Shown: positions 1 to 64,000, counted from the stretch's first letter. The stretch is 64,000 bases of DNA from an uncultured Pseudomonadota bacterium (GCA_963836235.1 CAWIIP010000002.1:256001-320000); one strand, 5' to 3'. The notes: generated by a model not told the origin, from the letters alone. Translations and numbers: made by a program.

Positions 1-3000
1 GCCGTCAAAGTGTCGGTCATTGTCGGCGTATTCGTCGCGGTAAAGGTATTCGTGGGCGTTCGGCTCGGCGTGGCAGTGGCGGTATCCGTCGGCGTATTGG
101 TCACCGTAAACGTATTTGTCGGGGTTGCCGTCGAAGTCAAGGTCGCCGTATTCGTCGCCGTGAAGGTATCCGTAGGCGTTCGGCTTGGCGTCGGGGTGGC
201 CGTATCCGTGGGCGTATTGGTCACCGTAAACGTATTCGTCGCCGTGAAGGTCGCCGTCGCCGTATTGCTCAAGGTGGGAGTAGGCGTATTCGTCGTCGTA
301 TTCGTCACTGTATAGCTATTCGTCGGCGTTGAACTGGCGGTCGCTGTCGCCGTGTTCGTCGCTGTATTGGTGGGAAGTGGCGTGTTGGTCCAGGTAGAAG
401 TAGCGGTGTTCGTCGGAGTAGACGTCATCGTGGGAGTTATTACATCCGTGTGGGTATTGGTAGGCGTAATGGTCGCCGTGTTGGTGGCGCTATTCGTGCT
501 CGTGACAGTGGCGGTCGCCGTATTGGTAACAGTCTTCGTGGCTGTACTGGTGGCGCTGTTGGTTTGGGTGCTCGTGTTGGTCGTGGTTGAGGTAACCGTC
601 GAGGTAGCCGTGGACACCGCCGTGGAAGTCGCCGTGCCCGTGGGAATCATCGTAACCGTGTTCGTCACGGTCGCCGTCGGCGGGGCGCTTGTCGTCGCCA
701 CCGTCGTCGCGGTCGCTACCGATGTGGGCGTTGCCGTCGGAACCGCAACCGTAGCCACGGCCGTGGCCGTCGGGACTGAAGTCGCCGTGGAAGTCACCGT
801 CGAGGTTGGCGTATTTGTGTTCGTCACCGTGGACGTGGCCGTATTGGTTTTGGTCATCGTGCTAGTAGCGGAAGCCGTGGCCGTCGAGGTCGTCGAAGAC
901 GTCGCGGTGCTCGTCGTGGTACTTGTCGCCGAAGAAGTAGCCGAAGCCGTCGTAGTTGCGGTTTTAGTCGTCGTGCTGGTCGTACTGCTGGTGGCAGACG
1001 CCGTCGCCGACGCGGTCGTCGTGCTAGTGGCCGAAGAAGTAGCCGTGGCGACGGCGGTTGCGGTAGACGTGGCAACAGCGGTCGCAGTACTGGTTTTGGT
1101 GGTTGTACTCGTCGTACTACTCGTAACCGACGACGTCGCCGATGCGGTCGTTGTACTGGTCGCCGAAGAAGTAGTCGTAGCCGTAGTCGTTTTAGTAGGG
1201 GTCGGCGTAGGAGTGGTGGTCGGGGTGGGGATTGGGGTGTTCGTTGGGGTCTTGGTCGGCGTAGGTGATGGAGGGCAGTTACCAGTAAATTGGAAAGACT
1301 GGAATGTCGAGTTTTCGCAATTGTTGGCGCTTATCCCCATTTCCCCAGTGGTACACCCGCTCCCCGTAAAAGTCGCTGAAGCCGATGCCGAACTGAGGCC
1401 AGCCTGGGAAGTGGCAAGAGATACAATATATTGGCAACTACTATTCACTACCACCTGTACCCATGCGGGACAGCTACTGATGGGCGAACCCGCCGGAACT
1501 GTCGCCGTGGAAACTGTAGATGCAACCCCAGCGGTATAAGAAACCCATTCCAGGGTTCCCGTATTGGAGGAACCGTTGTTAAAGAATTGAAGTCCGTAGC
1601 CGTTCCCCGTCGTGGGGTTATACCCAAAAACCAAGCCTCCCAAATTACCGCCGTTTACGTTTTCGCACATGGAAACCTGCAAGGTTCCAGGCCCGCTTTG
1701 AACCGAGTTGTTTACCAAAAAGTTGTTCAGACCATTGCAACTTGAACTCATGGAAACCGAGCCGCCGCCTACACCCCAAGAGCCCTCACCGGGTGGGTTG
1801 GTTCCCATCACCCATCCGGAAGGTATAAAAGTACCACCGAAACTTGTGGTGACTGAACATTCGGGTGTCGGGTTGCAATCGTATTCTGCCACCAGAGCCT
1901 GTTGCCAAAAACTCGACTTGGCATATTGGGTCCCAAGGTCTAATCCCCACTGCAAGCTGGTAGCCCCACCCTGGAAATTCATACCCAAATCATAATTTCG
2001 ATCCCGATCCGAAGTTCCACCACCGGTACCTGGGCAGTTCAAGACACCTGGTGCGCTACTCCAAACTGCGGGTCCTCCATTGTTAGAGCCTCCGGTATTG
2101 GCTGCCGGGCCCGAACCATAAGGATCTACTGTGTCTTTGTCACCATTGGTGCCTGACCAGCATTCCTGAGCCCCGCCCACCACCGATAGCTTCGTGTTCG
2201 AAGTGGAACAACTCATCCCCAAACAGGCCCAGTTCAGGTCCGCATCGGGGGGAGCCGCACCATAAGCAATTACCCCATTTTCCTCGATATGCCACGCGCT
2301 ATTGCCATCGGCGATGGCCACGGCGTTGTTGCTGGTGACCGCCGGGTTGGTATAAAGCTCCACCAGCGATTCTCCCACGCAACTACCACCAGGAGTTATG
2401 GGATAGACATCTTGTTTTCCGCCCGCACCAGCGGTCCCCCCTAATAAGGTTGTACTTATGGGATAGCGGATATTGTAAAAAGTATTAGCGTACCCGCCAT
2501 AGGTGACTCCCGCACCCTCTTGCGTGCCTGCAGGTGTAGTCGACCCGTTAAAGCTAACTCCCGTGAGCACAGGTGGTGCGCCGTTTGAACCGTAATCGTA
2601 CTCGACATAAAGAAAAGCCGTTACCGGCGTTGCGCCTGGGGGCAGTGTTACGGTTAGGGCCTGACCACAGGTACCTCCCACAACGGTCTCCTGCAAACCA
2701 ACACCTTCGGCCACCAATTGTTGGGTTTGGGAGGATCCAGGCGCAGGGTTCCCTGAGGCACAGGATGCAACCGTGATATCCCCTGGAAGCGGTGTAGAAA
2801 TCGGAACGGTAGGGGTAGACGTGAATTGGGGTGTCGCGGTGGGCGAACCCGGTGTATTCGTTTTAGTGGGAGTCTGGGTAATTGTAGGTGTTAAGGTAAT
2901 CGTCGGTGTGTTCGTTGGTCCCGGACCTGGAACTTGATTGGTAGTCGCACTGACAGTACCGCAGCTCCCCACGCTGAGGGGGCCGATCGTGACTGAACCT

Positions 3001-3773
3001 CCCGCGCCATCCTTCACATCGAAATAAAAGGGGCCCGTGGTACCATTCAGATTACCGCTACTAGTTCCCCAATAATTATTTCCACCCACCCCATTCGCCC
3101 CCAAAACCAATGCGGTAAAAGGGCCTCCACTGCTGGTGGCATAGCCAACACTAACAATTGGAAACAAAGCATCCATGAATTGAATCGGGTCATAACCGGA
3201 ACTACATCCGGATTTCCATTCGTATGTGATATCGCCTGAGGAATCACCAGCCATAAGACTCAATGGACACGGAACAAATTTCCATTGGATGTTGAGTTGC
3301 CCATAACTGGTATTACCCGTCAATGCTTGCCACGCCTGTTGGGTTAAGTCCAATTGGTTGGCGGTCGTACAAGAGGGACAGCTATTATCGATCATCACTG
3401 TAATGGCTTCCGCGGCACCGGTTACGGTTACTGCCGCACAAGCGCCACAGGCCAAACCATTCTGGTAGTCATCTTCTCCGGAAGCGGAGTTAATGGCTGC
3501 GCTAATATCAGTGTCATTTGCCGCAGGAAAACCGCAAGCGCCCGTTCCCGCGGAAAAAGAATAAGCTGTTGCCATCGAGGTGTAGGTATAAGTAGAAGAA
3601 TTATAATTAGCGGTGCTGTAATTAATTTGAGCTTGTAGAGAAGAAATGAATCCCAAGAATAAAAGTAAGAACAACAATGCCGAAGTCGTTCTAGGGTCCA
3701 AAAGATGAATGAACCTAAGAAAGAGAGTCTTCACAGACTCTAAATAATTAATTTTTTTATACTCGTTTATCAT
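1..3773 (-). CDS. Giant secreted Thr/Pro-rich protein with N-terminal expansin-like (DPBB + D2) module; 3' end outside window
   Basis: Manual translation from ATG 3773: MINEYKK...[17 protein letters not shown] signal peptide, then [15 protein letters not shown]...LACGACAAV...IDNSCPSC...QLDLTQQAW...[11 protein letters not shown], then a region ~co-linear with the N-terminus of the 4181..9346 protein, then TPTNT repeats. Frame agrees with the antisense shadow ORFs; absent from the ORF track because no stop falls inside the window. Confidence 0.9.
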
Positions 3774-3862
3774 CTTAACCTTTAGACCTTCAAAAACGAT
3801 TTTAGTGCAGGCCCCAAACCCTAAATCAGCACTTAAAAAATGTAATATTAAGTTAGATTAAC

Positions 3863-3878
3863 AGCAATATTGATGCCT
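3863..3878 (-). promoter_or_regulatory. Putative sigma54 (-24/-12) promoter
   Basis: Minus strand AGGCATCAATATTGCT = GG-N10-GC with TTGC, ~90 nt upstream of ATG 3773. Confidence 0.45.
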
Positions 3879-4180
3879 TTTGAAAAACTAACCTCATGTA
3901 CTCCTAAATTACATAAAATATAGCAGAAATCAGATTTTTGGTGAAATTGTTCTGCAAAAGCGGTTTCACATTAAATTGGCAAAAAACAACAAAAAACTGA
4001 CAATAAAAGACAAATTTTCTGCGATGGAAATAAGGCACCAAGAATTTTAGGGTCACAGGATCGATCAATGATGTGAATTTTTGAAGGGACCAATTGGTTT
4101 AAATTTTTATATCTAACAAAAATAGATATGATTTCGCCGATACATCGACAAAAAATTAATTAGAACAACTTGGGAACCAA

Positions 4181-7100
4181 TTACCTTTGGATGAGGACTT
4201 TGGTGGTCTGTTTCTGCACGAAGGTGCCGTTGAGATCGTTCAAGTTCACCACCACGATGTAAAGGCCGCTGGATAATCCCGACAGGTTCAGGTCCACTTC
4301 GTTCGTCCCTGGGGTTCCCGTGACCGGCTTCTTCACCAATTCTCCCGCCACGTCATACACACTCGCCGTCAACGTCATGTCCGTCGTCGATTCCACCTTC
4401 ACCTTCGTCGTGTCCGTCCCCTTCAGGATGTTCGGCGCCGCGTACACGTTCCCGTTCGTCACCGGGCTGTTCCCTCTCTGCACAATCACGCTCTTTGATA
4501 CCACTTCCTCCCCACCGCTCCCATTCGTCCAGTTCACCGATATCTCATATACCCCGTTCGTCACGATCGACCCGTTATCACTCGTTCCATCCCACACCAC
4601 CGACGTCCCATTGAACGTAATCGTCACTGAATTGTCCCCGCCCGGCGTCGGCGTCCCAACCCTCGGCGCGATCATCCCCGTCGATAACGCCACCTCCCCC
4701 AAGGACACGTTCCCAGGGTCATCCGCGTAGCTATACAAATGCTTCACCACTTCTCCCGCCTCGTTGTACACATCCACCACCACCTGCGCGATCGACCGGC
4801 TCACCGTCACCGTCTGCGATACGTTCGTCACCACTCCGAAGGGGTCTGTGCTGGTTAATTGAATGTAATAAATACCATTACTCACCGGCGTCCCCGACTG
4901 GTTCGTCCCATCCCACGACGCGATCACCACCCCGCCCACCATCACATACGTCTTCCCTTCCAGGCTCGTGATCGTCGCTCCCGATAAAGTATAGTTGTTA
5001 ATGCCTTGTGATAATTCTTGTGTTGATATCTGATCTATCAATTCCCCAGCCGAGTTATAAACCCCAATCTTTACAGTGTAGGCCGCCGCCATATTGACGT
5101 TTACCGATGTTTTCTTGGGAGTGGTTAATCCCGCATAGGTCACTTGGGCGTTATTGGTTAAAACGGTCCCTTGGGGAACATAACCCGCCACTTGTGCCTG
5201 ATAAGTGAAGCTATAGGTCCCCACCGGGAGCGAACCCCAGCTCACCGTCAGGGTCTTAGTAGCGGCGGCATAACCCGTCACCCCTCCTGATGGAATAGTC
5301 CCAAAACCGACAAAAGTCAGATCAGGTGGAAGAATGTCGTTCACCACCACATTGTTAGCAGGTCCCACGGGCACATTCAGGCCAATTGTATAAGTAATGA
5401 TGTCGTTGACCTGGGCTACCAGTTCCGAGGCTTTCTTACTGATCTCAACATCCGGCGTGGGAGTGAAGGTATTGGTCGGCGTAAAAGTGTTAGTAGGAGT
5501 TGAAGTACTGGTGAAGGTATAAGTAGCGGTCGGAGTATTTGTGGGAGTGAAGCTTGCTGTAAATGTTTTCGTATTTGTAGGTGTGTTGGTTGCGGTGTAA
5601 GTATTCGTGTGAGTAAAAGTGTTCGTGATCGTAAAGGTAGCCGTATTCGTCACCGTCGCAGTGGGAGTATTTGTCGGCACGGGAGTGTTGGTATTGGTTG
5701 GGGTGAAAGTCGTGGTCGGGGTGGCCGTGTTGGTCGTGGTATTGGACGGCGTAAAGGTATCGGTCTTGGTCGAAGTCGCCGTATTCGTCGGAGTGTTGGT
5801 AGGACTGAAAGTCGAAGTACTGGTAAAAGTCGCTGTCAGGGTAGCCGTGTTTGTCGAAGTGTTGGTTTGTGTGTAAGTATTGGTGTTGGTCAAGGTAGCT
5901 GTATTCGTCGGGGTATTGGTTGTGGTGAAAGTAAAAACCGGCGTATTCGTAGATGTGGCGGTGGCGCTATTTTTAGGAGTTTGGGTAAGAGTCAGGGTCG
6001 GACTATTTGTGGCCGTATCAGACGGCGTATTGGTCGGAGTGAAAGTGTAAGTATGCGTGGGGGTAAAGCTGGGAGTCGAAGTAGGGGTATTGGTTGGGGT
6101 ACTCGTTGCTGTCGGCGTAATGATGTCCGTATTCGTCGGTGTCATTGTAATCGTATTCGTCGCCGTATTAGTGGCAGTATTCGTCGGAGTTGACGTAGAG
6201 GTCCGAGTCGGAGTGTTCGTAGGTGTATTTGTCGGCGTCGGAGTGACCGTATTTGTTGAGGTATTCGTGGAAGTGTTGGTCATCGTATTCGTAGCTGTGT
6301 TCGTCGGCGTATTGGTTAATGTGAAAGTAGGGGTATTGGTTGGGGTACTCGTTGCCGTCGGCGTGATAATAGCCGTATTTGTCGGTGTCATCGTAATCGT
6401 ATTCGTCGCCGTATTAGTTGCGGTATTGGTAGGCGTGGTGGTAGCCGTAACCGTCACCGTCTTAGTAGGAGTTGCGGTAACGGTATTCGTGGCCGTAGGG
6501 GTCGTTGTATTCGTCACGGTATTCGTAGGCGTGTTGGTGGTAGTCGCCGTTGGAGTCGGTGTGGTCGTATTCGTCGGCGTATTGGTCGGGGTGAACGTTG
6601 GGGTATTAGTTAGGGTGTTAGTGACGGTCGGAGTAATGACGTCGGTATTTGTCGGCGTCATCGTAATCGTATTGGTAGCCGAACTCGTGGCTGAATTTGT
6701 AGATGTCGAAGTAGGCGTTCGGGTGGGAGTGTTGGTCAAAGTATTCGTGGGTGTGTTGGTGGTGGTATTCGTGGCTGTTGAAGTTGGTGTATTGGTAGTT
6801 GTTGGAGTTGGAGTATTAGTAGGTGTATTCGTCGGCGTAATAGTAACAGTATTTGTCGGGGTGTTGGTACGTGTAAGAGTCAAAGTATTTGTCGAAGTAT
6901 TCGTAGCTGTGTTCGTGGCGGTATTCGTCGCTGTGTTTACCAGCGTATTGGTCGCTGTATTGGTTGCCGTATTTGTCGCAGTTATGGTGGCGGAGTTGGT
7001 GGTAGTTGCCGTAGCCGTCGCGGTCGCTGAACTAGTTGGGGTATTAGTTGTAGTGGCCGTCGTGGTCTTAGTAGTAGTACTAGTCGCAGAAGCAGTTGCA

Positions 7101-9346
7101 GAATTGGTGGCAGTCGCCGTAGCCGTCGAGGTTGCTGAACTGGTTGTGGAAGCAGAAGCGGAGTTAGTAGCTGAAGCGGTCGCAGAATTTGTTGCGGTAG
7201 ACGTCGTGGTTTTAGTAGTGGTACTAGTTGCAGAAGCAGTCGCTGAGTTGGTGGTAGTTGCCGTAGCCGTCGAGGTCGCTGAACTGGTTGTGGAAGCAGA
7301 AGCGGAGTTAGTAGCTGAAGCGGTCGCAGAATTTGTTGCGGTTGCCGTTGTGGTTTTAGTGGTGGTACCAGTCGCAGAAGCGGTCGCCGAATTGGTGGTG
7401 GTCGCCGTAGCCGTCGAAGTGGCTGAACTAGTCGTGGTGCTGGTTGTGGTGGCAGTGGTCGTTTTTGTTGTCGTAGCGGTTTTCGAATTAGTGGCACTAG
7501 CTGTTGTAGTTGAGGTGGCAGAGGTTGTCGCGGAAGCCGTGGTTGTGCTAGTGGCTGAAGCGGTCGCGGAGTTCGTAGCCGTGGATGTCTCTGTTTTGGT
7601 TGCCGTATTGGTTGCGCTCGGTGTAGGGGTAGAGGTGGGGGTCTGGGTTGGTGTATTCGTCGGGGTTCTGGTTGGGGTATTCGTAGGTGTCGGAGTGGCG
7701 CAGTTCCCGGTAAATTGGAATGACTGGAACTCCGAATTTTCGCAATTGTTCGCGCTTATCCCCATATACCCGCTCGAACAACCGCTTCCCGTGAAAGTCG
7801 CCGAAGCCGTAGCCGAACTGAGGCCAGCTTGGGAAGTGGCAAGAGACACAATATATTGGCAACTACCGTTCACCACCACCTGCACCCAAGAGGGACAGCT
7901 ACTAATGGGCGAGCCTATCGGAAGCGTTGCCGTGGCAACCGTGGTTGCGGCCCCCGTTGTGACAGAGCCGCTATAAGTCACCCAGTAAAGGGTGCCCGTA
8001 TTACCAGACCCATTGTTAAAGAATTGAAGTCCGTAACCGTTGCCCGTCGTCGGGTTATACCCAAAAACCAAACCACCGAAGTTGCCCCCGTTAGTTTTCG
8101 TACACATTGAAACTTGAAGGGTTCCCGGACCGCTTTGAACCTGGTTATTCACCAAGAAATTATTGAGTCCATTGCAACTCGAACTCATGGAAACTGATCC
8201 GCCGCTCTCACTCCATGTGCCTTCACCAGGCGGGTTTGTTCCCATCACCCATCCAGCGGGCACAAAGGTGCTTCCGAAACTCGTAGTAACCGAACATTGT
8301 TGAGTGGGATTACAATCGTACTCCGCCACTAGAGCTTGCTGCCAAAAACTCGACTTGGCGTATTGGGTACCCACGTTTAATCCCCACTCCAAGCTGGCGG
8401 CTCCGCTTTGAAAATTCGTCCCCAAATCATAATTGCGAACACGATCCGATGAGCCCCCGCCGGTACCTGGACAATTGAGAACACCTGGCGGACTACTATA
8501 AACTGGTGGATTTCCGTTATTGCTTCCCCCCGTATTAGTAGCCGGGCCAGAACCATAAGGATCGACTTGGTCCTGGTCCCCATTTATGCCTGACCAGCAT
8601 TCTTGCGCTCCACCCGCAACCGACAGCTTCGTATCCGAAGTGGAACAGCTCAGACCTAGGCAAGACCAGTTCAAATCGGCATCAGGTGGGGCCGCTCCGT
8701 AAACAATCTCTCCATTCTCCTCAATGTGCCATGCGCTGTTGCCGTCCGCGATGGCCACGGCGTTGGTGCTGGTAACCGCCGGGTTGGTATAAAGCATCAC
8801 GAGCGATTCCCCGGCGCAACTACCTCCAGGAGTGACTGGATAAACATACTGAGCACCACCGGCACCCGCCGTTCCATCCAACAGGGTTGGGCTAATCGGA
8901 TAACGAATGTTATAAAAAGTATTGGCATATCCCCCGTAGGTGACCCCAGCCCCTTCCTGGGTACCCACAGGCGTAGTAGAGCCGTTAAAATTCACTCCAG
9001 TAAGTACAGCCGGGGCACCATTTGAACCATAATCATATTCAACGTACAAAAAAGCCGTCACCGGGATGGCACTCGGGGGAAGAGTAACGGTAAGGGCAGA
9101 ACCACAAGTGCCCCCCACAACGGTTTCCTGGAGGCCAACGCCCTCAGCTACCAATTGTTGCGTTTGAGAAGACCCCGGAGCGGGGTTTCCTGAGGCACAG
9201 CCAGTATTGAAAGTGACTTGGGCGAAGGATTTATTGGCCAACGAGAGAGAAAAAAGCAAAACAAATACTTTGCAAAGTTTCGTATTGAAACCTTGCTGAA
9301 AAAATTTTGAAAAAACTTTAAATCGAATTGACATTTTTTTCATCAT
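4181..9346 (-). CDS. Giant secreted Thr/Pro-rich surface protein (Cys-containing N-terminal domains, T/P/N repeat stalk, DUF11-like, FlgD-Ig-like repeats, secretion-sorting-like C-terminal domain)
   Basis: 1721 aa; signal peptide ending SFAQ; ~790 aa Thr-rich stalk; EISKKAS...IITYTI...VVNDILP (DUF11-like); two WDG...G.Y motifs (FlgD-Ig-like); terminal [10 protein letters not shown]...LSSGLYIV...KVLIQR. Confidence 0.9.
7117..7342. repeat. Intragenic coding tandem repeat (144-nt period) in Thr-rich stalk
   Basis: ccgtagccgtcgaggt(t/c)gctgaactggttgtggaagcagaagcggagttagtagctgaagcggtcgcagaatttgttgcggt occurs at 7117 and 7261. Confidence 0.8.
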
Positions 9347-9789
9347 CCACCATCTATCAATTTTTAAATGCTGCTTACGCCATCCGTTGTGGTTTATCGC
9401 TTCAAACTCATCGACTTAAACCGATTTAAACCAAAAATCGTTTTTTTGACTGTTCAAAAAAGATTTCTCGTTCACCTTTTAGACGGTTGCTTGGATTTTT
9501 ATTACAATTTATTGTGAAAGCGTTGTGAAAGCGGTGTCGAATTGCTTTTCTAAAACTTAGCTCTTTGTTACCATGAATATAATATATATCGCTTTTTCGA
9601 TAAAACCATGCTTTTTAACGAAAAAATGCCCAAACGGTTTCCTAAAGCAAATATGAAGGTTTTTATGCATTTTTAAGGTGTAAGAGTTCCCAATGTGCAA
9701 TGGAACAGTAATGTTATGATTTGCTTGCTTACAGCTTCCCTGAGGCCATCTTTATGCTTTTGTAGTTCTGGAAAAAATCAAAAGGTAAA

Positions 9790-11007
9790 ATGATGAGAAT
9801 TTCAAAAATTTTAAGCTTGATCGTCTTTGGATTTTTGGGCACTGCTTCACTTAGTTACGGAGACTACGGTTGCCACTTCACAATGAGCTCCCGCCTCTTT
9901 ACGCCACTAAATACAGGAGATAAAAAAATCTCCTTTCGCTTTACCTGCCAGCAAGCGATAAATCTCATTGCCGTTTCTTTTTACTGTGAGCAAGCGCAAA
10001 AACCACCGGCTTATAAAATTAGCCTTCAGGAAGATCAAAAGGGACTACCACTTTCCCAACCTTTGGAAACCTCCAGTGTCACGCCTAAGGGAGGTTGTTG
10101 GATTACGGTTCCCATCAACAATCTTTCTCTTCTCTCGGGAAAGGTATATCACTTAGTCATCGAGCAAGATGTCACAAGGGGCGGCCAGCACAAGGTGGGA
10201 CTCATTGATGACAACCATTTTGCTTCAATTGCTTACGGGGACCATCTCAATTCTTTCGATCCGCGAGCTGAAATTCCCGATTCACAACTGAATGTATTGG
10301 TAAGTGAAAATGGTAAATGGAAAACTCTCGATCATCAGCCCCTCTTCGCCCTTCATGGAAGCGGCTCTAAGCTTCAAGGCGTATCCTATGATGATTTTGG
10401 GGATCTCCCCATCCATGGCAACGGAACACCCGGTGACCATTCTAACGATGTGATTCAAGGCGAAGCATTGCATCCTCATTACGGAGTAACAGCTACGGGT
10501 TTCGCCATCCGTGTCCGAAAAATAGGCTCACCCGCTACTCCACTTAACTATCGCGTCTATTCCATCAACTTCATGCAACATAAAACTACTCTGGCGTTCT
10601 CAGGAGTAGCCCTTTTTCCCTCTCGAGCCCCTGTCTCTTACCAATGGGTGACCATCGGCATAAAAAAAGAAGACAATCCCCAGTCTTTTCCGCCTGAATG
10701 CCGCTACATCGTATTCCAAACCGATTCGGGCAAAGGAATATCAGCGGCACCTGGATGTGAGGATTGTTATACCCTCTCGGAAGTTGGAAATTCCGGCGGG
10801 CTCGCAGGGGCGGCGGATCTAAGCTTTGACGGAGGCGCCCATCTCTCCCGTGAAGTCACCTCAACTGACGGTTGGAAAACCTGGGAGGATGCCTTTGAAC
10901 GCGACGCCAACGTGGTGATCCTGGGCCCCGTAGGCTCTGGCTCGGACATACCCACCCCCGGCCCCATTCCCACCCCCGCTCCGGTCATGATGGATATCAT
11001 TCCGTGA
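9790..11007 (+). CDS. Secreted hypothetical protein (beta-rich, possible internal domain duplication)
   Basis: 405 aa ORF with signal peptide and Pro/Thr tail. Confidence 0.75.
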   Translation: MMRISKILSLIVFGFLGTASLSYGDYGCHFTMSSRLFTPLNTGDKKISFRFTCQQAINLIAVSFYCEQAQKPPAYKISLQEDQKGLPLSQPLETSSVTPKGGCWITVPINNLSLLSGKVYHLVIEQDVTRGGQHKVGLIDDNHFASIAYGDHLNSFDPRAEIPDSQLNVLVSENGKWKTLDHQPLFALHGSGSKLQGVSYDDFGDLPIHGNGTPGDHSNDVIQGEALHPHYGVTATGFAIRVRKIGSPATPLNYRVYSINFMQHKTTLAFSGVALFPSRAPVSYQWVTIGIKKEDNPQSFPPECRYIVFQTDSGKGISAAPGCEDCYTLSEVGNSGGLAGAADLSFDGGAHLSREVTSTDGWKTWEDAFERDANVVILGPVGSGSDIPTPGPIPTPAPVMMDIIP

Positions 11008-12167
11008 AACCATCCAAAATGAAAAACCTATCCGTAAAATCAGCTTCATCTGTTTTTCTTCTAATCCTTCTTTTTTTCTCAAGAACCCTTTCCCACGCCG
11101 AACAAATCATAGATACCGAAGACCCATTAATCGTTTCCAAAAACACCGCCTATATGCGGTTGAAGAACGGCTATTTCTCCGACGCCCTTTCCGCGGGTAA
11201 AGACGCTTTAAAAATGGCGGAAGACCGTTATGGCCCAACCCATCCGGACTTAGTCCCCTTCCTCATCGATCTCGCCACAATTGATCGCTACATGGCCCGT
11301 TACGCCGATGCCGAAGCGGCCCTCAAATGGGGGCTAGCCATCCAAGAAAAGACTTTCGGTCCCGATGATCCCCAAGTGGCCGAGACCTTAGACCAGTTAA
11401 CTTCTCTTTATACCGATTGGGGCAAATGGCCAGATGCCGAGTTCTTTGGAAAAAGGGCTGTCGCCATTCTCGAAAAGAAGGAAACAAACTCGCCCGACGA
11501 CCTTACCCAAGCTCTCGATCATCTCGGCACCGTTGAAATGGAAATGGGAAAAGATTCAGAAGCCCAATCACTTTTGAGAAAAAGTCTCAAAATTCAAGAG
11601 AAAGACGCCAAAACTGATCCGCAGGCCACCCTCCAAACGCTCCATCTTCTTTCCAGGCTTTGCCAATCAAGCAAGCAATTTTCCGACGCGCAATCCTATC
11701 TTCAAAAAGTCCTCGATATTTCGAAGAAAAATTACGCTAACAATTCCGTTGAACAAGCCGACGCCATGGAACTCTTGGGGGATTTTTACCAATCCCAAAA
11801 GCAGGTCGAAAAGGCCGAAAGCTTATTCAAAACCGCCCTCCCTATTTACCAGCGGTTCGTGGGTGTTTATTTTGGCTATTCCACTTCGGATTACGTTCGA
11901 AAGTTGGCAAAAGCCTATGAATCTGTGGGTAAAAACAAGGAAGCGGAAGATTTACTCCAAAAAAGCCAGCAAACCCTAAAGGAAACTTTTGGGCCCAGCC
12001 ATCCCCGGGTGGCTTTAGGTTTGCTGGATTTAGCCCAAGTGGAAGAAGCCCTGGGGCAAAAAACCATAGCTCAGGCAGATCTTAAGGAAGCGCTTACCAT
12101 GGCCCAATCCTTTTTCGGGGACACCCATCCTCTGGTTGTCAAAATCCAAAAACAACTCCATTCATGA
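11004..12167 (+). CDS. Secreted tetratricopeptide-repeat protein (kinesin-light-chain-like TPRs)
   Basis: Repeated GP.HP.VA..L..L...Y......AE..L..AL.I motifs. Confidence 0.85.
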   Translation: MKPSKMKNLSVKSASSVFLLILLFFSRTLSHAEQIIDTEDPLIVSKNTAYMRLKNGYFSDALSAGKDALKMAEDRYGPTHPDLVPFLIDLATIDRYMARYADAEAALKWGLAIQEKTFGPDDPQVAETLDQLTSLYTDWGKWPDAEFFGKRAVAILEKKETNSPDDLTQALDHLGTVEMEMGKDSEAQSLLRKSLKIQEKDAKTDPQATLQTLHLLSRLCQSSKQFSDAQSYLQKVLDISKKNYANNSVEQADAMELLGDFYQSQKQVEKAESLFKTALPIYQRFVGVYFGYSTSDYVRKLAKAYESVGKNKEAEDLLQKSQQTLKETFGPSHPRVALGLLDLAQVEEALGQKTIAQADLKEALTMAQSFFGDTHPLVVKIQKQLHS

Positions 12168-12191
12168 CCTATCCCATCGCCCTCGAAACCC

Positions 12192-14111
12192 ATGGCTGAA
12201 TCTCAACCGCATCCGATATCCCTGACGCCCTTAAATCGCCTCCAATTCATTTCAAATCCGTGGTTTTATCCAATCTTAGCCTGCTTCCTGTTGGTGATCC
12301 TTTTATCCGCCCGTAAAATCGGAAATTACGATCTCGGTTTCCACCTAAAAGCCGGACAATCCATACTTCAAACACACTCTTTTCCCCAAAAAGATACCTT
12401 CACCTATACCCAAACTGACCGGGACTACCTGGATTCCAACGGCCTTTACCAAATCCTCCTATATGTCTTCGTTAAGAACATAGGGTACTCCGCCCTCACC
12501 TTACTCAACATGGTAGTCATTCTTCTCGTTTTTGGACTCTTGTGGGGCCGTATCCAGTCCACGAAAGCCCCTTTTTGGGGAAAAACGCTGATTTTTTTAG
12601 CCGCCATCCTGGCCACGGAACGGCGTTTCATTGTTCGCCCCGAGATTTTTTCATGGCTTTATTTAAGCCTGACCTTGCTCATTCTTGAATCCCGGATACA
12701 TCGAACCCGAAACCTTCTCTTTCTATTGCCGGTCATTCAACTTCTCTGGGTCAATACCGAGGGACTCTTCATGTTGGGCTGGGCCGCCATAGCGGCTTAT
12801 GGAATCAGCGGCTGGCTTCAGGAAAAAAGGGTGGATCGGGCCCTTTTCCCCTATTTTCTTTTGTCGATCGCGGCAGATTTCTTGAATCCCTATGGGTACA
12901 AGGGCTTACTCTTTCCCTTCGTTTTATGGACCCGGCTCCAAGCCTCTAATATCTATAAACAAACCATTTCAGAATTCTTTACTCCCTGGCACTTTCTAAC
13001 CGGTCAAAATCTCCAGTACGATTCCTACCTTCATATATTTATCTTCTTTGCCCTAGTTCTCTTTTCATTGCTTCTGGCCATCCCCTCCATTCGGCAAAGG
13101 AAATTCCACGAAATATCCCTTTTCGTGATTTTCCTTTTCTTGGCCTTGATGGCCGTCCGGAATATCCCTTTATTTATCCTCATCGACGCCCCTTTCCTGG
13201 CGGTTTGCCTGGCCGATTGGACGGCCAAACCCCGCTGGGGATGGCTTTATGGCCCCCAAACCGCTATCGGGCTTACCCTCTTTCTTGTTCTTTTAGGATT
13301 AAGGGTAGGCACCAACGCCTTTTATCTTTCAGACCGCAGAAATGACAGGATGGGCTTGGGTTTGGATACCGACCGTCTACCCGTAAAAGCCGTTCACTAC
13401 ATGATCCAAAACCGCTTGGATGGGCAAATGCTCAATGACTTGAATTTTGGGGGATGGCTGGACTGGCAGGGTCCCCAGCCCACCTACATTGACGGCCGCC
13501 TGGAAGTACCGGACGACTCCTTTTACGGGCAATATAAGCAAAGCTTCGCTCCGGCGGGCCTGATCCCCCTTTTGGCTATCACCCAAGCCCAGTTGGTCGT
13601 CATGGAATACAACTCCGCCATTTCCTGGGCCGATCAGCTCCAAAGGTTTCAAGACTGGCGCCTGATTTACCTGGACGAATGCACAGCCATTTACGCCCGT
13701 AAGGACTATGCCCCCCAAATCCCCGCCCTTTCTTATGCCGATTTCACCAAATCCATCGGTATCCCCAGCGAAACGGATATCTCCGTCATGGGCCAGCTTC
13801 AAAACCTAAGGCCTTCTAAGTTTTCATCCTGGATCGAGGGATTTTACCAGCCGCAGTTTTATGCCATGAGCACCTTCAGCATGGGCCTCTTCGCCATGCG
13901 GATGGGTGAGTACCAAGCCGCGCGGGATATTTTTATGGAAGGCTTCCGCCAAACGAACGGGGCCTATGGGGAAGTTTTTTTCAACCTGGCCGTGGCCAAC
14001 CTTCACTTGAAAAACTACGCCATCGGCAAATGGTGCCTGCAATACAGCCTCGGATTGGAACCCAATAATCCTTCGGCCATACAAATGCTCAACAGCTTGA
14101 GAAGTTATTGA
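12192..14111 (+). CDS. Polytopic membrane protein with C-terminal TPR; possible GT-C fold glycosyltransferase
   Basis: Many TM segments; DLGFHLKAG, RPEIF, WVNTEG, NPYG, IDGR motifs; C-terminal TPR. Confidence 0.65.
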   Translation: MAESQPHPISLTPLNRLQFISNPWFYPILACFLLVILLSARKIGNYDLGFHLKAGQSILQTHSFPQKDTFTYTQTDRDYLDSNGLYQILLYVFVKNIGYSALTLLNMVVILLVFGLLWGRIQSTKAPFWGKTLIFLAAILATERRFIVRPEIFSWLYLSLTLLILESRIHRTRNLLFLLPVIQLLWVNTEGLFMLGWAAIAAYGISGWLQEKRVDRALFPYFLLSIAADFLNPYGYKGLLFPFVLWTRLQASNIYKQTISEFFTPWHFLTGQNLQYDSYLHIFIFFALVLFSLLLAIPSIRQRKFHEISLFVIFLFLALMAVRNIPLFILIDAPFLAVCLADWTAKPRWGWLYGPQTAIGLTLFLVLLGLRVGTNAFYLSDRRNDRMGLGLDTDRLPVKAVHYMIQNRLDGQMLNDLNFGGWLDWQGPQPTYIDGRLEVPDDSFYGQYKQSFAPAGLIPLLAITQAQLVVMEYNSAISWADQLQRFQDWRLIYLDECTAIYARKDYAPQIPALSYADFTKSIGIPSETDISVMGQLQNLRPSKFSSWIEGFYQPQFYAMSTFSMGLFAMRMGEYQAARDIFMEGFRQTNGAYGEVFFNLAVANLHLKNYAIGKWCLQYSLGLEPNNPSAIQMLNSLRSY

Positions 14112-14125
14112 GAAAAGGCGGTTTG

Positions 14126-14237
14126 AACCACGAAGGCACAAAGGGCACCAAGAAAAGCAAAAATAGAGATAGGGTTTAACATAGTCTTAAATATCTTTGT
14201 CTTTCGTTTCACTTCGTACCCTTTGTGCCTCGTGGTT
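14126..14237. repeat. Miniature inverted-repeat (hairpin) element
   Basis: Arms AACCACGAAGGCACAAAGGGCACCAAG and CTTCGTACCCTTTGTGCCTCGTGGTT around an AT-rich spacer. Confidence 0.75.
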
Positions 14238-14380
14238 TTTACTGCCCTTGGCCAAAGGCCAATGGGTGGTGGTTCAACAGATTCTTCGTCTTTCTATGTT
14301 CTGGCAACCTTCACAACCAGGTCAAATTCGGCTAAACTCCCCCTTCAAAATGCAGGTCCAAAACCTTAAGGTAAGGGTTC

Positions 14381-15454
14381 ATGACTGAAGCAAAACAAAC
14401 TTTCCCCATGGCGGAAGCCAAAAAAATCGTCGACGACCTCTTCGAGCCCAGCGCGGCCCTCTATTGGGCCGATCTCCTCTTTAACACTATCCTCGGCTGG
14501 GGGGCCTTCGTCTTGGCGGTTTTATCCCCCAACTTTTCAGCCATCCAAATCCTCAGTCTGGCCGTTTCGGTCTTTTGCCTCTACCGGGCGGTGATCTTTA
14601 TTCACGAATTAACCCACCTCAAAAAAGACACTTTCGGCTTGTTCCGGATCGTTTGGAACCTGCTTTGCGGCTTCCCCTTCATGGTCCCCTCCTTCACCTA
14701 TATGGGCGTCCATATCGACCACCATAAACAGAAAATGTATGGCACCCGGGACGACGGCGAATACCTTCCCTTTGTCCTGATGGGCCGCTTTCGGATTATT
14801 CTTTTCTTTTTAACCATGCTGGTCGTTCCCTTTGTCTTTACCCTCCGCTTCCTGCTGACCCCCATTTCTTACCTCATTCCACCCCTCCGCAAGCTCCTTT
14901 GGGAATACCTTTCGTCGCTTTCCATTGACCCCGAATGGGCTCGCCCCGCCCCCCAGGAAAGGGACGGCAAATGGTGGCAATTGCAGGAATGGCTGACCTT
15001 CGGTTATGCCGTGGCTTTTGGCTGGTTGCTGTGGAAAGGAATACTGCCGCTGAAAGTGCTGGTTCTCTGGTACATCGTGGCGACGCTGATCTTATTGACC
15101 AACGGCATTCGAACCGTCGCGGCCACCCATTGTTACCGCAACCCCGCCGACCACATTTTGGAATTTTCGGAGCAGTTTTTGGACTCGGTCACCGTCCCCG
15201 GCAACCCCGTCACTACCGGCCTCTGGGCCCCTGTCGGCCTTCGCTACCACGCCGTCCATCATTTGTTTCCCGGCATGCCCTATCATAACCTGGGGAAAGC
15301 CCATTATCGCTTAATGAAGGAACTGCCGGAGAATTCGATCTATCGTTTGAGCCTGAGGAAAAGCCTTTGGCATGGGCTGTCACAGCTTTGGAGGGAAACG
15401 ACCGCCGCCCAAACGGCCAAGCAGGCGGTTGGAAGAACTTCGAAAGTTTCTTAG
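14381..15454 (+). CDS. Membrane fatty acid desaturase family protein
   Basis: Three His boxes HELTH, HIDHH, HAVHH plus TM helices. Confidence 0.9.
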   Translation: MTEAKQTFPMAEAKKIVDDLFEPSAALYWADLLFNTILGWGAFVLAVLSPNFSAIQILSLAVSVFCLYRAVIFIHELTHLKKDTFGLFRIVWNLLCGFPFMVPSFTYMGVHIDHHKQKMYGTRDDGEYLPFVLMGRFRIILFFLTMLVVPFVFTLRFLLTPISYLIPPLRKLLWEYLSSLSIDPEWARPAPQERDGKWWQLQEWLTFGYAVAFGWLLWKGILPLKVLVLWYIVATLILLTNGIRTVAATHCYRNPADHILEFSEQFLDSVTVPGNPVTTGLWAPVGLRYHAVHHLFPGMPYHNLGKAHYRLMKELPENSIYRLSLRKSLWHGLSQLWRETTAAQTAKQAVGRTSKVS

Positions 15455-15485
15455 ATATTCCAAATCCGTTTTGACATTTTCTCCC

Positions 15486-15514
15486 TTGACAAGGTTATAC
15501 CGAAGTTATACTTT
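15486..15514 (+). promoter_or_regulatory. Sigma70 promoter with overlapping operator repeats for the MazEF-like operon
   Basis: TTGACA(15486)-17 nt-TACTTT(15509), 6 nt before ATG 15521; GTTATAC direct repeat at 15494 and 15505. Confidence 0.6.
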
Positions 15515-15520
15515 TGACTT

Positions 15521-15757
15521 ATGAAAACAGCTATCTCCATTCCTCATAAGGTTTTTGAAACTGCCGAAAAACTGGCCGAAAAACTGGGTGTTTCCCGAAG
15601 CCAACTCTATGTAACGGCTATTAAAGATTACCTTGATGGCCATATGGATGATTCCGTGACGGCTAAACTCAACGAACTTTATGCCGATACGGATTCTAAG
15701 CTTGGCCCCGCGCTGAGGAAACTTCAGGCAAAGTCTATTTCTAAGGATGGGTGGTGA
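15521..15757 (+). CDS. Ribbon-helix-helix antitoxin (ChpI/MazE6-like)
   Basis: MKTAISIP...A.KLGVSRSQLY..A; overlaps the toxin start. Confidence 0.85.
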   Translation: MKTAISIPHKVFETAEKLAEKLGVSRSQLYVTAIKDYLDGHMDDSVTAKLNELYADTDSKLGPALRKLQAKSISKDGW

Positions 15758-16095
15758 ACCGGGGCGAAATTTGGTGGGCGGACCTACCCGGCCCCAAAGC
15801 TTCGGAACCTGGATACAGCCGCCCCGTCCTAATTGTTCAATCAGACGCGTTTAATCGCAGCCGCATTCAAACCATTGTCGCCATCGCTCTTACGTCCAAT
15901 CTCCGATTGGCCGATGCTCCTGGAAATGTGAAACTATCCGCGCGTAAAACGGGTCTTCCAAAAGATTCGGTGGCCAATGTGTCCCAAATCATTACCCTGG
16001 ACAAAACCTTTCTGAGGGACAAATCTGGAAAATTGGACGCGTTAACAATAAACCACATTGAAGATGGAATAAAACTTTTGCTGGATTTGAAATAA
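15751..16095 (+). CDS. mazF: MazF/PemK family endoribonuclease toxin
   Basis: RGEIWWADL...RPVLIVQ...LTSN...GLPKDSVANVSQIITLDK. Confidence 0.92.
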   Translation: MVNRGEIWWADLPGPKASEPGYSRPVLIVQSDAFNRSRIQTIVAIALTSNLRLADAPGNVKLSARKTGLPKDSVANVSQIITLDKTFLRDKSGKLDALTINHIEDGIKLLLDLK

Positions 16096-16142
16096 TTCTT
16101 GAGTAGAACACAGGCGCAGTAATGTGCAGGTCAATCCTTGGC

Positions 16143-16298
16143 TTGTTTCCCGGCATGCCCTATCCCAACCTGGGAAAAGCCCACTATCGTTTGAGCCTGA
16201 GAAAGAGCCTTTGGCATGGTTTGTCGCAACTGTGGAAGGAAACAACTGCTGCCCAAACGGCCAAACAGGCGGTTGGAAGAACTTCAAAGGCTTCTTAA
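16143..16298 (+). pseudogene. Displaced duplicate of the desaturase 3' end (36-bp internal deletion)
   Basis: Aligns to 15263..15454; translates LFPGMPYPNLGKAHYRLSLRKSLWHGLSQLWKETTAAQTAKQAVGRTSKAS*. Confidence 0.9.
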
Positions 16299-16395
16299 AA
16301 TCCTAAATACCTCCCTGTCGTGGACAAAAAAATAATGGTTAATGGTGGCCTGACCCCGTTTTTCACTTTACGGACGATTGCGTAAGTCGTTTGAT

Positions 16396-17192
16396 TCAAG
16401 GCAAAACATTAGTTTTCCTCCAAGTTTGATAAACATCTGATTTCAAGATTGGGATGAATTGAGTATCTTTGTTTAGAACCTCTTGATACTTGGAATCCAA
16501 TTGGATGACTTTTGCGATTTCTCGGACAGCTAATTCCGGTTGATTTTCGGCCCAATAAGCGAGCGTTAAATTGTAATGACCCATTAAATAATCCGGCTTA
16601 ATTCTAACTGATCTTTGTAAGGCTTGAGCCGCTTCATAACCATAAGCTGTTCCCTTTTGCCGTAAATAAGCATAACCCATTAAACCCCACGCCTCATAAT
16701 TCTCGTAATCACATGAAGTGGCCTCCATATATTCTTGGATAGCATTTCTATAATCTTGAACGCGGTAATATTCCTTTCCCTTTTTTAAATGTTTCCAGGT
16801 TTCCGCGAAAGGATTAAGCCATTTGTAATTCCTAACAAAAGCAGGAGTTCCTTCTGAATCGTTCCCTATAATTTCATCAATATCAACATCCTTAAACACA
16901 GGAGGGGTAAAATTTCCATCTTCACTAACATCTTCACCCTTGAAAGCCGGTATTATTTTTCCATTATAAAAAAAATAAAATTCTGACGAACAAGCCCTAG
17001 CAGACAACGCACACCAATGAAGACCAAAAAAAATAGGCCCTCTTTTTTTTATCAAACCAAAATCCATATACGAAGGCCAAATACTCTCAAAAGGAAGTTG
17101 ATCAAGCAATTTTCCATCTTCATCAAAAACCATTAACATTCTTTGACCGGAAATTTCATCCGGGGCCATTAGAAAAATTTCCTTTTTCCCAT
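16396..17192 (-). pseudogene. TPR-containing gene, 5' end removed at the IS21 left end
   Basis: AT-rich frame with C-terminal TPRs that is open up to the IS boundary; the ORF-track start lies inside the IS. Confidence 0.7.
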
Positions 17193-17324
17193 TGTAAACG
17201 CCGTTCCAAAACCGTGACGGTCTAGAGGCCCTCTCAGGGCGGTCGAAAAGTGTGACACTCCCCGAAATTACCGGATGATGTGTGTTTTTCAGCGATGAAA
17301 ACCACGCCACCGGAAGGAAAAGGA

Positions 17325-18836
17325 GTGTACAAAGACATGGACCAATGGACGGAAATCCGCAAGAAAATCCTGGTGGAAGGGGTCTCCAAGCGCCAGGTGA
17401 TGGAAGAAGAAGGCATCCACTGGGAAACCCTCCAGAAAATACTCGCCCATAGCGAGCCTCCCGGCTACCAGATGAGCCAGGAGAGGCCCCAGCCCAAAGT
17501 GGGGCCCTTCTTGGGCCGGATCAAGCAAATCCTAGAAGACGACAAACACACCCACAAAAAGCAACGCCATACCGCCAAGCGCATCTTTGAGCGTCTGCGT
17601 AAAGAGGATGGTTACACGGGTGGGTATACCCAGGTGAAAAAAGCCGTCCGCGGGATCAAGCACAGGAACAGCGAAGTTTTCGTGCCGTTGTCGCACCGGC
17701 CTGGTGAGGCACAGGTGGACTTTGGGCACGCCCTGGTCAAACTCAATGGCGTGCTGGTAAAACGCCCCTACTTTGTGATGGCCTTGCCCTATTTGGATGC
17801 TTTCTTCGTGCAGATATTCGAGCGGGAGAGTACGGAGTTCGTCTGGGAAGGCCACATCCGGGCCTTTGAGTACTTCGGCGGCGTGCCTTCACGGATTAGC
17901 TATGACAACGCCAAAACCCTCGTGAAAAAGCTGATCGGGGTACACCAACGGGAATTGACACGGAGTTTCCAACAGTTGGTAAGCCACTATCTCTTCGACC
18001 ACCACTTCTGCACCGTACGCCGGGGTAACGAAAAGGGTGTGGTGGAAGGCGGGGTGAAGTATGTCCGACTAAATTTCATGGTGCCGGTTCCGCAAGTGGG
18101 ACATTTGGAGGAACTGAACAAAAAATTGGTGGTGAACTGCGATGAGGATTTGGAACGCAAATTGCGCGGCAAAGGGGCAGTCAAAGCCAAGCTTCTTGAA
18201 GAGGACAAAGCCCATTTTCGGCCTTTGCCCGCTACACCTTTTGATGCTTGTCTGAAGCAATCCACGACGGCCACATCCTTGTCCCTGGTTCGCTTCGACA
18301 CCAACGACTATTCCGTGCCATCGGAATGGGCTCACCATCCGGTGGTGGTGAAAGGATACATCGACCGGGTGGATATTTTTTACAAGGCCAGGCGAATTGC
18401 GACCCATGATCGTCTTTGGTGCAAGGAAGGCGTAACCTTCAATCCGGTGCATTATTTGGCGGTTTTGGAGGGAAAGCCTGGGGCACTGGACCATGCCCGG
18501 CCCCTGGAAGATTGGAACCTGCCGGAGAGTTTCACCCTCTTGCGCCGTCGCATGGAAGGAAAGGAAAAGTTTCACGGCGAGGGGACGAGGGAATTCATCA
18601 AGACGTTGCGGCTTTTGGAAAAGAATTCCATGGGCAGGCTCCACCGGGCCGTGAAAAAAGCCGTTCAGATGGAAATTTATACACGCGATGCCGTCGCCCA
18701 GTTGCTCTACTCCAAGGAAGATTTCAGACTGACCACCTTCAGCTTGGCCGGTCGTGAGCATTTGCGGCGGGTTCAGGTGGCCCGGACAGATCTTTTGGCC
18801 TACCGAGAACTGATGGCCGTTGGAGGTGAAGCATGA
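17325..18836 (+). CDS. istA: IS21 transposase IstA
   Basis: PGEAQVDFG, YDNAK, GNEKGVVE DDE motifs; probable GTG start at 17325. Confidence 0.95.
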   Translation: MYKDMDQWTEIRKKILVEGVSKRQVMEEEGIHWETLQKILAHSEPPGYQMSQERPQPKVGPFLGRIKQILEDDKHTHKKQRHTAKRIFERLRKEDGYTGGYTQVKKAVRGIKHRNSEVFVPLSHRPGEAQVDFGHALVKLNGVLVKRPYFVMALPYLDAFFVQIFERESTEFVWEGHIRAFEYFGGVPSRISYDNAKTLVKKLIGVHQRELTRSFQQLVSHYLFDHHFCTVRRGNEKGVVEGGVKYVRLNFMVPVPQVGHLEELNKKLVVNCDEDLERKLRGKGAVKAKLLEEDKAHFRPLPATPFDACLKQSTTATSLSLVRFDTNDYSVPSEWAHHPVVVKGYIDRVDIFYKARRIATHDRLWCKEGVTFNPVHYLAVLEGKPGALDHARPLEDWNLPESFTLLRRRMEGKEKFHGEGTREFIKTLRLLEKNSMGRLHRAVKKAVQMEIYTRDAVAQLLYSKEDFRLTTFSLAGREHLRRVQVARTDLLAYRELMAVGGEA

Positions 18837-19606
18837 GCGAAACCAAAAAGACCCTCTTGCTGGAACACCACCTCAAAAAACTCAAGTTGCCTACCATGCA
18901 CCGCGAGTACGACAAGATGGCCCAACTCTGTCGTACTGAACGCAGTGATTATCCGCAGTACCTGTTCAAGCTGGCCGAACTGGAACTTCTTGACCGGGAA
19001 CGCCGGGCCAAGGAGAGGCGTATCCGGGATGCGGGCTTTCCCGTGCTCAAGACATTGGACACGTTCGACTTCAAAGCTCAGCCTTCGATCAACCAGGAAT
19101 TGACGCGGGAACTCATGCGGGGCGAGTACATCGACAAAAAAGAAAACGTCCTGCTGATCGGAAATTCAGGAACAGGTAAAACCCATTTGGCCACGGCCTT
19201 GGCCTTCCAGGCCTGCTGCCAGGGCCGGGCGGTGCGGTTCTTCTCCGTCACCGGCCTTGTGACGGAACTTTTGGAGCGCCGGGAGGAAAAACAATTGGCC
19301 AAGTTCCACCGGCAGTTGGCCAGGCTCCACCTGATCGTCCTGGACGAACTGGGTTACGTACCCTTCACCAAGGCGGGGGCCGAGCTGCTATTCGAGGTGG
19401 TCAGCAAGGCCTATGAGCGTACCAGCCTGATGGTAACCACTAATTTGCCCTTTGAAAATTGGGTGGAAATCATGGGTTCGGAAAGAATGACGGGGGCTCT
19501 TATTGACCGTTTGACCCATCGGGTGCATATTCTGGAGGCCAACGGCCAAAGCTTCAGGCTGGGGGAAGCGAAAAAACGGCTAAGGCGTAAAGACAAGAAG
19601 GATTGA
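18833..19606 (+). CDS. istB: IS21 helper AAA+ ATPase IstB
   Basis: GNSGTGKTHLA Walker A, LDELGY Walker B, TTNLPF..W, DRLTH. Confidence 0.95.
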   Translation: MSETKKTLLLEHHLKKLKLPTMHREYDKMAQLCRTERSDYPQYLFKLAELELLDRERRAKERRIRDAGFPVLKTLDTFDFKAQPSINQELTRELMRGEYIDKKENVLLIGNSGTGKTHLATALAFQACCQGRAVRFFSVTGLVTELLERREEKQLAKFHRQLARLHLIVLDELGYVPFTKAGAELLFEVVSKAYERTSLMVTTNLPFENWVEIMGSERMTGALIDRLTHRVHILEANGQSFRLGEAKKRLRRKDKKD

Positions 19607-19706
19607 AAAGATTAACCAACGACCATACACCCTAAAGGCGTATGGAAGGCGGGGGGTGTCACACTTTTGGACCGCCCACCGTCACACTTTTCGACCGGCG
19701 CGGACA

Positions 19707-19895
19707 TTTTAAGTAGGTCACCTTCTTAGCCCGGTGCTTTCGAACAACTTTGGAGATGACTTCCTGGAAAAAACAAAGGACTACGTAAGGAGTTAACCCC
19801 TTATGCTTCCGATGAGACCGGGAGACATGGGGTTCCAACATAGCTTTCCGCGAGGGGTCGAATTCCAAGATTGGATAACGTTGACGTTTAAGCAT
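19707..19895 (-). pseudogene. 5' fragment of a nucleoside phosphorylase-like gene truncated at the IS21 right end
   Basis: YPILEFDPSRKAMLEP...VVLCFFQEVI N-terminus; frame runs into the IS terminus. Confidence 0.6.
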
Positions 19896-19992
19896 TTAAT
19901 GATCCAACCTTTTTAAAATTAATAGAGCCGTTGGAAATAATCTTGTCCACGACGGGTCCCCTTCGTGGACACCAACTACATTCAAAACCCAA

Positions 19993-20119
19993 CTACTTCA
20001 CCCAAACCAAATCTTTCAACTCGGGCGGATCAATGCCTAGCATCACCAAGCATTCCTCGAAATCCACGGGCGGAAGAACCGTATAGGTCTTCGTGATTCC
20101 CGTCTGGGGTGTTGTTGGA
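19993..20119 (-). pseudogene. Displaced copy (distal) of the rluD 3' end
   Basis: Aligns to 21529..21654; ..TGITKTYTVLPPVDFEECLVMLGIDPPELKDLVWVK*. Confidence 0.92.
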
Positions 20120-20128
20120 GGAAGTAAA

Positions 20129-20338
20129 TTATTTATTCCAGTCGGAAGGATGAATATCGGCTTGCCGGAGAATTTCGCGCAGAAGAGGAATTCCAATATC
20201 ACCCTGATGTGGATTGGGGATGCGGAGTTTTAAGGTGCCTTTCACCATGAACATATGCTTCCCTCCGCTATAGGGACCCTCAAAACCTAGGCGGACCAAA
20301 CCCCGGATCAAATCACGCCGGGAAACGGGTCTAAGCAT
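20129..20338 (-). CDS. hicA: HicA family toxin
   Basis: L..LGF.GP..GGKH.FM.KG...L.IPNPH..DI...LL..ILRQA. Confidence 0.9.
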   Translation of the reverse strand: MLRPVSRRDLIRGLVRLGFEGPYSGGKHMFMVKGTLKLRIPNPHQGDIGIPLLREILRQADIHPSDWNK

Positions 20339-20576
20339 GAACTAAATTCGGCAATTTCAAGCGCTTACCCTGGATCACGGGAAGTTTATCACCCTGCCGA
20401 ACTTTTAATAAAACCCACTCTTCCAAGACTTCCTGGAGAACCTTCCGGCAATCCTCCAGCCCTTTTTCATTCGACCAAACACCCTTAAAACCAGGTACTT
20501 CACCGTAATAGGTTTTGTCCTCAAGAATTTTATATTTCGCTTGCCCCATCGCAGTCTGAATATATTCCATAAACAT
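20331..20576 (-). CDS. hicB: HicB family antitoxin (short form)
   Basis: YI..AM..A.Y..LED..YYGEVPGF.GVW...LE.C...L.EVLEEW. Confidence 0.9.
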   Translation of the reverse strand: MFMEYIQTAMGQAKYKILEDKTYYGEVPGFKGVWSNEKGLEDCRKVLQEVLEEWVLLKVRQGDKLPVIQGKRLKLPNLVHA

Positions 20577-20641
20577 GTTGGGCTCCTTTGTGAGGGCATT
20601 ATATCAAAGCTAATTAAGTTACGAACAATGTTAAAACCCGC

Positions 20642-20776
20642 TTATTTCACCCAAACCAAATCTTTCCACTCCAGCGGGTCAAGCCCCAGCATCACCAGGC
20701 ATTCCTCAAAATCCACGGGAGGAAGAACCGTATAGGTCTTCGTGATTCCCGTCTTGGGGTGTTGGAAAAATAACCG
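20642..20776 (-). pseudogene. Displaced copy (proximal) of the rluD 3' end
   Basis: Aligns to 21529..21663; RLFFQHPKTGITKTYTVLPPVDFEECLVMLGLDPLEWKDLVWVK*. Confidence 0.92.
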
Positions 20777-20816
20777 CACAATCTCACCTTCCCGCCGTAA
20801 ATGACGCAACTCCGAA

Positions 20817-21230
20817 TCAATGCCTTTTTAGAAACAACAAAAATTGCCGGGGATTAACAATTCTAATTTTCCGGAAAGACTTGAGATCAAGCAGATCCTT
20901 GTCGCCTGTAACGATAAAATCGGCCTGACCGGCGACAGCGCATTCCAAAACAGGATTGTCCTTGGGGTCGCGGCTGGCGATAACTTTGATAACGGGGGAA
21001 ACCCATTCAGCATCACTTTTAAGAAGTTCAAGGGTATCCAAGATGTCATGGGGATTGACGAATGCTGAGATTTTGGGTTTCCGGCAAGCGGCATTAAACT
21101 CGGTGACGAGTTCGGGTGAGGTGATTATATCGAAAAGTCCATCCAAAAAAGCCCTGCGAACGGCGAGACAATTTCGGCTTCCAAGAAGAATGCTGATTAA
21201 TACATTGGTGTCAATGACGGCTCTTGCCAC
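20817..21230 (-). CDS. PIN-domain (VapC-like) toxin
   Basis: VIDTNVLIS...E...RDPKDN..LECAV.G.AD.IVTGDKDLL. Confidence 0.9.
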   Translation of the reverse strand: MARAVIDTNVLISILLGSRNCLAVRRAFLDGLFDIITSPELVTEFNAACRKPKISAFVNPHDILDTLELLKSDAEWVSPVIKVIASRDPKDNPVLECAVAGQADFIVTGDKDLLDLKSFRKIRIVNPRQFLLFLKRH

Positions 21231-21444
21231 GTAATTCCTTGCGGGTTTCCTTGACCAAAGCCACTATTTCCTTCTCGCTCAAGCGGTTCTTTGTAGTCCT
21301 TTTTTGGATGCGGTTCAGAAGGGGGGTCCAACGTTCTCGCCGGGTCTGCCTTTCGAGCTCGTGGGCCAGCTTGATTTTGTCTTTTACGGAAAGCTGTTGG
21401 ATGAGATTTTCAATATCCACAGGAACTTTGACGGCGAGATTCAT
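21211..21444 (-). CDS. Putative antitoxin of the PIN toxin
   Basis: Small ORF with GGAGGAG RBS, overlapping the toxin start; LSEKEIVALVKETR tail. Confidence 0.75.
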   Translation of the reverse strand: MNLAVKVPVDIENLIQQLSVKDKIKLAHELERQTRRERWTPLLNRIQKRTTKNRLSEKEIVALVKETRKELRGKSRH

Positions 21445-21528
21445 GGATGGCTCCTCCCTTTTACCTTTGCATGTTCTGATTGTAGTCCAATTTGATCCAT
21501 TATCCAATTCACTATTAAGAAAGGGGTA

Positions 21529-22503
21529 TTACTTCACCCAAACCAAATCTTTCCACTCGGGCGGGTCAATGCCCAGCATCACCAGGCATTCCTCAAAATC
21601 CACGGGGGGAAGAACCGTATAGGTCTTCGTGATTCCCGTCTTGGGGTGTTGGAAAGAGAGCCGGAAGGCGTGAAGCATCTGGCGGGGGGCCAAATCGGAA
21701 CCGCCCCCATAAACCGCATCCCCTAAAATGGGATGGTGGATGTATTGCATATGGACGCGGATTTGGTGGGTGCGGCCCGTTTCCAGTTTTAGATGAAGCA
21801 GGCTGGCCTTTTCCGCCTTACCCAGAACCGCGAAATGAGTGACCGCGATTTTCCCGCCCTCGGGTAACACCGCCATTCTTTTGCGGGAGACGAAATGCCG
21901 GCCCAGAGGGGCGTTGACTACCCCAGGCCCTTCCACTTCCCCCTTAACAATCCCTAAATATTCCCGGCTTAGTTTGCGGTATCTCAATTGCTTTACCAGA
22001 CTTTTGTAAGCCGCGTCGGTCTTGGCCACCACGAGAAGCCCCGAAGTATCCTTATCCAGCCTGTGCACCAGCCCCGGCCTTTGAACCCCTCCGACCCCCG
22101 CGATATCCGGGCAATGGGCCATGAGGGCATTGATGAGTGTCTTATCCGGATTCCCCGCGCCGGGATGCACCACCATCCCCACCGGTTTGTTGATCACCAA
22201 AAGAGAGGCGTCCTCAAAGACGATATCCAATTTGATGTCTTGGGCTTTTATATCGGACTTTTTAGAGGGTGGAATGTTGACTTGAAAGGTTTGGCCTTCC
22301 AAAACAATCAAGGAGACTTTTAAGGCCTTCACCGGAAATTGGGGGATGACATGGCCTTCTTTGATGAGAACTTGGGCTTGGTTGCGGGAAAAGGCTTTCA
22401 ACTGGGCAGAGAGGAAAACATCCAGGCGCTTGCCCCCCTCGCCAGGTTGGACGGTAATGAGGGCGGTTTGGGCGGTGGTGGAAGAGGGTTTCATGGAAGG
22501 CAT
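21529..22503 (-). CDS. rluD: RluA/RluD family 23S rRNA pseudouridine synthase
   Basis: S4-like RLD.FL, NKP.GMVVHP, VHRLDKDTSG, LETGRTHQIRVH, QMLHA. Confidence 0.93.
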   Translation of the reverse strand: MPSMKPSSTTAQTALITVQPGEGGKRLDVFLSAQLKAFSRNQAQVLIKEGHVIPQFPVKALKVSLIVLEGQTFQVNIPPSKKSDIKAQDIKLDIVFEDASLLVINKPVGMVVHPGAGNPDKTLINALMAHCPDIAGVGGVQRPGLVHRLDKDTSGLLVVAKTDAAYKSLVKQLRYRKLSREYLGIVKGEVEGPGVVNAPLGRHFVSRKRMAVLPEGGKIAVTHFAVLGKAEKASLLHLKLETGRTHQIRVHMQYIHHPILGDAVYGGGSDLAPRQMLHAFRLSFQHPKTGITKTYTVLPPVDFEECLVMLGIDPPEWKDLVWVK

Positions 22504-22546
22504 TTTACTTGGAATCGACGGCAAAACCCAAAAGAAAGAGGGTTTG

Positions 22547-22648
22547 AACCACCAAGGGCACCAAGTTCACCAAGAACGACGAACATCTAAGATTTTAAAA
22601 TTCTCAAAAGTCTTTTGCTTTCTTGGTGCCCTTGGTGAACTTGGTGGT
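22547..22648. repeat. Miniature inverted-repeat (hairpin) element
   Basis: Arms ACCACCAAGGGCACCAAGTTCACCAAGAA and TTCTTGGTGCCCTTGGTGAACTTGGTGGT built from 9-nt CACCAAG units. Confidence 0.8.
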
Positions 22649-22661
22649 GAAAAAGGTTTTG

Positions 22662-23465
22662 TCAGAGGTTCTTAATTTGGGGTTCTTTTGGTTTTCTTTG
22701 AATAATCCAGAGGATAACCAAAACCGACAGGAGAATAATGATTCCGCTGACAGCCTGGGAGGCTGAGTTGAAGATAATCAAATAGTGTTTGTTCCAATCC
22801 CGTCTCCAAAATTCAATGACTAGTCGAAGGGTTCCATAAGTAAGCCCATACAAAGCGATGGTCAGCCATTGGTAACGGATGGTCCAACGCCGGGTCCAAA
22901 GCAGGAGTAGAAAGAGGGCGAAGTCCCCGGCCATTTCCCATAGCTGGGTTGGAAGATGGGGGATATTGTCCCCCGCTCCCGGAAAAATCATCCCATGAAC
23001 CGGATCTTCGATTCCATAACAACAGCCATTCAAAAAGCATCCAACGCGCCCAATGGCGTGGCCCAAGAGGATATAAGGGGCCACCAAATCGAAGGTATAG
23101 CTGACTGGCCATTTCTGGGTTCGAATCCAGTAAAAAGCTACCGCCAAAGCCCCGAAAAGTCCCCCGTAAAACACCAACCCGCCTTGCCATATTTTGAAAG
23201 CATCAAGCCATTGGCCGTTCTCAAACTCGGTATAGTTTTCCAAAACGTAAAAGAGCCTCGCCCCCAAGAGGGAGCAGACAATGACATAAACCCCTAAGTC
23301 GAAGGCTTTTTGAAAGCCTTGTTCGTAGGTGATCCCCACCTTCGGGGCGACGTATTTACCCGTGTCCCTGGCGAAGAGATAAATGCTGAATCCCAGCGCC
23401 ACCGCCATGCAAAGGCCGTAGGAATAAAAATGAAGCGGGCCGATGGTCCACAAAATCGGATACAT
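22662..23465 (-). CDS. lgt: Prolipoprotein diacylglyceryl transferase
   Basis: MYPIL, YG, GARLFYV, GGLVFYGG, GRVGCFLNGCCYG, PTQL.E, R..IEF.R. Confidence 0.95.
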   Translation of the reverse strand: MYPILWTIGPLHFYSYGLCMAVALGFSIYLFARDTGKYVAPKVGITYEQGFQKAFDLGVYVIVCSLLGARLFYVLENYTEFENGQWLDAFKIWQGGLVFYGGLFGALAVAFYWIRTQKWPVSYTFDLVAPYILLGHAIGRVGCFLNGCCYGIEDPVHGMIFPGAGDNIPHLPTQLWEMAGDFALFLLLLWTRRWTIRYQWLTIALYGLTYGTLRLVIEFWRRDWNKHYLIIFNSASQAVSGIIILLSVLVILWIIQRKPKEPQIKNL

Positions 23466-23954
23466 TTAAACCCTTTCCCAAGATTGCTTTGGTTTCGCGA
23501 AAAAATAGCCCAACAATAAAAGAGTCAAGCCGACCGTGATACAGGAATCCGCCAAATTGAAAATGTAGGGAAACCATTGGTGCTGGTGGAAACGAACGTC
23601 GATAAAGTCCACGACTTTCCGGTAAAAGACCCTATCAATGAAGTTACCCATCGCCCCGCCCCAAATCAACCCCAGGGAGAGCCGTTGAAGCACTTTCTCG
23701 GAAGGAACGAACCTTTGATAGGCGTAAACAATCAAGCCCGCCCCGCAGGTGATGGCGATAAAAAAGGGAATCCGGACATAGGCGGGGGTATTGGCCATGA
23801 ACCCGAAAGCCGCGCCGGGGTTTTGGATGTAAGTCAAATAAAGATAATCCCGGATGACCATGATCGAATCCCCCATCCGGCAATAGTGCATGACAAGGAA
23901 CTTCGAGATTTGGTCGGAAAGAACCGCCAGTAATGAAACTCTTCGAATGATCAT
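23466..23954 (-). CDS. lspA: Lipoprotein signal peptidase (copy 2)
   Basis: DQISK, NPGAAFG, GGAMGNFIDR, VVDFI, FNLADSCI. Confidence 0.92.
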   Translation of the reverse strand: MIIRRVSLLAVLSDQISKFLVMHYCRMGDSIMVIRDYLYLTYIQNPGAAFGFMANTPAYVRIPFFIAITCGAGLIVYAYQRFVPSEKVLQRLSLGLIWGGAMGNFIDRVFYRKVVDFIDVRFHQHQWFPYIFNLADSCITVGLTLLLLGYFFAKPKQSWERV

Positions 23955-24433
23955 GCCCGGGTCTTCTGCCGGTGACCCGCGATAAACTCAAAGAGAAGAT
24001 AGGCGAGCCCCACGGTAATGCAGGCATCCGCCACATTGAAGATATAAGGGAACCATTCGTATTCGTAATAACGCATTTCAATGAAATCGACGACTTTGCC
24101 ATATAAAAGCCGGTCCACCATGTTTCCCAAGGCGCCTCCCCATACCAAACCGAGCGCGATGCGGGTTAGAAGCCTCTCATGGGCCAAGAGCTTTTGGTAC
24201 ATATAAACGATGAAGGTGGCCGCCAGGGTGGCCGCGATAAAAAAGGGAATGCGCACAAAGGGTTCCAAATTGGACATGAAACCAAAGGCGGTTCCGGGAT
24301 TTTGGATATAGGTGAAATATACGAAATCGGGTAAGAGGGGAACGGACTCGTTCAGGGACATTCGGTTTAAAACGAGGAACTTGGTGGCCTGGTCCAAGGC
24401 CAATACCAGCATGGAGATACCCGCCAGCGGCAT
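23951..24433 (-). CDS. lspA: Lipoprotein signal peptidase (copy 1)
   Basis: DQATK, NPGTAFG, GGALGNMVDR, VVDFI, FNVADACI; TGATG coupling to ileS. Confidence 0.92.
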   Translation of the reverse strand: MPLAGISMLVLALDQATKFLVLNRMSLNESVPLLPDFVYFTYIQNPGTAFGFMSNLEPFVRIPFFIAATLAATFIVYMYQKLLAHERLLTRIALGLVWGGALGNMVDRLLYGKVVDFIEMRYYEYEWFPYIFNVADACITVGLAYLLFEFIAGHRQKTRA

Positions 24434-27294
24434 CAAGCTTGGCCGTCCCCGACCGCCTGGAATTTTTGAACGATGGGCCCGCAGCGGTGGCAGATATCGG
24501 GGTAGGTCTTATCCATTTGCTCGGGGGAATAATAGTTCCAGCAACGGGCACATTTTTGGCCACTAGTTTTTTTCGCAAAAACACCCAGAGTGGTTATTCT
24601 TTCGGATAAAAACCCATTTTCCGGTGCCATTCCTTCTTTTAGTTCAACTTTCGAAACTATGAAGTAATACCTCAAGTCATTCAAATAATTTTCAAGAATT
24701 CTCCAATATTTTTTATCAACTTTATCATTAATAAAAATCTCGACTTCTGCTTCCAAAGAACTTCCAATGGTTTTTGCTTGTCTCAAATTTTCTAAAGATT
24801 TCATCACTTCTTCTTTAACGTTGAAAAGACACTGCCATTCATCAATAAAAGGAACGCCAATAATCTTTTTTGCGTCACAAAGTTCTTCGTATTCTTTTAC
24901 ATGATTTGATAGTTTGCAGGAAAAAACGCTCTTTTCTTCTTTAAATTTCTCAGAAAGAGATTGCCAAATTTCTTCAGCCGTAAAAGAAAGAATTGGAGCA
25001 ATTGCAACCAAAGAATCTTTTAAGATTTTATAGAGTACTGTTTGGGCAGAACGTCGTTCCTTTGAATTCACCTCAAATGTGTACAATCTATCTTTCAATA
25101 TATCAAAGTACTTTGAACTTAATTCAACAGTAAAATAATGTTCGAATTGATGAAAAACTTTCGTGAATTGAAATTCACGATAATATTTATCTATCAAAAT
25201 CATATTTCCGTTAGACACCAATTTGGCATAGACATCCAAATCTAAAAGATCACCGTCTTTGACAGTGTGAATTAAAGGGTCAAAGTCCGATAGATTTCCC
25301 AATATAAATCGAAAAGTATTCCGAATTTTTCTGTACGCTTCCGACATACGTTGAAGCATTTCCTCACTAATGGCAACATCCTCGGTGTAATCCTCGGAAG
25401 AGACCCAAAGCCGCAGGATATCGGCACCGTATTTTTTCATTACTTCCAAGGGGTCAATGACGTTGCCCAGGCTCTTGTGCATCGCCTTTCCCTCGGCATC
25501 CAATACCCATCCGTGCGTTAAAACTCCGGTGAAGGGCGCGTGGCCTTTCAAGGCGACCCCGGTCCAAAGGGCGTGCTGGAACCAGCCACGGTGCTGGTCA
25601 CCGCCTTCCAGATAAAGAACGTATTTGGCATTCTGCAACTCGGGCCTTTGGTCCATCACGGCGAAGTGGGAACTTCCCGACTCAAACCAAACGTCCAAAA
25701 TGTCCTCTTCTTTGACGAACTCGGCGGAGCCACAAGCGCACTTGAACCCTTGCGGCAAGACATCCTGGGCTTGGTGATTAAACCAGCCATCGATCCCCTC
25801 TTTTTGAACCAAGGATACAATCGATTCCAAGACTTTCTTGTCCTCAACCGGCTTCCCGCAAAGTTTGCAATAAACGACCGTAATAGGAACTCCCCAGGCC
25901 CTTTGGCGGGAAATGCACCAATCCGAACGGCTTTCGACCATGTTCCGGATACGGTCCTTGCCCCAAGCCGGAATCCATTGAACTTTCTCGATCTCGGCCA
26001 GACATCGTTTGCGTAAATCCTGATAATCCAACTCGATAAACCACTGGGCGGTCGCCCGGAAAATGATGGGATTCTTCGAGCGCCAACAATGGGGGTAACT
26101 GTGCTGGATGGTTTGTACGGAAAGAAGCCGTCCCAAACCCTTCAGTTTTTCCACGATCTTGGGATTGGCTTCCCAAACCGACATTCCCTCATATTCCTTG
26201 ACCCTTGCGTCATACCGCCCCGCCTCATTAACAGGCGAATAAACGGGCAAGCCGTACTTCAGGCCGATTTCGTAGTCCTCCCGGCCATGGCCGGGGGCCG
26301 TGTGGACCAATCCGGTTCCCGTATCGGCCGTAACGTGGGTCCCCACCATGACCAGTGAGTCCTGGTCCAGGAAAGGGTGGTGTCCAATAGACCTATCCAG
26401 TTGATCTCCCTTGGCTTCATCGATGATTTTGAAGTCGTCGGATTTCCATCCACAAACGCCCGCGACCTGGGGTAAAAGGACCTTGGCTAATATGTAGTAA
26501 GCCTCTCCTACCTGTACTGTGACATATTCAAAATCCGGATGAACTGAAATGCCAAGATTGGCCGGCAAGGTCCAGGGGGTTGTGGTCCAAATCAGGAAAG
26601 AAAGGTTCTCCCGAGGCGTATTCGGAAAGACCTTGTCCGGAAGCTGCTTGACGGGAAAGGCCACCGTCACCGACAGGGATTCATGGTCCGCGTATTCCAC
26701 CTCGGCCTCGGCCAGGGCGGTTTTACAGACCGGGCACCAGTGGATGGGGCGCAAACGGCGGCTGACATAACCTTCCGAAAGCAGCTGAGTCAAGGCCTTC
26801 ACCAACGAAAGCTCGTAAGTGGGGTCCATAGTCATATAGGGATGGTTAAAATCGCCGAAAATACCCAGGCGCTTGAACTCGTCCCTTTGGCGGTTCAGGA
26901 ATTTCTCGGCGTATTTGCGGCACTCGTTGCGGATTTCGACCTTCGACATGGTTTTGGACTTGGACCCCAACTGCTCCACCACCTTATGCTCAATAGGCAT
27001 GCCGTGGCAGTCCCATCCCGGCACATAGGGGGTATCGTGGCCCCGCAAAGCCTGGTACTTCACGATGATGTCCTTCAACACCTTGTTCAGGGCATGGCCC
27101 ATATGAATATCGCCATTGGCGAAAGGAGGGCCGTCATGTAGGACGTATTTAGGTGCCTCGGGTTTTTCGAAGGTCCGGTTATAAAAACCCAATTCTTCCC
27201 AGAGTTTTAACTTCTCCGGTTCGGTCTGGGGAAGGTTGGCCTTCATGGGAAAGGTTGTCTGGGTAATGTTGAGGGTTGACTTGTAATCCGCCAT
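24433..27294 (-). CDS. ileS: Isoleucine--tRNA ligase (bacterial type 1, C-terminal zinc finger)
   Basis: HDGPPFANG, HMGH, PGWDCHG, WTTTPWTLP, WCISRQR, AMHKS, CARCW...CHRC. Confidence 0.97.
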   Translation of the reverse strand: MADYKSTLNITQTTFPMKANLPQTEPEKLKLWEELGFYNRTFEKPEAPKYVLHDGPPFANGDIHMGHALNKVLKDIIVKYQALRGHDTPYVPGWDCHGMPIEHKVVEQLGSKSKTMSKVEIRNECRKYAEKFLNRQRDEFKRLGIFGDFNHPYMTMDPTYELSLVKALTQLLSEGYVSRRLRPIHWCPVCKTALAEAEVEYADHESLSVTVAFPVKQLPDKVFPNTPRENLSFLIWTTTPWTLPANLGISVHPDFEYVTVQVGEAYYILAKVLLPQVAGVCGWKSDDFKIIDEAKGDQLDRSIGHHPFLDQDSLVMVGTHVTADTGTGLVHTAPGHGREDYEIGLKYGLPVYSPVNEAGRYDARVKEYEGMSVWEANPKIVEKLKGLGRLLSVQTIQHSYPHCWRSKNPIIFRATAQWFIELDYQDLRKRCLAEIEKVQWIPAWGKDRIRNMVESRSDWCISRQRAWGVPITVVYCKLCGKPVEDKKVLESIVSLVQKEGIDGWFNHQAQDVLPQGFKCACGSAEFVKEEDILDVWFESGSSHFAVMDQRPELQNAKYVLYLEGGDQHRGWFQHALWTGVALKGHAPFTGVLTHGWVLDAEGKAMHKSLGNVIDPLEVMKKYGADILRLWVSSEDYTEDVAISEEMLQRMSEAYRKIRNTFRFILGNLSDFDPLIHTVKDGDLLDLDVYAKLVSNGNMILIDKYYREFQFTKVFHQFEHYFTVELSSKYFDILKDRLYTFEVNSKERRSAQTVLYKILKDSLVAIAPILSFTAEEIWQSLSEKFKEEKSVFSCKLSNHVKEYEELCDAKKIIGVPFIDEWQCLFNVKEEVMKSLENLRQAKTIGSSLEAEVEIFINDKVDKKYWRILENYLNDLRYYFIVSKVELKEGMAPENGFLSERITTLGVFAKKTSGQKCARCWNYYSPEQMDKTYPDICHRCGPIVQKFQAVGDGQA

Positions 27295-27401
27295 TTTTCG
27301 TCCAATTTCAAGGGATTTAAGACCGAAAGCTTATCAAATGCTTTTAAAAATGTTTAGTCTTTTTTGGCTGGCCGGAAAGGAGAAAGGAGTTACCGATGAA
27401 T

Positions 27402-28688
27402 TTAGGTGTTCACCCGGAGAATCGAATTGTCGCCGCCCAATCCATCATGGACATGCTCGGGACTAGAAGGGTCGGGAATCCACTCCAAATCATTCAAAAC
27501 AAATTTGTAATGGTAAATCCCGGGATTCAAGGAAATGATAAAACGGAAACTGCCGTCCTCTTGCCGGGTCATGAGGTCGGCGTCCTTGTCCCAATTGTTG
27601 AAATTGCCGACCAATGAAACTTTTTGGACTTCCCTTTGAGGCCGGTAGGTGATGGTGATCTTGATGGGCGGCTCGAAAGCCATCACCCGGTTGCGGCCCT
27701 GGGATTTGGCGAGATAAAGACTGCTATCGGCCTTTTTGACCAGGTCCTCCTCGTTAGACGCGTCCACGGGAAAAGTTGCGACTCCCGCCGAGATGGTCAT
27801 CCTCCCCAAAGGCTGGGATTGCATCCGGTCGAACATGGTTTCGTTGATCCTTTGACGGATCCTTTCCGCCAATTCAGTGGCCCGTTTGCGACTGGTTTCC
27901 GGCAGGACAATCACCATTTCTTCCCCGCCGTAACGGGCGACAATATCCACTTCTCGGGCTTCCTGTTTGAGGATGGTGGCGATTTTTTTTAACACCTCGT
28001 TTCCCGCCGGATGCCCGTTGGAATCGTTGTATTTCTTGAAGTGGTCGATATCCAGAATCACCAGCGACAAAAGACGGTGGTAGCGCTCGGCCCTGAGGCG
28101 TTCTTCTTTCAGCCTTTCCAAGAAATAACCGAAGTTGTAGAGGCCTGTCAAAAGGTCTGTGATGGCCATTTGGCGGGCGCGTTCGTAAAGCAGGGCATAT
28201 TCAATCGCCAGGACATCCTGCGCGCCCCCTTCCTCCCGCAAACGCATGGCGCCCTCAAAGAAAACCAGCCCCAGCCGGTTCAAGAGCATGGAGACCTGGC
28301 TCACCGCCTGGAAATGCGCCGAAATTTCATGCTGGCCTTCGGGGCCCAAATCGACGATTTCCCGGACGGCTTCTCGCACCGTATCCCGCATTGAGAAAAG
28401 CAGGAAAACCATGTCAGTGGAAGAAAGCTGATGGTCTCCTTGCAGCGCCTTCAAATGGGAAAGGATTTGCTTGAACTCGGCGTCCACGGCCTGTTCCACG
28501 CTTCCGGACCGCTCCACCACCGCCACCAAATCCAGAAGCAACCCGCGGATCTCGTGAAAAACACCTTCGTTTCCGACCAAGCCTTCCAACCGCCCGGACA
28601 TCTGGCTTACGGAGGACTTCCACCGGTCCCGGAGTAGGTTTTCTTTTTGCTGCAGAAAGAGGGATAAGGTATTTTTTAATGTTTCCAT
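27402..28688 (-). CDS. Diguanylate cyclase with N-terminal RsbRD_N-like helical domain and C-terminal glycogen-binding (CBM48/AMPK-beta-like) domain
   Basis: TDLLTGLYN, DIDHFKKYND..GH..G, RYGGEEM, I-site REVD; C-terminal V.LVGNFNNW...PGIYHYKFV...W..DP...G..NS. Confidence 0.88.
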   Translation of the reverse strand: METLKNTLSLFLQQKENLLRDRWKSSVSQMSGRLEGLVGNEGVFHEIRGLLLDLVAVVERSGSVEQAVDAEFKQILSHLKALQGDHQLSSTDMVFLLFSMRDTVREAVREIVDLGPEGQHEISAHFQAVSQVSMLLNRLGLVFFEGAMRLREEGGAQDVLAIEYALLYERARQMAITDLLTGLYNFGYFLERLKEERLRAERYHRLLSLVILDIDHFKKYNDSNGHPAGNEVLKKIATILKQEAREVDIVARYGGEEMVIVLPETSRKRATELAERIRQRINETMFDRMQSQPLGRMTISAGVATFPVDASNEEDLVKKADSSLYLAKSQGRNRVMAFEPPIKITITYRPQREVQKVSLVGNFNNWDKDADLMTRQEDGSFRFIISLNPGIYHYKFVLNDLEWIPDPSSPEHVHDGLGGDNSILRVNT

Positions 28689-28742
28689 GAATTTGATTCC
28701 ATTATTAAAAAAGATGGGGGAGGTGTGAAAGCGCCAAAGTAA

Positions 28743-30272
28743 CTAGTTTTTTAACATCTTATTGTAAAGGTCTTTGTATTTCCCCGCGGAGACATCCCAT
28801 GAAAAATCCTGCTTCATGGCCCGCTGGACCAGTTCTTTCCACAATTTGGGCTGGTGGAAAGCCTCGACGGCGCGCCGAATCACGAATAACAGCTCATTGG
28901 CGCGGTATTGTTCAAAAACAAACCCTGTTCCTTTTTTGCCTTCCAGGGAAAGGTTCTCGACCGTATCGGCCAATCCCCCCGTCTTCCGGACAATGGGAAT
29001 GGTTCCATACTTCATGGCGATCATTTGGCCCAAGCCGCAAGGTTCAAAACGCGAGGGCATCAAGAACATGTCGCTTCCCGCGTAAATCAATTTGGCCAGC
29101 CGACTGTCAAATTTTAAAACTGCCGCGAACTTGGAGGGAAATCGATGGCGCAAACTATCGAAAAGGGTGTGATAGCGAAGTTCCCCGGTTCCCAAAACCA
29201 CAAATTGAACGTCTAATTCCAGAAAGCTTTCGATGACTTCTGCGATAAGATCCAGTCCCTTTTGATCCACAAGCCGGGAAACCAGGCCCACCAGGGGAAC
29301 ATCCGGTTTGAACGGCAGCTCTAATTCTTCGGTAAGCTTCTTCTTTGAAACTTCCTTTTTTTCGTGGTTTTTTAAGGTGTATTGGGCTGGAATTTCCTTA
29401 TCCGTGGCCGGATTCCACTCGTCATAATCGATGCCATTGAGGATTCCATGAATCGATGAAGCCCGGGTTCCTAGAACACCCTGCAGCCCGTGCCCGAATT
29501 CTTCCGTTTGTATTTCCTCAGCGTAGTTTTCGGAGACCGTGCTCAGGGCGTCGGCATAAACAAGGCCCGCCTTGAGAAAATTAATTTGGTCGTAAAATTC
29601 TAATTTCTCGTGTTGAAACTCTTCCCAACCGATTCCGGTCATGGGCAAAACATATTTCGGAAAAAGCCCCTGGTAGGCCATGTTATGGATGGTAAACAGG
29701 CTTCGAGTGGAGGCAAAATGGGGATCGGATTTATAGATAGTTTTTAAATAAACGGCCGCCAATCCGGTCTGCCAATCGTTAAGGTGTAGGATGTCCGGAT
29801 ACCACCGAATAGCCTTGAGCATCTCAAATAATGCCCTAGAGAAAAAGGCGAACCGCTCCGCATTGTCATGGTAATCCCCTTCCGCCGTCCCGTAAAAACC
29901 TTCCCGATCGAAATAACGCTCATTCTGGATGAAATAAGCCGTTCCAGGGGTTGATCCCAGCCGGGTGGATAGAATATCGGCGGTCATATCTCCCATTCCC
30001 ATGGGCACGTTCATGCCCTTCACTTCCAGCTTCAGTTTAAATTTTTCAGGTGAAATACTCTTATATTTGGGCAGGACAACCGCAACTTCACAACCCGATT
30101 TCATCAAAGCCCCGGGCAAAGAACCCACCACATCCGCAAGTCCGCCCGTTTTAGCGAAAGGAACCGCCTCCGAAGCGACCAATAAAACTTTCAACTTGTT
30201 CGCACGCGGTCCCTTGGCGGAAACGAGGGAAGCGTTTGTTGATTTTTTGGCACCGGTAAGTGGCATGATCAT
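28743..30272 (-). CDS. glgA: Glycogen synthase
   Basis: SEAVPFAKTGGLADV, TIHNMAYQG, SRLVDQKG, PSRFEPCGL, TGGLADTV. Confidence 0.96.
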   Translation of the reverse strand: MIMPLTGAKKSTNASLVSAKGPRANKLKVLLVASEAVPFAKTGGLADVVGSLPGALMKSGCEVAVVLPKYKSISPEKFKLKLEVKGMNVPMGMGDMTADILSTRLGSTPGTAYFIQNERYFDREGFYGTAEGDYHDNAERFAFFSRALFEMLKAIRWYPDILHLNDWQTGLAAVYLKTIYKSDPHFASTRSLFTIHNMAYQGLFPKYVLPMTGIGWEEFQHEKLEFYDQINFLKAGLVYADALSTVSENYAEEIQTEEFGHGLQGVLGTRASSIHGILNGIDYDEWNPATDKEIPAQYTLKNHEKKEVSKKKLTEELELPFKPDVPLVGLVSRLVDQKGLDLIAEVIESFLELDVQFVVLGTGELRYHTLFDSLRHRFPSKFAAVLKFDSRLAKLIYAGSDMFLMPSRFEPCGLGQMIAMKYGTIPIVRKTGGLADTVENLSLEGKKGTGFVFEQYRANELLFVIRRAVEAFHQPKLWKELVQRAMKQDFSWDVSAGKYKDLYNKMLKN

Positions 30273-30410
30273 TCCAATAAGATTATTTGTAACGAGCGAT
30301 TGGAAGGGGCATTATAAAAGTCAACGAAGAGGTGTCAAGGCAGGAACCAAAAACCAGCCAAAACAACCTATTCCAACACTGGATTTAATATCGTTATTGG
30401 AGAGCAGGAA

Positions 30411-31946
30411 TTAAGGTAAATTCCATCGTTTATCCAGATCAACACTGGTAATTTTGGATTTGGATTTAAGTGTTTCTTCCAATAGTTCCCGTAATCCAGT
30501 CTGGGTTTTTCGGCGGGACTTTAATCGGCGGAAAAAATCATAACCCGAAGCCCCTCCGGCCAAAAGATCATTGACGGCCACTTGGTATTTCCGCTTATCG
30601 TTCAAAAGTTCGTCGCCAACCTTAATTTGGAGGCCATCGCCCGTTTTTTCAACCGTAAACCCTGAGATTTGCAAAAAATCATCCTTCCCTTTTTCCTCCG
30701 CTGATTCTTCAATGGCCTTTCTTAAATAAATCCCCGGAACGTCAATAGCCACAATTTCGCTGTCCGTGGGAAAAATTTCATACAAAATCTCCCGGGTTAA
30801 ATCGCCTGAATTAAATCCTGCTTTGAAGGAACCGTTATTGAGCAGGGCAATCTCCGTTTGTGCCGATTTTCGCATGGCATCCGTAAGTAGCTCACCTGCG
30901 ATGGAATCTCCGTTTTCCGCTTTGGTAAAATCAGCTGAAACCGTCGCCAAAACCTCATCGAGCGGCTTTTCTTTAAGCTGATCCTTGTACTTTTGCAAAA
31001 GCTCAACCATCTGGGGATCCTCTGGAAGATCCGACGTAACGGGAATGAGCTGATAGTGATAGTCCACTATGGAATAAGCCGCTATCTTGGTTTTAGGGTC
31101 TCGGTGCCCATCGACGGTTAAATCGAGCCGGCCCAGGTATAAGCCCCTGGAACCAGCCTGTCCGACAATCGGGCCTAAAAGGCTTCCATCTTTCAGTTGG
31201 GTGACAATCGGCGCGGTTAACAGCGTTTGGCTGTAACCCCCGATAACAACATGGATAAAAGGATTTTCTTTCGCGAATTTCTTATCCGCTTCCACGCCCA
31301 AATTGCTCAAAACGATGAATATATCCGCGTCTTTTTTAAAAATAGAATGAAGGCCTTTGGCCGAGGCGCCCGGAGGATTAAAAACAAGCCCTCGCACCGT
31401 TTCACGCCCAATGAGGGCGGGAGTTTCAGGGTTACAGAAACCGATGAGCCCCACACGGACTCCGGTGGCTTTTAAAACGTAAGGCCTGATATAGGGTTGT
31501 CCTCCACTGACCACATTGGCCGAAACCCAGGGGATATGGAATTTTCTTCTAAAATCTAAAAGGGCTTTTTTCCCATAGGTGAAATCCGTTTCTCCCAAGC
31601 CGATGGCGTCGTACCGCATCAATTGATAGGCTTCGCAATCCACTTCACCATGGGTCAATTCGGAAAATGCCGTTCCTGAAAACAAATCTCCGCTGTCCAC
31701 GAGAACCACATGATCGGGACCGACTTCCTTTCGAATTTTCTCGATCAAGGCCATCCGCCGGGTGACGCCGCCGACAGGTTTAGACGGATCATTCTGGTGA
31801 ACGGGATCGACTTGGCCATGATGATCGTTGGTAAAGAGAATGGTGAGAGTGACTTCGCGGGGGAAGGAACAATTCGGTAATACGATGAAGAAAAAGGCCA
31901 AAAGAAATAAAGGAAGTGTTTTTATCCCTGAATTTTGGACAGCCAT
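30411..31946 (-). CDS. Secreted 5'-nucleotidase/metallophosphoesterase-like protein with degenerate metal motifs
   Basis: TNDHHG, DSGD, SANV and the C-terminal 5'-NT domain are recognisable; GNHE, SH and GHSH motifs altered. Confidence 0.8.
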   Translation of the reverse strand: MAVQNSGIKTLPLFLLAFFFIVLPNCSFPREVTLTILFTNDHHGQVDPVHQNDPSKPVGGVTRRMALIEKIRKEVGPDHVVLVDSGDLFSGTAFSELTHGEVDCEAYQLMRYDAIGLGETDFTYGKKALLDFRRKFHIPWVSANVVSGGQPYIRPYVLKATGVRVGLIGFCNPETPALIGRETVRGLVFNPPGASAKGLHSIFKKDADIFIVLSNLGVEADKKFAKENPFIHVVIGGYSQTLLTAPIVTQLKDGSLLGPIVGQAGSRGLYLGRLDLTVDGHRDPKTKIAAYSIVDYHYQLIPVTSDLPEDPQMVELLQKYKDQLKEKPLDEVLATVSADFTKAENGDSIAGELLTDAMRKSAQTEIALLNNGSFKAGFNSGDLTREILYEIFPTDSEIVAIDVPGIYLRKAIEESAEEKGKDDFLQISGFTVEKTGDGLQIKVGDELLNDKRKYQVAVNDLLAGGASGYDFFRRLKSRRKTQTGLRELLEETLKSKSKITSVDLDKRWNLP

Positions 31947-31952
31947 AACAGC

Positions 31953-32303
31953 TTAAAATTCGCTGACGGCGTCTTGTTCAGTTTTCAAAATGTGGAAAAG
32001 ACCCGGGAGTTCCAAAAGGTCAAAAACCTTATAGATGTCCGGGCTAACATTGGCGATTTTGATGTCCCCTCGGTTTTTACGGACGTCCTTGATGATGCTC
32101 ATCAAAACACCAAACCCCGCGCTGGAAATATAGGTCAGCTTTTTCATGTTGAGGACGATTTTGTATTGTTTCTTTTTAAAGAGTTCCTGAAGAATAGCTT
32201 CGAATTCTCCGACGGTATTGATATCCAAAACTCCCTCGATATCAACTACCGTCACCGAAGTATTGGACATGGCGGCTCGAGTGGCAAGCACCAAACGTTC
32301 CAT
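31953..32303 (-). CDS. STAS domain anti-sigma factor antagonist
   Basis: G.LD...IVLNM..L.YISSAG.G.L. Confidence 0.9.
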   Translation of the reverse strand: MERLVLATRAAMSNTSVTVVDIEGVLDINTVGEFEAILQELFKKKQYKIVLNMKKLTYISSAGFGVLMSIIKDVRKNRGDIKIANVSPDIYKVFDLLELPGLFHILKTEQDAVSEF

Positions 32304-32315
32304 GTAAACTCCTCC

Positions 32316-33239
32316 TTAAACGTTTACAACCGGATCCGGGACCAAAGCTTCCGCGAACAATTTCGGATCATAAGGAATCAAGTCTTCCAAACATTCCCCC
32401 ACTCCCAAATAACGGACTGGAAGCTCCATTTGTTCTGAAAGGGCGACCGCAATGCCGCCTTTAGCCGTTCCATCCAATTTCGTCAGCACCAAACCTGTCA
32501 ACTGAACTTCTTTGTTAAACTCCCGAGCCTGGTTCAAGGCATTTTGACCGGTATTAGCGTCCAAAACCAGCCACTTCTCTTGTTGAATTCCCGGGGCGGC
32601 TTTTTGCGCAACCCGAATAATTTTTTGCAGCTCTTCCATTAAGTTCTGGCGGTTATGAAGCCTTCCGGCTGTATCCACCAGCAAACAATCTAGCCCACGG
32701 GCAATCCCGGATTTTAACGCGTCGAAAACAACCGCCGAAGGGGCCGCTCCATGGGAACCTCGGACGAACTCTACTTTAGCACGTTCAGCCCACTCCGTCA
32801 GCTGTTCTTCTGCCGCGGCACGAAAAGTATCTCCGGCGGCCAAAAGCACTTTTCTGCCTTCTGAGGAAAAACGAGCCGCCAATTTGCCCGCTGTCGTCGT
32901 CTTACCGGCACCATTGACCCCCGCCAACAGGATGACCACTGGATGGGCCAACTTCAGGGGAGTATAAGCCTTAAAAAGTCTTAGATATACCGCCTCTCGT
33001 AAATAATGAGCCAGGGTCTCCGGCGAAGGTTCCCTCTCGCTTTTCAATTTTTCCTGAACTTCCCGGATAATCGCCTGGGCGGTAGTAGCCCCCATATCGA
33101 TTGAGACAAGCCTTTCTTCCATCTCATCCAAGGTGCTTTGGGACAGCTTGGCAGTGCCCCTCAAAACCGAATCCAAGTTTGCGGTCAGTTGTTGTGCGGT
33201 TTTTCGAAGTCCGTTTCGAAATTTGTCGAATAAACCCAT
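32316..33239 (-). CDS. ftsY: Signal recognition particle receptor FtsY
   Basis: GVNGAGKTTT, DTFRAAA, DTAGR, TKLDGTAKGG. Confidence 0.96.
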   Translation of the reverse strand: MGLFDKFRNGLRKTAQQLTANLDSVLRGTAKLSQSTLDEMEERLVSIDMGATTAQAIIREVQEKLKSEREPSPETLAHYLREAVYLRLFKAYTPLKLAHPVVILLAGVNGAGKTTTAGKLAARFSSEGRKVLLAAGDTFRAAAEEQLTEWAERAKVEFVRGSHGAAPSAVVFDALKSGIARGLDCLLVDTAGRLHNRQNLMEELQKIIRVAQKAAPGIQQEKWLVLDANTGQNALNQAREFNKEVQLTGLVLTKLDGTAKGGIAVALSEQMELPVRYLGVGECLEDLIPYDPKLFAEALVPDPVVNV

Positions 33240-33370
33240 TTTAAGCCCACTATCCTTTTGGATTTCTCGTACAGGTCTACTGGGGCCGGTTGAGCCCTTA
33301 AAAGCTACTCCTATTTCACAAAATCTTTAATGACAACAATCAAAAGTTTTTTTTTTGGAAATATGAAGAC

Positions 33371-36300
33371 TTAAGACACCGAAGATTCTTCCGGAGAATT
33401 TTCCCTAAACTTCGTTGAAATTATCTTTGAGACGCCCGATTCTTGCATGGTGACGCCATACATAACATCTGCCGTTTCCATACTCACTTTGCTGTGAGTA
33501 ATCATGATGAACTGGGTCTTCTTGCTGAATTCCCTCAACAAATGGGTAAAGCGACCCACATTCACATCATCTAGTGGTGCGTCAATCTCATCCAATAGGC
33601 AGAAGGGACTCGGCTTCACCATGAAAAGCGCGAATAGGAGCGCGATAGCCGTCAGGGCTTTTTCACCGCCCGACAGCAGGGATACAGATTGAAGACGCTT
33701 TCCCGGAGGACGGGCCACGATTTCAATCCCCGATTCCAATACATCTCCCTCGTCGATCAGAATCAATTCCGCCCGTCCGCCCTCGAACAACCGTTGGAAA
33801 GTATCTTTAAAATTTTCTTGAACCGTAGCGAAAGTGGAAGTGAATAATTCTTTCGAGGTAAGATTAATCTTATTGATTGCCTTTTGAAGGTCGTCTTTCG
33901 CCTTCAAAAGATCTTCCCTTTGTTCGGTAAGGAACTTATACCTTTGGTTTAATTCGTCATATTCCTCGACCGCGACCATGTTCACCAAGCCGAGGCGTTC
34001 AATTTTCGCGCGCAATTCGACCGATTCCTTTTCAGCGTCGTCTCCGTCAAAACCCTTTTCGAGAGCTACCGGAGGATTTTCTAAATCTACCTTATACTCA
34101 ACTTGCAGTTTTTCCTCGATATTACGGACTTCCACGTTCATCTGGGCTTCCTGAAGCTCAAAACCATGAACTTCCTTCTGGACTTCCTCAAACTTGGAAC
34201 GGGAATGGCGCACCTTCTCCGCTCTTTCTTCGGTTTCGATGGCGATCTTCTCTCGTTTTTCCACGAATATTTTGACCCGGGCATCGGCTTCTTGTTTTGA
34301 CTCGGACAATCCGCCAACTTTTTTCTCGAGATCGTTCAAATCCAAGAAAAGTTGCTGTTCCTGTAAATCAAGCTGTTGGTTCTCTTCCCTCTTTTGAACT
34401 ACCGATTGGGTAAGTTGGTCTTGTTCCTTTTGATAACGCTCAGCCTCTTCCTTAGAACGTGCCGCGACTTCATCCAGACTGGCCAACTCAAGTTCTATTT
34501 GCAGAATTTGTTTCGCGATTTCGTCTTTTTGGGCCTGCAACTCTTGCAGCTGCCGCCGGGCTTCGGAAATCTCTTCTTGTGTCAGGTCATGAGCTTGGTC
34601 ACTTTGAGCTACCAGTTGGTTGAGTTCTAGGATACGGCTCTTATCGGTATTCCAATGCTCTTCCAATTGATTCTTCTCATTTTCTTTTGAGGTTTTTTCG
34701 GATTGCAACCGGGACAAAGTCTCGTGTAATTGGGTGATTTCCTTCTCGGCCTCAGCCAAACGGATTTTTAACTGGTGACGCCGGGTTTCGGCGCCCAAAA
34801 GATTATCTTCAGTTTCTTTCCGCTGTTTTTTGGTTTCACCTAACGCGGATTCGGTTTCCTGGAGCTGATTCTCCAAATTTTTCAACTTTCCAGCCATCTC
34901 GGACATTTCACGGTGGCGGCCCATCAGCGAAACACCCGAAACCGCCGAACCAGCCTTAATGAATCCCAGGGGACCCAACCGGTCCCCTTCCTTGGTGACA
35001 AAACGAGTACGGGAGTAACGTTCGGTCAATTCTTCGGCTACAGCCAAATCCTGCACAAAAAGATCCTGTTCAAAAAGAAAACGCACCACCGGTTCCATTT
35101 CAGGATTATATTTCAAAAGAGAAAGTACCGAAGCCTCCACGCCCCGCTCGGAAAGAACGCTTTCGGCAAAACCCTGACCCTGCAATTTAACGAGATCATC
35201 CAGTATGAACAGGGATACTTTCCCCTGGCCCTCAGTCTTCAAATAGGAAATAACCTTTTCGGCGGCTGCACGGTTTCGAACAACCAAAGACTGTAATTGG
35301 CCACCCAATAAAGCTTCCACAGAACTCTCGTGAACTTGGTCAACTGAAATGAGATTCGCCACCACGCCCAGAACCTCCTGCCACATCAGGGGCTCCGTCT
35401 GCTTGGCCAATAGAACCGCCTTTACTCCAGAATCATAGCCCGTCAGCTTGTTCTGAAGTTCTTCAAGAACGCTGTAACGAGAACGGACTTCCGAACAGCT
35501 GTTATTAAGTTGCTTAAGCAACATATTTGTTTCGTCAATTTGGGTTTCCTGTTGCGAAAGGACACTTTGAAAATGGAGTATCCTCTCATCAACTTGTGTC
35601 TCCTCGATTTGGGCGGCATTTTTATCTTCGTGGATCTTAGCCAAACGTTCATCAGCGTTCGCAATTTCGCTTTGAAATCTTCCCACTTGGGCGGCCAAAT
35701 CATTGACGCGCCTAGATGTTTCTTCGTCTTGGGACTTCAACGATTCCAATTCGGCCTTCATGTGAGCTGATTTTTTCATCAGATCCATAGCGGCGGTGTT
35801 TTTGCTTTCCAAGTCCTGGCTTTTGAAGGAAAAATCGCTGCCCAACGCCGACAATTTTGAGCTTAGCTCCTCTTTCAATTTATTCTTTTCTGATTTCTGG
35901 AATTCCTTATTTTGGGATAATTCAATCCTTTCTAATACCCAAATTTTCAACTGCTCGATGCGGCCTAAAGCTTCTGCCTGTTGCTGTTCATTGCGCAGTT
36001 TTTGATCCGCAAGCATATGGCGGTGGCGTTTGGTTCCTTCCATTCGACCTTGGGTAACTTCGACTTCGCTACTAACTTTATAAGCCTGTTCCCGTACACC
36101 GGCCAATTCCTGCTCAATTTCCATTAAATGGGCTCTTTGTTGCTTTTCGTCATGTTCCAATTTATGGGTTTCACCCTGGGCTTCATTTAAACGGTCTTTT
36201 ACCAAGCTCATTTTATGATTGAGGTCTTTGAGTTTGGACTTCAGTTTAGACAACTTATCTAAATGGATCTGAACTTGGAGTTTTCCTAGTTCTTCTTTGT

Positions 36301-36952
36301 ATTCGCGATATTTTTCAGCTTGCTTGGCTTGTCTTTCCAGGGTGGAAATCTGTCGTTTAATTTCAGCGATAATGTCTGAAATACGGATGAGATTTTGTTC
36401 AGTAGCGTCCAATTTACGTAAAGCCTCAACCTTGCGGGCCTTATACCGGGTAATACCCGCGGCTTCCTCAAAAATGGCCCGACGTTCCGCGGGCTTAGAT
36501 GTGACGATTTGATCCATTTGGCCTTGGGCCATGACGGAGTAAGTGCTGACCCCAAGCCCCGTGCCCATAAATAGTTCTTTCACATCTTTTAAACGGGCAG
36601 GCGTTTTATTGATGAGATATTCGGATTCTCCTGACCGGTAAACCCTGCGGGTAATGGAGATTTCGTTGTACTCAAGGGGTATTGTCTTGTCTTCGTTGGA
36701 AAGGGTAAGGGTGACTTCTGCCATGCTGGAAGGGTTTCGAGAATCCGTTCCATTGAAAATAACATCCGTCATTTCGGAAGCCCGAAGTCCCTTGGCGGAC
36801 TGCTCCCCCATGACCCAACGGACGCTGTCGGAAACGTTGGTTTTACCACAACCATTAGGCCCCACGACAGCGGTAACACCTGGCTCAAATAAAAGCTCGG
36901 TCTTATCGGCGAAGGATTTGAACCCGTGAATTTCTAGTTTTTTTAGATACAA
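33371..36952 (-). CDS. smc: Chromosome segregation protein SMC
   Basis: GFKSF, GPNGCGK, coiled coils with hinge, LSGGEK, LDEIDAPLD. Confidence 0.97.
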   Translation of the reverse strand: MYLKKLEIHGFKSFADKTELLFEPGVTAVVGPNGCGKTNVSDSVRWVMGEQSAKGLRASEMTDVIFNGTDSRNPSSMAEVTLTLSNEDKTIPLEYNEISITRRVYRSGESEYLINKTPARLKDVKELFMGTGLGVSTYSVMAQGQMDQIVTSKPAERRAIFEEAAGITRYKARKVEALRKLDATEQNLIRISDIIAEIKRQISTLERQAKQAEKYREYKEELGKLQVQIHLDKLSKLKSKLKDLNHKMSLVKDRLNEAQGETHKLEHDEKQQRAHLMEIEQELAGVREQAYKVSSEVEVTQGRMEGTKRHRHMLADQKLRNEQQQAEALGRIEQLKIWVLERIELSQNKEFQKSEKNKLKEELSSKLSALGSDFSFKSQDLESKNTAAMDLMKKSAHMKAELESLKSQDEETSRRVNDLAAQVGRFQSEIANADERLAKIHEDKNAAQIEETQVDERILHFQSVLSQQETQIDETNMLLKQLNNSCSEVRSRYSVLEELQNKLTGYDSGVKAVLLAKQTEPLMWQEVLGVVANLISVDQVHESSVEALLGGQLQSLVVRNRAAAEKVISYLKTEGQGKVSLFILDDLVKLQGQGFAESVLSERGVEASVLSLLKYNPEMEPVVRFLFEQDLFVQDLAVAEELTERYSRTRFVTKEGDRLGPLGFIKAGSAVSGVSLMGRHREMSEMAGKLKNLENQLQETESALGETKKQRKETEDNLLGAETRRHQLKIRLAEAEKEITQLHETLSRLQSEKTSKENEKNQLEEHWNTDKSRILELNQLVAQSDQAHDLTQEEISEARRQLQELQAQKDEIAKQILQIELELASLDEVAARSKEEAERYQKEQDQLTQSVVQKREENQQLDLQEQQLFLDLNDLEKKVGGLSESKQEADARVKIFVEKREKIAIETEERAEKVRHSRSKFEEVQKEVHGFELQEAQMNVEVRNIEEKLQVEYKVDLENPPVALEKGFDGDDAEKESVELRAKIERLGLVNMVAVEEYDELNQRYKFLTEQREDLLKAKDDLQKAINKINLTSKELFTSTFATVQENFKDTFQRLFEGGRAELILIDEGDVLESGIEIVARPPGKRLQSVSLLSGGEKALTAIALLFALFMVKPSPFCLLDEIDAPLDDVNVGRFTHLLREFSKKTQFIMITHSKVSMETADVMYGVTMQESGVSKIISTKFRENSPEESSVS

Positions 36953-37137
36953 ACCCTATTTTCTCCAAGAAAGAAATAGAAAATAGGCCGAAAAGTGTAG
37001 GAAAAATGTAGAAACGGCTTAATTTTACTGACTTTATCATTACTAGGGGTAGATGGCAAGAGCTTTAAACCTACCAAGTATAGAATACAACGCCATAAGG
37101 ATTTCTTATTTAGAATCTTCAGCGGGATAACTTTTCC

Positions 37138-38244
37138 TTATTGTTGGAAAGCATAACGAATAAACCGATTAACAGGCATCTCAAAAAGATAATATGAAGC
37201 GGCCATAATTCCCGTTGATAGTATGGCAAAAATTGAAAAGACTATAAAAATATTTTGATTTCGAAGAAATGGGTAATAAATAAAAGGATAAAAAAATCTT
37301 GAGTAAATCAAGGGATGAAAAAGATAGATACCGTAACTAAATTTACCAGTCCAACTAAGAAAACTCAAATACTTTGACTCAAAAAAATTTAGATGGAGCC
37401 CACCCAAAATAAAGGAAAAAGCCCCCAACGCTACAAGCGTCGGACCGTAAATATCATCCATTATCCGTTCATTCATGTTGGTAAAAAAATACACCCCAAT
37501 TAATAAGCTGATACCTACCCCACATAGCAGAATGCTGAAAGTTTTATGCGTCGATAGACAATTTCTAAATCTTTTAGATGCCATATAAAGAAGAATACCA
37601 AAAGCGATTTGATCAAAGGCGCCGAAAGAAGTTTTATAAAAAAAATCGCGGCCTTTCGAGGGATACATAAGCATGCCACTTCTCCATAAAAGCCCGAAAA
37701 CGATGATCCCCAACAAAAGCGAAACAAATGTTTTGAGTCGACCAATGTTCTTCAAGACCATCGGATAGAAAAAATAAAATTGTTCCTCTACCGCGAGAGA
37801 CCATAAGAGTCCCCAATAGATTCCAGGCATGGGATTCGGATAAAAGGCTTGGAACCAATTAAAGAAAAAGGTGAAAATAGAAATCCAAAAAAGCGTTTGA
37901 AAATGGGTGACGTTATGGACGATGTAGGCGCCTATACCCACATGGATGATCAACAAAGGGAGAATCCGCGCTACCCGGCGAACATAAAAACTCCTCACCC
38001 CCGGGTCGAAAAGCTGATTGTTTTTGCCATCAATCAAACGTGTGATCAAAAAGCCGGAAACAACAAAAAAAACACAAACACCATAAACACCGTTAACCGA
38101 AAAAGGTTTCCATAACCATTGGAAAGAAGACCCGGATGGGGCAATCCCAACCAAGTGACAGGCCAGAACTGAAAGGATGGAAAAAGTCCTGACCAAATCG
38201 ATAACCTGTAGCTTGTCAGTGGAAGGCGGAACACTTTTTCCCAA
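37138..38244 (-). CDS. Acyltransferase 3 (OafA/YrhL-like) membrane O-acyltransferase
   Basis: D..R, GV..FFVVSGFLIT, FY.RR..RI.P, WSLAVEEQFY, SYGIYL.H, SY...E.P. Confidence 0.9.
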   Translation of the reverse strand: MGKSVPPSTDKLQVIDLVRTFSILSVLACHLVGIAPSGSSFQWLWKPFSVNGVYGVCVFFVVSGFLITRLIDGKNNQLFDPGVRSFYVRRVARILPLLIIHVGIGAYIVHNVTHFQTLFWISIFTFFFNWFQAFYPNPMPGIYWGLLWSLAVEEQFYFFYPMVLKNIGRLKTFVSLLLGIIVFGLLWRSGMLMYPSKGRDFFYKTSFGAFDQIAFGILLYMASKRFRNCLSTHKTFSILLCGVGISLLIGVYFFTNMNERIMDDIYGPTLVALGAFSFILGGLHLNFFESKYLSFLSWTGKFSYGIYLFHPLIYSRFFYPFIYYPFLRNQNIFIVFSIFAILSTGIMAASYYLFEMPVNRFIRYAFQQ

Positions 38245-38264
38245 CTCCGTCCCTAAGCGGCTGA

Positions 38265-38738
38265 TTAATTAAACTCCAAAAGCGAGAAGGCCAAATTAGT
38301 ACGGCGAAGTCGGCTGGAAATAAGGCTGATCAAAGTGCAGAAAACTTCATAGGCTACTTCCGGGTTTTTCTTGAGGAATTTCTTAAAATCATCACCTTTG
38401 ATCACGTGAACCGAACAATCCTCGCGCGCCTTAACCGTGGCAGAATAGGGGGCATCGTCAAAAACGCTCATTTCCCCAAAAATAGAGCCTCGGCTAAGGT
38501 CAGCCAAATATTTCTTTTCACCCGGTTGTTTACCGGATTTCGAAACTTCCGCCCGACCGTTAATCATGATGTGGAGGTTTCCGCCCGCTTGTCCTTCTTC
38601 AATAATACCTTGACCAGCTTTGAAATTCTGAACTTTCCCCAACTTGAAAATTTGGCTTAAAGTCTTATCCTGCATGCCATCAAATAAGCTGACTTCTTTT
38701 AAAAAATCAGTGGTAGGCACTTCTTTACGGGTTGGCAT
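38265..38738 (-). CDS. Stand-alone cyclic nucleotide-binding domain protein
   Basis: II.EG..G..L.I...G...V...G..FGEMS.....SATV.A. Confidence 0.85.
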   Translation of the reverse strand: MPTRKEVPTTDFLKEVSLFDGMQDKTLSQIFKLGKVQNFKAGQGIIEEGQAGGNLHIMINGRAEVSKSGKQPGEKKYLADLSRGSIFGEMSVFDDAPYSATVKAREDCSVHVIKGDDFKKFLKKNPEVAYEVFCTLISLISSRLRRTNLAFSLLEFN

Positions 38739-38801
38739 AGTTTTTCTCTCCGGAAGTAAAATCAAAAGGTGGATTTCGTTAAGTAGATAAAAACTTCTAT
38801 T

Positions 38802-38969
38802 CTAGACTTCTTGTTCTGCCCCAGCCCTCTCACGCGAATGCGGCTGGACTCTTTCTGTTTTTCTACCTTTATTCATCCGCCAGATTAAATAATAAGTTCT
38901 GACTACAACGAATGCCATGGCTAAAAAGCCGATTCCAAAAAAAACATAAGACACGGAATGTTTCAGCAT
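38802..38969 (-). CDS. Putative small single-pass membrane protein (55 aa)
   Basis: Manual translation MLKHSVSYVFFGIGFLAMAFVVVRTYYLIWRMNKGRK...; fills the gap in a co-oriented gene run; below the ORF-track cutoff. Confidence 0.5.
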   Translation of the reverse strand: MLKHSVSYVFFGIGFLAMAFVVVRTYYLIWRMNKGRKTERVQPHSRERAGAEQEV

Positions 38970-38986
38970 GTTCTTGTTTACGAGCC

Positions 38987-39820
38987 TTATTCATCCGCCG
39001 ATTCTTGGGAATAACGATAAGGCGCTTCCCAACTAGCAACGATACGATTGGGAGTTAATCGGCGCCCAAACTTCTTTTTAATAAGATGGAGAGCCGCTAA
39101 ATCGGCGTTTCGGATTTTTTGGGCTTGGGTCAGTGAATATTCAGCGGGCGGAACAGCTTCTCCCGGGCCAACTCTTAACCAAACTTTTTTCCCCGATTGG
39201 CGGACATAAACCTGAACGATCAATTTAGACTTAGGGGCGGTAAAATTGAATTGGCGCCACTGGCGTCCCTCCTGACCGTCATAACTGCCTTCTTCTTGCT
39301 TGCCATCAAGGGGACTTATTAATTTGTATTTTTTGAAAAGAAGGGCGTTAAGTACTTCTTGGGAAGTCCAAGCTATTCGGGAAGATTCGTTCCCCCCTTT
39401 CGCCTTCACCCATCCACCAAAAATAACATTCGGTCTATATTTTGAAACCTGCCAGGGCTTGACTGAATGATGGTGTTTTTTAGCTTTAGTCGCCTCGGCA
39501 CCTGGAGTAGCGACCGCAACTTGGGTGGTCGGAGACTGACTTTGATCATTACTTGTTGGAGGCAAGGGAGGATTCGATAGGGCCGGGTTCGCTGGAGACG
39601 CTTGTGTAGCAGCGGCTTGGTCACCGGGAAGTGGTGGCAAAGCTGGTGCCGCATTAGAAGAGGCCGGTTGATTCGCCGAGGACGCTGGGGCGGTGGAACT
39701 TGCATTAGAAGTAGCTGCCTGACTTTGATCGGGTAAAGGAGGAAGCGGGGGCATATCTTGGGCTGAAACAAAACCTACCGTCATCGAAAAAAGGATGAAC
39801 CCCAAAAATCGTTTCATCAT
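38987..39820 (-). CDS. Secreted hypothetical protein with Pro/Ala/Ser-rich N-terminus
   Basis: Signal peptide, PPLPPLP repeats, basic C-terminal domain; AAGGAG RBS. Confidence 0.75.
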   Translation of the reverse strand: MMKRFLGFILFSMTVGFVSAQDMPPLPPLPDQSQAATSNASSTAPASSANQPASSNAAPALPPLPGDQAAATQASPANPALSNPPLPPTSNDQSQSPTTQVAVATPGAEATKAKKHHHSVKPWQVSKYRPNVIFGGWVKAKGGNESSRIAWTSQEVLNALLFKKYKLISPLDGKQEEGSYDGQEGRQWRQFNFTAPKSKLIVQVYVRQSGKKVWLRVGPGEAVPPAEYSLTQAQKIRNADLAALHLIKKKFGRRLTPNRIVASWEAPYRYSQESADE

Positions 39821-39920
39821 GCCGAATGCTCCTTAACCCAAAATATTAGCCCTTTTCAGAGGGTCCTTATTTTAACCACTTTGATTGAACCCCCAACAAA
39901 ATTCTTACGTTAAAGAGAGC

Positions 39921-40415
39921 TTAAAACTTCATTGTTACAATCGGAACGTTGAATGCTAGGAACTGAGGGTGGGAAAGGTTTTCGACATAAGTGGAAGAGG
40001 ATGGAGGAGGGTATTTATTCGTTAAAACTGAAACGCAAGCGATAGTAGTGGACCCCAATCCAGCCGCAACCACAAACGGAAGAAAATAATCCCCTCCGAC
40101 TCCGAAATTGCCTCGCGTCGCCAAAGAAACAAGTCCAGTTATCCCAAAACTTGCCAAAGTCGTAAATGGAAGCGAAGTAATGAAAATAACCTGAAAATCC
40201 TCAGCTTGGTTTTCTTTATATTCCACTCCTTCAGGGTCATAACCATAAGCTTGCCGCTCATATTCATAGGGTTTGGCAAACCCTCCACTAATCTCCGCAT
40301 TATCGGAGAGGTTTGAGCTATCGTCGGGTATGGACAATTGCGCCAGACCTGCTGAAGGCCGGAATGCCATCAGGGCAATAAGACTAAGAAAAGCTAAAAA
40401 AGCGCGTAAGGACAT
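39921..40415 (-). CDS. Hypothetical exported/membrane protein
   Basis: Signal peptide and two hydrophobic segments; C-terminal Phe. Confidence 0.65.
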   Translation of the reverse strand: MSLRAFLAFLSLIALMAFRPSAGLAQLSIPDDSSNLSDNAEISGGFAKPYEYERQAYGYDPEGVEYKENQAEDFQVIFITSLPFTTLASFGITGLVSLATRGNFGVGGDYFLPFVVAAGLGSTTIACVSVLTNKYPPPSSSTYVENLSHPQFLAFNVPIVTMKF

Positions 40416-40468
40416 AGGATTATTTTAACTTGAGGCAAATCCGAAAGAAACAACCAAAGCCTTTCCTT

Positions 40469-41437
40469 TTATTTTGAGATGTTTTCAACATGAACTCCTG
40501 GGACCCTGGAAAAACCTCCTCGCTTCAAGGTTTGTTCCAGTCCTCGGTCACCTTTAACATAAGCATCCCAAAAAAGTAAGGAAGCCTGCTCGATCCACTG
40601 GTGAACAGACGAATCACGAACCTTCCCATTAAATTGGGCATCGGCAAAATCCATATGGTTCGCTCCTTGAATAACCGACAAATATTTGTGGCCCGGCCTT
40701 AAGTGCTCAAAAGCCTTAAGACGCCACAGGTAAGGTTCTCCATTTTCAAGACCTCTGTCCCGCGTCCCAGTCATCATGAACATGGGGCGATGGATCATAT
40801 CCCAAGAATCCTCTTTAAAAGCCCAACCACCAGGGCCTTGAGGCGATAAAACCAAGAAGGCTTCCACCCGAGTATCCTCAAACCCCAATGGCTTATCGGA
40901 AGAGGCGTAAACTTTTGCTCCCGCCACCGCCATGCTGGTGTAAGCTCCAAAAGAATGGCCCCCTACTCCCACCCTTGTGGGATCCAGGTGTCCCTTTAAT
41001 GCTGGCACCCTATCTTCCAATTGAGGCAAGGAATCCAAAAGAAAGGTGACGTCCTTAGGCCTATTCACCAAGTTGGCTTTTTCATTGACCATCTGGCGCA
41101 CTACTCGCAAATTGTAAAAAGGACGCAACCGTTTCAAGAGGGATTTGTCGCTTCCCAAGTGGGTAGGATTCAGCACCACGAAACCATTAGCGGCCCAGTA
41201 GCGGCTCAAATAGGCGTAACCATCTTTGGATCCGCCGGCGCCATGGGAAAAGACAAGAACCGGAAACCGGTGAGATTCACGAGTCTGGGGATAGTAAATT
41301 TTCAGGGGTACGTCCCTATTTCGAGTAGCGTCACGAAGGATGATATCGGCGGACCCAACTGGATAATTCTCGGCTAATACCGTATGACTCAGCAACAGAG
41401 CCATAAAGATGAACACCCCAATCCATCGTTTCAACAT
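40469..41437 (-). CDS. Secreted alpha/beta hydrolase (dienelactone hydrolase/PAF-AH-like)
   Basis: FSHGAGG, GHSFG nucleophile elbow, TG..D, GANH.DF. Confidence 0.85.
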   Translation of the reverse strand: MLKRWIGVFIFMALLLSHTVLAENYPVGSADIILRDATRNRDVPLKIYYPQTRESHRFPVLVFSHGAGGSKDGYAYLSRYWAANGFVVLNPTHLGSDKSLLKRLRPFYNLRVVRQMVNEKANLVNRPKDVTFLLDSLPQLEDRVPALKGHLDPTRVGVGGHSFGAYTSMAVAGAKVYASSDKPLGFEDTRVEAFLVLSPQGPGGWAFKEDSWDMIHRPMFMMTGTRDRGLENGEPYLWRLKAFEHLRPGHKYLSVIQGANHMDFADAQFNGKVRDSSVHQWIEQASLLFWDAYVKGDRGLEQTLKRGGFSRVPGVHVENISK

Positions 41438-41714
41438 AAAAAAATCTCCCATCGCATAGAGGTTTTAAATTTCAATTTTAAAATACCAAACAAAATCATC
41501 CAATCACTCCCTTGAACTCAATGAATAAAACAGTTTAGACAGTTTTTCGTTTAACGCTCCTTCTTTTCCTGAACACTAACATTTGACCAATGATAAAAAT
41601 CAGAATCAGGCAGTGAATATTAAAACACTGCTTTTAGTTTCAATGACTAATGGTAAACTCAATTCCGTTGCTTCGCTCCTCCAAACCATTCCACACCGAA
41701 TAGGGACAAGCTCG

Positions 41715-43949
41715 ATGCTTTCCAGCGCACGGCTTAAAAAAATTACTCAAACGATCCAAATACTCTCGTTGATGCTCGCGATTCCCGCTTTCGCCCAAGA
41801 CACCTCTCGCCAAAGCTTTTTCACTACCAGTGACCAGGTGAAACTTCACTATCGGGAAGCCGGCCAGGGAGAAGCGATCCTCTTTCTTCCCGGTTGGCTG
41901 ATGCCGGGGGATATCTGGGAACCGCAATTCCAGGAACTTTCCAAAGACTATCACGTGATCTTGCTGGACCCCCGCTCCCAAGGCCAATCCGACATGACCC
42001 CACTGGGAGATGATCCCTTGCGTCGCTCCAGGGACATACAGGAACTCCTGGAACATCTCCATCTTGATTCGGTGGTCCTGGTGGGCTGGGCATTAGGCGC
42101 CTTCGATGCCCTCGCCTATTTGGACCAGTTTGGAAACGACAAGCTCAACGCCTTGGTCCTGGTCGACAGCCCCCTGGGGGCGCCATCAGCCCCCAGCACC
42201 CAACGCAGCCCATTCCTTCGAGGTTTTCAACTCGACCGGCAAAACTCCAATCGAAATTATGTTTGGGGCCTGTTCAAAAAACACGCTACGGCAAGTTTTT
42301 ACAGGAAATTGATCCAGTCGGCGGCCCTCGTTCCAACTAATATCGCCTTAGCCGCCTTGAACAACACCATACCGGGGGATAACTGGCAGCCCAGCCCAAG
42401 GGCGCTTCGCCAGATACCCTTGCTTTACGCCATCACCCCGAAATTCGCCGCGCAAGCCGCTTACCTCCAGCAGGTGGATCCCCAGGCAAAGGTTGAAACT
42501 TTCGACCATTCGGGCCATGCCTTGTTCGTGGATGAACCGGAACACTTCAACGCCATGATCAGGGATTTCATGCATCAGGCTTCCCTTTATCCGGCGGGCT
42601 TGCCCTCGGTTCACATCCGCGTGGCTTCACCGGGCCTCGCCTTAACACCCAATCCTGTGCCCACATCGCTCCCCTTGGCCACCTTCACCCCCCTGCCAGT
42701 CGCTCCCCTATCCCCGACGCCGGTCCCCGAAATGGCTTCCCCGACTCCACCCGATTCAGCTACTCCGACCTTGTTGGTCGTGGTGATCCCATTGTCGTCA
42801 CCATCGCCCATCTTGAGCCCAACCGCTTCGCCGTCTCCTATAATGTCTCCAACCCCGCCAATAGCTGTGACTTCCCTCGAATCCCAAATGGTTTCAGTCG
42901 AGGCAACTCCTACAACTACGACTTCATTTACTACTAAACTGGCACAAACTTGGGCGGCATTCATGCACAAATCAACCGAGCCGACCCCAAATGAAGAACC
43001 CTCGCCAACACCCCATCCACGTCACAAAGCCTCGACGGAAACCACAAGTGAGAATCCAATCCAAGACGGCTTTTTCACCACTAGCGACCACATCAAGCTC
43101 CACTACCTGGAAGCGGGCCAAGGCCAGGCCCTGGTTTTTATCCCCGGCTGGCTTTTGCCCGCCGATATTTGGAAATTTCAGCTTGAGGGACTTTCCCAGG
43201 ATTTCCATGTCATAGCCCTAGACCCCCGGTCCCAGGGCGAATCCGATATCACTCCTCTCGGGGATGAACCCCTGCGCCAAGCCAGGGACATCCAGGAATT
43301 GCTGGACCATCTTCAACTGACTTCCGTCGTCCTGGTGGGTTGGTCCCACGGCGGCTTTCAGGTCCTGGCTTATATGGGGGAATTCGGCACCGACCGCCTC
43401 TACGCCGCGGTTCTGGTGGATTCGGCGCTGGGGGCCGCTTCCAACCCCGCCACCTCGGCCTCCCAGGCCCGCTTCCTGGAACAGTTCAAAACCGACCGGC
43501 CAAAGGCCGTCCGCAGCTTTGTCTGGGGTTTATTCAAGAAATCCCCGCCGGGGGATTTCTTAAAGAAGCTCGACGACGAGGCGGTTAAACCACCCACCGA
43601 TATCGCCCTGGCCTTGATGAACAACGCCTTCCCGGGCGAAAGGTGGCAGCCCAGCCTTAAGATTATGAATCAGGTACCCTTGCTTTATGCGGTCACTCCC
43701 AAATATACCTCTCAGGCCACCTACTTGACGCAGGTGGACCCCCTGGCCCGTGTTGAATTTTTTCAAAATTCCGGCCATGCCTTATTCGTGGACGAATCGG
43801 ATCATTTCAACGACGTGATGAGGGATTTCCTGAAGCACGCCGCCCTATATCCGGCGGGTCTGCCCGAACCCCAACACAAACAAGCGGGTCCGCTTCACCC
43901 GGCCACTCGACCAGCAGCGGTTGGGGGCCCGTCCCCAGCGAATCCTTAA
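41715..43949 (+). CDS. Secreted tandem alpha/beta hydrolase (two non-heme haloperoxidase-like domains, Pro/Thr linker)
   Basis: Two copies of FFTTSD..KLHY.EAGQG...PGW...DPRSQG.S...SGHALFVDE; start position uncertain. Confidence 0.85.
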   Translation: MLSSARLKKITQTIQILSLMLAIPAFAQDTSRQSFFTTSDQVKLHYREAGQGEAILFLPGWLMPGDIWEPQFQELSKDYHVILLDPRSQGQSDMTPLGDDPLRRSRDIQELLEHLHLDSVVLVGWALGAFDALAYLDQFGNDKLNALVLVDSPLGAPSAPSTQRSPFLRGFQLDRQNSNRNYVWGLFKKHATASFYRKLIQSAALVPTNIALAALNNTIPGDNWQPSPRALRQIPLLYAITPKFAAQAAYLQQVDPQAKVETFDHSGHALFVDEPEHFNAMIRDFMHQASLYPAGLPSVHIRVASPGLALTPNPVPTSLPLATFTPLPVAPLSPTPVPEMASPTPPDSATPTLLVVVIPLSSPSPILSPTASPSPIMSPTPPIAVTSLESQMVSVEATPTTTTSFTTKLAQTWAAFMHKSTEPTPNEEPSPTPHPRHKASTETTSENPIQDGFFTTSDHIKLHYLEAGQGQALVFIPGWLLPADIWKFQLEGLSQDFHVIALDPRSQGESDITPLGDEPLRQARDIQELLDHLQLTSVVLVGWSHGGFQVLAYMGEFGTDRLYAAVLVDSALGAASNPATSASQARFLEQFKTDRPKAVRSFVWGLFKKSPPGDFLKKLDDEAVKPPTDIALALMNNAFPGERWQPSLKIMNQVPLLYAVTPKYTSQATYLTQVDPLARVEFFQNSGHALFVDESDHFNDVMRDFLKHAALYPAGLPEPQHKQAGPLHPATRPAAVGGPSPANP

Positions 43950-43963
43950 GGGAGGATAGATAA

Positions 43964-46477
43964 ATGCCAACCGCAAGTCCCGAGGGCCGTTACCAGCTTT
44001 CCAAGCCGAACACCCAGTTGCTGGTGGCTCTTTTCGCCGTTTCCGCGGCCAGTATCGGTTTTGAGATTATGCTCACCCGTTACTTCGCCATTGCCAGCTG
44101 GTCCGAATACGGCTATTGGGTTATTTCCATTGCCATGGCCGGCTACTCCGCCAGCGGGGTCGCCCTAAGCCTTTTCAAGGATTTCTTTTTCCGACGGGCC
44201 CACCGCTTTCTTTTCTTCATCCCCCTTTTATTGCCGCCCCTAGCCTGCCTAGGCTATTACCTGGTAACCCTGAACCCATTCAACCCCCTGGAACTGCAGG
44301 ACACAAACCTTTGGATGGACCAGTTCCAAAACATCGCCAAATACTACGGCGCCCTTTTCCCGGTCTTCTTTTTGTCGGGCCTCTATATCAGCTTGAGTTT
44401 CCTGGCTCTGACCAATGAAAAAATTGGGGCGGTTTACGCCGCCGACCTAGTGGGCGCCGGTTTCGGGGCCCTGGCCCTATTGGTGGCCATGTTCTGGATC
44501 AATCCCTTTTACCTGCTTTGTGCACTGATTCCCTTTTGGACGCTGGCCGCCCTGGCGGCCCAATACCGGGCCCGGTTCCAAGCTAAGGCCTGGAAATGGT
44601 CGGTCGCGGTTCTGCTGGTTTTCCTGATGAGCGAGGCGGCCGCTGTAAAATTCAACAAGTCCCACTTTTGCCAATACAAGATGATTACCCCCGCCTTGAA
44701 CGTGTCGGACGCCCATGTGAAACAGCGAGTCTTCTCACCCTGGGGTTATTACATGCTTTTGGATAACTTTACCGAACGCCTCGACATCGACCTTTCCAAC
44801 AATTACGTCCTCTTGAAGGTGGACGGGCCGCCCCTGGCCTACGGCCTCTACCTGGACGGCAACCGGATAGGATCATTCCCCAAAAGCTCCAAGACCGATC
44901 TTTCCTATGTCAAGGGCAGTTTGGATATCTTTCCCTATATCCTCAAACCGAACAGCCGTGCGCTCTTGATCGGCACTCGGGGTGGTTTTCGAATCGGCGA
45001 AGCCCTGGCCTATAAGACCTCCGAACTCGTGGCCTTAGAAAGCGACCCTAATATCCTGGCCCTGATGCGGGGCACCTTGGCCCACAATGAGGGCCCCTGG
45101 CTCAAAAACCCGAGTGTCACCCTGCTGCGCCAGGCCCCCGAATCCTATTTGGCGGGGTCAAAAAAAGGCTTCGACATCATCGACCTCTCCTCCGAGTTTC
45201 TGGGGCAGGCCGATGCCAACAAATACGCCTACACGCGCCAAGCCTTGCAGGGTTACTTCAAGGCCTTAAACCCCGGCGGTCTAGTCTCCCTGCCGGTCAG
45301 TACCCGTGAATTCACGGTCTATGCTCTCAAGCTTCTGGAAACCGCCCGGGAAGCCCTGCAAGACCTCGGCATCCAGGACCCCGCTTCCCACTTGGTTCTC
45401 TACCGTTCCTCCTGGAATGTTCGGCTCCTGATATCCAAGGACCCTTGGACACCAGACCAACTGGCTTCCCTCAAATCCTTCTGCGATAGCCGTTCTTTCG
45501 ACATTTCTTACTATCCCGGCATTAAGCCCGGTGAATTGGAAATCTTCAACGATCTCCCTCCCACCGTCTGGGCGGGGGCGAACGACCAGGTGGCAGCGCC
45601 TGAGGAGACCAGCGATTCCCTGATGGACGACAGCATCAAACTTCTCTCCGGCCAGGGCCCAGATTTCCTGAAATCCCAATTCTTCAACCTGGAGCCCTCC
45701 ACCCAGGACAGGCCCTTCTTTTTCTCCATCCTGCGCCCTTCCCACTTACGGGAAATCCTCAATAACCTCTCCCAGATTCCCCGGGAAGAAATCGGTTATC
45801 TCATCAACCTAGCCGTTTTGGCCCAATCCCTGCTTTGGGCCCTGCTGGTCTTGGCCCTGCCTTTACTGGGGCGTGCCCGCAGCGCGGTACCCTTACCGCA
45901 ACTGGGAAAGACCTTGGTTTATTTTTCCTGTTTGGGGCTGGGTTTTCTTTTTATTGAAATTGTGTTGATTGAAAAAGGGGCTTATTTCCTGGGCGACCGC
46001 ACCCTTTCCTTTTCACTGGTTCTCTCGGCAATGCTGATTTTTTCAGGCTTGGGGAGCTGGTTTTCCGGCAGCTTCCTGCGCCGCCCCCAGGACGGCCTGC
46101 GTCCCGCTGGCATAGCCCTGGTCGTCTGGTTTCTCTTGAGCCTGGGCGCGCTGGATGGGGTGTTGGGAGCCCTGCTTTCCTGGCCGCTCCCGGCAAAGTG
46201 TATCTTCCTGGGAGGCTGGGCCGCCTTGGCTTCCGTTCCCCTGGGCTTTTTCTTTCCCTTAGGCTTAAGCCGTCTGCCCCGGGAAAGCAGTTTGATTCCT
46301 TGGGCCTGGGCCTTGAACGGCGCCTTCTCCGTGGTAGCCACTCCCCTGGCTAACCTACTGGCCATTGCCGAGGGTTACCGCCCGCTGATTTTATTGAGCC
46401 TGGCCCTCTATGGGCTGGCTTACCTGGCTTTTCCAGCGGGTCCTTCAAAACCCGAGAATTCGGGGAGGCGCCCATGA
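43964..46477 (+). CDS. Polytopic membrane protein with spermidine-synthase-like SAM-binding domain
   Basis: N- and C-terminal TM bundles, YAADL.GA, LLIG..GG, T.DRPFF, WAW.LNG..SV. Confidence 0.8.
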   Translation: MPTASPEGRYQLSKPNTQLLVALFAVSAASIGFEIMLTRYFAIASWSEYGYWVISIAMAGYSASGVALSLFKDFFFRRAHRFLFFIPLLLPPLACLGYYLVTLNPFNPLELQDTNLWMDQFQNIAKYYGALFPVFFLSGLYISLSFLALTNEKIGAVYAADLVGAGFGALALLVAMFWINPFYLLCALIPFWTLAALAAQYRARFQAKAWKWSVAVLLVFLMSEAAAVKFNKSHFCQYKMITPALNVSDAHVKQRVFSPWGYYMLLDNFTERLDIDLSNNYVLLKVDGPPLAYGLYLDGNRIGSFPKSSKTDLSYVKGSLDIFPYILKPNSRALLIGTRGGFRIGEALAYKTSELVALESDPNILALMRGTLAHNEGPWLKNPSVTLLRQAPESYLAGSKKGFDIIDLSSEFLGQADANKYAYTRQALQGYFKALNPGGLVSLPVSTREFTVYALKLLETAREALQDLGIQDPASHLVLYRSSWNVRLLISKDPWTPDQLASLKSFCDSRSFDISYYPGIKPGELEIFNDLPPTVWAGANDQVAAPEETSDSLMDDSIKLLSGQGPDFLKSQFFNLEPSTQDRPFFFSILRPSHLREILNNLSQIPREEIGYLINLAVLAQSLLWALLVLALPLLGRARSAVPLPQLGKTLVYFSCLGLGFLFIEIVLIEKGAYFLGDRTLSFSLVLSAMLIFSGLGSWFSGSFLRRPQDGLRPAGIALVVWFLLSLGALDGVLGALLSWPLPAKCIFLGGWAALASVPLGFFFPLGLSRLPRESSLIPWAWALNGAFSVVATPLANLLAIAEGYRPLILLSLALYGLAYLAFPAGPSKPENSGRRP

Positions 46478-47457
46478 ACCGGATTATGCGCTTGCTTCTG
46501 ATCTTGGCCTTCCTGCTTCTCCCGACCTGGCACTTGGCGGCGCAAGAAACACCGACCGACAAGCCAACGGAGGCGCCCGCCGACAAAAGCGCCGATAAAA
46601 CCACCCCCAACAAGGGAAAGAGCGACCAGGGATGGACCTATAAAAAATTCCTCAAGGTTTTCAAGAAAAGCGGCCGAACAACCGATCTAACAGCCAAGGA
46701 ATTTGCCAGGCTCCAGGACCGCAAACTGGCGATGTTGAAGGATATCCACCGCTACCTGGACCGGAAATTCGGCTGGGCCGATCCACGCTTGATGAAGGCC
46801 TTTGAGGACCTGCCTCGCGAGTATTACCATTACGATTATCAGGGAGGGGTCGACCTATCGAAATTCGCCTATGAGTATCCGCCCCGCACCTGGGGCCTGG
46901 GTTGGGGCTCGGCCTTGAGCGACTACGAAGGACAGGCCTACATGGCCCAATTGGCCCATCCCGGGCCCAAGAGCAAGGTATTGGAAATCGGTACCGGCAG
47001 CGGCTACAACATCTCCCTGCTTTCCCGCGTGGCCAAGGACGCCTATTCCATCGAGATCATCAGTCCCCTGGGCCGAGCAGTGTCCCATATCTTCAAACCT
47101 TTGGGCTACACCAACATTCACACCCGGGTAGGCGACGGTTATTACGGCTGGAAAGAAGCCGGGCCCTTCGACATCATTATGTTCACCTGCGTGGCCCAGT
47201 TCGTGCCACAGCCCCTCTTTAAACAGCTCAAGCCCGGCGGCCGGATCATTATTCCGATCGGCCAGCCTTTCAAGCATAACCAGGTGCTCTACGTCTATCG
47301 CATGGACCAGCGGGGCCGGGTCCACTCCAAGAAATATATCCCCGTCTATTTCATCCCGATGAAAGGAACGATGGGGGCCGCCGCCGCGCAGATAGGCATT
47401 TCCCTTCCGGGTGGCGAAAAATTGGCCAAGCATTCCAAGGCTAAACCCACACCCTAA
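46474..47457 (+). CDS. pcm: Protein-L-isoaspartate O-methyltransferase-like protein with signal peptide
   Basis: VLEIGTGSGY, YSIEI, GDGYYGW.EAGPFD.I, L..QLKPGGR..IP.G, V.F.PM. Confidence 0.85.
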   Translation: MNRIMRLLLILAFLLLPTWHLAAQETPTDKPTEAPADKSADKTTPNKGKSDQGWTYKKFLKVFKKSGRTTDLTAKEFARLQDRKLAMLKDIHRYLDRKFGWADPRLMKAFEDLPREYYHYDYQGGVDLSKFAYEYPPRTWGLGWGSALSDYEGQAYMAQLAHPGPKSKVLEIGTGSGYNISLLSRVAKDAYSIEIISPLGRAVSHIFKPLGYTNIHTRVGDGYYGWKEAGPFDIIMFTCVAQFVPQPLFKQLKPGGRIIIPIGQPFKHNQVLYVYRMDQRGRVHSKKYIPVYFIPMKGTMGAAAAQIGISLPGGEKLAKHSKAKPTP

Positions 47458-47513
47458 TGGACCGCTTCCCCGGAAAATAGCCTGTCACGCCTTCATCAGA
47501 AAATCCGGATAAC

Positions 47514-47552
47514 AAAAAGCCCCGCCCACATTTCCATGGGCAGGGCTTTTTT
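47514..47552. terminator. Bidirectional intrinsic terminator
   Basis: AAAAAGCCC(C)GCCCA...TGGGCAGGGCTTTTTT between convergent genes. Confidence 0.75.
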
Positions 47553-47576
47553 ATTTAAACTGATTTTTAAAAAGAC

Positions 47577-48176
47577 TTACTTCTTGTCATCTCCAGCGGC
47601 AGGGGTGCTTTTGGCATCCGCATCAGACTTGGACCCGCCATCCATCTTGTCCAGCCGGGGCTGCAGGGCTTGAAGGTTTCCTTCCGCCTTGGCTGAGCTG
47701 GCATTGGCCGCCTTGGCCGCGTCAATGGACTTCTGGTAGGCGTCTTTCGCCTTTTCGAGATCGCCGGTCAACTCATAGGCGCTACCCAAGTTGTTCCAAG
47801 CCACATAGTTGCTGTCGTCAGTGGTCGTGGCCTTTTCCAACAGCGGCACGGCTTTGTCGGGAACCGGCGTGGCGGCAGTCAGGTAGGCATGGGCTTCGTT
47901 ATTAAGCCTCCAAGCCTCCATGTTCTTCGATTTCAGCACGCCGATTTTTTCATAGGCCGCGATGGCCTCGTCGGTCTTGCCGGCCGCCGCCAAATCATTG
48001 GCCGCCACCATGGCGGTATAGGCCGGGCTTTGGTGTTTGGCGGGCTTGGCCGCGGCAGTCGTGTCCGTGGCAGGCGCGGCAGCAGCCGTAGGGGTTGCGT
48101 TATCCGCCCAAGAACTTCCAACTGACGCTAACAACCCGGCCGCGAAAAACAAAAAGGTACGCTTGTACTGCATCAT
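47577..48176 (-). CDS. Secreted TPR protein
   Basis: Signal peptide; AWNNLG.AY...G....A...Y.K; AGGAGG RBS. Confidence 0.8.
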   Translation of the reverse strand: MMQYKRTFLFFAAGLLASVGSSWADNATPTAAAAPATDTTAAAKPAKHQSPAYTAMVAANDLAAAGKTDEAIAAYEKIGVLKSKNMEAWRLNNEAHAYLTAATPVPDKAVPLLEKATTTDDSNYVAWNNLGSAYELTGDLEKAKDAYQKSIDAAKAANASSAKAEGNLQALQPRLDKMDGGSKSDADAKSTPAAGDDKK

Positions 48177-48476
48177 GGCATCCTCCTAAAAAAAATTAAA
48201 ATAATGGTGGGACACGAAACGGAAGCGTCTCGTTCACAACCCGAATAAAGCCTAAAGTATTTTGAAATTTTATTCTAACCACTTTTAAAGTCGAGAAAAT
48301 TCATTTCTTAAGCCCTCAAGTTGGACCTGTTTAAGGCTGCTTGTCCAAACTGCTTGCGGGTTTCACGACTAACCATCTCGAAACAAAAATCAATTTTCTA
48401 TCGATTGCTCCATCCTTTCCACTGATGAATAATTAGTTTTTTTTAGGGAGATAAAAAATTTCTATGGACAAAAGGC

Positions 48477-50348
48477 TTAGGCCCTTGGGTTTTGGGCCAT
48501 TTGCTCAAGAATTTGTTTGGCGGAACTCTTGGCCGTCTGTTTCTCGGATTTCATGCGATGTTCGTTATTTAAAATCTTTTTGCGCATGCGAAGATTCAGG
48601 GGTGTGACTTCAAGCAATTCATCGTCCTGAATATATTCCAGGCATTGCTCCAGGGAGAAAATGGTGGGGGGTTCCATGGTGAGCGCCTCGTCGGAAGACT
48701 TACTCCTCATATTGCTCAAATGCTTGGTCTTGCAGGGATTGACCGCGATGTCGTTTTCACGGGTGTGTTCCCCCACGATCATTCCCTCGTAAACCTCCAA
48801 GCGGGAATTGATGAAAAATTTACCCCGGTCAGCCAATTGGAACATGCCGTAAGCCGCGGTAACGCCGGCCTCAAAAGCCACCAGCACGCCCCGGCTCCTC
48901 CCACCAATATCGCCCTTAAACTCACCATATCCGGCGAAAACATGGTGAAGGACGCCCTCACCCTTGGTGTCGGTCATGAACTCGGTGCGAAAGCCCAGTA
49001 AACAACGGGCCGGAATTAAAAACTCGATGCGGGTGGTCACTTCCGAAAGTGGAGTCATGTTTTTCATCTCGCCTTTTCGGGCTCCTAATTTTTCCATGGC
49101 AATGCCCACGCAATTGTTGGGAACGTCGACGATGAGATTCTCGTAGGGCTCCTGTAATTTCCCATCCACCATTTTGAAAATAACTTGGGGGCGGGATACC
49201 TGAAATTCGAATCCTTCGCGCCGCATGGTCTCGATCAAAATTCCCAAATGCAATTCACCCCGGCCCGCGACTTTATAAGCATCGGGGCTTTCGGTATCGC
49301 TGATTTTCAAGGTTGGGTTAGCTTCCGCTTCTTTATATAAGCGGTCTCTCAAATGCCGCGACGTCACGAATTTCCCTTCCTTCCCGGCGAAGGGGCTGTT
49401 GTTGACGGAAAAAACCATGGACATGGTGGGTTCATCGATCGCGATAGCGGGCAGTGCCTCGGGCGCCAAAACTGAGGCCACGGTTTCTCCGATTTGAACA
49501 TCTTCCAATCCGGCCAGAAGGATGATATCTCCCGCCATGGCTTCCGGACACTCAACCTGCTTGATCCCGTTGTAGGTAAAAAGCTTCGTGGCGTTGCTGT
49601 TGACCTTGCGGCCGTCCAGCTTGATGAGGGTAATGGGATCGTTCAACTTGATCTTTCCCCTTTTGACGCGTCCAACAGCCATACGGCCAAGGTACTCATT
49701 ATAGGAAGTGGTCGTGACCAACATTTGAAAAGGTGATTCCAAGTCGACTTCAACGGGTTTAAAGTGGTTCACAATGGTTTCGAAAAGAGGTGTCAAATCG
49801 GCACCCGATTTTTCCAAATCCAGGGTGGCTTTTCCTTCGCGCGCAATAGCGTAAACCACGGGGTAACCGATCTGGTGTTCATTGGCCCCTAAGGCGATGA
49901 ACAGATCCAGGACCGCGTCCACCACTTCGTGGGGCCGGGCGTCCTTCCGGTCAATCTTATTGATGACCACAATGGCGTCCAGGTTTTGCTCCAGGCTCTT
50001 GCGAAGAACGAATTTGGTCTGGGGCAAGGGGCCTTCCGCCGCGTCCACTAGAAGGAGGACACCGTCCACCATGGATAGGATACGCTCCACTTCCCCGCCG
50101 AAATCGGCGTGGCCCGGCGTGTCAACGATGTTGATGCGGGTGCCGTTCCAAATGACCGAGGCGTTTTTGGAGAAAATGGTGATGCCGCGTTCTTTTTCCA
50201 GGTCATTGGAATCCATGACCCGTTCTTCCATGTGTTCATTCGCACGGAAAACACCCGATTGTCGGAACAGAGCATCCACCAGGGTGGTTTTGCCATGGTC
50301 AACGTGGGCAATAATGGCGATATTGCGTAAATCATTTCGAAGCGTCAT
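48477..50348 (-). CDS. typA: Translational GTPase TypA/BipA
   Basis: [45 protein letters not shown]. Confidence 0.97.
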
Positions 50349-50469
50349 TTCAACCTCGGTCTAAAAATAAGAAGCCGGCGGGCATAAGCCAACCGGCTTC
50401 AGGGAGGCGAGAGTATACCCAAAAGGGCGGGCAAATCAAAGGATTTATGAAAGTTGGAATGTTTAAAGG

Positions 50470-51282
50470 CTAGGTGGAAACACTCTTCAAAAAGGGAACC
50501 AATACCTTTAGAAATCCCTCGGAATTATCGCGAAAGACGGCGTGCTCGGCCTTTTCCACTACGACAAACCGCCCCTGGGGGATCAACTCTTTGATTTTCT
50601 CCGCTTCCTGGGGTGAAACATAATTACTATCGCCGCCTTTAATAAAAAGAATAGGGCACTTCACCTTGGCCAGCCAGTCATAAGTTTCTTTTTCCCGCCC
50701 CAGCTTTTGGGTTTTCCAGGCCGCCGCGGGAGAAAAATTCCAGTCCCATTCCCCGCTGTCTTTCTTCCAGAATTGGCCTTTGTAATAAACAATGTGCCTT
50801 TCGTCTCCTGAAAACTTCTTTTTCAGGAACTTATCCAAAGTTGGTTCATCGGCAAAGGGGGTGGGATATTCAGTATAACGGGTGAGGTATTTCTTCCAGC
50901 TTTCCAAATCCGCCGTTAAGGTCTGGTCCACGATCGTCAAAGTCTGGGCCCTTTCCGGATAAAGGACGGAAAAAACCATGGCGTTGCGTCCACCGGTGGA
51001 ATGGCCAACCACCTGGACTTTAGCGTGACCCAATGCCACGGCCCAGGCCTCGACATCGGACGCATGGTCTTCAGGACCATACCCTTCTTCCGGCTTGTCA
51101 CTTTGGCCATGTCCCCTCATGTCGAAGACGAAAACATGGAACCCAATCTTGGCCAGCATGTCAGGGATGCTCCCCCAATCCTGCGCCTTGGCGGTCAAAC
51201 CATGGAGCAGGTAGACCACTGGTCCCGAAGAACGATATTCCAAGTAAAAAAATTTCCCACGATCGGTTTGGACAAAAGGCAT
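50470..51282 (-). CDS. Alpha/beta hydrolase
   Basis: LHG, D.RGHG.S, GHSTGG, terminal His. Confidence 0.88.
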   Translation of the reverse strand: MPFVQTDRGKFFYLEYRSSGPVVYLLHGLTAKAQDWGSIPDMLAKIGFHVFVFDMRGHGQSDKPEEGYGPEDHASDVEAWAVALGHAKVQVVGHSTGGRNAMVFSVLYPERAQTLTIVDQTLTADLESWKKYLTRYTEYPTPFADEPTLDKFLKKKFSGDERHIVYYKGQFWKKDSGEWDWNFSPAAAWKTQKLGREKETYDWLAKVKCPILFIKGGDSNYVSPQEAEKIKELIPQGRFVVVEKAEHAVFRDNSEGFLKVLVPFLKSVST

Positions 51283-51376
51283 TGGACTCCTTTAGGTAAT
51301 TAATCTTTGCATTTTAACTCTGGACTGGCTTTACCCGCTTTTTATTTCGACTTTTGGCCGATACAATGCGGTTCCA

Positions 51377-52630
51377 ATGCCCGCGAAAACCTTGCAAAAA
51401 AAACATAACCCTTATGCCGCCTTCCGATACGCAAATTACCGTTATTACACTCTTGGTAATTTCCTCTCGGTCATAGGCCAGCAAATGCTGCGGCTTGCGG
51501 TCGGTTATAAAATTTATCACCAAACCCACTCTTTTTTGGCCTTAGGTCTGGTGGGCCTTTTCATTTGGATCCCCATCTTCTTTTTCATGCTGCCGGGTGG
51601 AGGTGTAGCCGACCGTTTCAACCGAAAATACATTGTTCTCATTTGCAACTTGCTTTACGCCCTATGCGCAACCGGGCTGGCCCTAGCGCCCCTCAGTTCG
51701 AACCCTATCCCTTTAATGTATGTCTTTCTTTTTCTCACCGGCCTGAATAGGGCCTTTTGTGATCCAGCCCGGCAAGCCCTCTTGCCCCAGTTGGTGCCAA
51801 AAAAGGACTTTACCAATGCCATTACTTGGAACAGCAGTATATTCCAGATAGCTTCGGTCACCGGACCCGCCATTGGAGGAATACTCTATGCCGTCATAGG
51901 TTATTCAAGGGTTTGTGGTTTGGAAGTGCTCTTGGAACTCATCTTTTTTGCCAATGTGCTGGCCATTCGTCAGGCCCCATTAAATTTCAAACGCGAACCT
52001 GTCACGTTGCAATCGCTTCTCACGGGTCTTCGATTCGTTCGTCAAAACAAATTGATTCTCGCCACTATTACAATGGATCTTTTCGCGGTTCTGTTAGGTG
52101 GGTCGGTGGCTATGTTGCCCGCCTTTGCCGATGATGTGTTGCATTGCGGACCGGTGGGTTTAGGCTGGCTTCAGTCCGCCCCATCCTTAGGAGCCTTTCT
52201 GGTAACTATGTTCATAACCCACCTTCCCCCCATGAAAAAAGCTGGCCGAGTCCTGCTTTGGGCGGTGGCTGGATTTGGTGCCGCTACGATCGTTTTTGGA
52301 ATGTCCCACTCTTTTTGGCTGTCCTTCTTGATGATGCTGCTGACGGGGGCGTTGGACCTCATCAGCGTGATCGTGAGGGGAACCCTTGTCCAAGTATTGA
52401 CTCCCGATTCGATGCGGGGCCGGGTAAATGCGGTAAGCTATATTTTTATCCATTCATCAAACGAACTTGGAGGGTTTGAATCCGGTTCGGCTGCAGCTCT
52501 TGTAGGCCTGGTCCCTTCAGTGGTTTTGGGAGGTTTGGGAAGTGTTTTGGTTGTCCTGGCCGTTACTCGAATTTGGCCTCAAGTGGCACAGCTGGGATCA
52601 CTGCAGAATCCCTTGAGAGATTCCGCTTAA
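51377..52630 (+). CDS. MFS transporter (EntS/MFS_3-like)
   Basis: GG.VADRFNRK, GPAIGG, DLFAVLLG, TPD.MRGRV. Confidence 0.9.
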   Translation: MPAKTLQKKHNPYAAFRYANYRYYTLGNFLSVIGQQMLRLAVGYKIYHQTHSFLALGLVGLFIWIPIFFFMLPGGGVADRFNRKYIVLICNLLYALCATGLALAPLSSNPIPLMYVFLFLTGLNRAFCDPARQALLPQLVPKKDFTNAITWNSSIFQIASVTGPAIGGILYAVIGYSRVCGLEVLLELIFFANVLAIRQAPLNFKREPVTLQSLLTGLRFVRQNKLILATITMDLFAVLLGGSVAMLPAFADDVLHCGPVGLGWLQSAPSLGAFLVTMFITHLPPMKKAGRVLLWAVAGFGAATIVFGMSHSFWLSFLMMLLTGALDLISVIVRGTLVQVLTPDSMRGRVNAVSYIFIHSSNELGGFESGSAAALVGLVPSVVLGGLGSVLVVLAVTRIWPQVAQLGSLQNPLRDSA

Positions 52631-52677
52631 CCGCAAATCATCGAAGTTCTTGGAAAATACTTGATTACAAAAAATAT

Positions 52678-54069
52678 TCATTTTCCAAGTTCCCAACGAA
52701 GCGCTGATTCCAGGGTGGGATAAAGAAATTGAAACCCGGAGTCGAGGAGTTTCGCCGGTTTCACCTGTTGCCCTTCTAATAAGAGGGCATCTCCCATCTC
52801 TCCGAAAATAGCCTTCACCATGAAACCAGGCAGGGGAAACAGGACCGGTCTTTTCAAAACTGCTCCTAAAACCTTAGTAAATACCGAGTTCATTGCGGCC
52901 TGGGGTGCCGTCGCGTTCACCGGCCCCGAAAGAGAATCGGCATAGATCAGATAGTGATAGATTCCGATCAAGTCTTCGAGGGAAACCCAGCTCATCCATT
53001 GTTTCCCCGTTCCGATGATTCCTCCGGCGCCCATTTGAAAAGGCGTCAGCATCTTGGCCAAGGCACCGCCCTGGGAAGTCAGGACAATCCCCGTTCGGAC
53101 ATTTACCACTCGAATACCGGATTTTCGGGCGGGCTCTGTTGCCTCTTCCCAAGCCCGGCAGACTTCCGGCAGAAACCCCGCACCAACCACGCTTGTTTCA
53201 GTCAAATCCTCATCACCCCGATTACCGTAAAAGCCGATGGCTGATGACGATAGCATTACGCGAGGAGGATGCTTCAAGGAAGCCAAAGTTTCCGCGAGGA
53301 ACCGGGTGCCTTTCACACGGCTTTTGAGAATTTCATCTTTGCGCCTTGCGGTCCACTTTCCCGCCCCGATATTCTCACCGGCCAAGTGGATGAGGACATC
53401 GGTACTTTCCAAGGCCGTCTTATCCACTTCCCCGTGGTAAGGGTCCCAAAAGATTTCCGAACTTTCCAATTGCGGTGGGCGGCGCACCATCGTCCTGACT
53501 TGGTGGCCTCCACAGGACAAATAGGCGCCTAAGACGCTCCCGATCATTCCAGAAGCCCCGGTGATCACTATTTTCAAAGGCGGCTTATCCGCGTAAGGAT
53601 GGTAACGCTTCAGGTCGTTTTGGGTCCGGGAATGACGAAAACCAAAGGTGCGTTCCAATTTTTTTCGGATATATCCACCGGCAATCGCCCGCCCCAGTAA
53701 TCCCAAGGGCGGCTGATACTCGATATGGTCGGAAAGAACGCTGGTCTTGTCAGTGTCAGGAAGGAACTGATGGGTATGGACCCACTTGGAGAAAGGTCCC
53801 TGCACTTGCTCATCACAAAATTGGCGGCCTTCAATGTAACCACTATGTGAGGCGGTCCAACGGCGATGGAAAGGGCCTTGTCGCATTTCAAATACCATCC
53901 GGCCTCCATCGGTAATACCGCCCTTCCTTTCAATGATTTTGATCTTTTCCCAGGGTGGGGTAAGCCGCTCAAAAGTCTGAAGCCGATTGTGCCAGCCGAA
54001 TAACTCCTTGACGGAAACGTCGATAATCGATTTCTTTTCGAAAAGAGGCAAGTAGATCCTTTCGCTCAA
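52678..54069 (-). CDS. SRPBCC domain fused to TIGR01777/YfcH-type NAD-dependent epimerase
   Basis: WH....ERLTPPW, F.D.Q..GPF..W.H.H; ITGASG.IG, HLAGENI, G.QW.SW. Confidence 0.88.
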   Translation of the reverse strand: MSERIYLPLFEKKSIIDVSVKELFGWHNRLQTFERLTPPWEKIKIIERKGGITDGGRMVFEMRQGPFHRRWTASHSGYIEGRQFCDEQVQGPFSKWVHTHQFLPDTDKTSVLSDHIEYQPPLGLLGRAIAGGYIRKKLERTFGFRHSRTQNDLKRYHPYADKPPLKIVITGASGMIGSVLGAYLSCGGHQVRTMVRRPPQLESSEIFWDPYHGEVDKTALESTDVLIHLAGENIGAGKWTARRKDEILKSRVKGTRFLAETLASLKHPPRVMLSSSAIGFYGNRGDEDLTETSVVGAGFLPEVCRAWEEATEPARKSGIRVVNVRTGIVLTSQGGALAKMLTPFQMGAGGIIGTGKQWMSWVSLEDLIGIYHYLIYADSLSGPVNATAPQAAMNSVFTKVLGAVLKRPVLFPLPGFMVKAIFGEMGDALLLEGQQVKPAKLLDSGFQFLYPTLESALRWELGK

Positions 54070-54102
54070 ATGGTATTTGGATAGATCATACCGCCTTTAA
54101 AC

Positions 54103-54132
54103 AAAAAAGCCGCCTCCCAAGGGAAACGGCCT
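54103..54132 (-). terminator. Intrinsic terminator after the Spy-like gene
   Basis: Minus strand GCCGTTTCCC-TT-GGGAGGCGGC followed by TTTTTT. Confidence 0.6.
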
Positions 54133-54191
54133 ATCGTTTCGACTTTAATTCAAACTGAAAGTCAGTTGGTTTTCACACCGCCATTATCGCT

Positions 54192-54768
54192 TTAATCCTT
54201 ATTACCCGATCCGTCACTGTCGGGAGGCGGCCCTTTTTTATCACCGTCTTTTCCCTCATGGTGCCAGCTACCTTTCCATCTCTTCATCATTTCCATTCCT
54301 CTTTCTTTCATACCGAGGACAAATTTGGCCTGCTGAGTGGGGATCAATATTTCCCGCAAGCTGATCTTCCATTTTCTGCCGGGCGGTTTCCATGCTTTTG
54401 CGGTCCGTCTTCAGGGTCTCCAAAACTTTCTTAATTTCATCTTCCGAAGCCTTCGTGTCGACTTTCTGCTGAAGCGTGTCCATATCGATCTTCATTTGAT
54501 CCCGAAGGGGCTTCATGTTTTCCATTTGTTTCTTGAAAAGTTCTTTCAGTTTGTCGGCCTGACTGTCGGTCAAACCCAATTTTTCCTTTATCCGATCCAT
54601 GTGACCGCCCATCATCCCTCCCTGCATCCCATCCGGGCCGCCCTGGACATCCATCATTCCCCGCTTACCGGTTCCCGATGCCGATTGGTCATCGTCCGCT
54701 TGAACAACCAACACCAATCCAAAAGTCAGGGCCGCCAAAAGGCTCGCTAAAGCCATCCATTTTTTCAT
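54192..54768 (-). pseudogene. Spy/CpxP (LTXXQ) family periplasmic protein with a 1-nt frameshift near 54360
   Basis: Signal peptide, Met/Gly-rich, LGLTDSQ; the second motif ILIPTQQAKF appears only after removing one base. Confidence 0.7.
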
Positions 54769-54834
54769 CTTCACACCTCCAAAAGATTTGAACCACAAAA
54801 ACAGCCGTCGACGTTTTTCTCGTGGCAACAATGA

Positions 54835-54862
54835 TTAGACGTTTCCCATGGATAAAAGTGCC
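54835..54862 (-). promoter_or_regulatory. Putative ECF (sigmaE-type) promoter
   Basis: GGCACTT-N15-GTCTAA upstream of the Spy-like gene. Confidence 0.5.
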
Positions 54863-54904
54863 GTGACTCGAAAATTTATATTTTCAGTGCCTTTTTTGGG
54901 GATT

Positions 54905-54933
54905 GAAACTTTTGCGGTATACCCGACGTCAAA
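54905..54933 (+). promoter_or_regulatory. Putative ECF (sigmaE-type) promoter
   Basis: GAAACTT-N16-GTCAAA upstream of ATG 54977. Confidence 0.55.
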
Positions 54934-54976
54934 AAAACAGGAAGTTGATTCGATTCATTTAAACGAGGAGATTAAA

Positions 54977-55615
54977 ATGAAAAAACAGGTTTTTTTACTC
55001 ACGGCTTTATTTTTACTGGCGAGCCTCAATGCCGCCCGGGCCCAAGTTCAAGTGGGTGTCAACATTGGTGGCGGTGGTGATAGTTTCCACTTAGCCATCG
55101 GCGATTACTATCACGCGCCGCCGGATCAGGTGAACGTCTGCGTACAACAGCGCATTCCAGATGAGGAGCAACCCGTGGTTTTTTACGTCGCCCAACGGGC
55201 CGGTGTTGCCCCGGGCGCCATTATCGATCTTCGCGTTCATGGAATGCCCTGGGTTGATATCCTTCACCGGTACCGTTTAAGCCCCAGGATTTTTTATGTC
55301 CCTATCCGTGGAAGCGTGTATGGCACCCCTTACGAGAGGTTCTATGCTTATTACAATGGCCGTGGGCCGCGTGTACGTTTGTTGGATGCGGACATAGTGA
55401 ACATGGTGAACCTGCGTTTCGCCTCCGAATATTACCACCGCACACCGGAGGAAATCATTCGGCTTCGGGCGGGAGGCAGAAGCTTTGCCTATATTCATGA
55501 CCAATATCATGGTGGATACCATGGTGACCGCCGTTACGACGATCACCAAGACCACCCCCATCATTTCAATGACGATCATGATCGGAACCATCGGGACGAT
55601 GGATATAGCCGCTAA
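54977..55615 (+). CDS. Secreted hypothetical protein with His/Asp-rich tail
   Basis: GAGGAG RBS, signal peptide MKKQVFLL...ARAQ. Confidence 0.8.
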   Translation: MKKQVFLLTALFLLASLNAARAQVQVGVNIGGGGDSFHLAIGDYYHAPPDQVNVCVQQRIPDEEQPVVFYVAQRAGVAPGAIIDLRVHGMPWVDILHRYRLSPRIFYVPIRGSVYGTPYERFYAYYNGRGPRVRLLDADIVNMVNLRFASEYYHRTPEEIIRLRAGGRSFAYIHDQYHGGYHGDRRYDDHQDHPHHFNDDHDRNHRDDGYSR

Positions 55616-55715
55616 GCCTTCTTTAAAAATTTATGCCATTCTAAGGGCGGAATTATTTCGGCCCTTTTTATTTTGAGCGTCATGAAAAACCATTAGAAAG
55701 GCTCTTTATTATTTT

Positions 55716-55744
55716 GGAACTTTTTTAAAAGCTCATTGGTCTAA
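55716..55744 (+). promoter_or_regulatory. Putative ECF (sigmaE-type) promoter
   Basis: GGAACTT-N16-GTCTAA upstream of ATG 55787. Confidence 0.65.
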
Positions 55745-55786
55745 CCATCTGAAGGTGATGTTCAAACAATCAGGAGGAGAGAAGAA

Positions 55787-56116
55787 ATGAAAAAGTTATT
55801 GGCCGCAGCGATGATTTTATTTTTTGTCGGTGCCAACGGTTTGGCTCTGGCTCAGGATGCCAACGGAAAGAACCCCGCAATGAGCCCGAAAGCCCGTTTA
55901 AAACGCCAGCACAGGCGCATTAAACAAGGCGTAAAAAGCGGAAAAATCAGCAAATCCGAACATAAGCAATTGGCTCAAGAGGGTAAGGATATCAATCAGG
56001 AACGTAAAGCCGATTTGGCGAAAGACGGGGGCAAGTTGGATAATTCAGACCGTAAATCCCTGGAATCCCAGGAAAACCTTCGTTCTGAGCAAATCAAACA
56101 GGACAAAAGCAACTAA
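55787..56116 (+). CDS. Small secreted helical protein
   Basis: AGGAGG RBS, signal peptide, RI.QGV.SG.I...E...L motif. Confidence 0.8.
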   Translation: MKKLLAAAMILFFVGANGLALAQDANGKNPAMSPKARLKRQHRRIKQGVKSGKISKSEHKQLAQEGKDINQERKADLAKDGGKLDNSDRKSLESQENLRSEQIKQDKSN

Positions 56117-56137
56117 TTAAGTAGCAATGTCTGAAGT

Positions 56138-56172
56138 AAAAAAGGGCTGGCAATAATTTCCCAGCCCTTTTT
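56138..56172. terminator. Bidirectional intrinsic terminator
   Basis: AAAAAGGGCTGG...CCAGCCCTTTTT between convergent genes. Confidence 0.8.
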
Positions 56173-56181
56173 ATTTCCCAT

Positions 56182-56682
56182 TTATTCCGCAATGTATTTA
56201 CCAATATGCACTTGGTTCGCGACGGCACCATCCACATAATCCTTGGCGAGTTTGGCTTTCGGGGTATCCACGGGGGCCAGTTCCAGATACTTTTTCCAGC
56301 ATTCCACAGCTTTATCTTTGTAACCCCGGTTCAAGTAGATCGCTCCCAGGGAAAAATGGACATCGATATGGGCAGGATCCAGTTGAAAAACCCTTTCATA
56401 TTCCACCATCGCCTCTTCCCACCACATTTTGGAGTAATAGGCGTTGCCCAGGTGAAAATGGGCGGAAGGATGGTCGGGACGGAGGGAAACGGCCTTAGTA
56501 CATTCCTTGATGGCATCGTCATAACGCCCTGCTTTAAAAAGAAGGATGCCTATATTGAGCTGTGCGGGAAAATAAGAATGATCCAGCTTAATGGCTTCCC
56601 GATAAAGTTCTTCAGCTCCGTGAAAATCCTGGTTCTTATAGAGATGAACCGCTTCCTTGTTCAGTTCTTCCGCTGTTGCCAT
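56182..56682 (-). CDS. TPR protein
   Basis: Four tandem TPR motifs. Confidence 0.85.
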   Translation of the reverse strand: MATAEELNKEAVHLYKNQDFHGAEELYREAIKLDHSYFPAQLNIGILLFKAGRYDDAIKECTKAVSLRPDHPSAHFHLGNAYYSKMWWEEAMVEYERVFQLDPAHIDVHFSLGAIYLNRGYKDKAVECWKKYLELAPVDTPKAKLAKDYVDGAVANQVHIGKYIAE

Positions 56683-56717
56683 CCAAACCTCAAAAAACTT
56701 CAGTGGTAATTCTGAAT

Positions 56718-57593
56718 TTATGGAATGACTTTGTTAAGGGGATACTCCACGATTCCTTCGGCGCCAGCTTCCTTCAGCTTGGGAACAATTCCACGGACGA
56801 TTTTTTCATCCACCACCGTATCCACATCTACCCAATCCTTGTCCTGCAAATCCGCCACCGTTGGCGAATTCAACGCCGGCAATACTTTCAAAACCTTGTC
56901 CAGGTCTTTGCGCCGGACATTCATTTTCAAGCCAACTTTTTCCTCGGCGGCTAAAGCGCCTTTCAACATCAGGACCATATCTTCGACCTTCTTCTTCTTC
57001 CAAGGATCGCCCCAGGCGGCCTTATTGACGATAACCACGGTATTGGATTCCATAATGGTTTCAAGAATTACCAGATTATTGGCCCTTAAAGACGAGCCCG
57101 TTTCAGTGACCTCAATGATGGCGTCCGCCAGTTCGGGCGGCTTGGCTTCGGTGGCACCCCAGGAGAACTCCACATGGGCCGTCACACCGTTCTTCTTTAA
57201 GTATTCTTTGGAAACGTTCACCAGTTCGGTGGCGATTTTCTTCCCTTGCAGGTCCTTGACCGACTTGATGGGGGAATTGGCGGGCGCGGCCAAAACCCAA
57301 CGGACCGGCCTTAACCCTTGCTTGGCGTAAATCAACTCGGCAATTTCCATCACGTCGGAGCCGTTTTCCTTAACCCAGTCCCGGCCCGTCATACCCACAT
57401 CCAAGGTGCCATCCTCCACGTAACGGCTCATTTCTTGGGCGCGGATCAGCATGGGCTTCATTTCAGAATCGTCGATACTGGGAAAATAAGAGCGGGACGT
57501 GGAAGAAATCTTGTACCCCGCCTTGGCGAATAAATGAAAAGTGGATTCCTGAAGGCTGCCCTTGGGCAATCCTAGCTTTAACAAGTTGGACAT
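56718..57593 (-). CDS. hisG: ATP phosphoribosyltransferase (long form)
   Basis: [33 protein letters not shown]-terminal regulatory domain. Confidence 0.95.
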
Positions 57594-57735
57594 TTAAAAT
57601 TCCTTGAGGGTTTTGGTCTAAAACGAGCTTATTTAACAGCCTGCCTTTGGCTTTGGCAAGGTCTGTTTATCCCTTTATAAGGGCTTATGAACTTTTGTAG
57701 ACTAACCCCCTCTAAAAAAGCGAAGGATAAAAACC

Positions 57736-58827
57736 GTGGAAAGCCCCGTTGATTTTTATAACTACTCCCGAGAAGAACTGATCAGCCTCTTCACCGAATG
57801 GGGCTCGCCTAAACACACCGGAACCCAAGCTTTCCATTGGCTTTACCAAAAGCACGCCGGAAGTTTCGATGATATGACCGATCTTTCCAAGGAACTGCGG
57901 CAGGACCTATCCAAGAAAGCTACCCTCTCCACCCTAAAACTTCACACCCGCCAGGTTTCACAAGATGGCACGGCAAAATATCTCTGGCAATTACCCCCCG
58001 ACGAACATGGCCATACGGCCTTAGTGGAAAGCGTCCTAATTCCCATGGCTCGGGACGAAGAAGGTGAGCCTGGTCGTTTCACCGCCTGTCTTTCCACCCA
58101 GGCGGGTTGCCGGATGAAATGCACCTTCTGCGCAACCGGCGTGCCCAAGTTCCAACGTGACCTCACGACCGGCGAAATTGTGGCCCAAGTCGCGGGCATG
58201 GAAAGGAATTCTGCGGTCAAGTTCAACAACGTTGTGGTTATGGGCATGGGCGAACCCATGGATAATTATGAAAACACCGAAAAAGCCATGCGAATCCTCC
58301 ATGACCCGGAAGGCCTTAATCTTGGCCGGCGCCGAATCACCGTTTCTACTTCCGGGCTAATTGACAATATCGAACGCTTTACGAAGGATGACTGGCCAGT
58401 GTCTCTGGCCGTCTCCCTGCACAGCGCGGACCCCGAAATCCGTAGCCGCCTCATGCCTATCAACCGGTCCAATCCCCTGGACCGGCTCTGGAAAGTCATG
58501 CGGAAATATACTTATGCCCGCCGCCTACCCGTAACCCTCGAATATATCCTCTTAAAAGACGTCAATGACCGCCCCGAGGATGCCGCCAAACTCGCCTCCT
58601 ATTGCAAGTATTTGCTTTGCAAGGTCAACCTGATCCGTTATAACCCCGTGCCGACCCTGCCTTTTGACGCGCCCTCCGAAGAACGGGTAACGGCTTTTAA
58701 GGAAAACTTGAGGAACCAGGGAATGAAAGTTTTCTTGCGGGAACGTAAAGGCGTGGATATCGCAGCGGCTTGTGGCCAATTGGGATTTGAGAATACCCCC
58801 TCTTCCCAAAAGGCGGAGACAGTTTAG
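57736..58827 (+). CDS. rlmN: 23S rRNA (adenine2503-C2) radical SAM methyltransferase
   Basis: CLSTQAGCRMKCTFCATG, MGMGEP, SLH, EY, IAAACGQL. Confidence 0.95.
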   Translation: MESPVDFYNYSREELISLFTEWGSPKHTGTQAFHWLYQKHAGSFDDMTDLSKELRQDLSKKATLSTLKLHTRQVSQDGTAKYLWQLPPDEHGHTALVESVLIPMARDEEGEPGRFTACLSTQAGCRMKCTFCATGVPKFQRDLTTGEIVAQVAGMERNSAVKFNNVVVMGMGEPMDNYENTEKAMRILHDPEGLNLGRRRITVSTSGLIDNIERFTKDDWPVSLAVSLHSADPEIRSRLMPINRSNPLDRLWKVMRKYTYARRLPVTLEYILLKDVNDRPEDAAKLASYCKYLLCKVNLIRYNPVPTLPFDAPSEERVTAFKENLRNQGMKVFLRERKGVDIAAACGQLGFENTPSSQKAETV

Positions 58828-58829
58828 AA

Positions 58830-59810
58830 ATGCCCCCACTTTTCCTAAAAATAAAACTGACCCCCACCGAGAAAAACCTCACCCGAAAGGCCTTATCCCT
58901 TTTGGGAACTTTTACTCTCATTACGATACTGACAGCCTTGAGCGCCATGTTTTATACCCAGATGCACCAGCCGATGATCGTTCCCAAAATTATTGGAATG
59001 GACGAAAAGCAAGGCGAGAAGGCCCTTTCTTCCAAAGGCCTTCATATGAAAATCCTTCGGGCCCAATATGACGAACACGTCCCGGAAGGATTGGTGTGTG
59101 AACAGGACCCCAAGGCCAATTACTACGTCAAGCGGGGACAAACCGTCAGCGTCATATTGAGCAAGGGAAACCCCAAAGTGAAAGTGCCGTCTGTGGTCGC
59201 CATGTCCTTTCCCCAGGCCCAGGTTTCCCTCGCGGGAGCCCATTTGAGGGTGGGCCGGGAATCCCTGATGAACTCCACGGAACCAAGGGACTCGATCCTA
59301 GCCCAAGTCCCGCCTGCCGACGAGGTGGTGGATTCCTTCACCGATGTGAATCTCTTGGTTTCCGACGGACCGGTTGATCCCAGTTATCTCATGCCGGACT
59401 TAAGAAACCAACCGCTGGAAAAAGCCTTCAAAACCCTCCGGCCCGCGGGAATCACCATCGAAAAAATCAAAAGCGAGGTTCATGACGACCTGGATTCCGA
59501 AATGGTTCTTTCGCAGCTTCCCCCCGCCGGATCAAAGATCCAGCCCAAAGACAGCGTTTCCTTCGTTGTCAGCGCCAAAAGTTCTGAGGGAAATTTGAAA
59601 CCCCGATACGCCAAGATCGCTTTTGATATGCCGGAAGGAAATCCCCGCCGCCTGCAAATCGATATTTTCGACGGTTCCGGCACCCGAACTATTTATAACA
59701 AGATGGAATCTCCAAAAGATCATGTGGAGCTGGGAGTCAGCGTTACGGGGAAGGCTTCCGCCCAAATCTACTTAAACCAAGAGTTCGTCAAAGAAATACC
59801 CATCGAATAA
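58830..59810 (+). CDS. Membrane-anchored triple PASTA domain protein
   Basis: One TM helix, three VP...G.....A...L...G....V..Q.P repeats. Confidence 0.88.
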   Translation: MPPLFLKIKLTPTEKNLTRKALSLLGTFTLITILTALSAMFYTQMHQPMIVPKIIGMDEKQGEKALSSKGLHMKILRAQYDEHVPEGLVCEQDPKANYYVKRGQTVSVILSKGNPKVKVPSVVAMSFPQAQVSLAGAHLRVGRESLMNSTEPRDSILAQVPPADEVVDSFTDVNLLVSDGPVDPSYLMPDLRNQPLEKAFKTLRPAGITIEKIKSEVHDDLDSEMVLSQLPPAGSKIQPKDSVSFVVSAKSSEGNLKPRYAKIAFDMPEGNPRRLQIDIFDGSGTRTIYNKMESPKDHVELGVSVTGKASAQIYLNQEFVKEIPIE

Positions 59811-59912
59811 TCCATCTTCCCGCCTTTAGCCAATTCCCAGCCATACCTAGGATGTTGAAACCCTTTTTGCTAAGATACCGTCTCAACCAACTCATCCCCA
59901 TCAAGGAATTTC

Positions 59913-60578
59913 ATGAAACCCGTCAAAGTTTCAGCCTCCATCCTCTCCGCTGATTTCGGCAATCTGCTCGCGGCGACCCAAAAAGCCATCGATGCGGGCG
60001 CCGACATGGTGCATATGGACGTGATGGACGGCCACTTCGTTCCCAACATTACCTTCGGAGCGCCTGTCATCGCCGGGCTCAAAGGCAAAATCAACGTACC
60101 CATGGATACCCACCTGATGATCGAGAACGCGAACAAGTACATCCCCGATTTCATCAAGGCCGGTTCTACCTACATCCTTTTCCACGCCGAGGCGGTGGAA
60201 AATCCTGTGGAAACCATTCACCTCATCCGCCAGGACGGCTGTAAGGCCGGGATGGTCCTGAACCCCACAACCTCCGAGGAAGTTTTAAAACCCTACGCCA
60301 AAGACCTGGAATATGTCCTCTTCATGTCGGTTTGGCCCGGCTTTTCCGGCCAATCTTTTATCCCGGAGGTCGTCCCCAAAATCGCCCGTTTCTCTAAATG
60401 GTGTGAAAAGGAAAGACTCAGCCCCCTCATCGCTGTGGATGGCGGCATTTCTCCCGTGACCGCCCCCCGGGTGGTGGATGCCGGGGCCAACTTGCTGGTA
60501 GCCGCCACGGCCATCTTCAAAGCGCCGGATATGAAAGAAGCTATCGCCGCCCTCAAATCCGCCGGGCAAAAAAATTGA
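59913..60578 (+). CDS. rpe: Ribulose-phosphate 3-epimerase
   Basis: SILSADF, H.DVMDGHFVPNITFG, D.HLM, MSV.PGF.GQ, VDGGI. Confidence 0.96.
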   Translation: MKPVKVSASILSADFGNLLAATQKAIDAGADMVHMDVMDGHFVPNITFGAPVIAGLKGKINVPMDTHLMIENANKYIPDFIKAGSTYILFHAEAVENPVETIHLIRQDGCKAGMVLNPTTSEEVLKPYAKDLEYVLFMSVWPGFSGQSFIPEVVPKIARFSKWCEKERLSPLIAVDGGISPVTAPRVVDAGANLLVAATAIFKAPDMKEAIAALKSAGQKN

Positions 60579-60579
60579 A

Positions 60580-62721
60580 ATGAAAAAGCCAGCCGCAAAT
60601 GGGCGCGAATTTTCGCGGTCAAGGCCAAAAACTTTTTACCCTTCTTCCAAAACTTCCCCCACCCTATTTTCATTTTTTTTGTTTGGCGCTCGTTTGCGCC
60701 TATTCGCGACCGAGATTTTTGTTCTTTTTATTTTCCTCTCTGTAACGCTTCTTTCCGGCTGCGCCTCTACTTCCAACATTAAAACTTCTGCGCCACCGGC
60801 CGACGAAAACTCAGCCTATCTCTCCCAAGCTGCCAGCCAATTCGCGTCCCCCACCGCCCCCAAGGCCCTCAACCTTTTGGACGATGCCCAGGTGGAATGG
60901 CACAACGACAGAAGCATCCGTATCACCGTTCACCAGCTTTGGGCCACAAGGGTGAAACCCGACCATCCCTTCCCCACCATCGCCACGATCAACCAGGATT
61001 CCCAAAACCTGAACGTCGAAACACTGAAGCTCTACCAAATGGACGCTAATGGAAATTTCACGCCGGCCTCCGTCCAACCCCAAATTCAACGAGTCCCGCC
61101 CCAGGAAAACCTTCCTTTGAGCCTTTCCAAGATCACCTCCGTCCGCTTGCCCGAGCTGGAAGCCGATCAGGCCCTGGAATTGAAATACACCTTAGAAAGC
61201 AAGATTTCCGCCCTGCTGGTCGGCAAGGACATCCATAAAGATCCGGAAGACGCGAAAAAGCCCCACCCCGTGCCGCCGGAACCGAGCTTCGCCTTTCGTT
61301 GGAACGACTTCACCCCATCCCTGGAAAAGGACCTCACCCTTAAAATTCCGGGCGGCCTGGAGCTTTTGGGAACCCGCCTGCGCCTTCCCACAAATCTGGC
61401 GGTGGACGAAAGCAAGCCAAACTCCGCCAGGGAAAAAACCGTTCATTTCAGCATAGGGGTTCAAGACCCCGTTCCTTATGAAAGTTTCCAACCCTCCCTG
61501 CAGGACTTGTCTCCCTTAACCGCCTTCACCCTGAACAAAACGTGGGATGAAGCCGTATTCCCCTATCGCAAACGGGTAAAGCAATTTTGGGACGGCGACC
61601 CCAAGCCGGTGGAAGAACTGATCGGCGACGCGGGAAGCAACACCGCCGAGGCTTTAGCTGACCGCATCGCTGAGGTGAAGAAGGCCATCAACGAAAAAGT
61701 AGATTGGGTGGACACCGGCCTTCCTATTTACCTGAACCCCGACCGTTTGCTCCCCGAGGTGATTGAAAGCGCCAAAGGCACTTCCCATGACATGGCCATA
61801 CTCCTGATGGTCGCTCTCAAGTCGCTCAAGATGACCCCCCAGATTTATCTTTATCGCCAGGCCACCAGCGGGGAGCTTTTGACTGACCTACCCGCCCTTT
61901 CCCAATTCGACGGGATCCTAATCGGCGTTCCATCAGGAAAAGATTATATTTGGATTGACCCCACCGAATCCCTGGCCGCACCCGGAGTTTTGCCCCTGGT
62001 GGCCCTGGACCGCAAGGCCCTGGGAGTTCTCATGCCCTTGAGCTGGAAGCTGACCCCGCCCTTCGGCGCCAAAGACCACCGCCGCCATCGGGACATTAAA
62101 ATGGATTTCGATGCCCAGGGAAATCTCACTTGTTCCGTGGATGTCCTGGCTTATGGGTCCTCTGAACTGGCCTTGCGCCAGTTCTTCCGGATCACCACCG
62201 ACGACAAGAGGCGGGACATCGTCTATCGGGGCCTCTTGAAGCGTTTCCCCGGCGTGACATTGACCGATTACCGTTTCGGCGACTACCGGGATATTTCCAA
62301 ACCCCTTGACGTCCATTTCACTTTCCAAATCCCCAATTACGCCAAGTTCAAAAATGATGGAAGCTTTATCTTTTATCCGATTGTGTTTGAGGACGTGGAG
62401 GATTTTTTCGCCACCCTTCGCAATTCCCGTCAGACCCCGGTTCTGGTCCCCCAAAACTTCAATTCGGAAACCCAGGCCATCGTTACCTTGCCCCACGGTT
62501 ACAAGCCGGGCGACCTTCCCAAGGAAGTTTCCTTCGCCAACGCGGTGGCGGAGTTTTCCGCCAGCGCCAAGGTGGATTTCGGCACCCTAAGTTACGAGCG
62601 TGACTTGGGCTTGAAGCAAAGGTCCATTTCCCTCGGCAAGGAATACCAGGACTTGATGGCCGTTTACCAGACCGTCCTCACCCAGGACCGCACGCCTTTT
62701 ACGGCCGTTCGAGGGCAATAA
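60580..62721 (+). CDS. DUF3857/transglutaminase-like lipoprotein
   Basis: Lipobox LLSGC; G...D.A.LL...L, F.....V......W.DPT pattern; true start uncertain. Confidence 0.7.
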   Translation: MKKPAANGREFSRSRPKTFYPSSKTSPTLFSFFLFGARLRLFATEIFVLFIFLSVTLLSGCASTSNIKTSAPPADENSAYLSQAASQFASPTAPKALNLLDDAQVEWHNDRSIRITVHQLWATRVKPDHPFPTIATINQDSQNLNVETLKLYQMDANGNFTPASVQPQIQRVPPQENLPLSLSKITSVRLPELEADQALELKYTLESKISALLVGKDIHKDPEDAKKPHPVPPEPSFAFRWNDFTPSLEKDLTLKIPGGLELLGTRLRLPTNLAVDESKPNSAREKTVHFSIGVQDPVPYESFQPSLQDLSPLTAFTLNKTWDEAVFPYRKRVKQFWDGDPKPVEELIGDAGSNTAEALADRIAEVKKAINEKVDWVDTGLPIYLNPDRLLPEVIESAKGTSHDMAILLMVALKSLKMTPQIYLYRQATSGELLTDLPALSQFDGILIGVPSGKDYIWIDPTESLAAPGVLPLVALDRKALGVLMPLSWKLTPPFGAKDHRRHRDIKMDFDAQGNLTCSVDVLAYGSSELALRQFFRITTDDKRRDIVYRGLLKRFPGVTLTDYRFGDYRDISKPLDVHFTFQIPNYAKFKNDGSFIFYPIVFEDVEDFFATLRNSRQTPVLVPQNFNSETQAIVTLPHGYKPGDLPKEVSFANAVAEFSASAKVDFGTLSYERDLGLKQRSISLGKEYQDLMAVYQTVLTQDRTPFTAVRGQ
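60592..60710. repeat. Degenerate miniature inverted-repeat element overlapping the 5' part of the next ORF
   Basis: GCCGCAAATGGGCGCGAAT ... GTTTGCGCCTATTCGCGAC imperfect inverted arms. Confidence 0.55.
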
Positions 62722-62787
62722 ATCCCACAAACACGCCTTTTGAATCGGGTTATAATCCTTCGTCCGATACCCCCGAGGAGGCAATCC

Positions 62788-63423
62788 ATGCGGCGTTTGA
62801 CCGGCTTCATATTGGTCCTTCTTCTCTGTGGCGGCTGTGCCAGCCTCAATTACTACTCCAAACTAAATCCCGATTGCGTGGGTTTGCAATATCAGCGCAT
62901 TCTCATCCAATTCGTCGATCCCGAACCGGGTTACGCCCAGTTCGGGGAGAATGTCGCCAAGGATGAAATCGAGAAACAATACGGCACTACCCTCCAGTGT
63001 TACCCCATTTCAGACCTCCTCTACGCGGGTCTTCAGACCCGGGCCGAGATCGAAACTGAAGTCCGAAAAATAATCCAGGATAAAAAGATCGATGCGCTAT
63101 TGAGATGCGTTAGCGGACAGGCAGTCAAAAAGCAGACCAATGTCATCTATAACCCGGCGACAGGTACGACTTACGCGAATAACGACCAAAAGAATGCCGG
63201 TTATCGGATGGAGTTGTTCGACATCAGGACTAATAAGTCGGTTTGGTACTCTACTGCCCATGCCGAAGCCAATAGTTTTTTCAATTCTTTCCAGGGAATG
63301 ATGAAAGGGTTCATCCAAAAATCAGTGACCGATATGAAGGAAAACAACATTCTGGGCCCGGACAACCGACCCGATGCCTTGCCACTTCCCACCGAACCAC
63401 AAAAAACCAAAGAGGAAATTTAG
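62788..63423 (+). CDS. Hypothetical lipoprotein
   Basis: GAGGAGG RBS, MRR-hydrophobic-GGC lipobox. Confidence 0.75.
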   Translation: MRRLTGFILVLLLCGGCASLNYYSKLNPDCVGLQYQRILIQFVDPEPGYAQFGENVAKDEIEKQYGTTLQCYPISDLLYAGLQTRAEIETEVRKIIQDKKIDALLRCVSGQAVKKQTNVIYNPATGTTYANNDQKNAGYRMELFDIRTNKSVWYSTAHAEANSFFNSFQGMMKGFIQKSVTDMKENNILGPDNRPDALPLPTEPQKTKEEI

Positions 63424-63555
63424 GTTCGTCTTGTTATTGTTCTAAAAGGCCAACGATAATCTACTGGACCGCTAAGGGCTCCCAGACACAAAGGTGAATA
63501 GGTTGTGGTTCAAAAGGGTTTTTGGCTTTTAATAAAGGTTTTGAGGAGAAATAAA

Positions 63556-64000
63556 ATGGCGCAACTCAACTTGGACGAACTAGGACCTCTCCAAAATCTG
63601 GTGGGGACTTTCAAAGGAAATATCGGTGACGATATCGCCCCCTCGGATGACCGGGGCACCGAGAACAACAAATTCCACGAGGTGATCGTCTTTACCCATA
63701 TCCTTCCCGCCGCCAACCACGAGCAGACGCTTTATGGCCTGCGATACCACCAGCAAGTTTTCCGCCACGGCGAGGAATTCCCCTTCCACGACCAGGTGGG
63801 TTACTGGCACTGGGACCCCAAGGCCAAGCTGGTGATGCAGTCCCTGACTATTCCCCGGGCCATGGCGGTCCTGGCCGGGGGCCACGCGGAACACGATTCC
63901 AAATCGTTTAAATTAAAGGCGGAACTGGGCTCCAAGACCTTCGGGATAGCTTCCAATCCTTTCTTGGATAAGGAATTCGAGACTGTCGAATATGAAATCC
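63556..64000 (+). CDS. Nitrobindin/FABP-like heme-binding beta-barrel protein (partial)
   Basis: Manual translation MAQLNLDELGPLQNLVGTFKG..G.D.AP...NHEQTLYGLRY...FHDQVGYW.W...LTIPR..AVLAGG...GIASNPFL; runs off the window. Confidence 0.8.
   Translation, partial: MAQLNLDELGPLQNLVGTFKGNIGDDIAPSDDRGTENNKFHEVIVFTHILPAANHEQTLYGLRYHQQVFRHGEEFPFHDQVGYWHWDPKAKLVMQSLTIPRAMAVLAGGHAEHDSKSFKLKAELGSKTFGIASNPFLDKEFETVEYEI

Follow-up and report, generated by a model that had tools for sequence, protein, structure and literature searches.

The stretch of DNA analysed here, hereafter the window, comprises 64,000 nucleotides of one strand from an uncultured Pseudomonadota bacterium (GCA_963836235.1, CAWIIP010000002.1:256001-320000; genome G000). 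It carries a fatty-acid desaturase gene (14381-15454, plus strand; PF00487, 2e-29) with 92% amino acid identity to its orthologue in G001, the only same-genus genome. The last 192 nt of this gene form the resident tail d1 (15263-15454, plus strand), which is a member of repeat families D2 and D3. It is followed on the same strand by a minimal mazEF operon extending from promoter to stop codon (15469-16098), delimited by Pfam matches and by DNA kept in other genera. The operon encodes an RHH antitoxin (15521-15757; weak RHH_1 match) and a MazF/PemK toxin (15751-16095; PF02452, 88.7 bits). Next to it, on the minus strand, lies a 3'-terminal fragment of a group II intron (16101-16147). It corresponds to the end of domain VI, matches the ends of introns from G045 and G010 at 95-98% identity, and is truncated at an orphan desaturase tail. 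Alignment of this orphan, d2 (16143-16298, plus strand), revealed a 36-nt in-frame deletion, after which the native 3' flank of the gene continues.

The pseudouridine synthase gene rluD (21529-22524; PF00849 and S4 domains) and the two units behind it are all encoded on the minus strand. Its last ~135 nt constitute the resident tail t1 (21529-21663), one copy of the repeat. Adjoining it is a PIN toxin operon (20817-21523), consisting of a 98-aa partner without a Pfam match (21211-21507) and a PIN toxin whose gene overlaps that of the partner (20817-21230; PF13470, PIN_3, 9e-21, 75.2 bits). The operon has 91% DNA identity to a copy in G045 and 77% to one in G001, both of which lie behind unrelated genes without flanking repeats. 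A middle orphan tail, t2 (20642-20776), is 93% identical to the rluD end and precedes a hicAB operon (20129-20576) with 78-80% DNA identity to loci in G021 and G015. This operon contains a hicB-like antitoxin gene (20331-20576; UPF0150/HicB-like, PF21748, 5e-29, 100.4 bits) and the toxin gene hicA (20129-20338; PF07927, 4e-10, 40.1 bits). The distal orphan tail t3 (19993-20127), delimited by repeat alignment, has a 1-nt deletion and is followed by a REP-like hairpin; its identity to the rluD end is 79% over 135 nt ungapped and 94% over 122 nt by BLAST. As each unit combines a toxin domain with an adjacent small partner in one operon, the three are predicted to be toxin-antitoxin (TA) systems of the MazEF, VapBC-like PIN and HicAB types.

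The ORFs, Pfam matches and repeat alignments agree with the initial annotation, made from the DNA alone, that three units of gene tail plus TA operon are present. Each unit measures 650-890 nt and has no ORF other than the toxin and antitoxin genes, and the repeats are 123-192 nt long. The similarity of the tails has an abrupt start within the gene and extends to the stop codon or at most ~20 nt past it. Conserved cassette DNA begins 5-15 nt after the host stop codon, and therefore the 65-85 nt promoter region described earlier belongs to the cassette. The distance from toxin stop to orphan start is 1-48 nt, in place of the 10-50 nt first given. Each orphan can still be read as the C-terminus of its gene, the copies have diverged and the contig is 2 Mb long, so the tails are neither chance nor an assembly artefact. 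The insertions are stacked, as at rluD with its two orphan tails, and the host gene is intact.

No tRNA was found in 10000-27000, and no recombinase domain was detected in the units or among the ORFs of 12192-23465, in line with the earlier statement that neither an integrase nor a tRNA accompanies the units. Between the two arrays, outside the units, lies an IS21-family insertion sequence (about 17193-19706, plus strand; IstB_IS21, 7e-70, with rve and Mu-transposase C-terminal domains), comprising istA (17280-18836) and istB (18833-19606); both of its ends are multi-copy in G000 and relatives. A gene with TPR Pfam matches (16396-17310, minus strand), likewise outside the units, occupies the former spacer between desaturase and rluD. 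It is 82% identical in DNA to G045:C5:236657-237455, which is above the level of housekeeping genes, and it is absent from the same spacer in G001. It was probably imported too.

The two desaturase tails are 87-90% identical and differ at about 18-19 of 153 nt, with 15 differences in synonymous codons and 4 nonsynonymous (15:4). Most changes specific to d2 fall on third codon positions, as counted by hand on the site list. Over 153 nt, the resident tail d1 differs at 10 positions from the metagenome contig L080 and at 18 from d2, the contig being the nearer of the two, and the flank downstream of d2 is homologous to the flank 3' of the desaturase stop in L080 and G001. The intron fragment matches G000:C2:504728-504756, inside an RF00029 match of 49.2 bits; an Rfam search of the window itself gave no match, because domain V is missing. 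The junction between the intron fragment and d2 falls inside a 9-nt microhomology, TTGTTTCCC, which forms the first 9 nt of d2 and occurs both in intact copies of the group II intron and in the coding sequence of the desaturase. It is the sole junction at which microhomology could be read, the PIN and hicA junctions having been included in the attempt. A later microhomology-mediated deletion would leave an identical d2 junction, which counts against the explanation favoured below.

Over 111 nt of the rluD tails, t1 and t2 differ at 6 positions, t1 and t3 at 7, and t2 and t3 at 12, which places the resident tail between the two orphans. Such a midway position is expected for duplication from one source and speaks against the reading that we prefer. 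About 20 nt of flank beyond the stop codon are common to t2 and t3, and their start points are ~13 nt apart. This proximity is not predicted by independent illegitimate joins and also weighs against that reading.

An empty site exists in G001, where the desaturase and rluD genes are convergent with stops ~53 nt apart, as the initial annotation had anticipated for a relative, and the metagenome contigs L081 and L087 are empty sites also. Orthologues of rluD occur in 41/41 genomes examined, and extra tails were seen in G000 only. The cassettes themselves recur in other genera with 77-91% DNA identity, compared with 58-71% protein identity for rluD, with unrelated flanks and no terminal repeats. 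For example, the mazEF DNA is 83% identical in G012 and G043, two other genera, including the conserved -35/-10 elements and operator, and again the flanks are unrelated. The layout recurs in G012 at another gene, where an oxidoreductase gene, hicAB, a 212-nt orphan tail and mazEF follow one another in this order, and hicAB of G021 is flanked by a 133-nt direct repeat. Two other sites in G001, those of the radical-SAM and metH-like genes, are without the 3.5-kb and 1.6-kb inserts, respectively, that are present in G000. At each of these two sites, the resident tail is slightly nearer to G001 than the orphan is (9 vs 12 differences). No larger element carrying these tails was found in 41 relatives. 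Neither was any donor-type genome, in which desaturase or rluD is directly followed by a TA operon but no orphan, among 41 relatives, 31 family genomes and 51 metagenome loci, and no identity breakpoint or crossover point was visible inside the desaturase gene on comparison with L080. The lack of a donor and of a breakpoint, together with the two resident tails nearer to G001, counts against the favoured explanation.

A genome-wide scan for duplicated gene ends retained 16 loci in G000 at which cargo, mostly TA or defence genes, lies between two copies of a gene tail, a gene head or intergenic DNA. The pattern is frequent in the genome and not peculiar to desaturase and rluD. Because it extends to gene heads and intergenic DNA, the process is not specific to gene tails. 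Gene-head duplication, the mirror-image product, is found with Phd-PIN cargo. The duplicated ends range from 45 to 222 nt, and the right-hand repeat boundary is a stop codon at most loci; alignment by eye of the repeat boundaries of ~10 genes gave no shared core motif. Eight tyrosine recombinase genes are present in G000, but a search for recombinases co-occurring with the pattern placed none of them less than 15 kb from any site, and the PF00589 match nearest to the array, at C2:509098, is ~230 kb off. In a cross-phyla survey, direct repeats flanked 5/66 mazEF loci vs 1/115 control intervals, which hints that the scar is general across phyla.

The repeat copies are 79-95% identical, and the distribution of their differences over codons is informative. 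Synonymous changes outnumber nonsynonymous ones in the tail pairs of peptidase S9 (10:1), DinB (16:2) and radical SAM (7:0) and in the heads of a bioA-like gene (23:6, with 24/29 differences at third positions) and a helicase gene (10:4, with 13/14 at third positions). With the desaturase, this makes six loci at which most differences between the copies are synonymous or lie at third codon positions, which identifies these copies as alleles of separate lineages and not in-situ duplicates. However, the excess is absent from 6/12 tail pairs tested, namely rluD t2 (5:4), the metH-like gene (2:8), MT207 (13:25), MT205 (4:11), a 190-aa gene (2:2) and G012 (5:6). Two more are weak: the tail pair of a 591-aa gene leans synonymous (6:4) without significance (P = 0.14), and rluD t3 (6:2) barely reaches it (P = 0.04). 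Therefore both rluD units could be decayed in-situ duplicates.

On balance, we believe that the units are scars of additive recombination with DNA of related lineages, with no dedicated cassette machine. This explanation starts from what is directly seen, that is, the repeats, the empty sites, the allelic divergence, one microhomology junction and the sharing of cassettes between genera. The donor lineage would have carried a minimal TA operon 5-20 nt behind the same host gene. One end of the incoming DNA would recombine homologously inside the 3' part of the gene, and the other, non-homologous end would undergo an illegitimate join at short microhomology within the recipient's own gene copy, as in homology-facilitated illegitimate recombination. 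Integration of a circularised fragment by a Campbell-type single crossover would yield the identical product. The gene would then end in the donor tail followed by the cargo, and the old tail of the recipient, along with its native flank, would be left behind further downstream. At rluD, a second event would push the first unit outward, so that an array forms with the newest unit adjoining the gene. We infer the identity of the donor copy, how the DNA entered and in what order the events took place; ComEC (1 copy) and DprA (2 copies) are present in G000, but lend weak support to uptake because most control genomes (10-11/14) carry both. The earlier suggestion of homology-anchored uptake from relatives agrees with the data, as the resident and orphan ends are different functional alleles and one join is at microhomology. 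We propose that the junctions fall inside the gene end because the desaturase and rluD stops are only ~53 nt apart, leaving few other harmless positions. Stabilisation by addiction may likewise account for the cargo: TA operons would dominate because cargo flanked by 50-200-nt direct repeats can recombine away, yet losing an addictive module kills the cell.

Three other explanations need to be weighed against additive recombination. Recombination between repeat copies might excise a circle of gene end plus TA operon, which a single RecA crossover would then re-integrate in the same gene end of a relative. A comparable cycle has been proposed for restriction-modification units (PMC2853133), and it would give the same final structure with allelic copies while also accounting for the arrays and the similar start points of t2 and t3. 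We nonetheless regard it as rather unlikely, since no relative has the same cassette at the same gene, the rluD orphans are confined to G000 among 41 genomes, and the cassettes lie behind different genes in different genomes. It is equally doubtful that the borrowed gene end acts as a portable homology arm, with an illegitimate event needed once per cassette-gene pair. Less probable still is a true insertion with long target duplication, in which a staggered or resected break by the stop codon is repaired by copying 50-220 nt on both sides and the identical copies diverge later. The ~20 nt of native flank past the stop on both copies, the missing synonymous excess at rluD, the metH-like gene and G012, and the central position of the resident rluD tail all agree with it, as do the nearly identical published copies of restriction-modification insertions, e.g. 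417/423 (Table 3 of PMC2853133). Yet it is at odds with the strong synonymous or third-position excess at six loci and with d2 being further from d1 than L080 is, and a break-based mechanism does not predict a right-hand repeat boundary at the stop codon of most loci.

Integrative elements are known to form tandem stacks and to bring with them the 3' end of the gene they target. The tails could accordingly be att sites of integrase-less satellites mobilised in trans or of decayed integrative elements, CIME-like or tycheposon-satellite-like. The abrupt repeat starts and the eight tyrosine recombinase genes in G000 would suit such site-specific integration. We consider it very improbable in view of the lack of a shared motif at the repeat boundaries of ~10 genes, the repeat lengths from 45 to 222 nt, the distance of at least 15 kb to any recombinase, the lack of a tRNA and of a larger tail-bearing element in 41 relatives, the repeat-free cassettes elsewhere, and one boundary that is a microhomology join with an intron fragment. 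The missing core motif, the varying lengths, the repeat-free cassettes and the distant tyrosine recombinase genes, with the duplication of heads and intergenic DNA, likewise give no support to the integron-like cassette system or trans-acting site-specific recombinase that had been envisaged.

If additive recombination is the source of these units, ordinary recombination could suffice for the movement of minimal TA operons without mobility genes and for their piling up at certain genes, with the stranded gene end as its footprint. Being frequent in G000 (16 loci) and, as the survey hints, general, this footprint could mark recombinase-free gene gain. The synonymous-site test, which separates imported alleles from true target duplications, bears directly on insertion with long target duplication, whose mechanism is still called unknown in the literature consulted. 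A bolder and rather doubtful extension is that TA and other addiction or defence cassettes spread integrase-free in many phyla, using a 50-200 nt gene end as homology arm, looping out, re-entering by a single RecA crossover and building chronological arrays at many genes. In that case, what has been described at restriction-modification genes as long target duplication would instead be the import of alleles.

Among known systems, chromosomal integrons share with these units small cassettes, often TA in content, that stack at one site with the newest nearest to the entry point. Unlike integrons, the units here lack intI and a common promoter, and their ends share no attC-like sequence; every cassette has its own promoter, and many different genes serve as sites. 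No IntI-type recombinase was found beside the array among the ORFs of 12192-23465, and comparison of the cassette ends gave no common sequence. The 3'-end displacement arrays of Rhs, CDI and T6SS effector-immunity loci (PMC5361080; Jackson et al. 2009 cited there) are similar in that a new module enters through a conserved upstream gene part and shifts the previous 3' end, along with the partner gene, downstream, giving a chronological array without an integrase. At those loci the displaced 3' ends are variable toxin tips and the orphan immunity genes are useful in themselves, whereas here the displaced ends are conserved housekeeping tails with no evident function, and the cargo is separate.

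Closer in mechanism is homology-facilitated illegitimate recombination, with one homologous anchor and one illegitimate join at short microhomology beside conserved sequence; a join of this kind is seen at the intron fragment/d2 junction (TTGTTTCCC). Experiments on that process reportedly yielded mostly insertion-deletions. In contrast to what was shown experimentally, no recipient sequence is lost here, the recipient's gene end persists as a stub, and DNA uptake is putative. The process was described for naturally transformable bacteria by de Vries and Wackernagel 2002, Prudhomme et al. 2002 and Meier and Wackernagel 2003 (as summarised in PMC5361080; also PMC3240628).

The scar is not new in kind: restriction-modification gene complexes show one like it, known as insertion with long target duplication and reportedly described by Nobusato et al. 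in 2000. As in those insertions, an addiction-type unit without a mobility gene lies here between direct repeats that measure tens to hundreds of bp, which correspond to single-copy sequence at a relative's empty site and often span a gene start or stop with the host gene kept intact. The published definition comprises flanking direct repeats >30 bp with a single counterpart at the empty site of a related genome, no other mobile element or mobility gene, an insert <20 kb, and R and M homologues (Furuta, Abe and Kobayashi 2010, PMC2853133). Repeats >30 bp with empty sites are found here (G001, L081, L087 and two further G001 sites), and the three units are free of mobile elements and below 20 kb, the IS21 element lying outside. 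The cargo consists of mazEF, PIN and hicAB operons and not of R and M genes. As to whether the copies are each other's closest relatives, the desaturase tails differ at 18/153 from each other vs 10/153 from L080, and the rluD tails are compatible with such a relationship. The present cases are thus distinguished by cargo of type II TA operons and other small defence genes, by copies of 79-95% identity whose differences are mostly synonymous at six loci, where those published are nearly identical, by the stacking of units in arrays, and by microhomology at one junction.

The fatty-acid desaturase gene (14381-15454, + strand) is followed on the same strand by an RHH antitoxin gene (15521-15757), a MazF/PemK toxin gene (15751-16095) and an orphan copy of the desaturase 3′ end (16143-16298). 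This copy comprises the last codons including the stop, shares 87-90% identity with the resident tail and has lost 36 nt in frame. On the - strand, rluD (21529-22524) is followed downstream by a 98-aa partner gene with a PIN toxin gene (20817-21507), a first orphan rluD tail (t2, 20642-20776), hicB and hicA (20129-20576) and a second orphan rluD tail (t3, 19993-20127). In translation, all orphan tails still encode the C-terminus of the respective gene. The similarity begins sharply within the gene, for rluD near the FQHPKTG codons with the two orphan onsets ~13 nt apart, and ends at the stop codon or at most ~20 nt beyond it. These features confirm the units of gene tail plus toxin-antitoxin (TA) operon described in the initial annotation, which had itself raised the possibility of an assembly artefact; this is ruled out, as the copies are 79-93% identical rather than identical and lie inside a 2-Mb contig. 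No recombinase domain was detected in the units and no tRNA gene was found within 10000-27000.

The two arrays are separated by a TPR gene, an IS21 element and a 78-aa ORF without known family. The TPR gene (16396-17310) lies in the former desaturase-rluD spacer and was probably also imported, since it shares 82% DNA identity with a gene of G045, a relative from another genus, where the counterpart (in region L028) adjoins another small gene pair. The IS21-family element (istA, istB; 17193-19706) is inserted between the arrays, and its ends recur many times at 82-99% identity in the genome under study (G000, of which the window covers C2:256001-320000), in the sole same-genus genome (G001), in G012, G043 and in other genomes. 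A REP-like palindrome (GTCCACG...CGTGGAC) is present at 19942-19971 and 16312-16364 and also, with 91-100% identity, downstream of many genes in most genomes of the family. A putative ORF of 58 codons with an ATG start (16122-16298) extends in frame into the desaturase orphan. Adjoining lgt, a tandem pair of lspA (signal peptidase II) paralogues (23466-24436), which have diverged to ~50% mutual identity, is kept in all relatives examined.

An empty site is found in relatives, the comparison that the initial annotation had proposed. In G001, which is 80% complete and the only same-genus genome for comparison, the neighbours match those of the window (a 639-aa gene, desaturase, rluD, lgt and two lspA genes), and the desaturase and rluD stops are just ~53 nt apart; the same tight convergence is seen in two metagenome contigs, L081 and L087. 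More distant family members have 1-5 kb of membrane-protein genes between desaturase and rluD, without extra tails. RluD is present in 41/41 genomes and the orphan rluD tails in G000 only; neither donor genomes nor strain variants of the rluD array were found among 41 relatives, 31 family genomes and 51 metagenome loci. Two further sites of G000, at a radical-SAM gene and a metH-like gene, are empty in G001, and three others have no usable G001 match.

The TA cassettes are minimal and, as judged by DNA identities that stand against a RluD protein identity of only 58-71% to the genera sharing them, travel between genera. The mazEF DNA between the -35 box and the stop codon (15469-16098) is conserved at 83% identity in G012 and G043, with unrelated flanks and with no terminal inverted repeats or conserved flanks in the three genomes compared. 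The PIN operon has counterparts in G045 (91% identical) and G001 (77%), in both of which it stands 70-100 nt behind unrelated genes without flanking repeats, and hicAB is 78-80% identical in G021 and G015. A mazEF pair that is linked to a peptidase gene in G000 also occurs in G005 (on another contig than the peptidase gene), G045 and G008. Similar scars occur outside the genus as well. In G012, hicAB stands behind a quinone-oxidoreductase gene and is succeeded by a 212-nt orphan tail (95% identical) and a mazEF that is 83% identical to that of the window; beside this array are two identical genes for an IS200-like Y1 transposase that has a DnaA-type HTH and may be REP-associated (L051:6205-7158 and 9776-10729). 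In G021, a 133-nt repeat flanks the hicAB relative and overlaps the start of the next gene. Of 80 mazF-homologue loci fetched from many phyla, 66 had enough flank, and direct repeats of 46-125 nt bracket 5/66 of these versus 1/115 shifted control intervals (Fisher p = 0.025); the repeats at the five loci are mostly intergenic or head-like (that is, resembling 5′ gene ends).

The 3.97-Mb G000 genome was compared with itself for direct-repeat pairs of 45-450 nt with at least 75% identity and a spacing of 250-6000 nt. Among the 104 pairs, 21 touch an ORF (at least 150 aa) at its 3′ end, 4 touch a 5′ end, 48 lie within genes on both sides and 31 are of other kinds. After removal of tandem paralogues and unclear pairs, 16 loci were retained: 9 tail, 4 head and 3 intergenic. 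Besides the three tail loci of the window with mazEF, PIN operon and hicAB, tails are duplicated at a peptidase S9 gene around RHH-PemK, at a DinB-family gene around Fic, at the radical-SAM gene around a protein resembling AbiEii (under the Pfam cut-off; GmrSD lies past the orphan), at the 1157-aa metH-like gene (named from sequence only, without a Pfam call) around a lipoprotein-like gene with HigBA beyond the orphan, at a 591-aa gene around IS66 and a small ORF, and at a 190-aa gene around DUF2867 and a 405-aa ORF. Heads are duplicated at a 1106-aa helicase-like gene (cargo Phd-PIN), a bioA-like gene (RelB-YafQ just upstream of the orphan head), a pirin gene (HigBA) and a 566-aa gene (CopG-like and DUF6364 proteins). 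The intergenic repeats lie at a DUF6364 gene, at an RHH-PIN pair near a malic enzyme gene, and behind a type I restriction R-subunit gene (G000:C1:565731-568482, L140), where three copies of 100-143 nt bracket an RHH-PIN pair plus a gene for a RES-domain protein and its 130-aa partner, a second stacked array. The duplication pattern is genome-wide and is not confined to gene tails: the scan suggested by the initial annotation did reveal many gene-tail repeats around cargo, but heads and intergenic DNA are duplicated too.

Dropped from the 21 tail pairs were tandem paralogues (C1:254809, C2:1053595/1059295, C4:604339 and C4:637057), repeats within a large opposite-strand gene (C2:824863/824914), a pair adjoining IS30-like genes (C4:288666), and, as unclear pairs, C4:494673 together with the methyltransferase pairs MT207 and MT205, which have 72-75% identity and no synonymous bias. 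C2:841825 was left out of the retained loci, and C4:279732 was moved from the tail to the head class. The 36 pairs of partial gene copies longer than 450 nt, sought as decaying full duplications, looked like paralogues or IS copies as far as inspected.

Differences between resident and orphan copies were classed by codon against a null of 38% synonymous changes, a value that allows for constraint on the resident copy and neutrality of the orphan. Synonymous changes are in excess (synonymous:nonsynonymous) in the tails of the desaturase (15:4, P = 3e-4), peptidase S9 (10:1, P = 5e-4), DinB (16:2, P = 1e-5) and radical-SAM genes (7:0, P = 1e-3), and the heads of the bioA-like (23:6) and helicase (10:4) genes differ at third positions in 24/29 and 13/14 cases. 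There is no excess in the tails of the metH-like gene (2:8), the 591-aa gene (6:4, P = 0.14), the 190-aa gene (2:2), MT207 (13:25), MT205 (4:11) and the G012 oxidoreductase (5:6). At the six loci with an excess, the two copies read as alleles rather than fresh duplicates, with weaker evidence at the rluD units. There, t2 (5:4) has no synonymous excess and t3 (6:2, P = 0.04) is marginal, which together with the closely spaced onsets makes a true target duplication possible for these two units.

For the desaturase, the metagenome contig L080 has a gene without mazEF that is 98% identical in amino acids and ~91% in nucleotides, and its 3′ flank shows homology both to the sequence after the orphan tail and to the G001 spacer; the ~20 nt that follow the resident stop likewise resemble native flank. 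Over the shared 153 nt of tail, the resident differs from L080 at 10 sites, the resident from the orphan at 18 and the orphan from L080 at 18, and the orphan-specific changes are, by a hand count from the site list, mostly third-position GC-to-AT transitions. From these counts, the orphan seems to have belonged to a working gene of a separate lineage for most of its divergence. As the whole gene is ~91% identical to that of L080 with no identity breakpoint, this comparison places no crossover and proves neither copy imported. As a guide to the native tail at the radical-SAM and metH-like sites, G001 gives 9 versus 12 differences each, which is not decisive.

The junctions bear on how the units were joined. 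A group II intron 3′ end fills the 47 nt that separate the mazF stop from the orphan tail (16101-16147, - strand), matching intron ends in G045 and G010 at 96-98% and also G000:C2:504728-504756, which lies inside an RF00029 hit (49.2 bits) with an RF02003 hit further in; an Rfam search of 15400-21700 itself gave no match. That intron copy (G000:C2:504725-506654; L139:1726-3654, - strand) includes RF00029 (domains V-VI) and RF02003 (D1-D4). That related intron ends occur at contig termini in G010 points to a multi-copy element in this family. The closer intron copies (G045, G012) run on as ...CCTTGGCTTGTTTCCC(T/C)GTTTCC..., the desaturase sequence is CATCATTTGTTTCCCGGCATG, and the fragment changes to desaturase sequence inside the common TTGTTTCCC. 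This switch indicates an illegitimate, microhomology-mediated join rather than a site-specific one, which could have formed at integration or through later deletion. At the other units, a stretch of ~30 nt after PIN is similar to the REP-like sequence that follows the cassette in G001 and G045, and the hicA stop directly abuts the orphan rluD tail.

The simplest account is that DNA from relatives was integrated additively. The incoming DNA would enter through a homologous crossover within the gene end, and its illegitimate joining to an internal position of the recipient's own copy of that end would leave the latter stranded downstream. Such a course is one of homology-facilitated illegitimate recombination, and a circular fragment that entered by a Campbell-type crossover would yield the identical product. 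Gene stops 53 nt apart would leave few other harmless junction positions. Repeats of 50-220 nt that are 5-20% diverged would recombine poorly, and loss of addictive cargo would be counter-selected, which together would explain the repeat size range and the TA-rich cargo on established knowledge of RecA and post-segregational killing. The allelic copies and the one microhomology join support homology-anchored uptake, one half of the initial proposal; the ComEC and DprA genes of G000 are of little weight for uptake. The other half, a dedicated system resembling an integron without an integrase, is not supported, nor is any recombinase-based system behind the units. In alignments judged by eye, which covered the repeat boundaries at 11 tail loci plus 9 pairs of the head or intergenic type, no common motif or shared core was seen, the repeat lengths are variable, and heads and intergenic DNA are duplicated besides tails. 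A look for recombinases co-occurring with the pattern was among the checks named in the initial annotation, and 0/8 tyrosine recombinase genes of G000 lie within 15 kb of a site; larger elements with these tails, which if integrase-bearing would have made the units decayed remnants, were not found in 41 relatives. The eight genes (C2:509098, C2:929772, C2:1186149, C2:1374385, C1:328990, C4:196578, C4:245282 and C5:272844) encode ORFs of similar size (369-432 aa, 6/8 of 369-374) and may belong to one repeated element.

A literature search on toxin-antitoxin with target duplication or 3′ duplication, supplements not covered, returned no account for TA operons. Homology-facilitated illegitimate recombination was proposed for T6SS orphan immunity arrays by Kirchberger et al. 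2017, in the part consulted, where Rhs C-terminal displacement is also cited (PMC5361080). For restriction-modification (RM) genes, the sections consulted of Furuta, Abe and Kobayashi 2010 describe long target duplications whose repeats often cover a gene start or stop and keep the gene intact, and state that release and reinfection, as steps of the proposed RM life cycle, lack experimental support (PMC2853133); the account is restated for RM systems only in the portion consulted of Mruk and Kobayashi 2014 (PMC3874152). We file the present scar under this known kind, insertion with long target duplication, to which the TA cargo, the allelic copies and the arrays at many genes are new.
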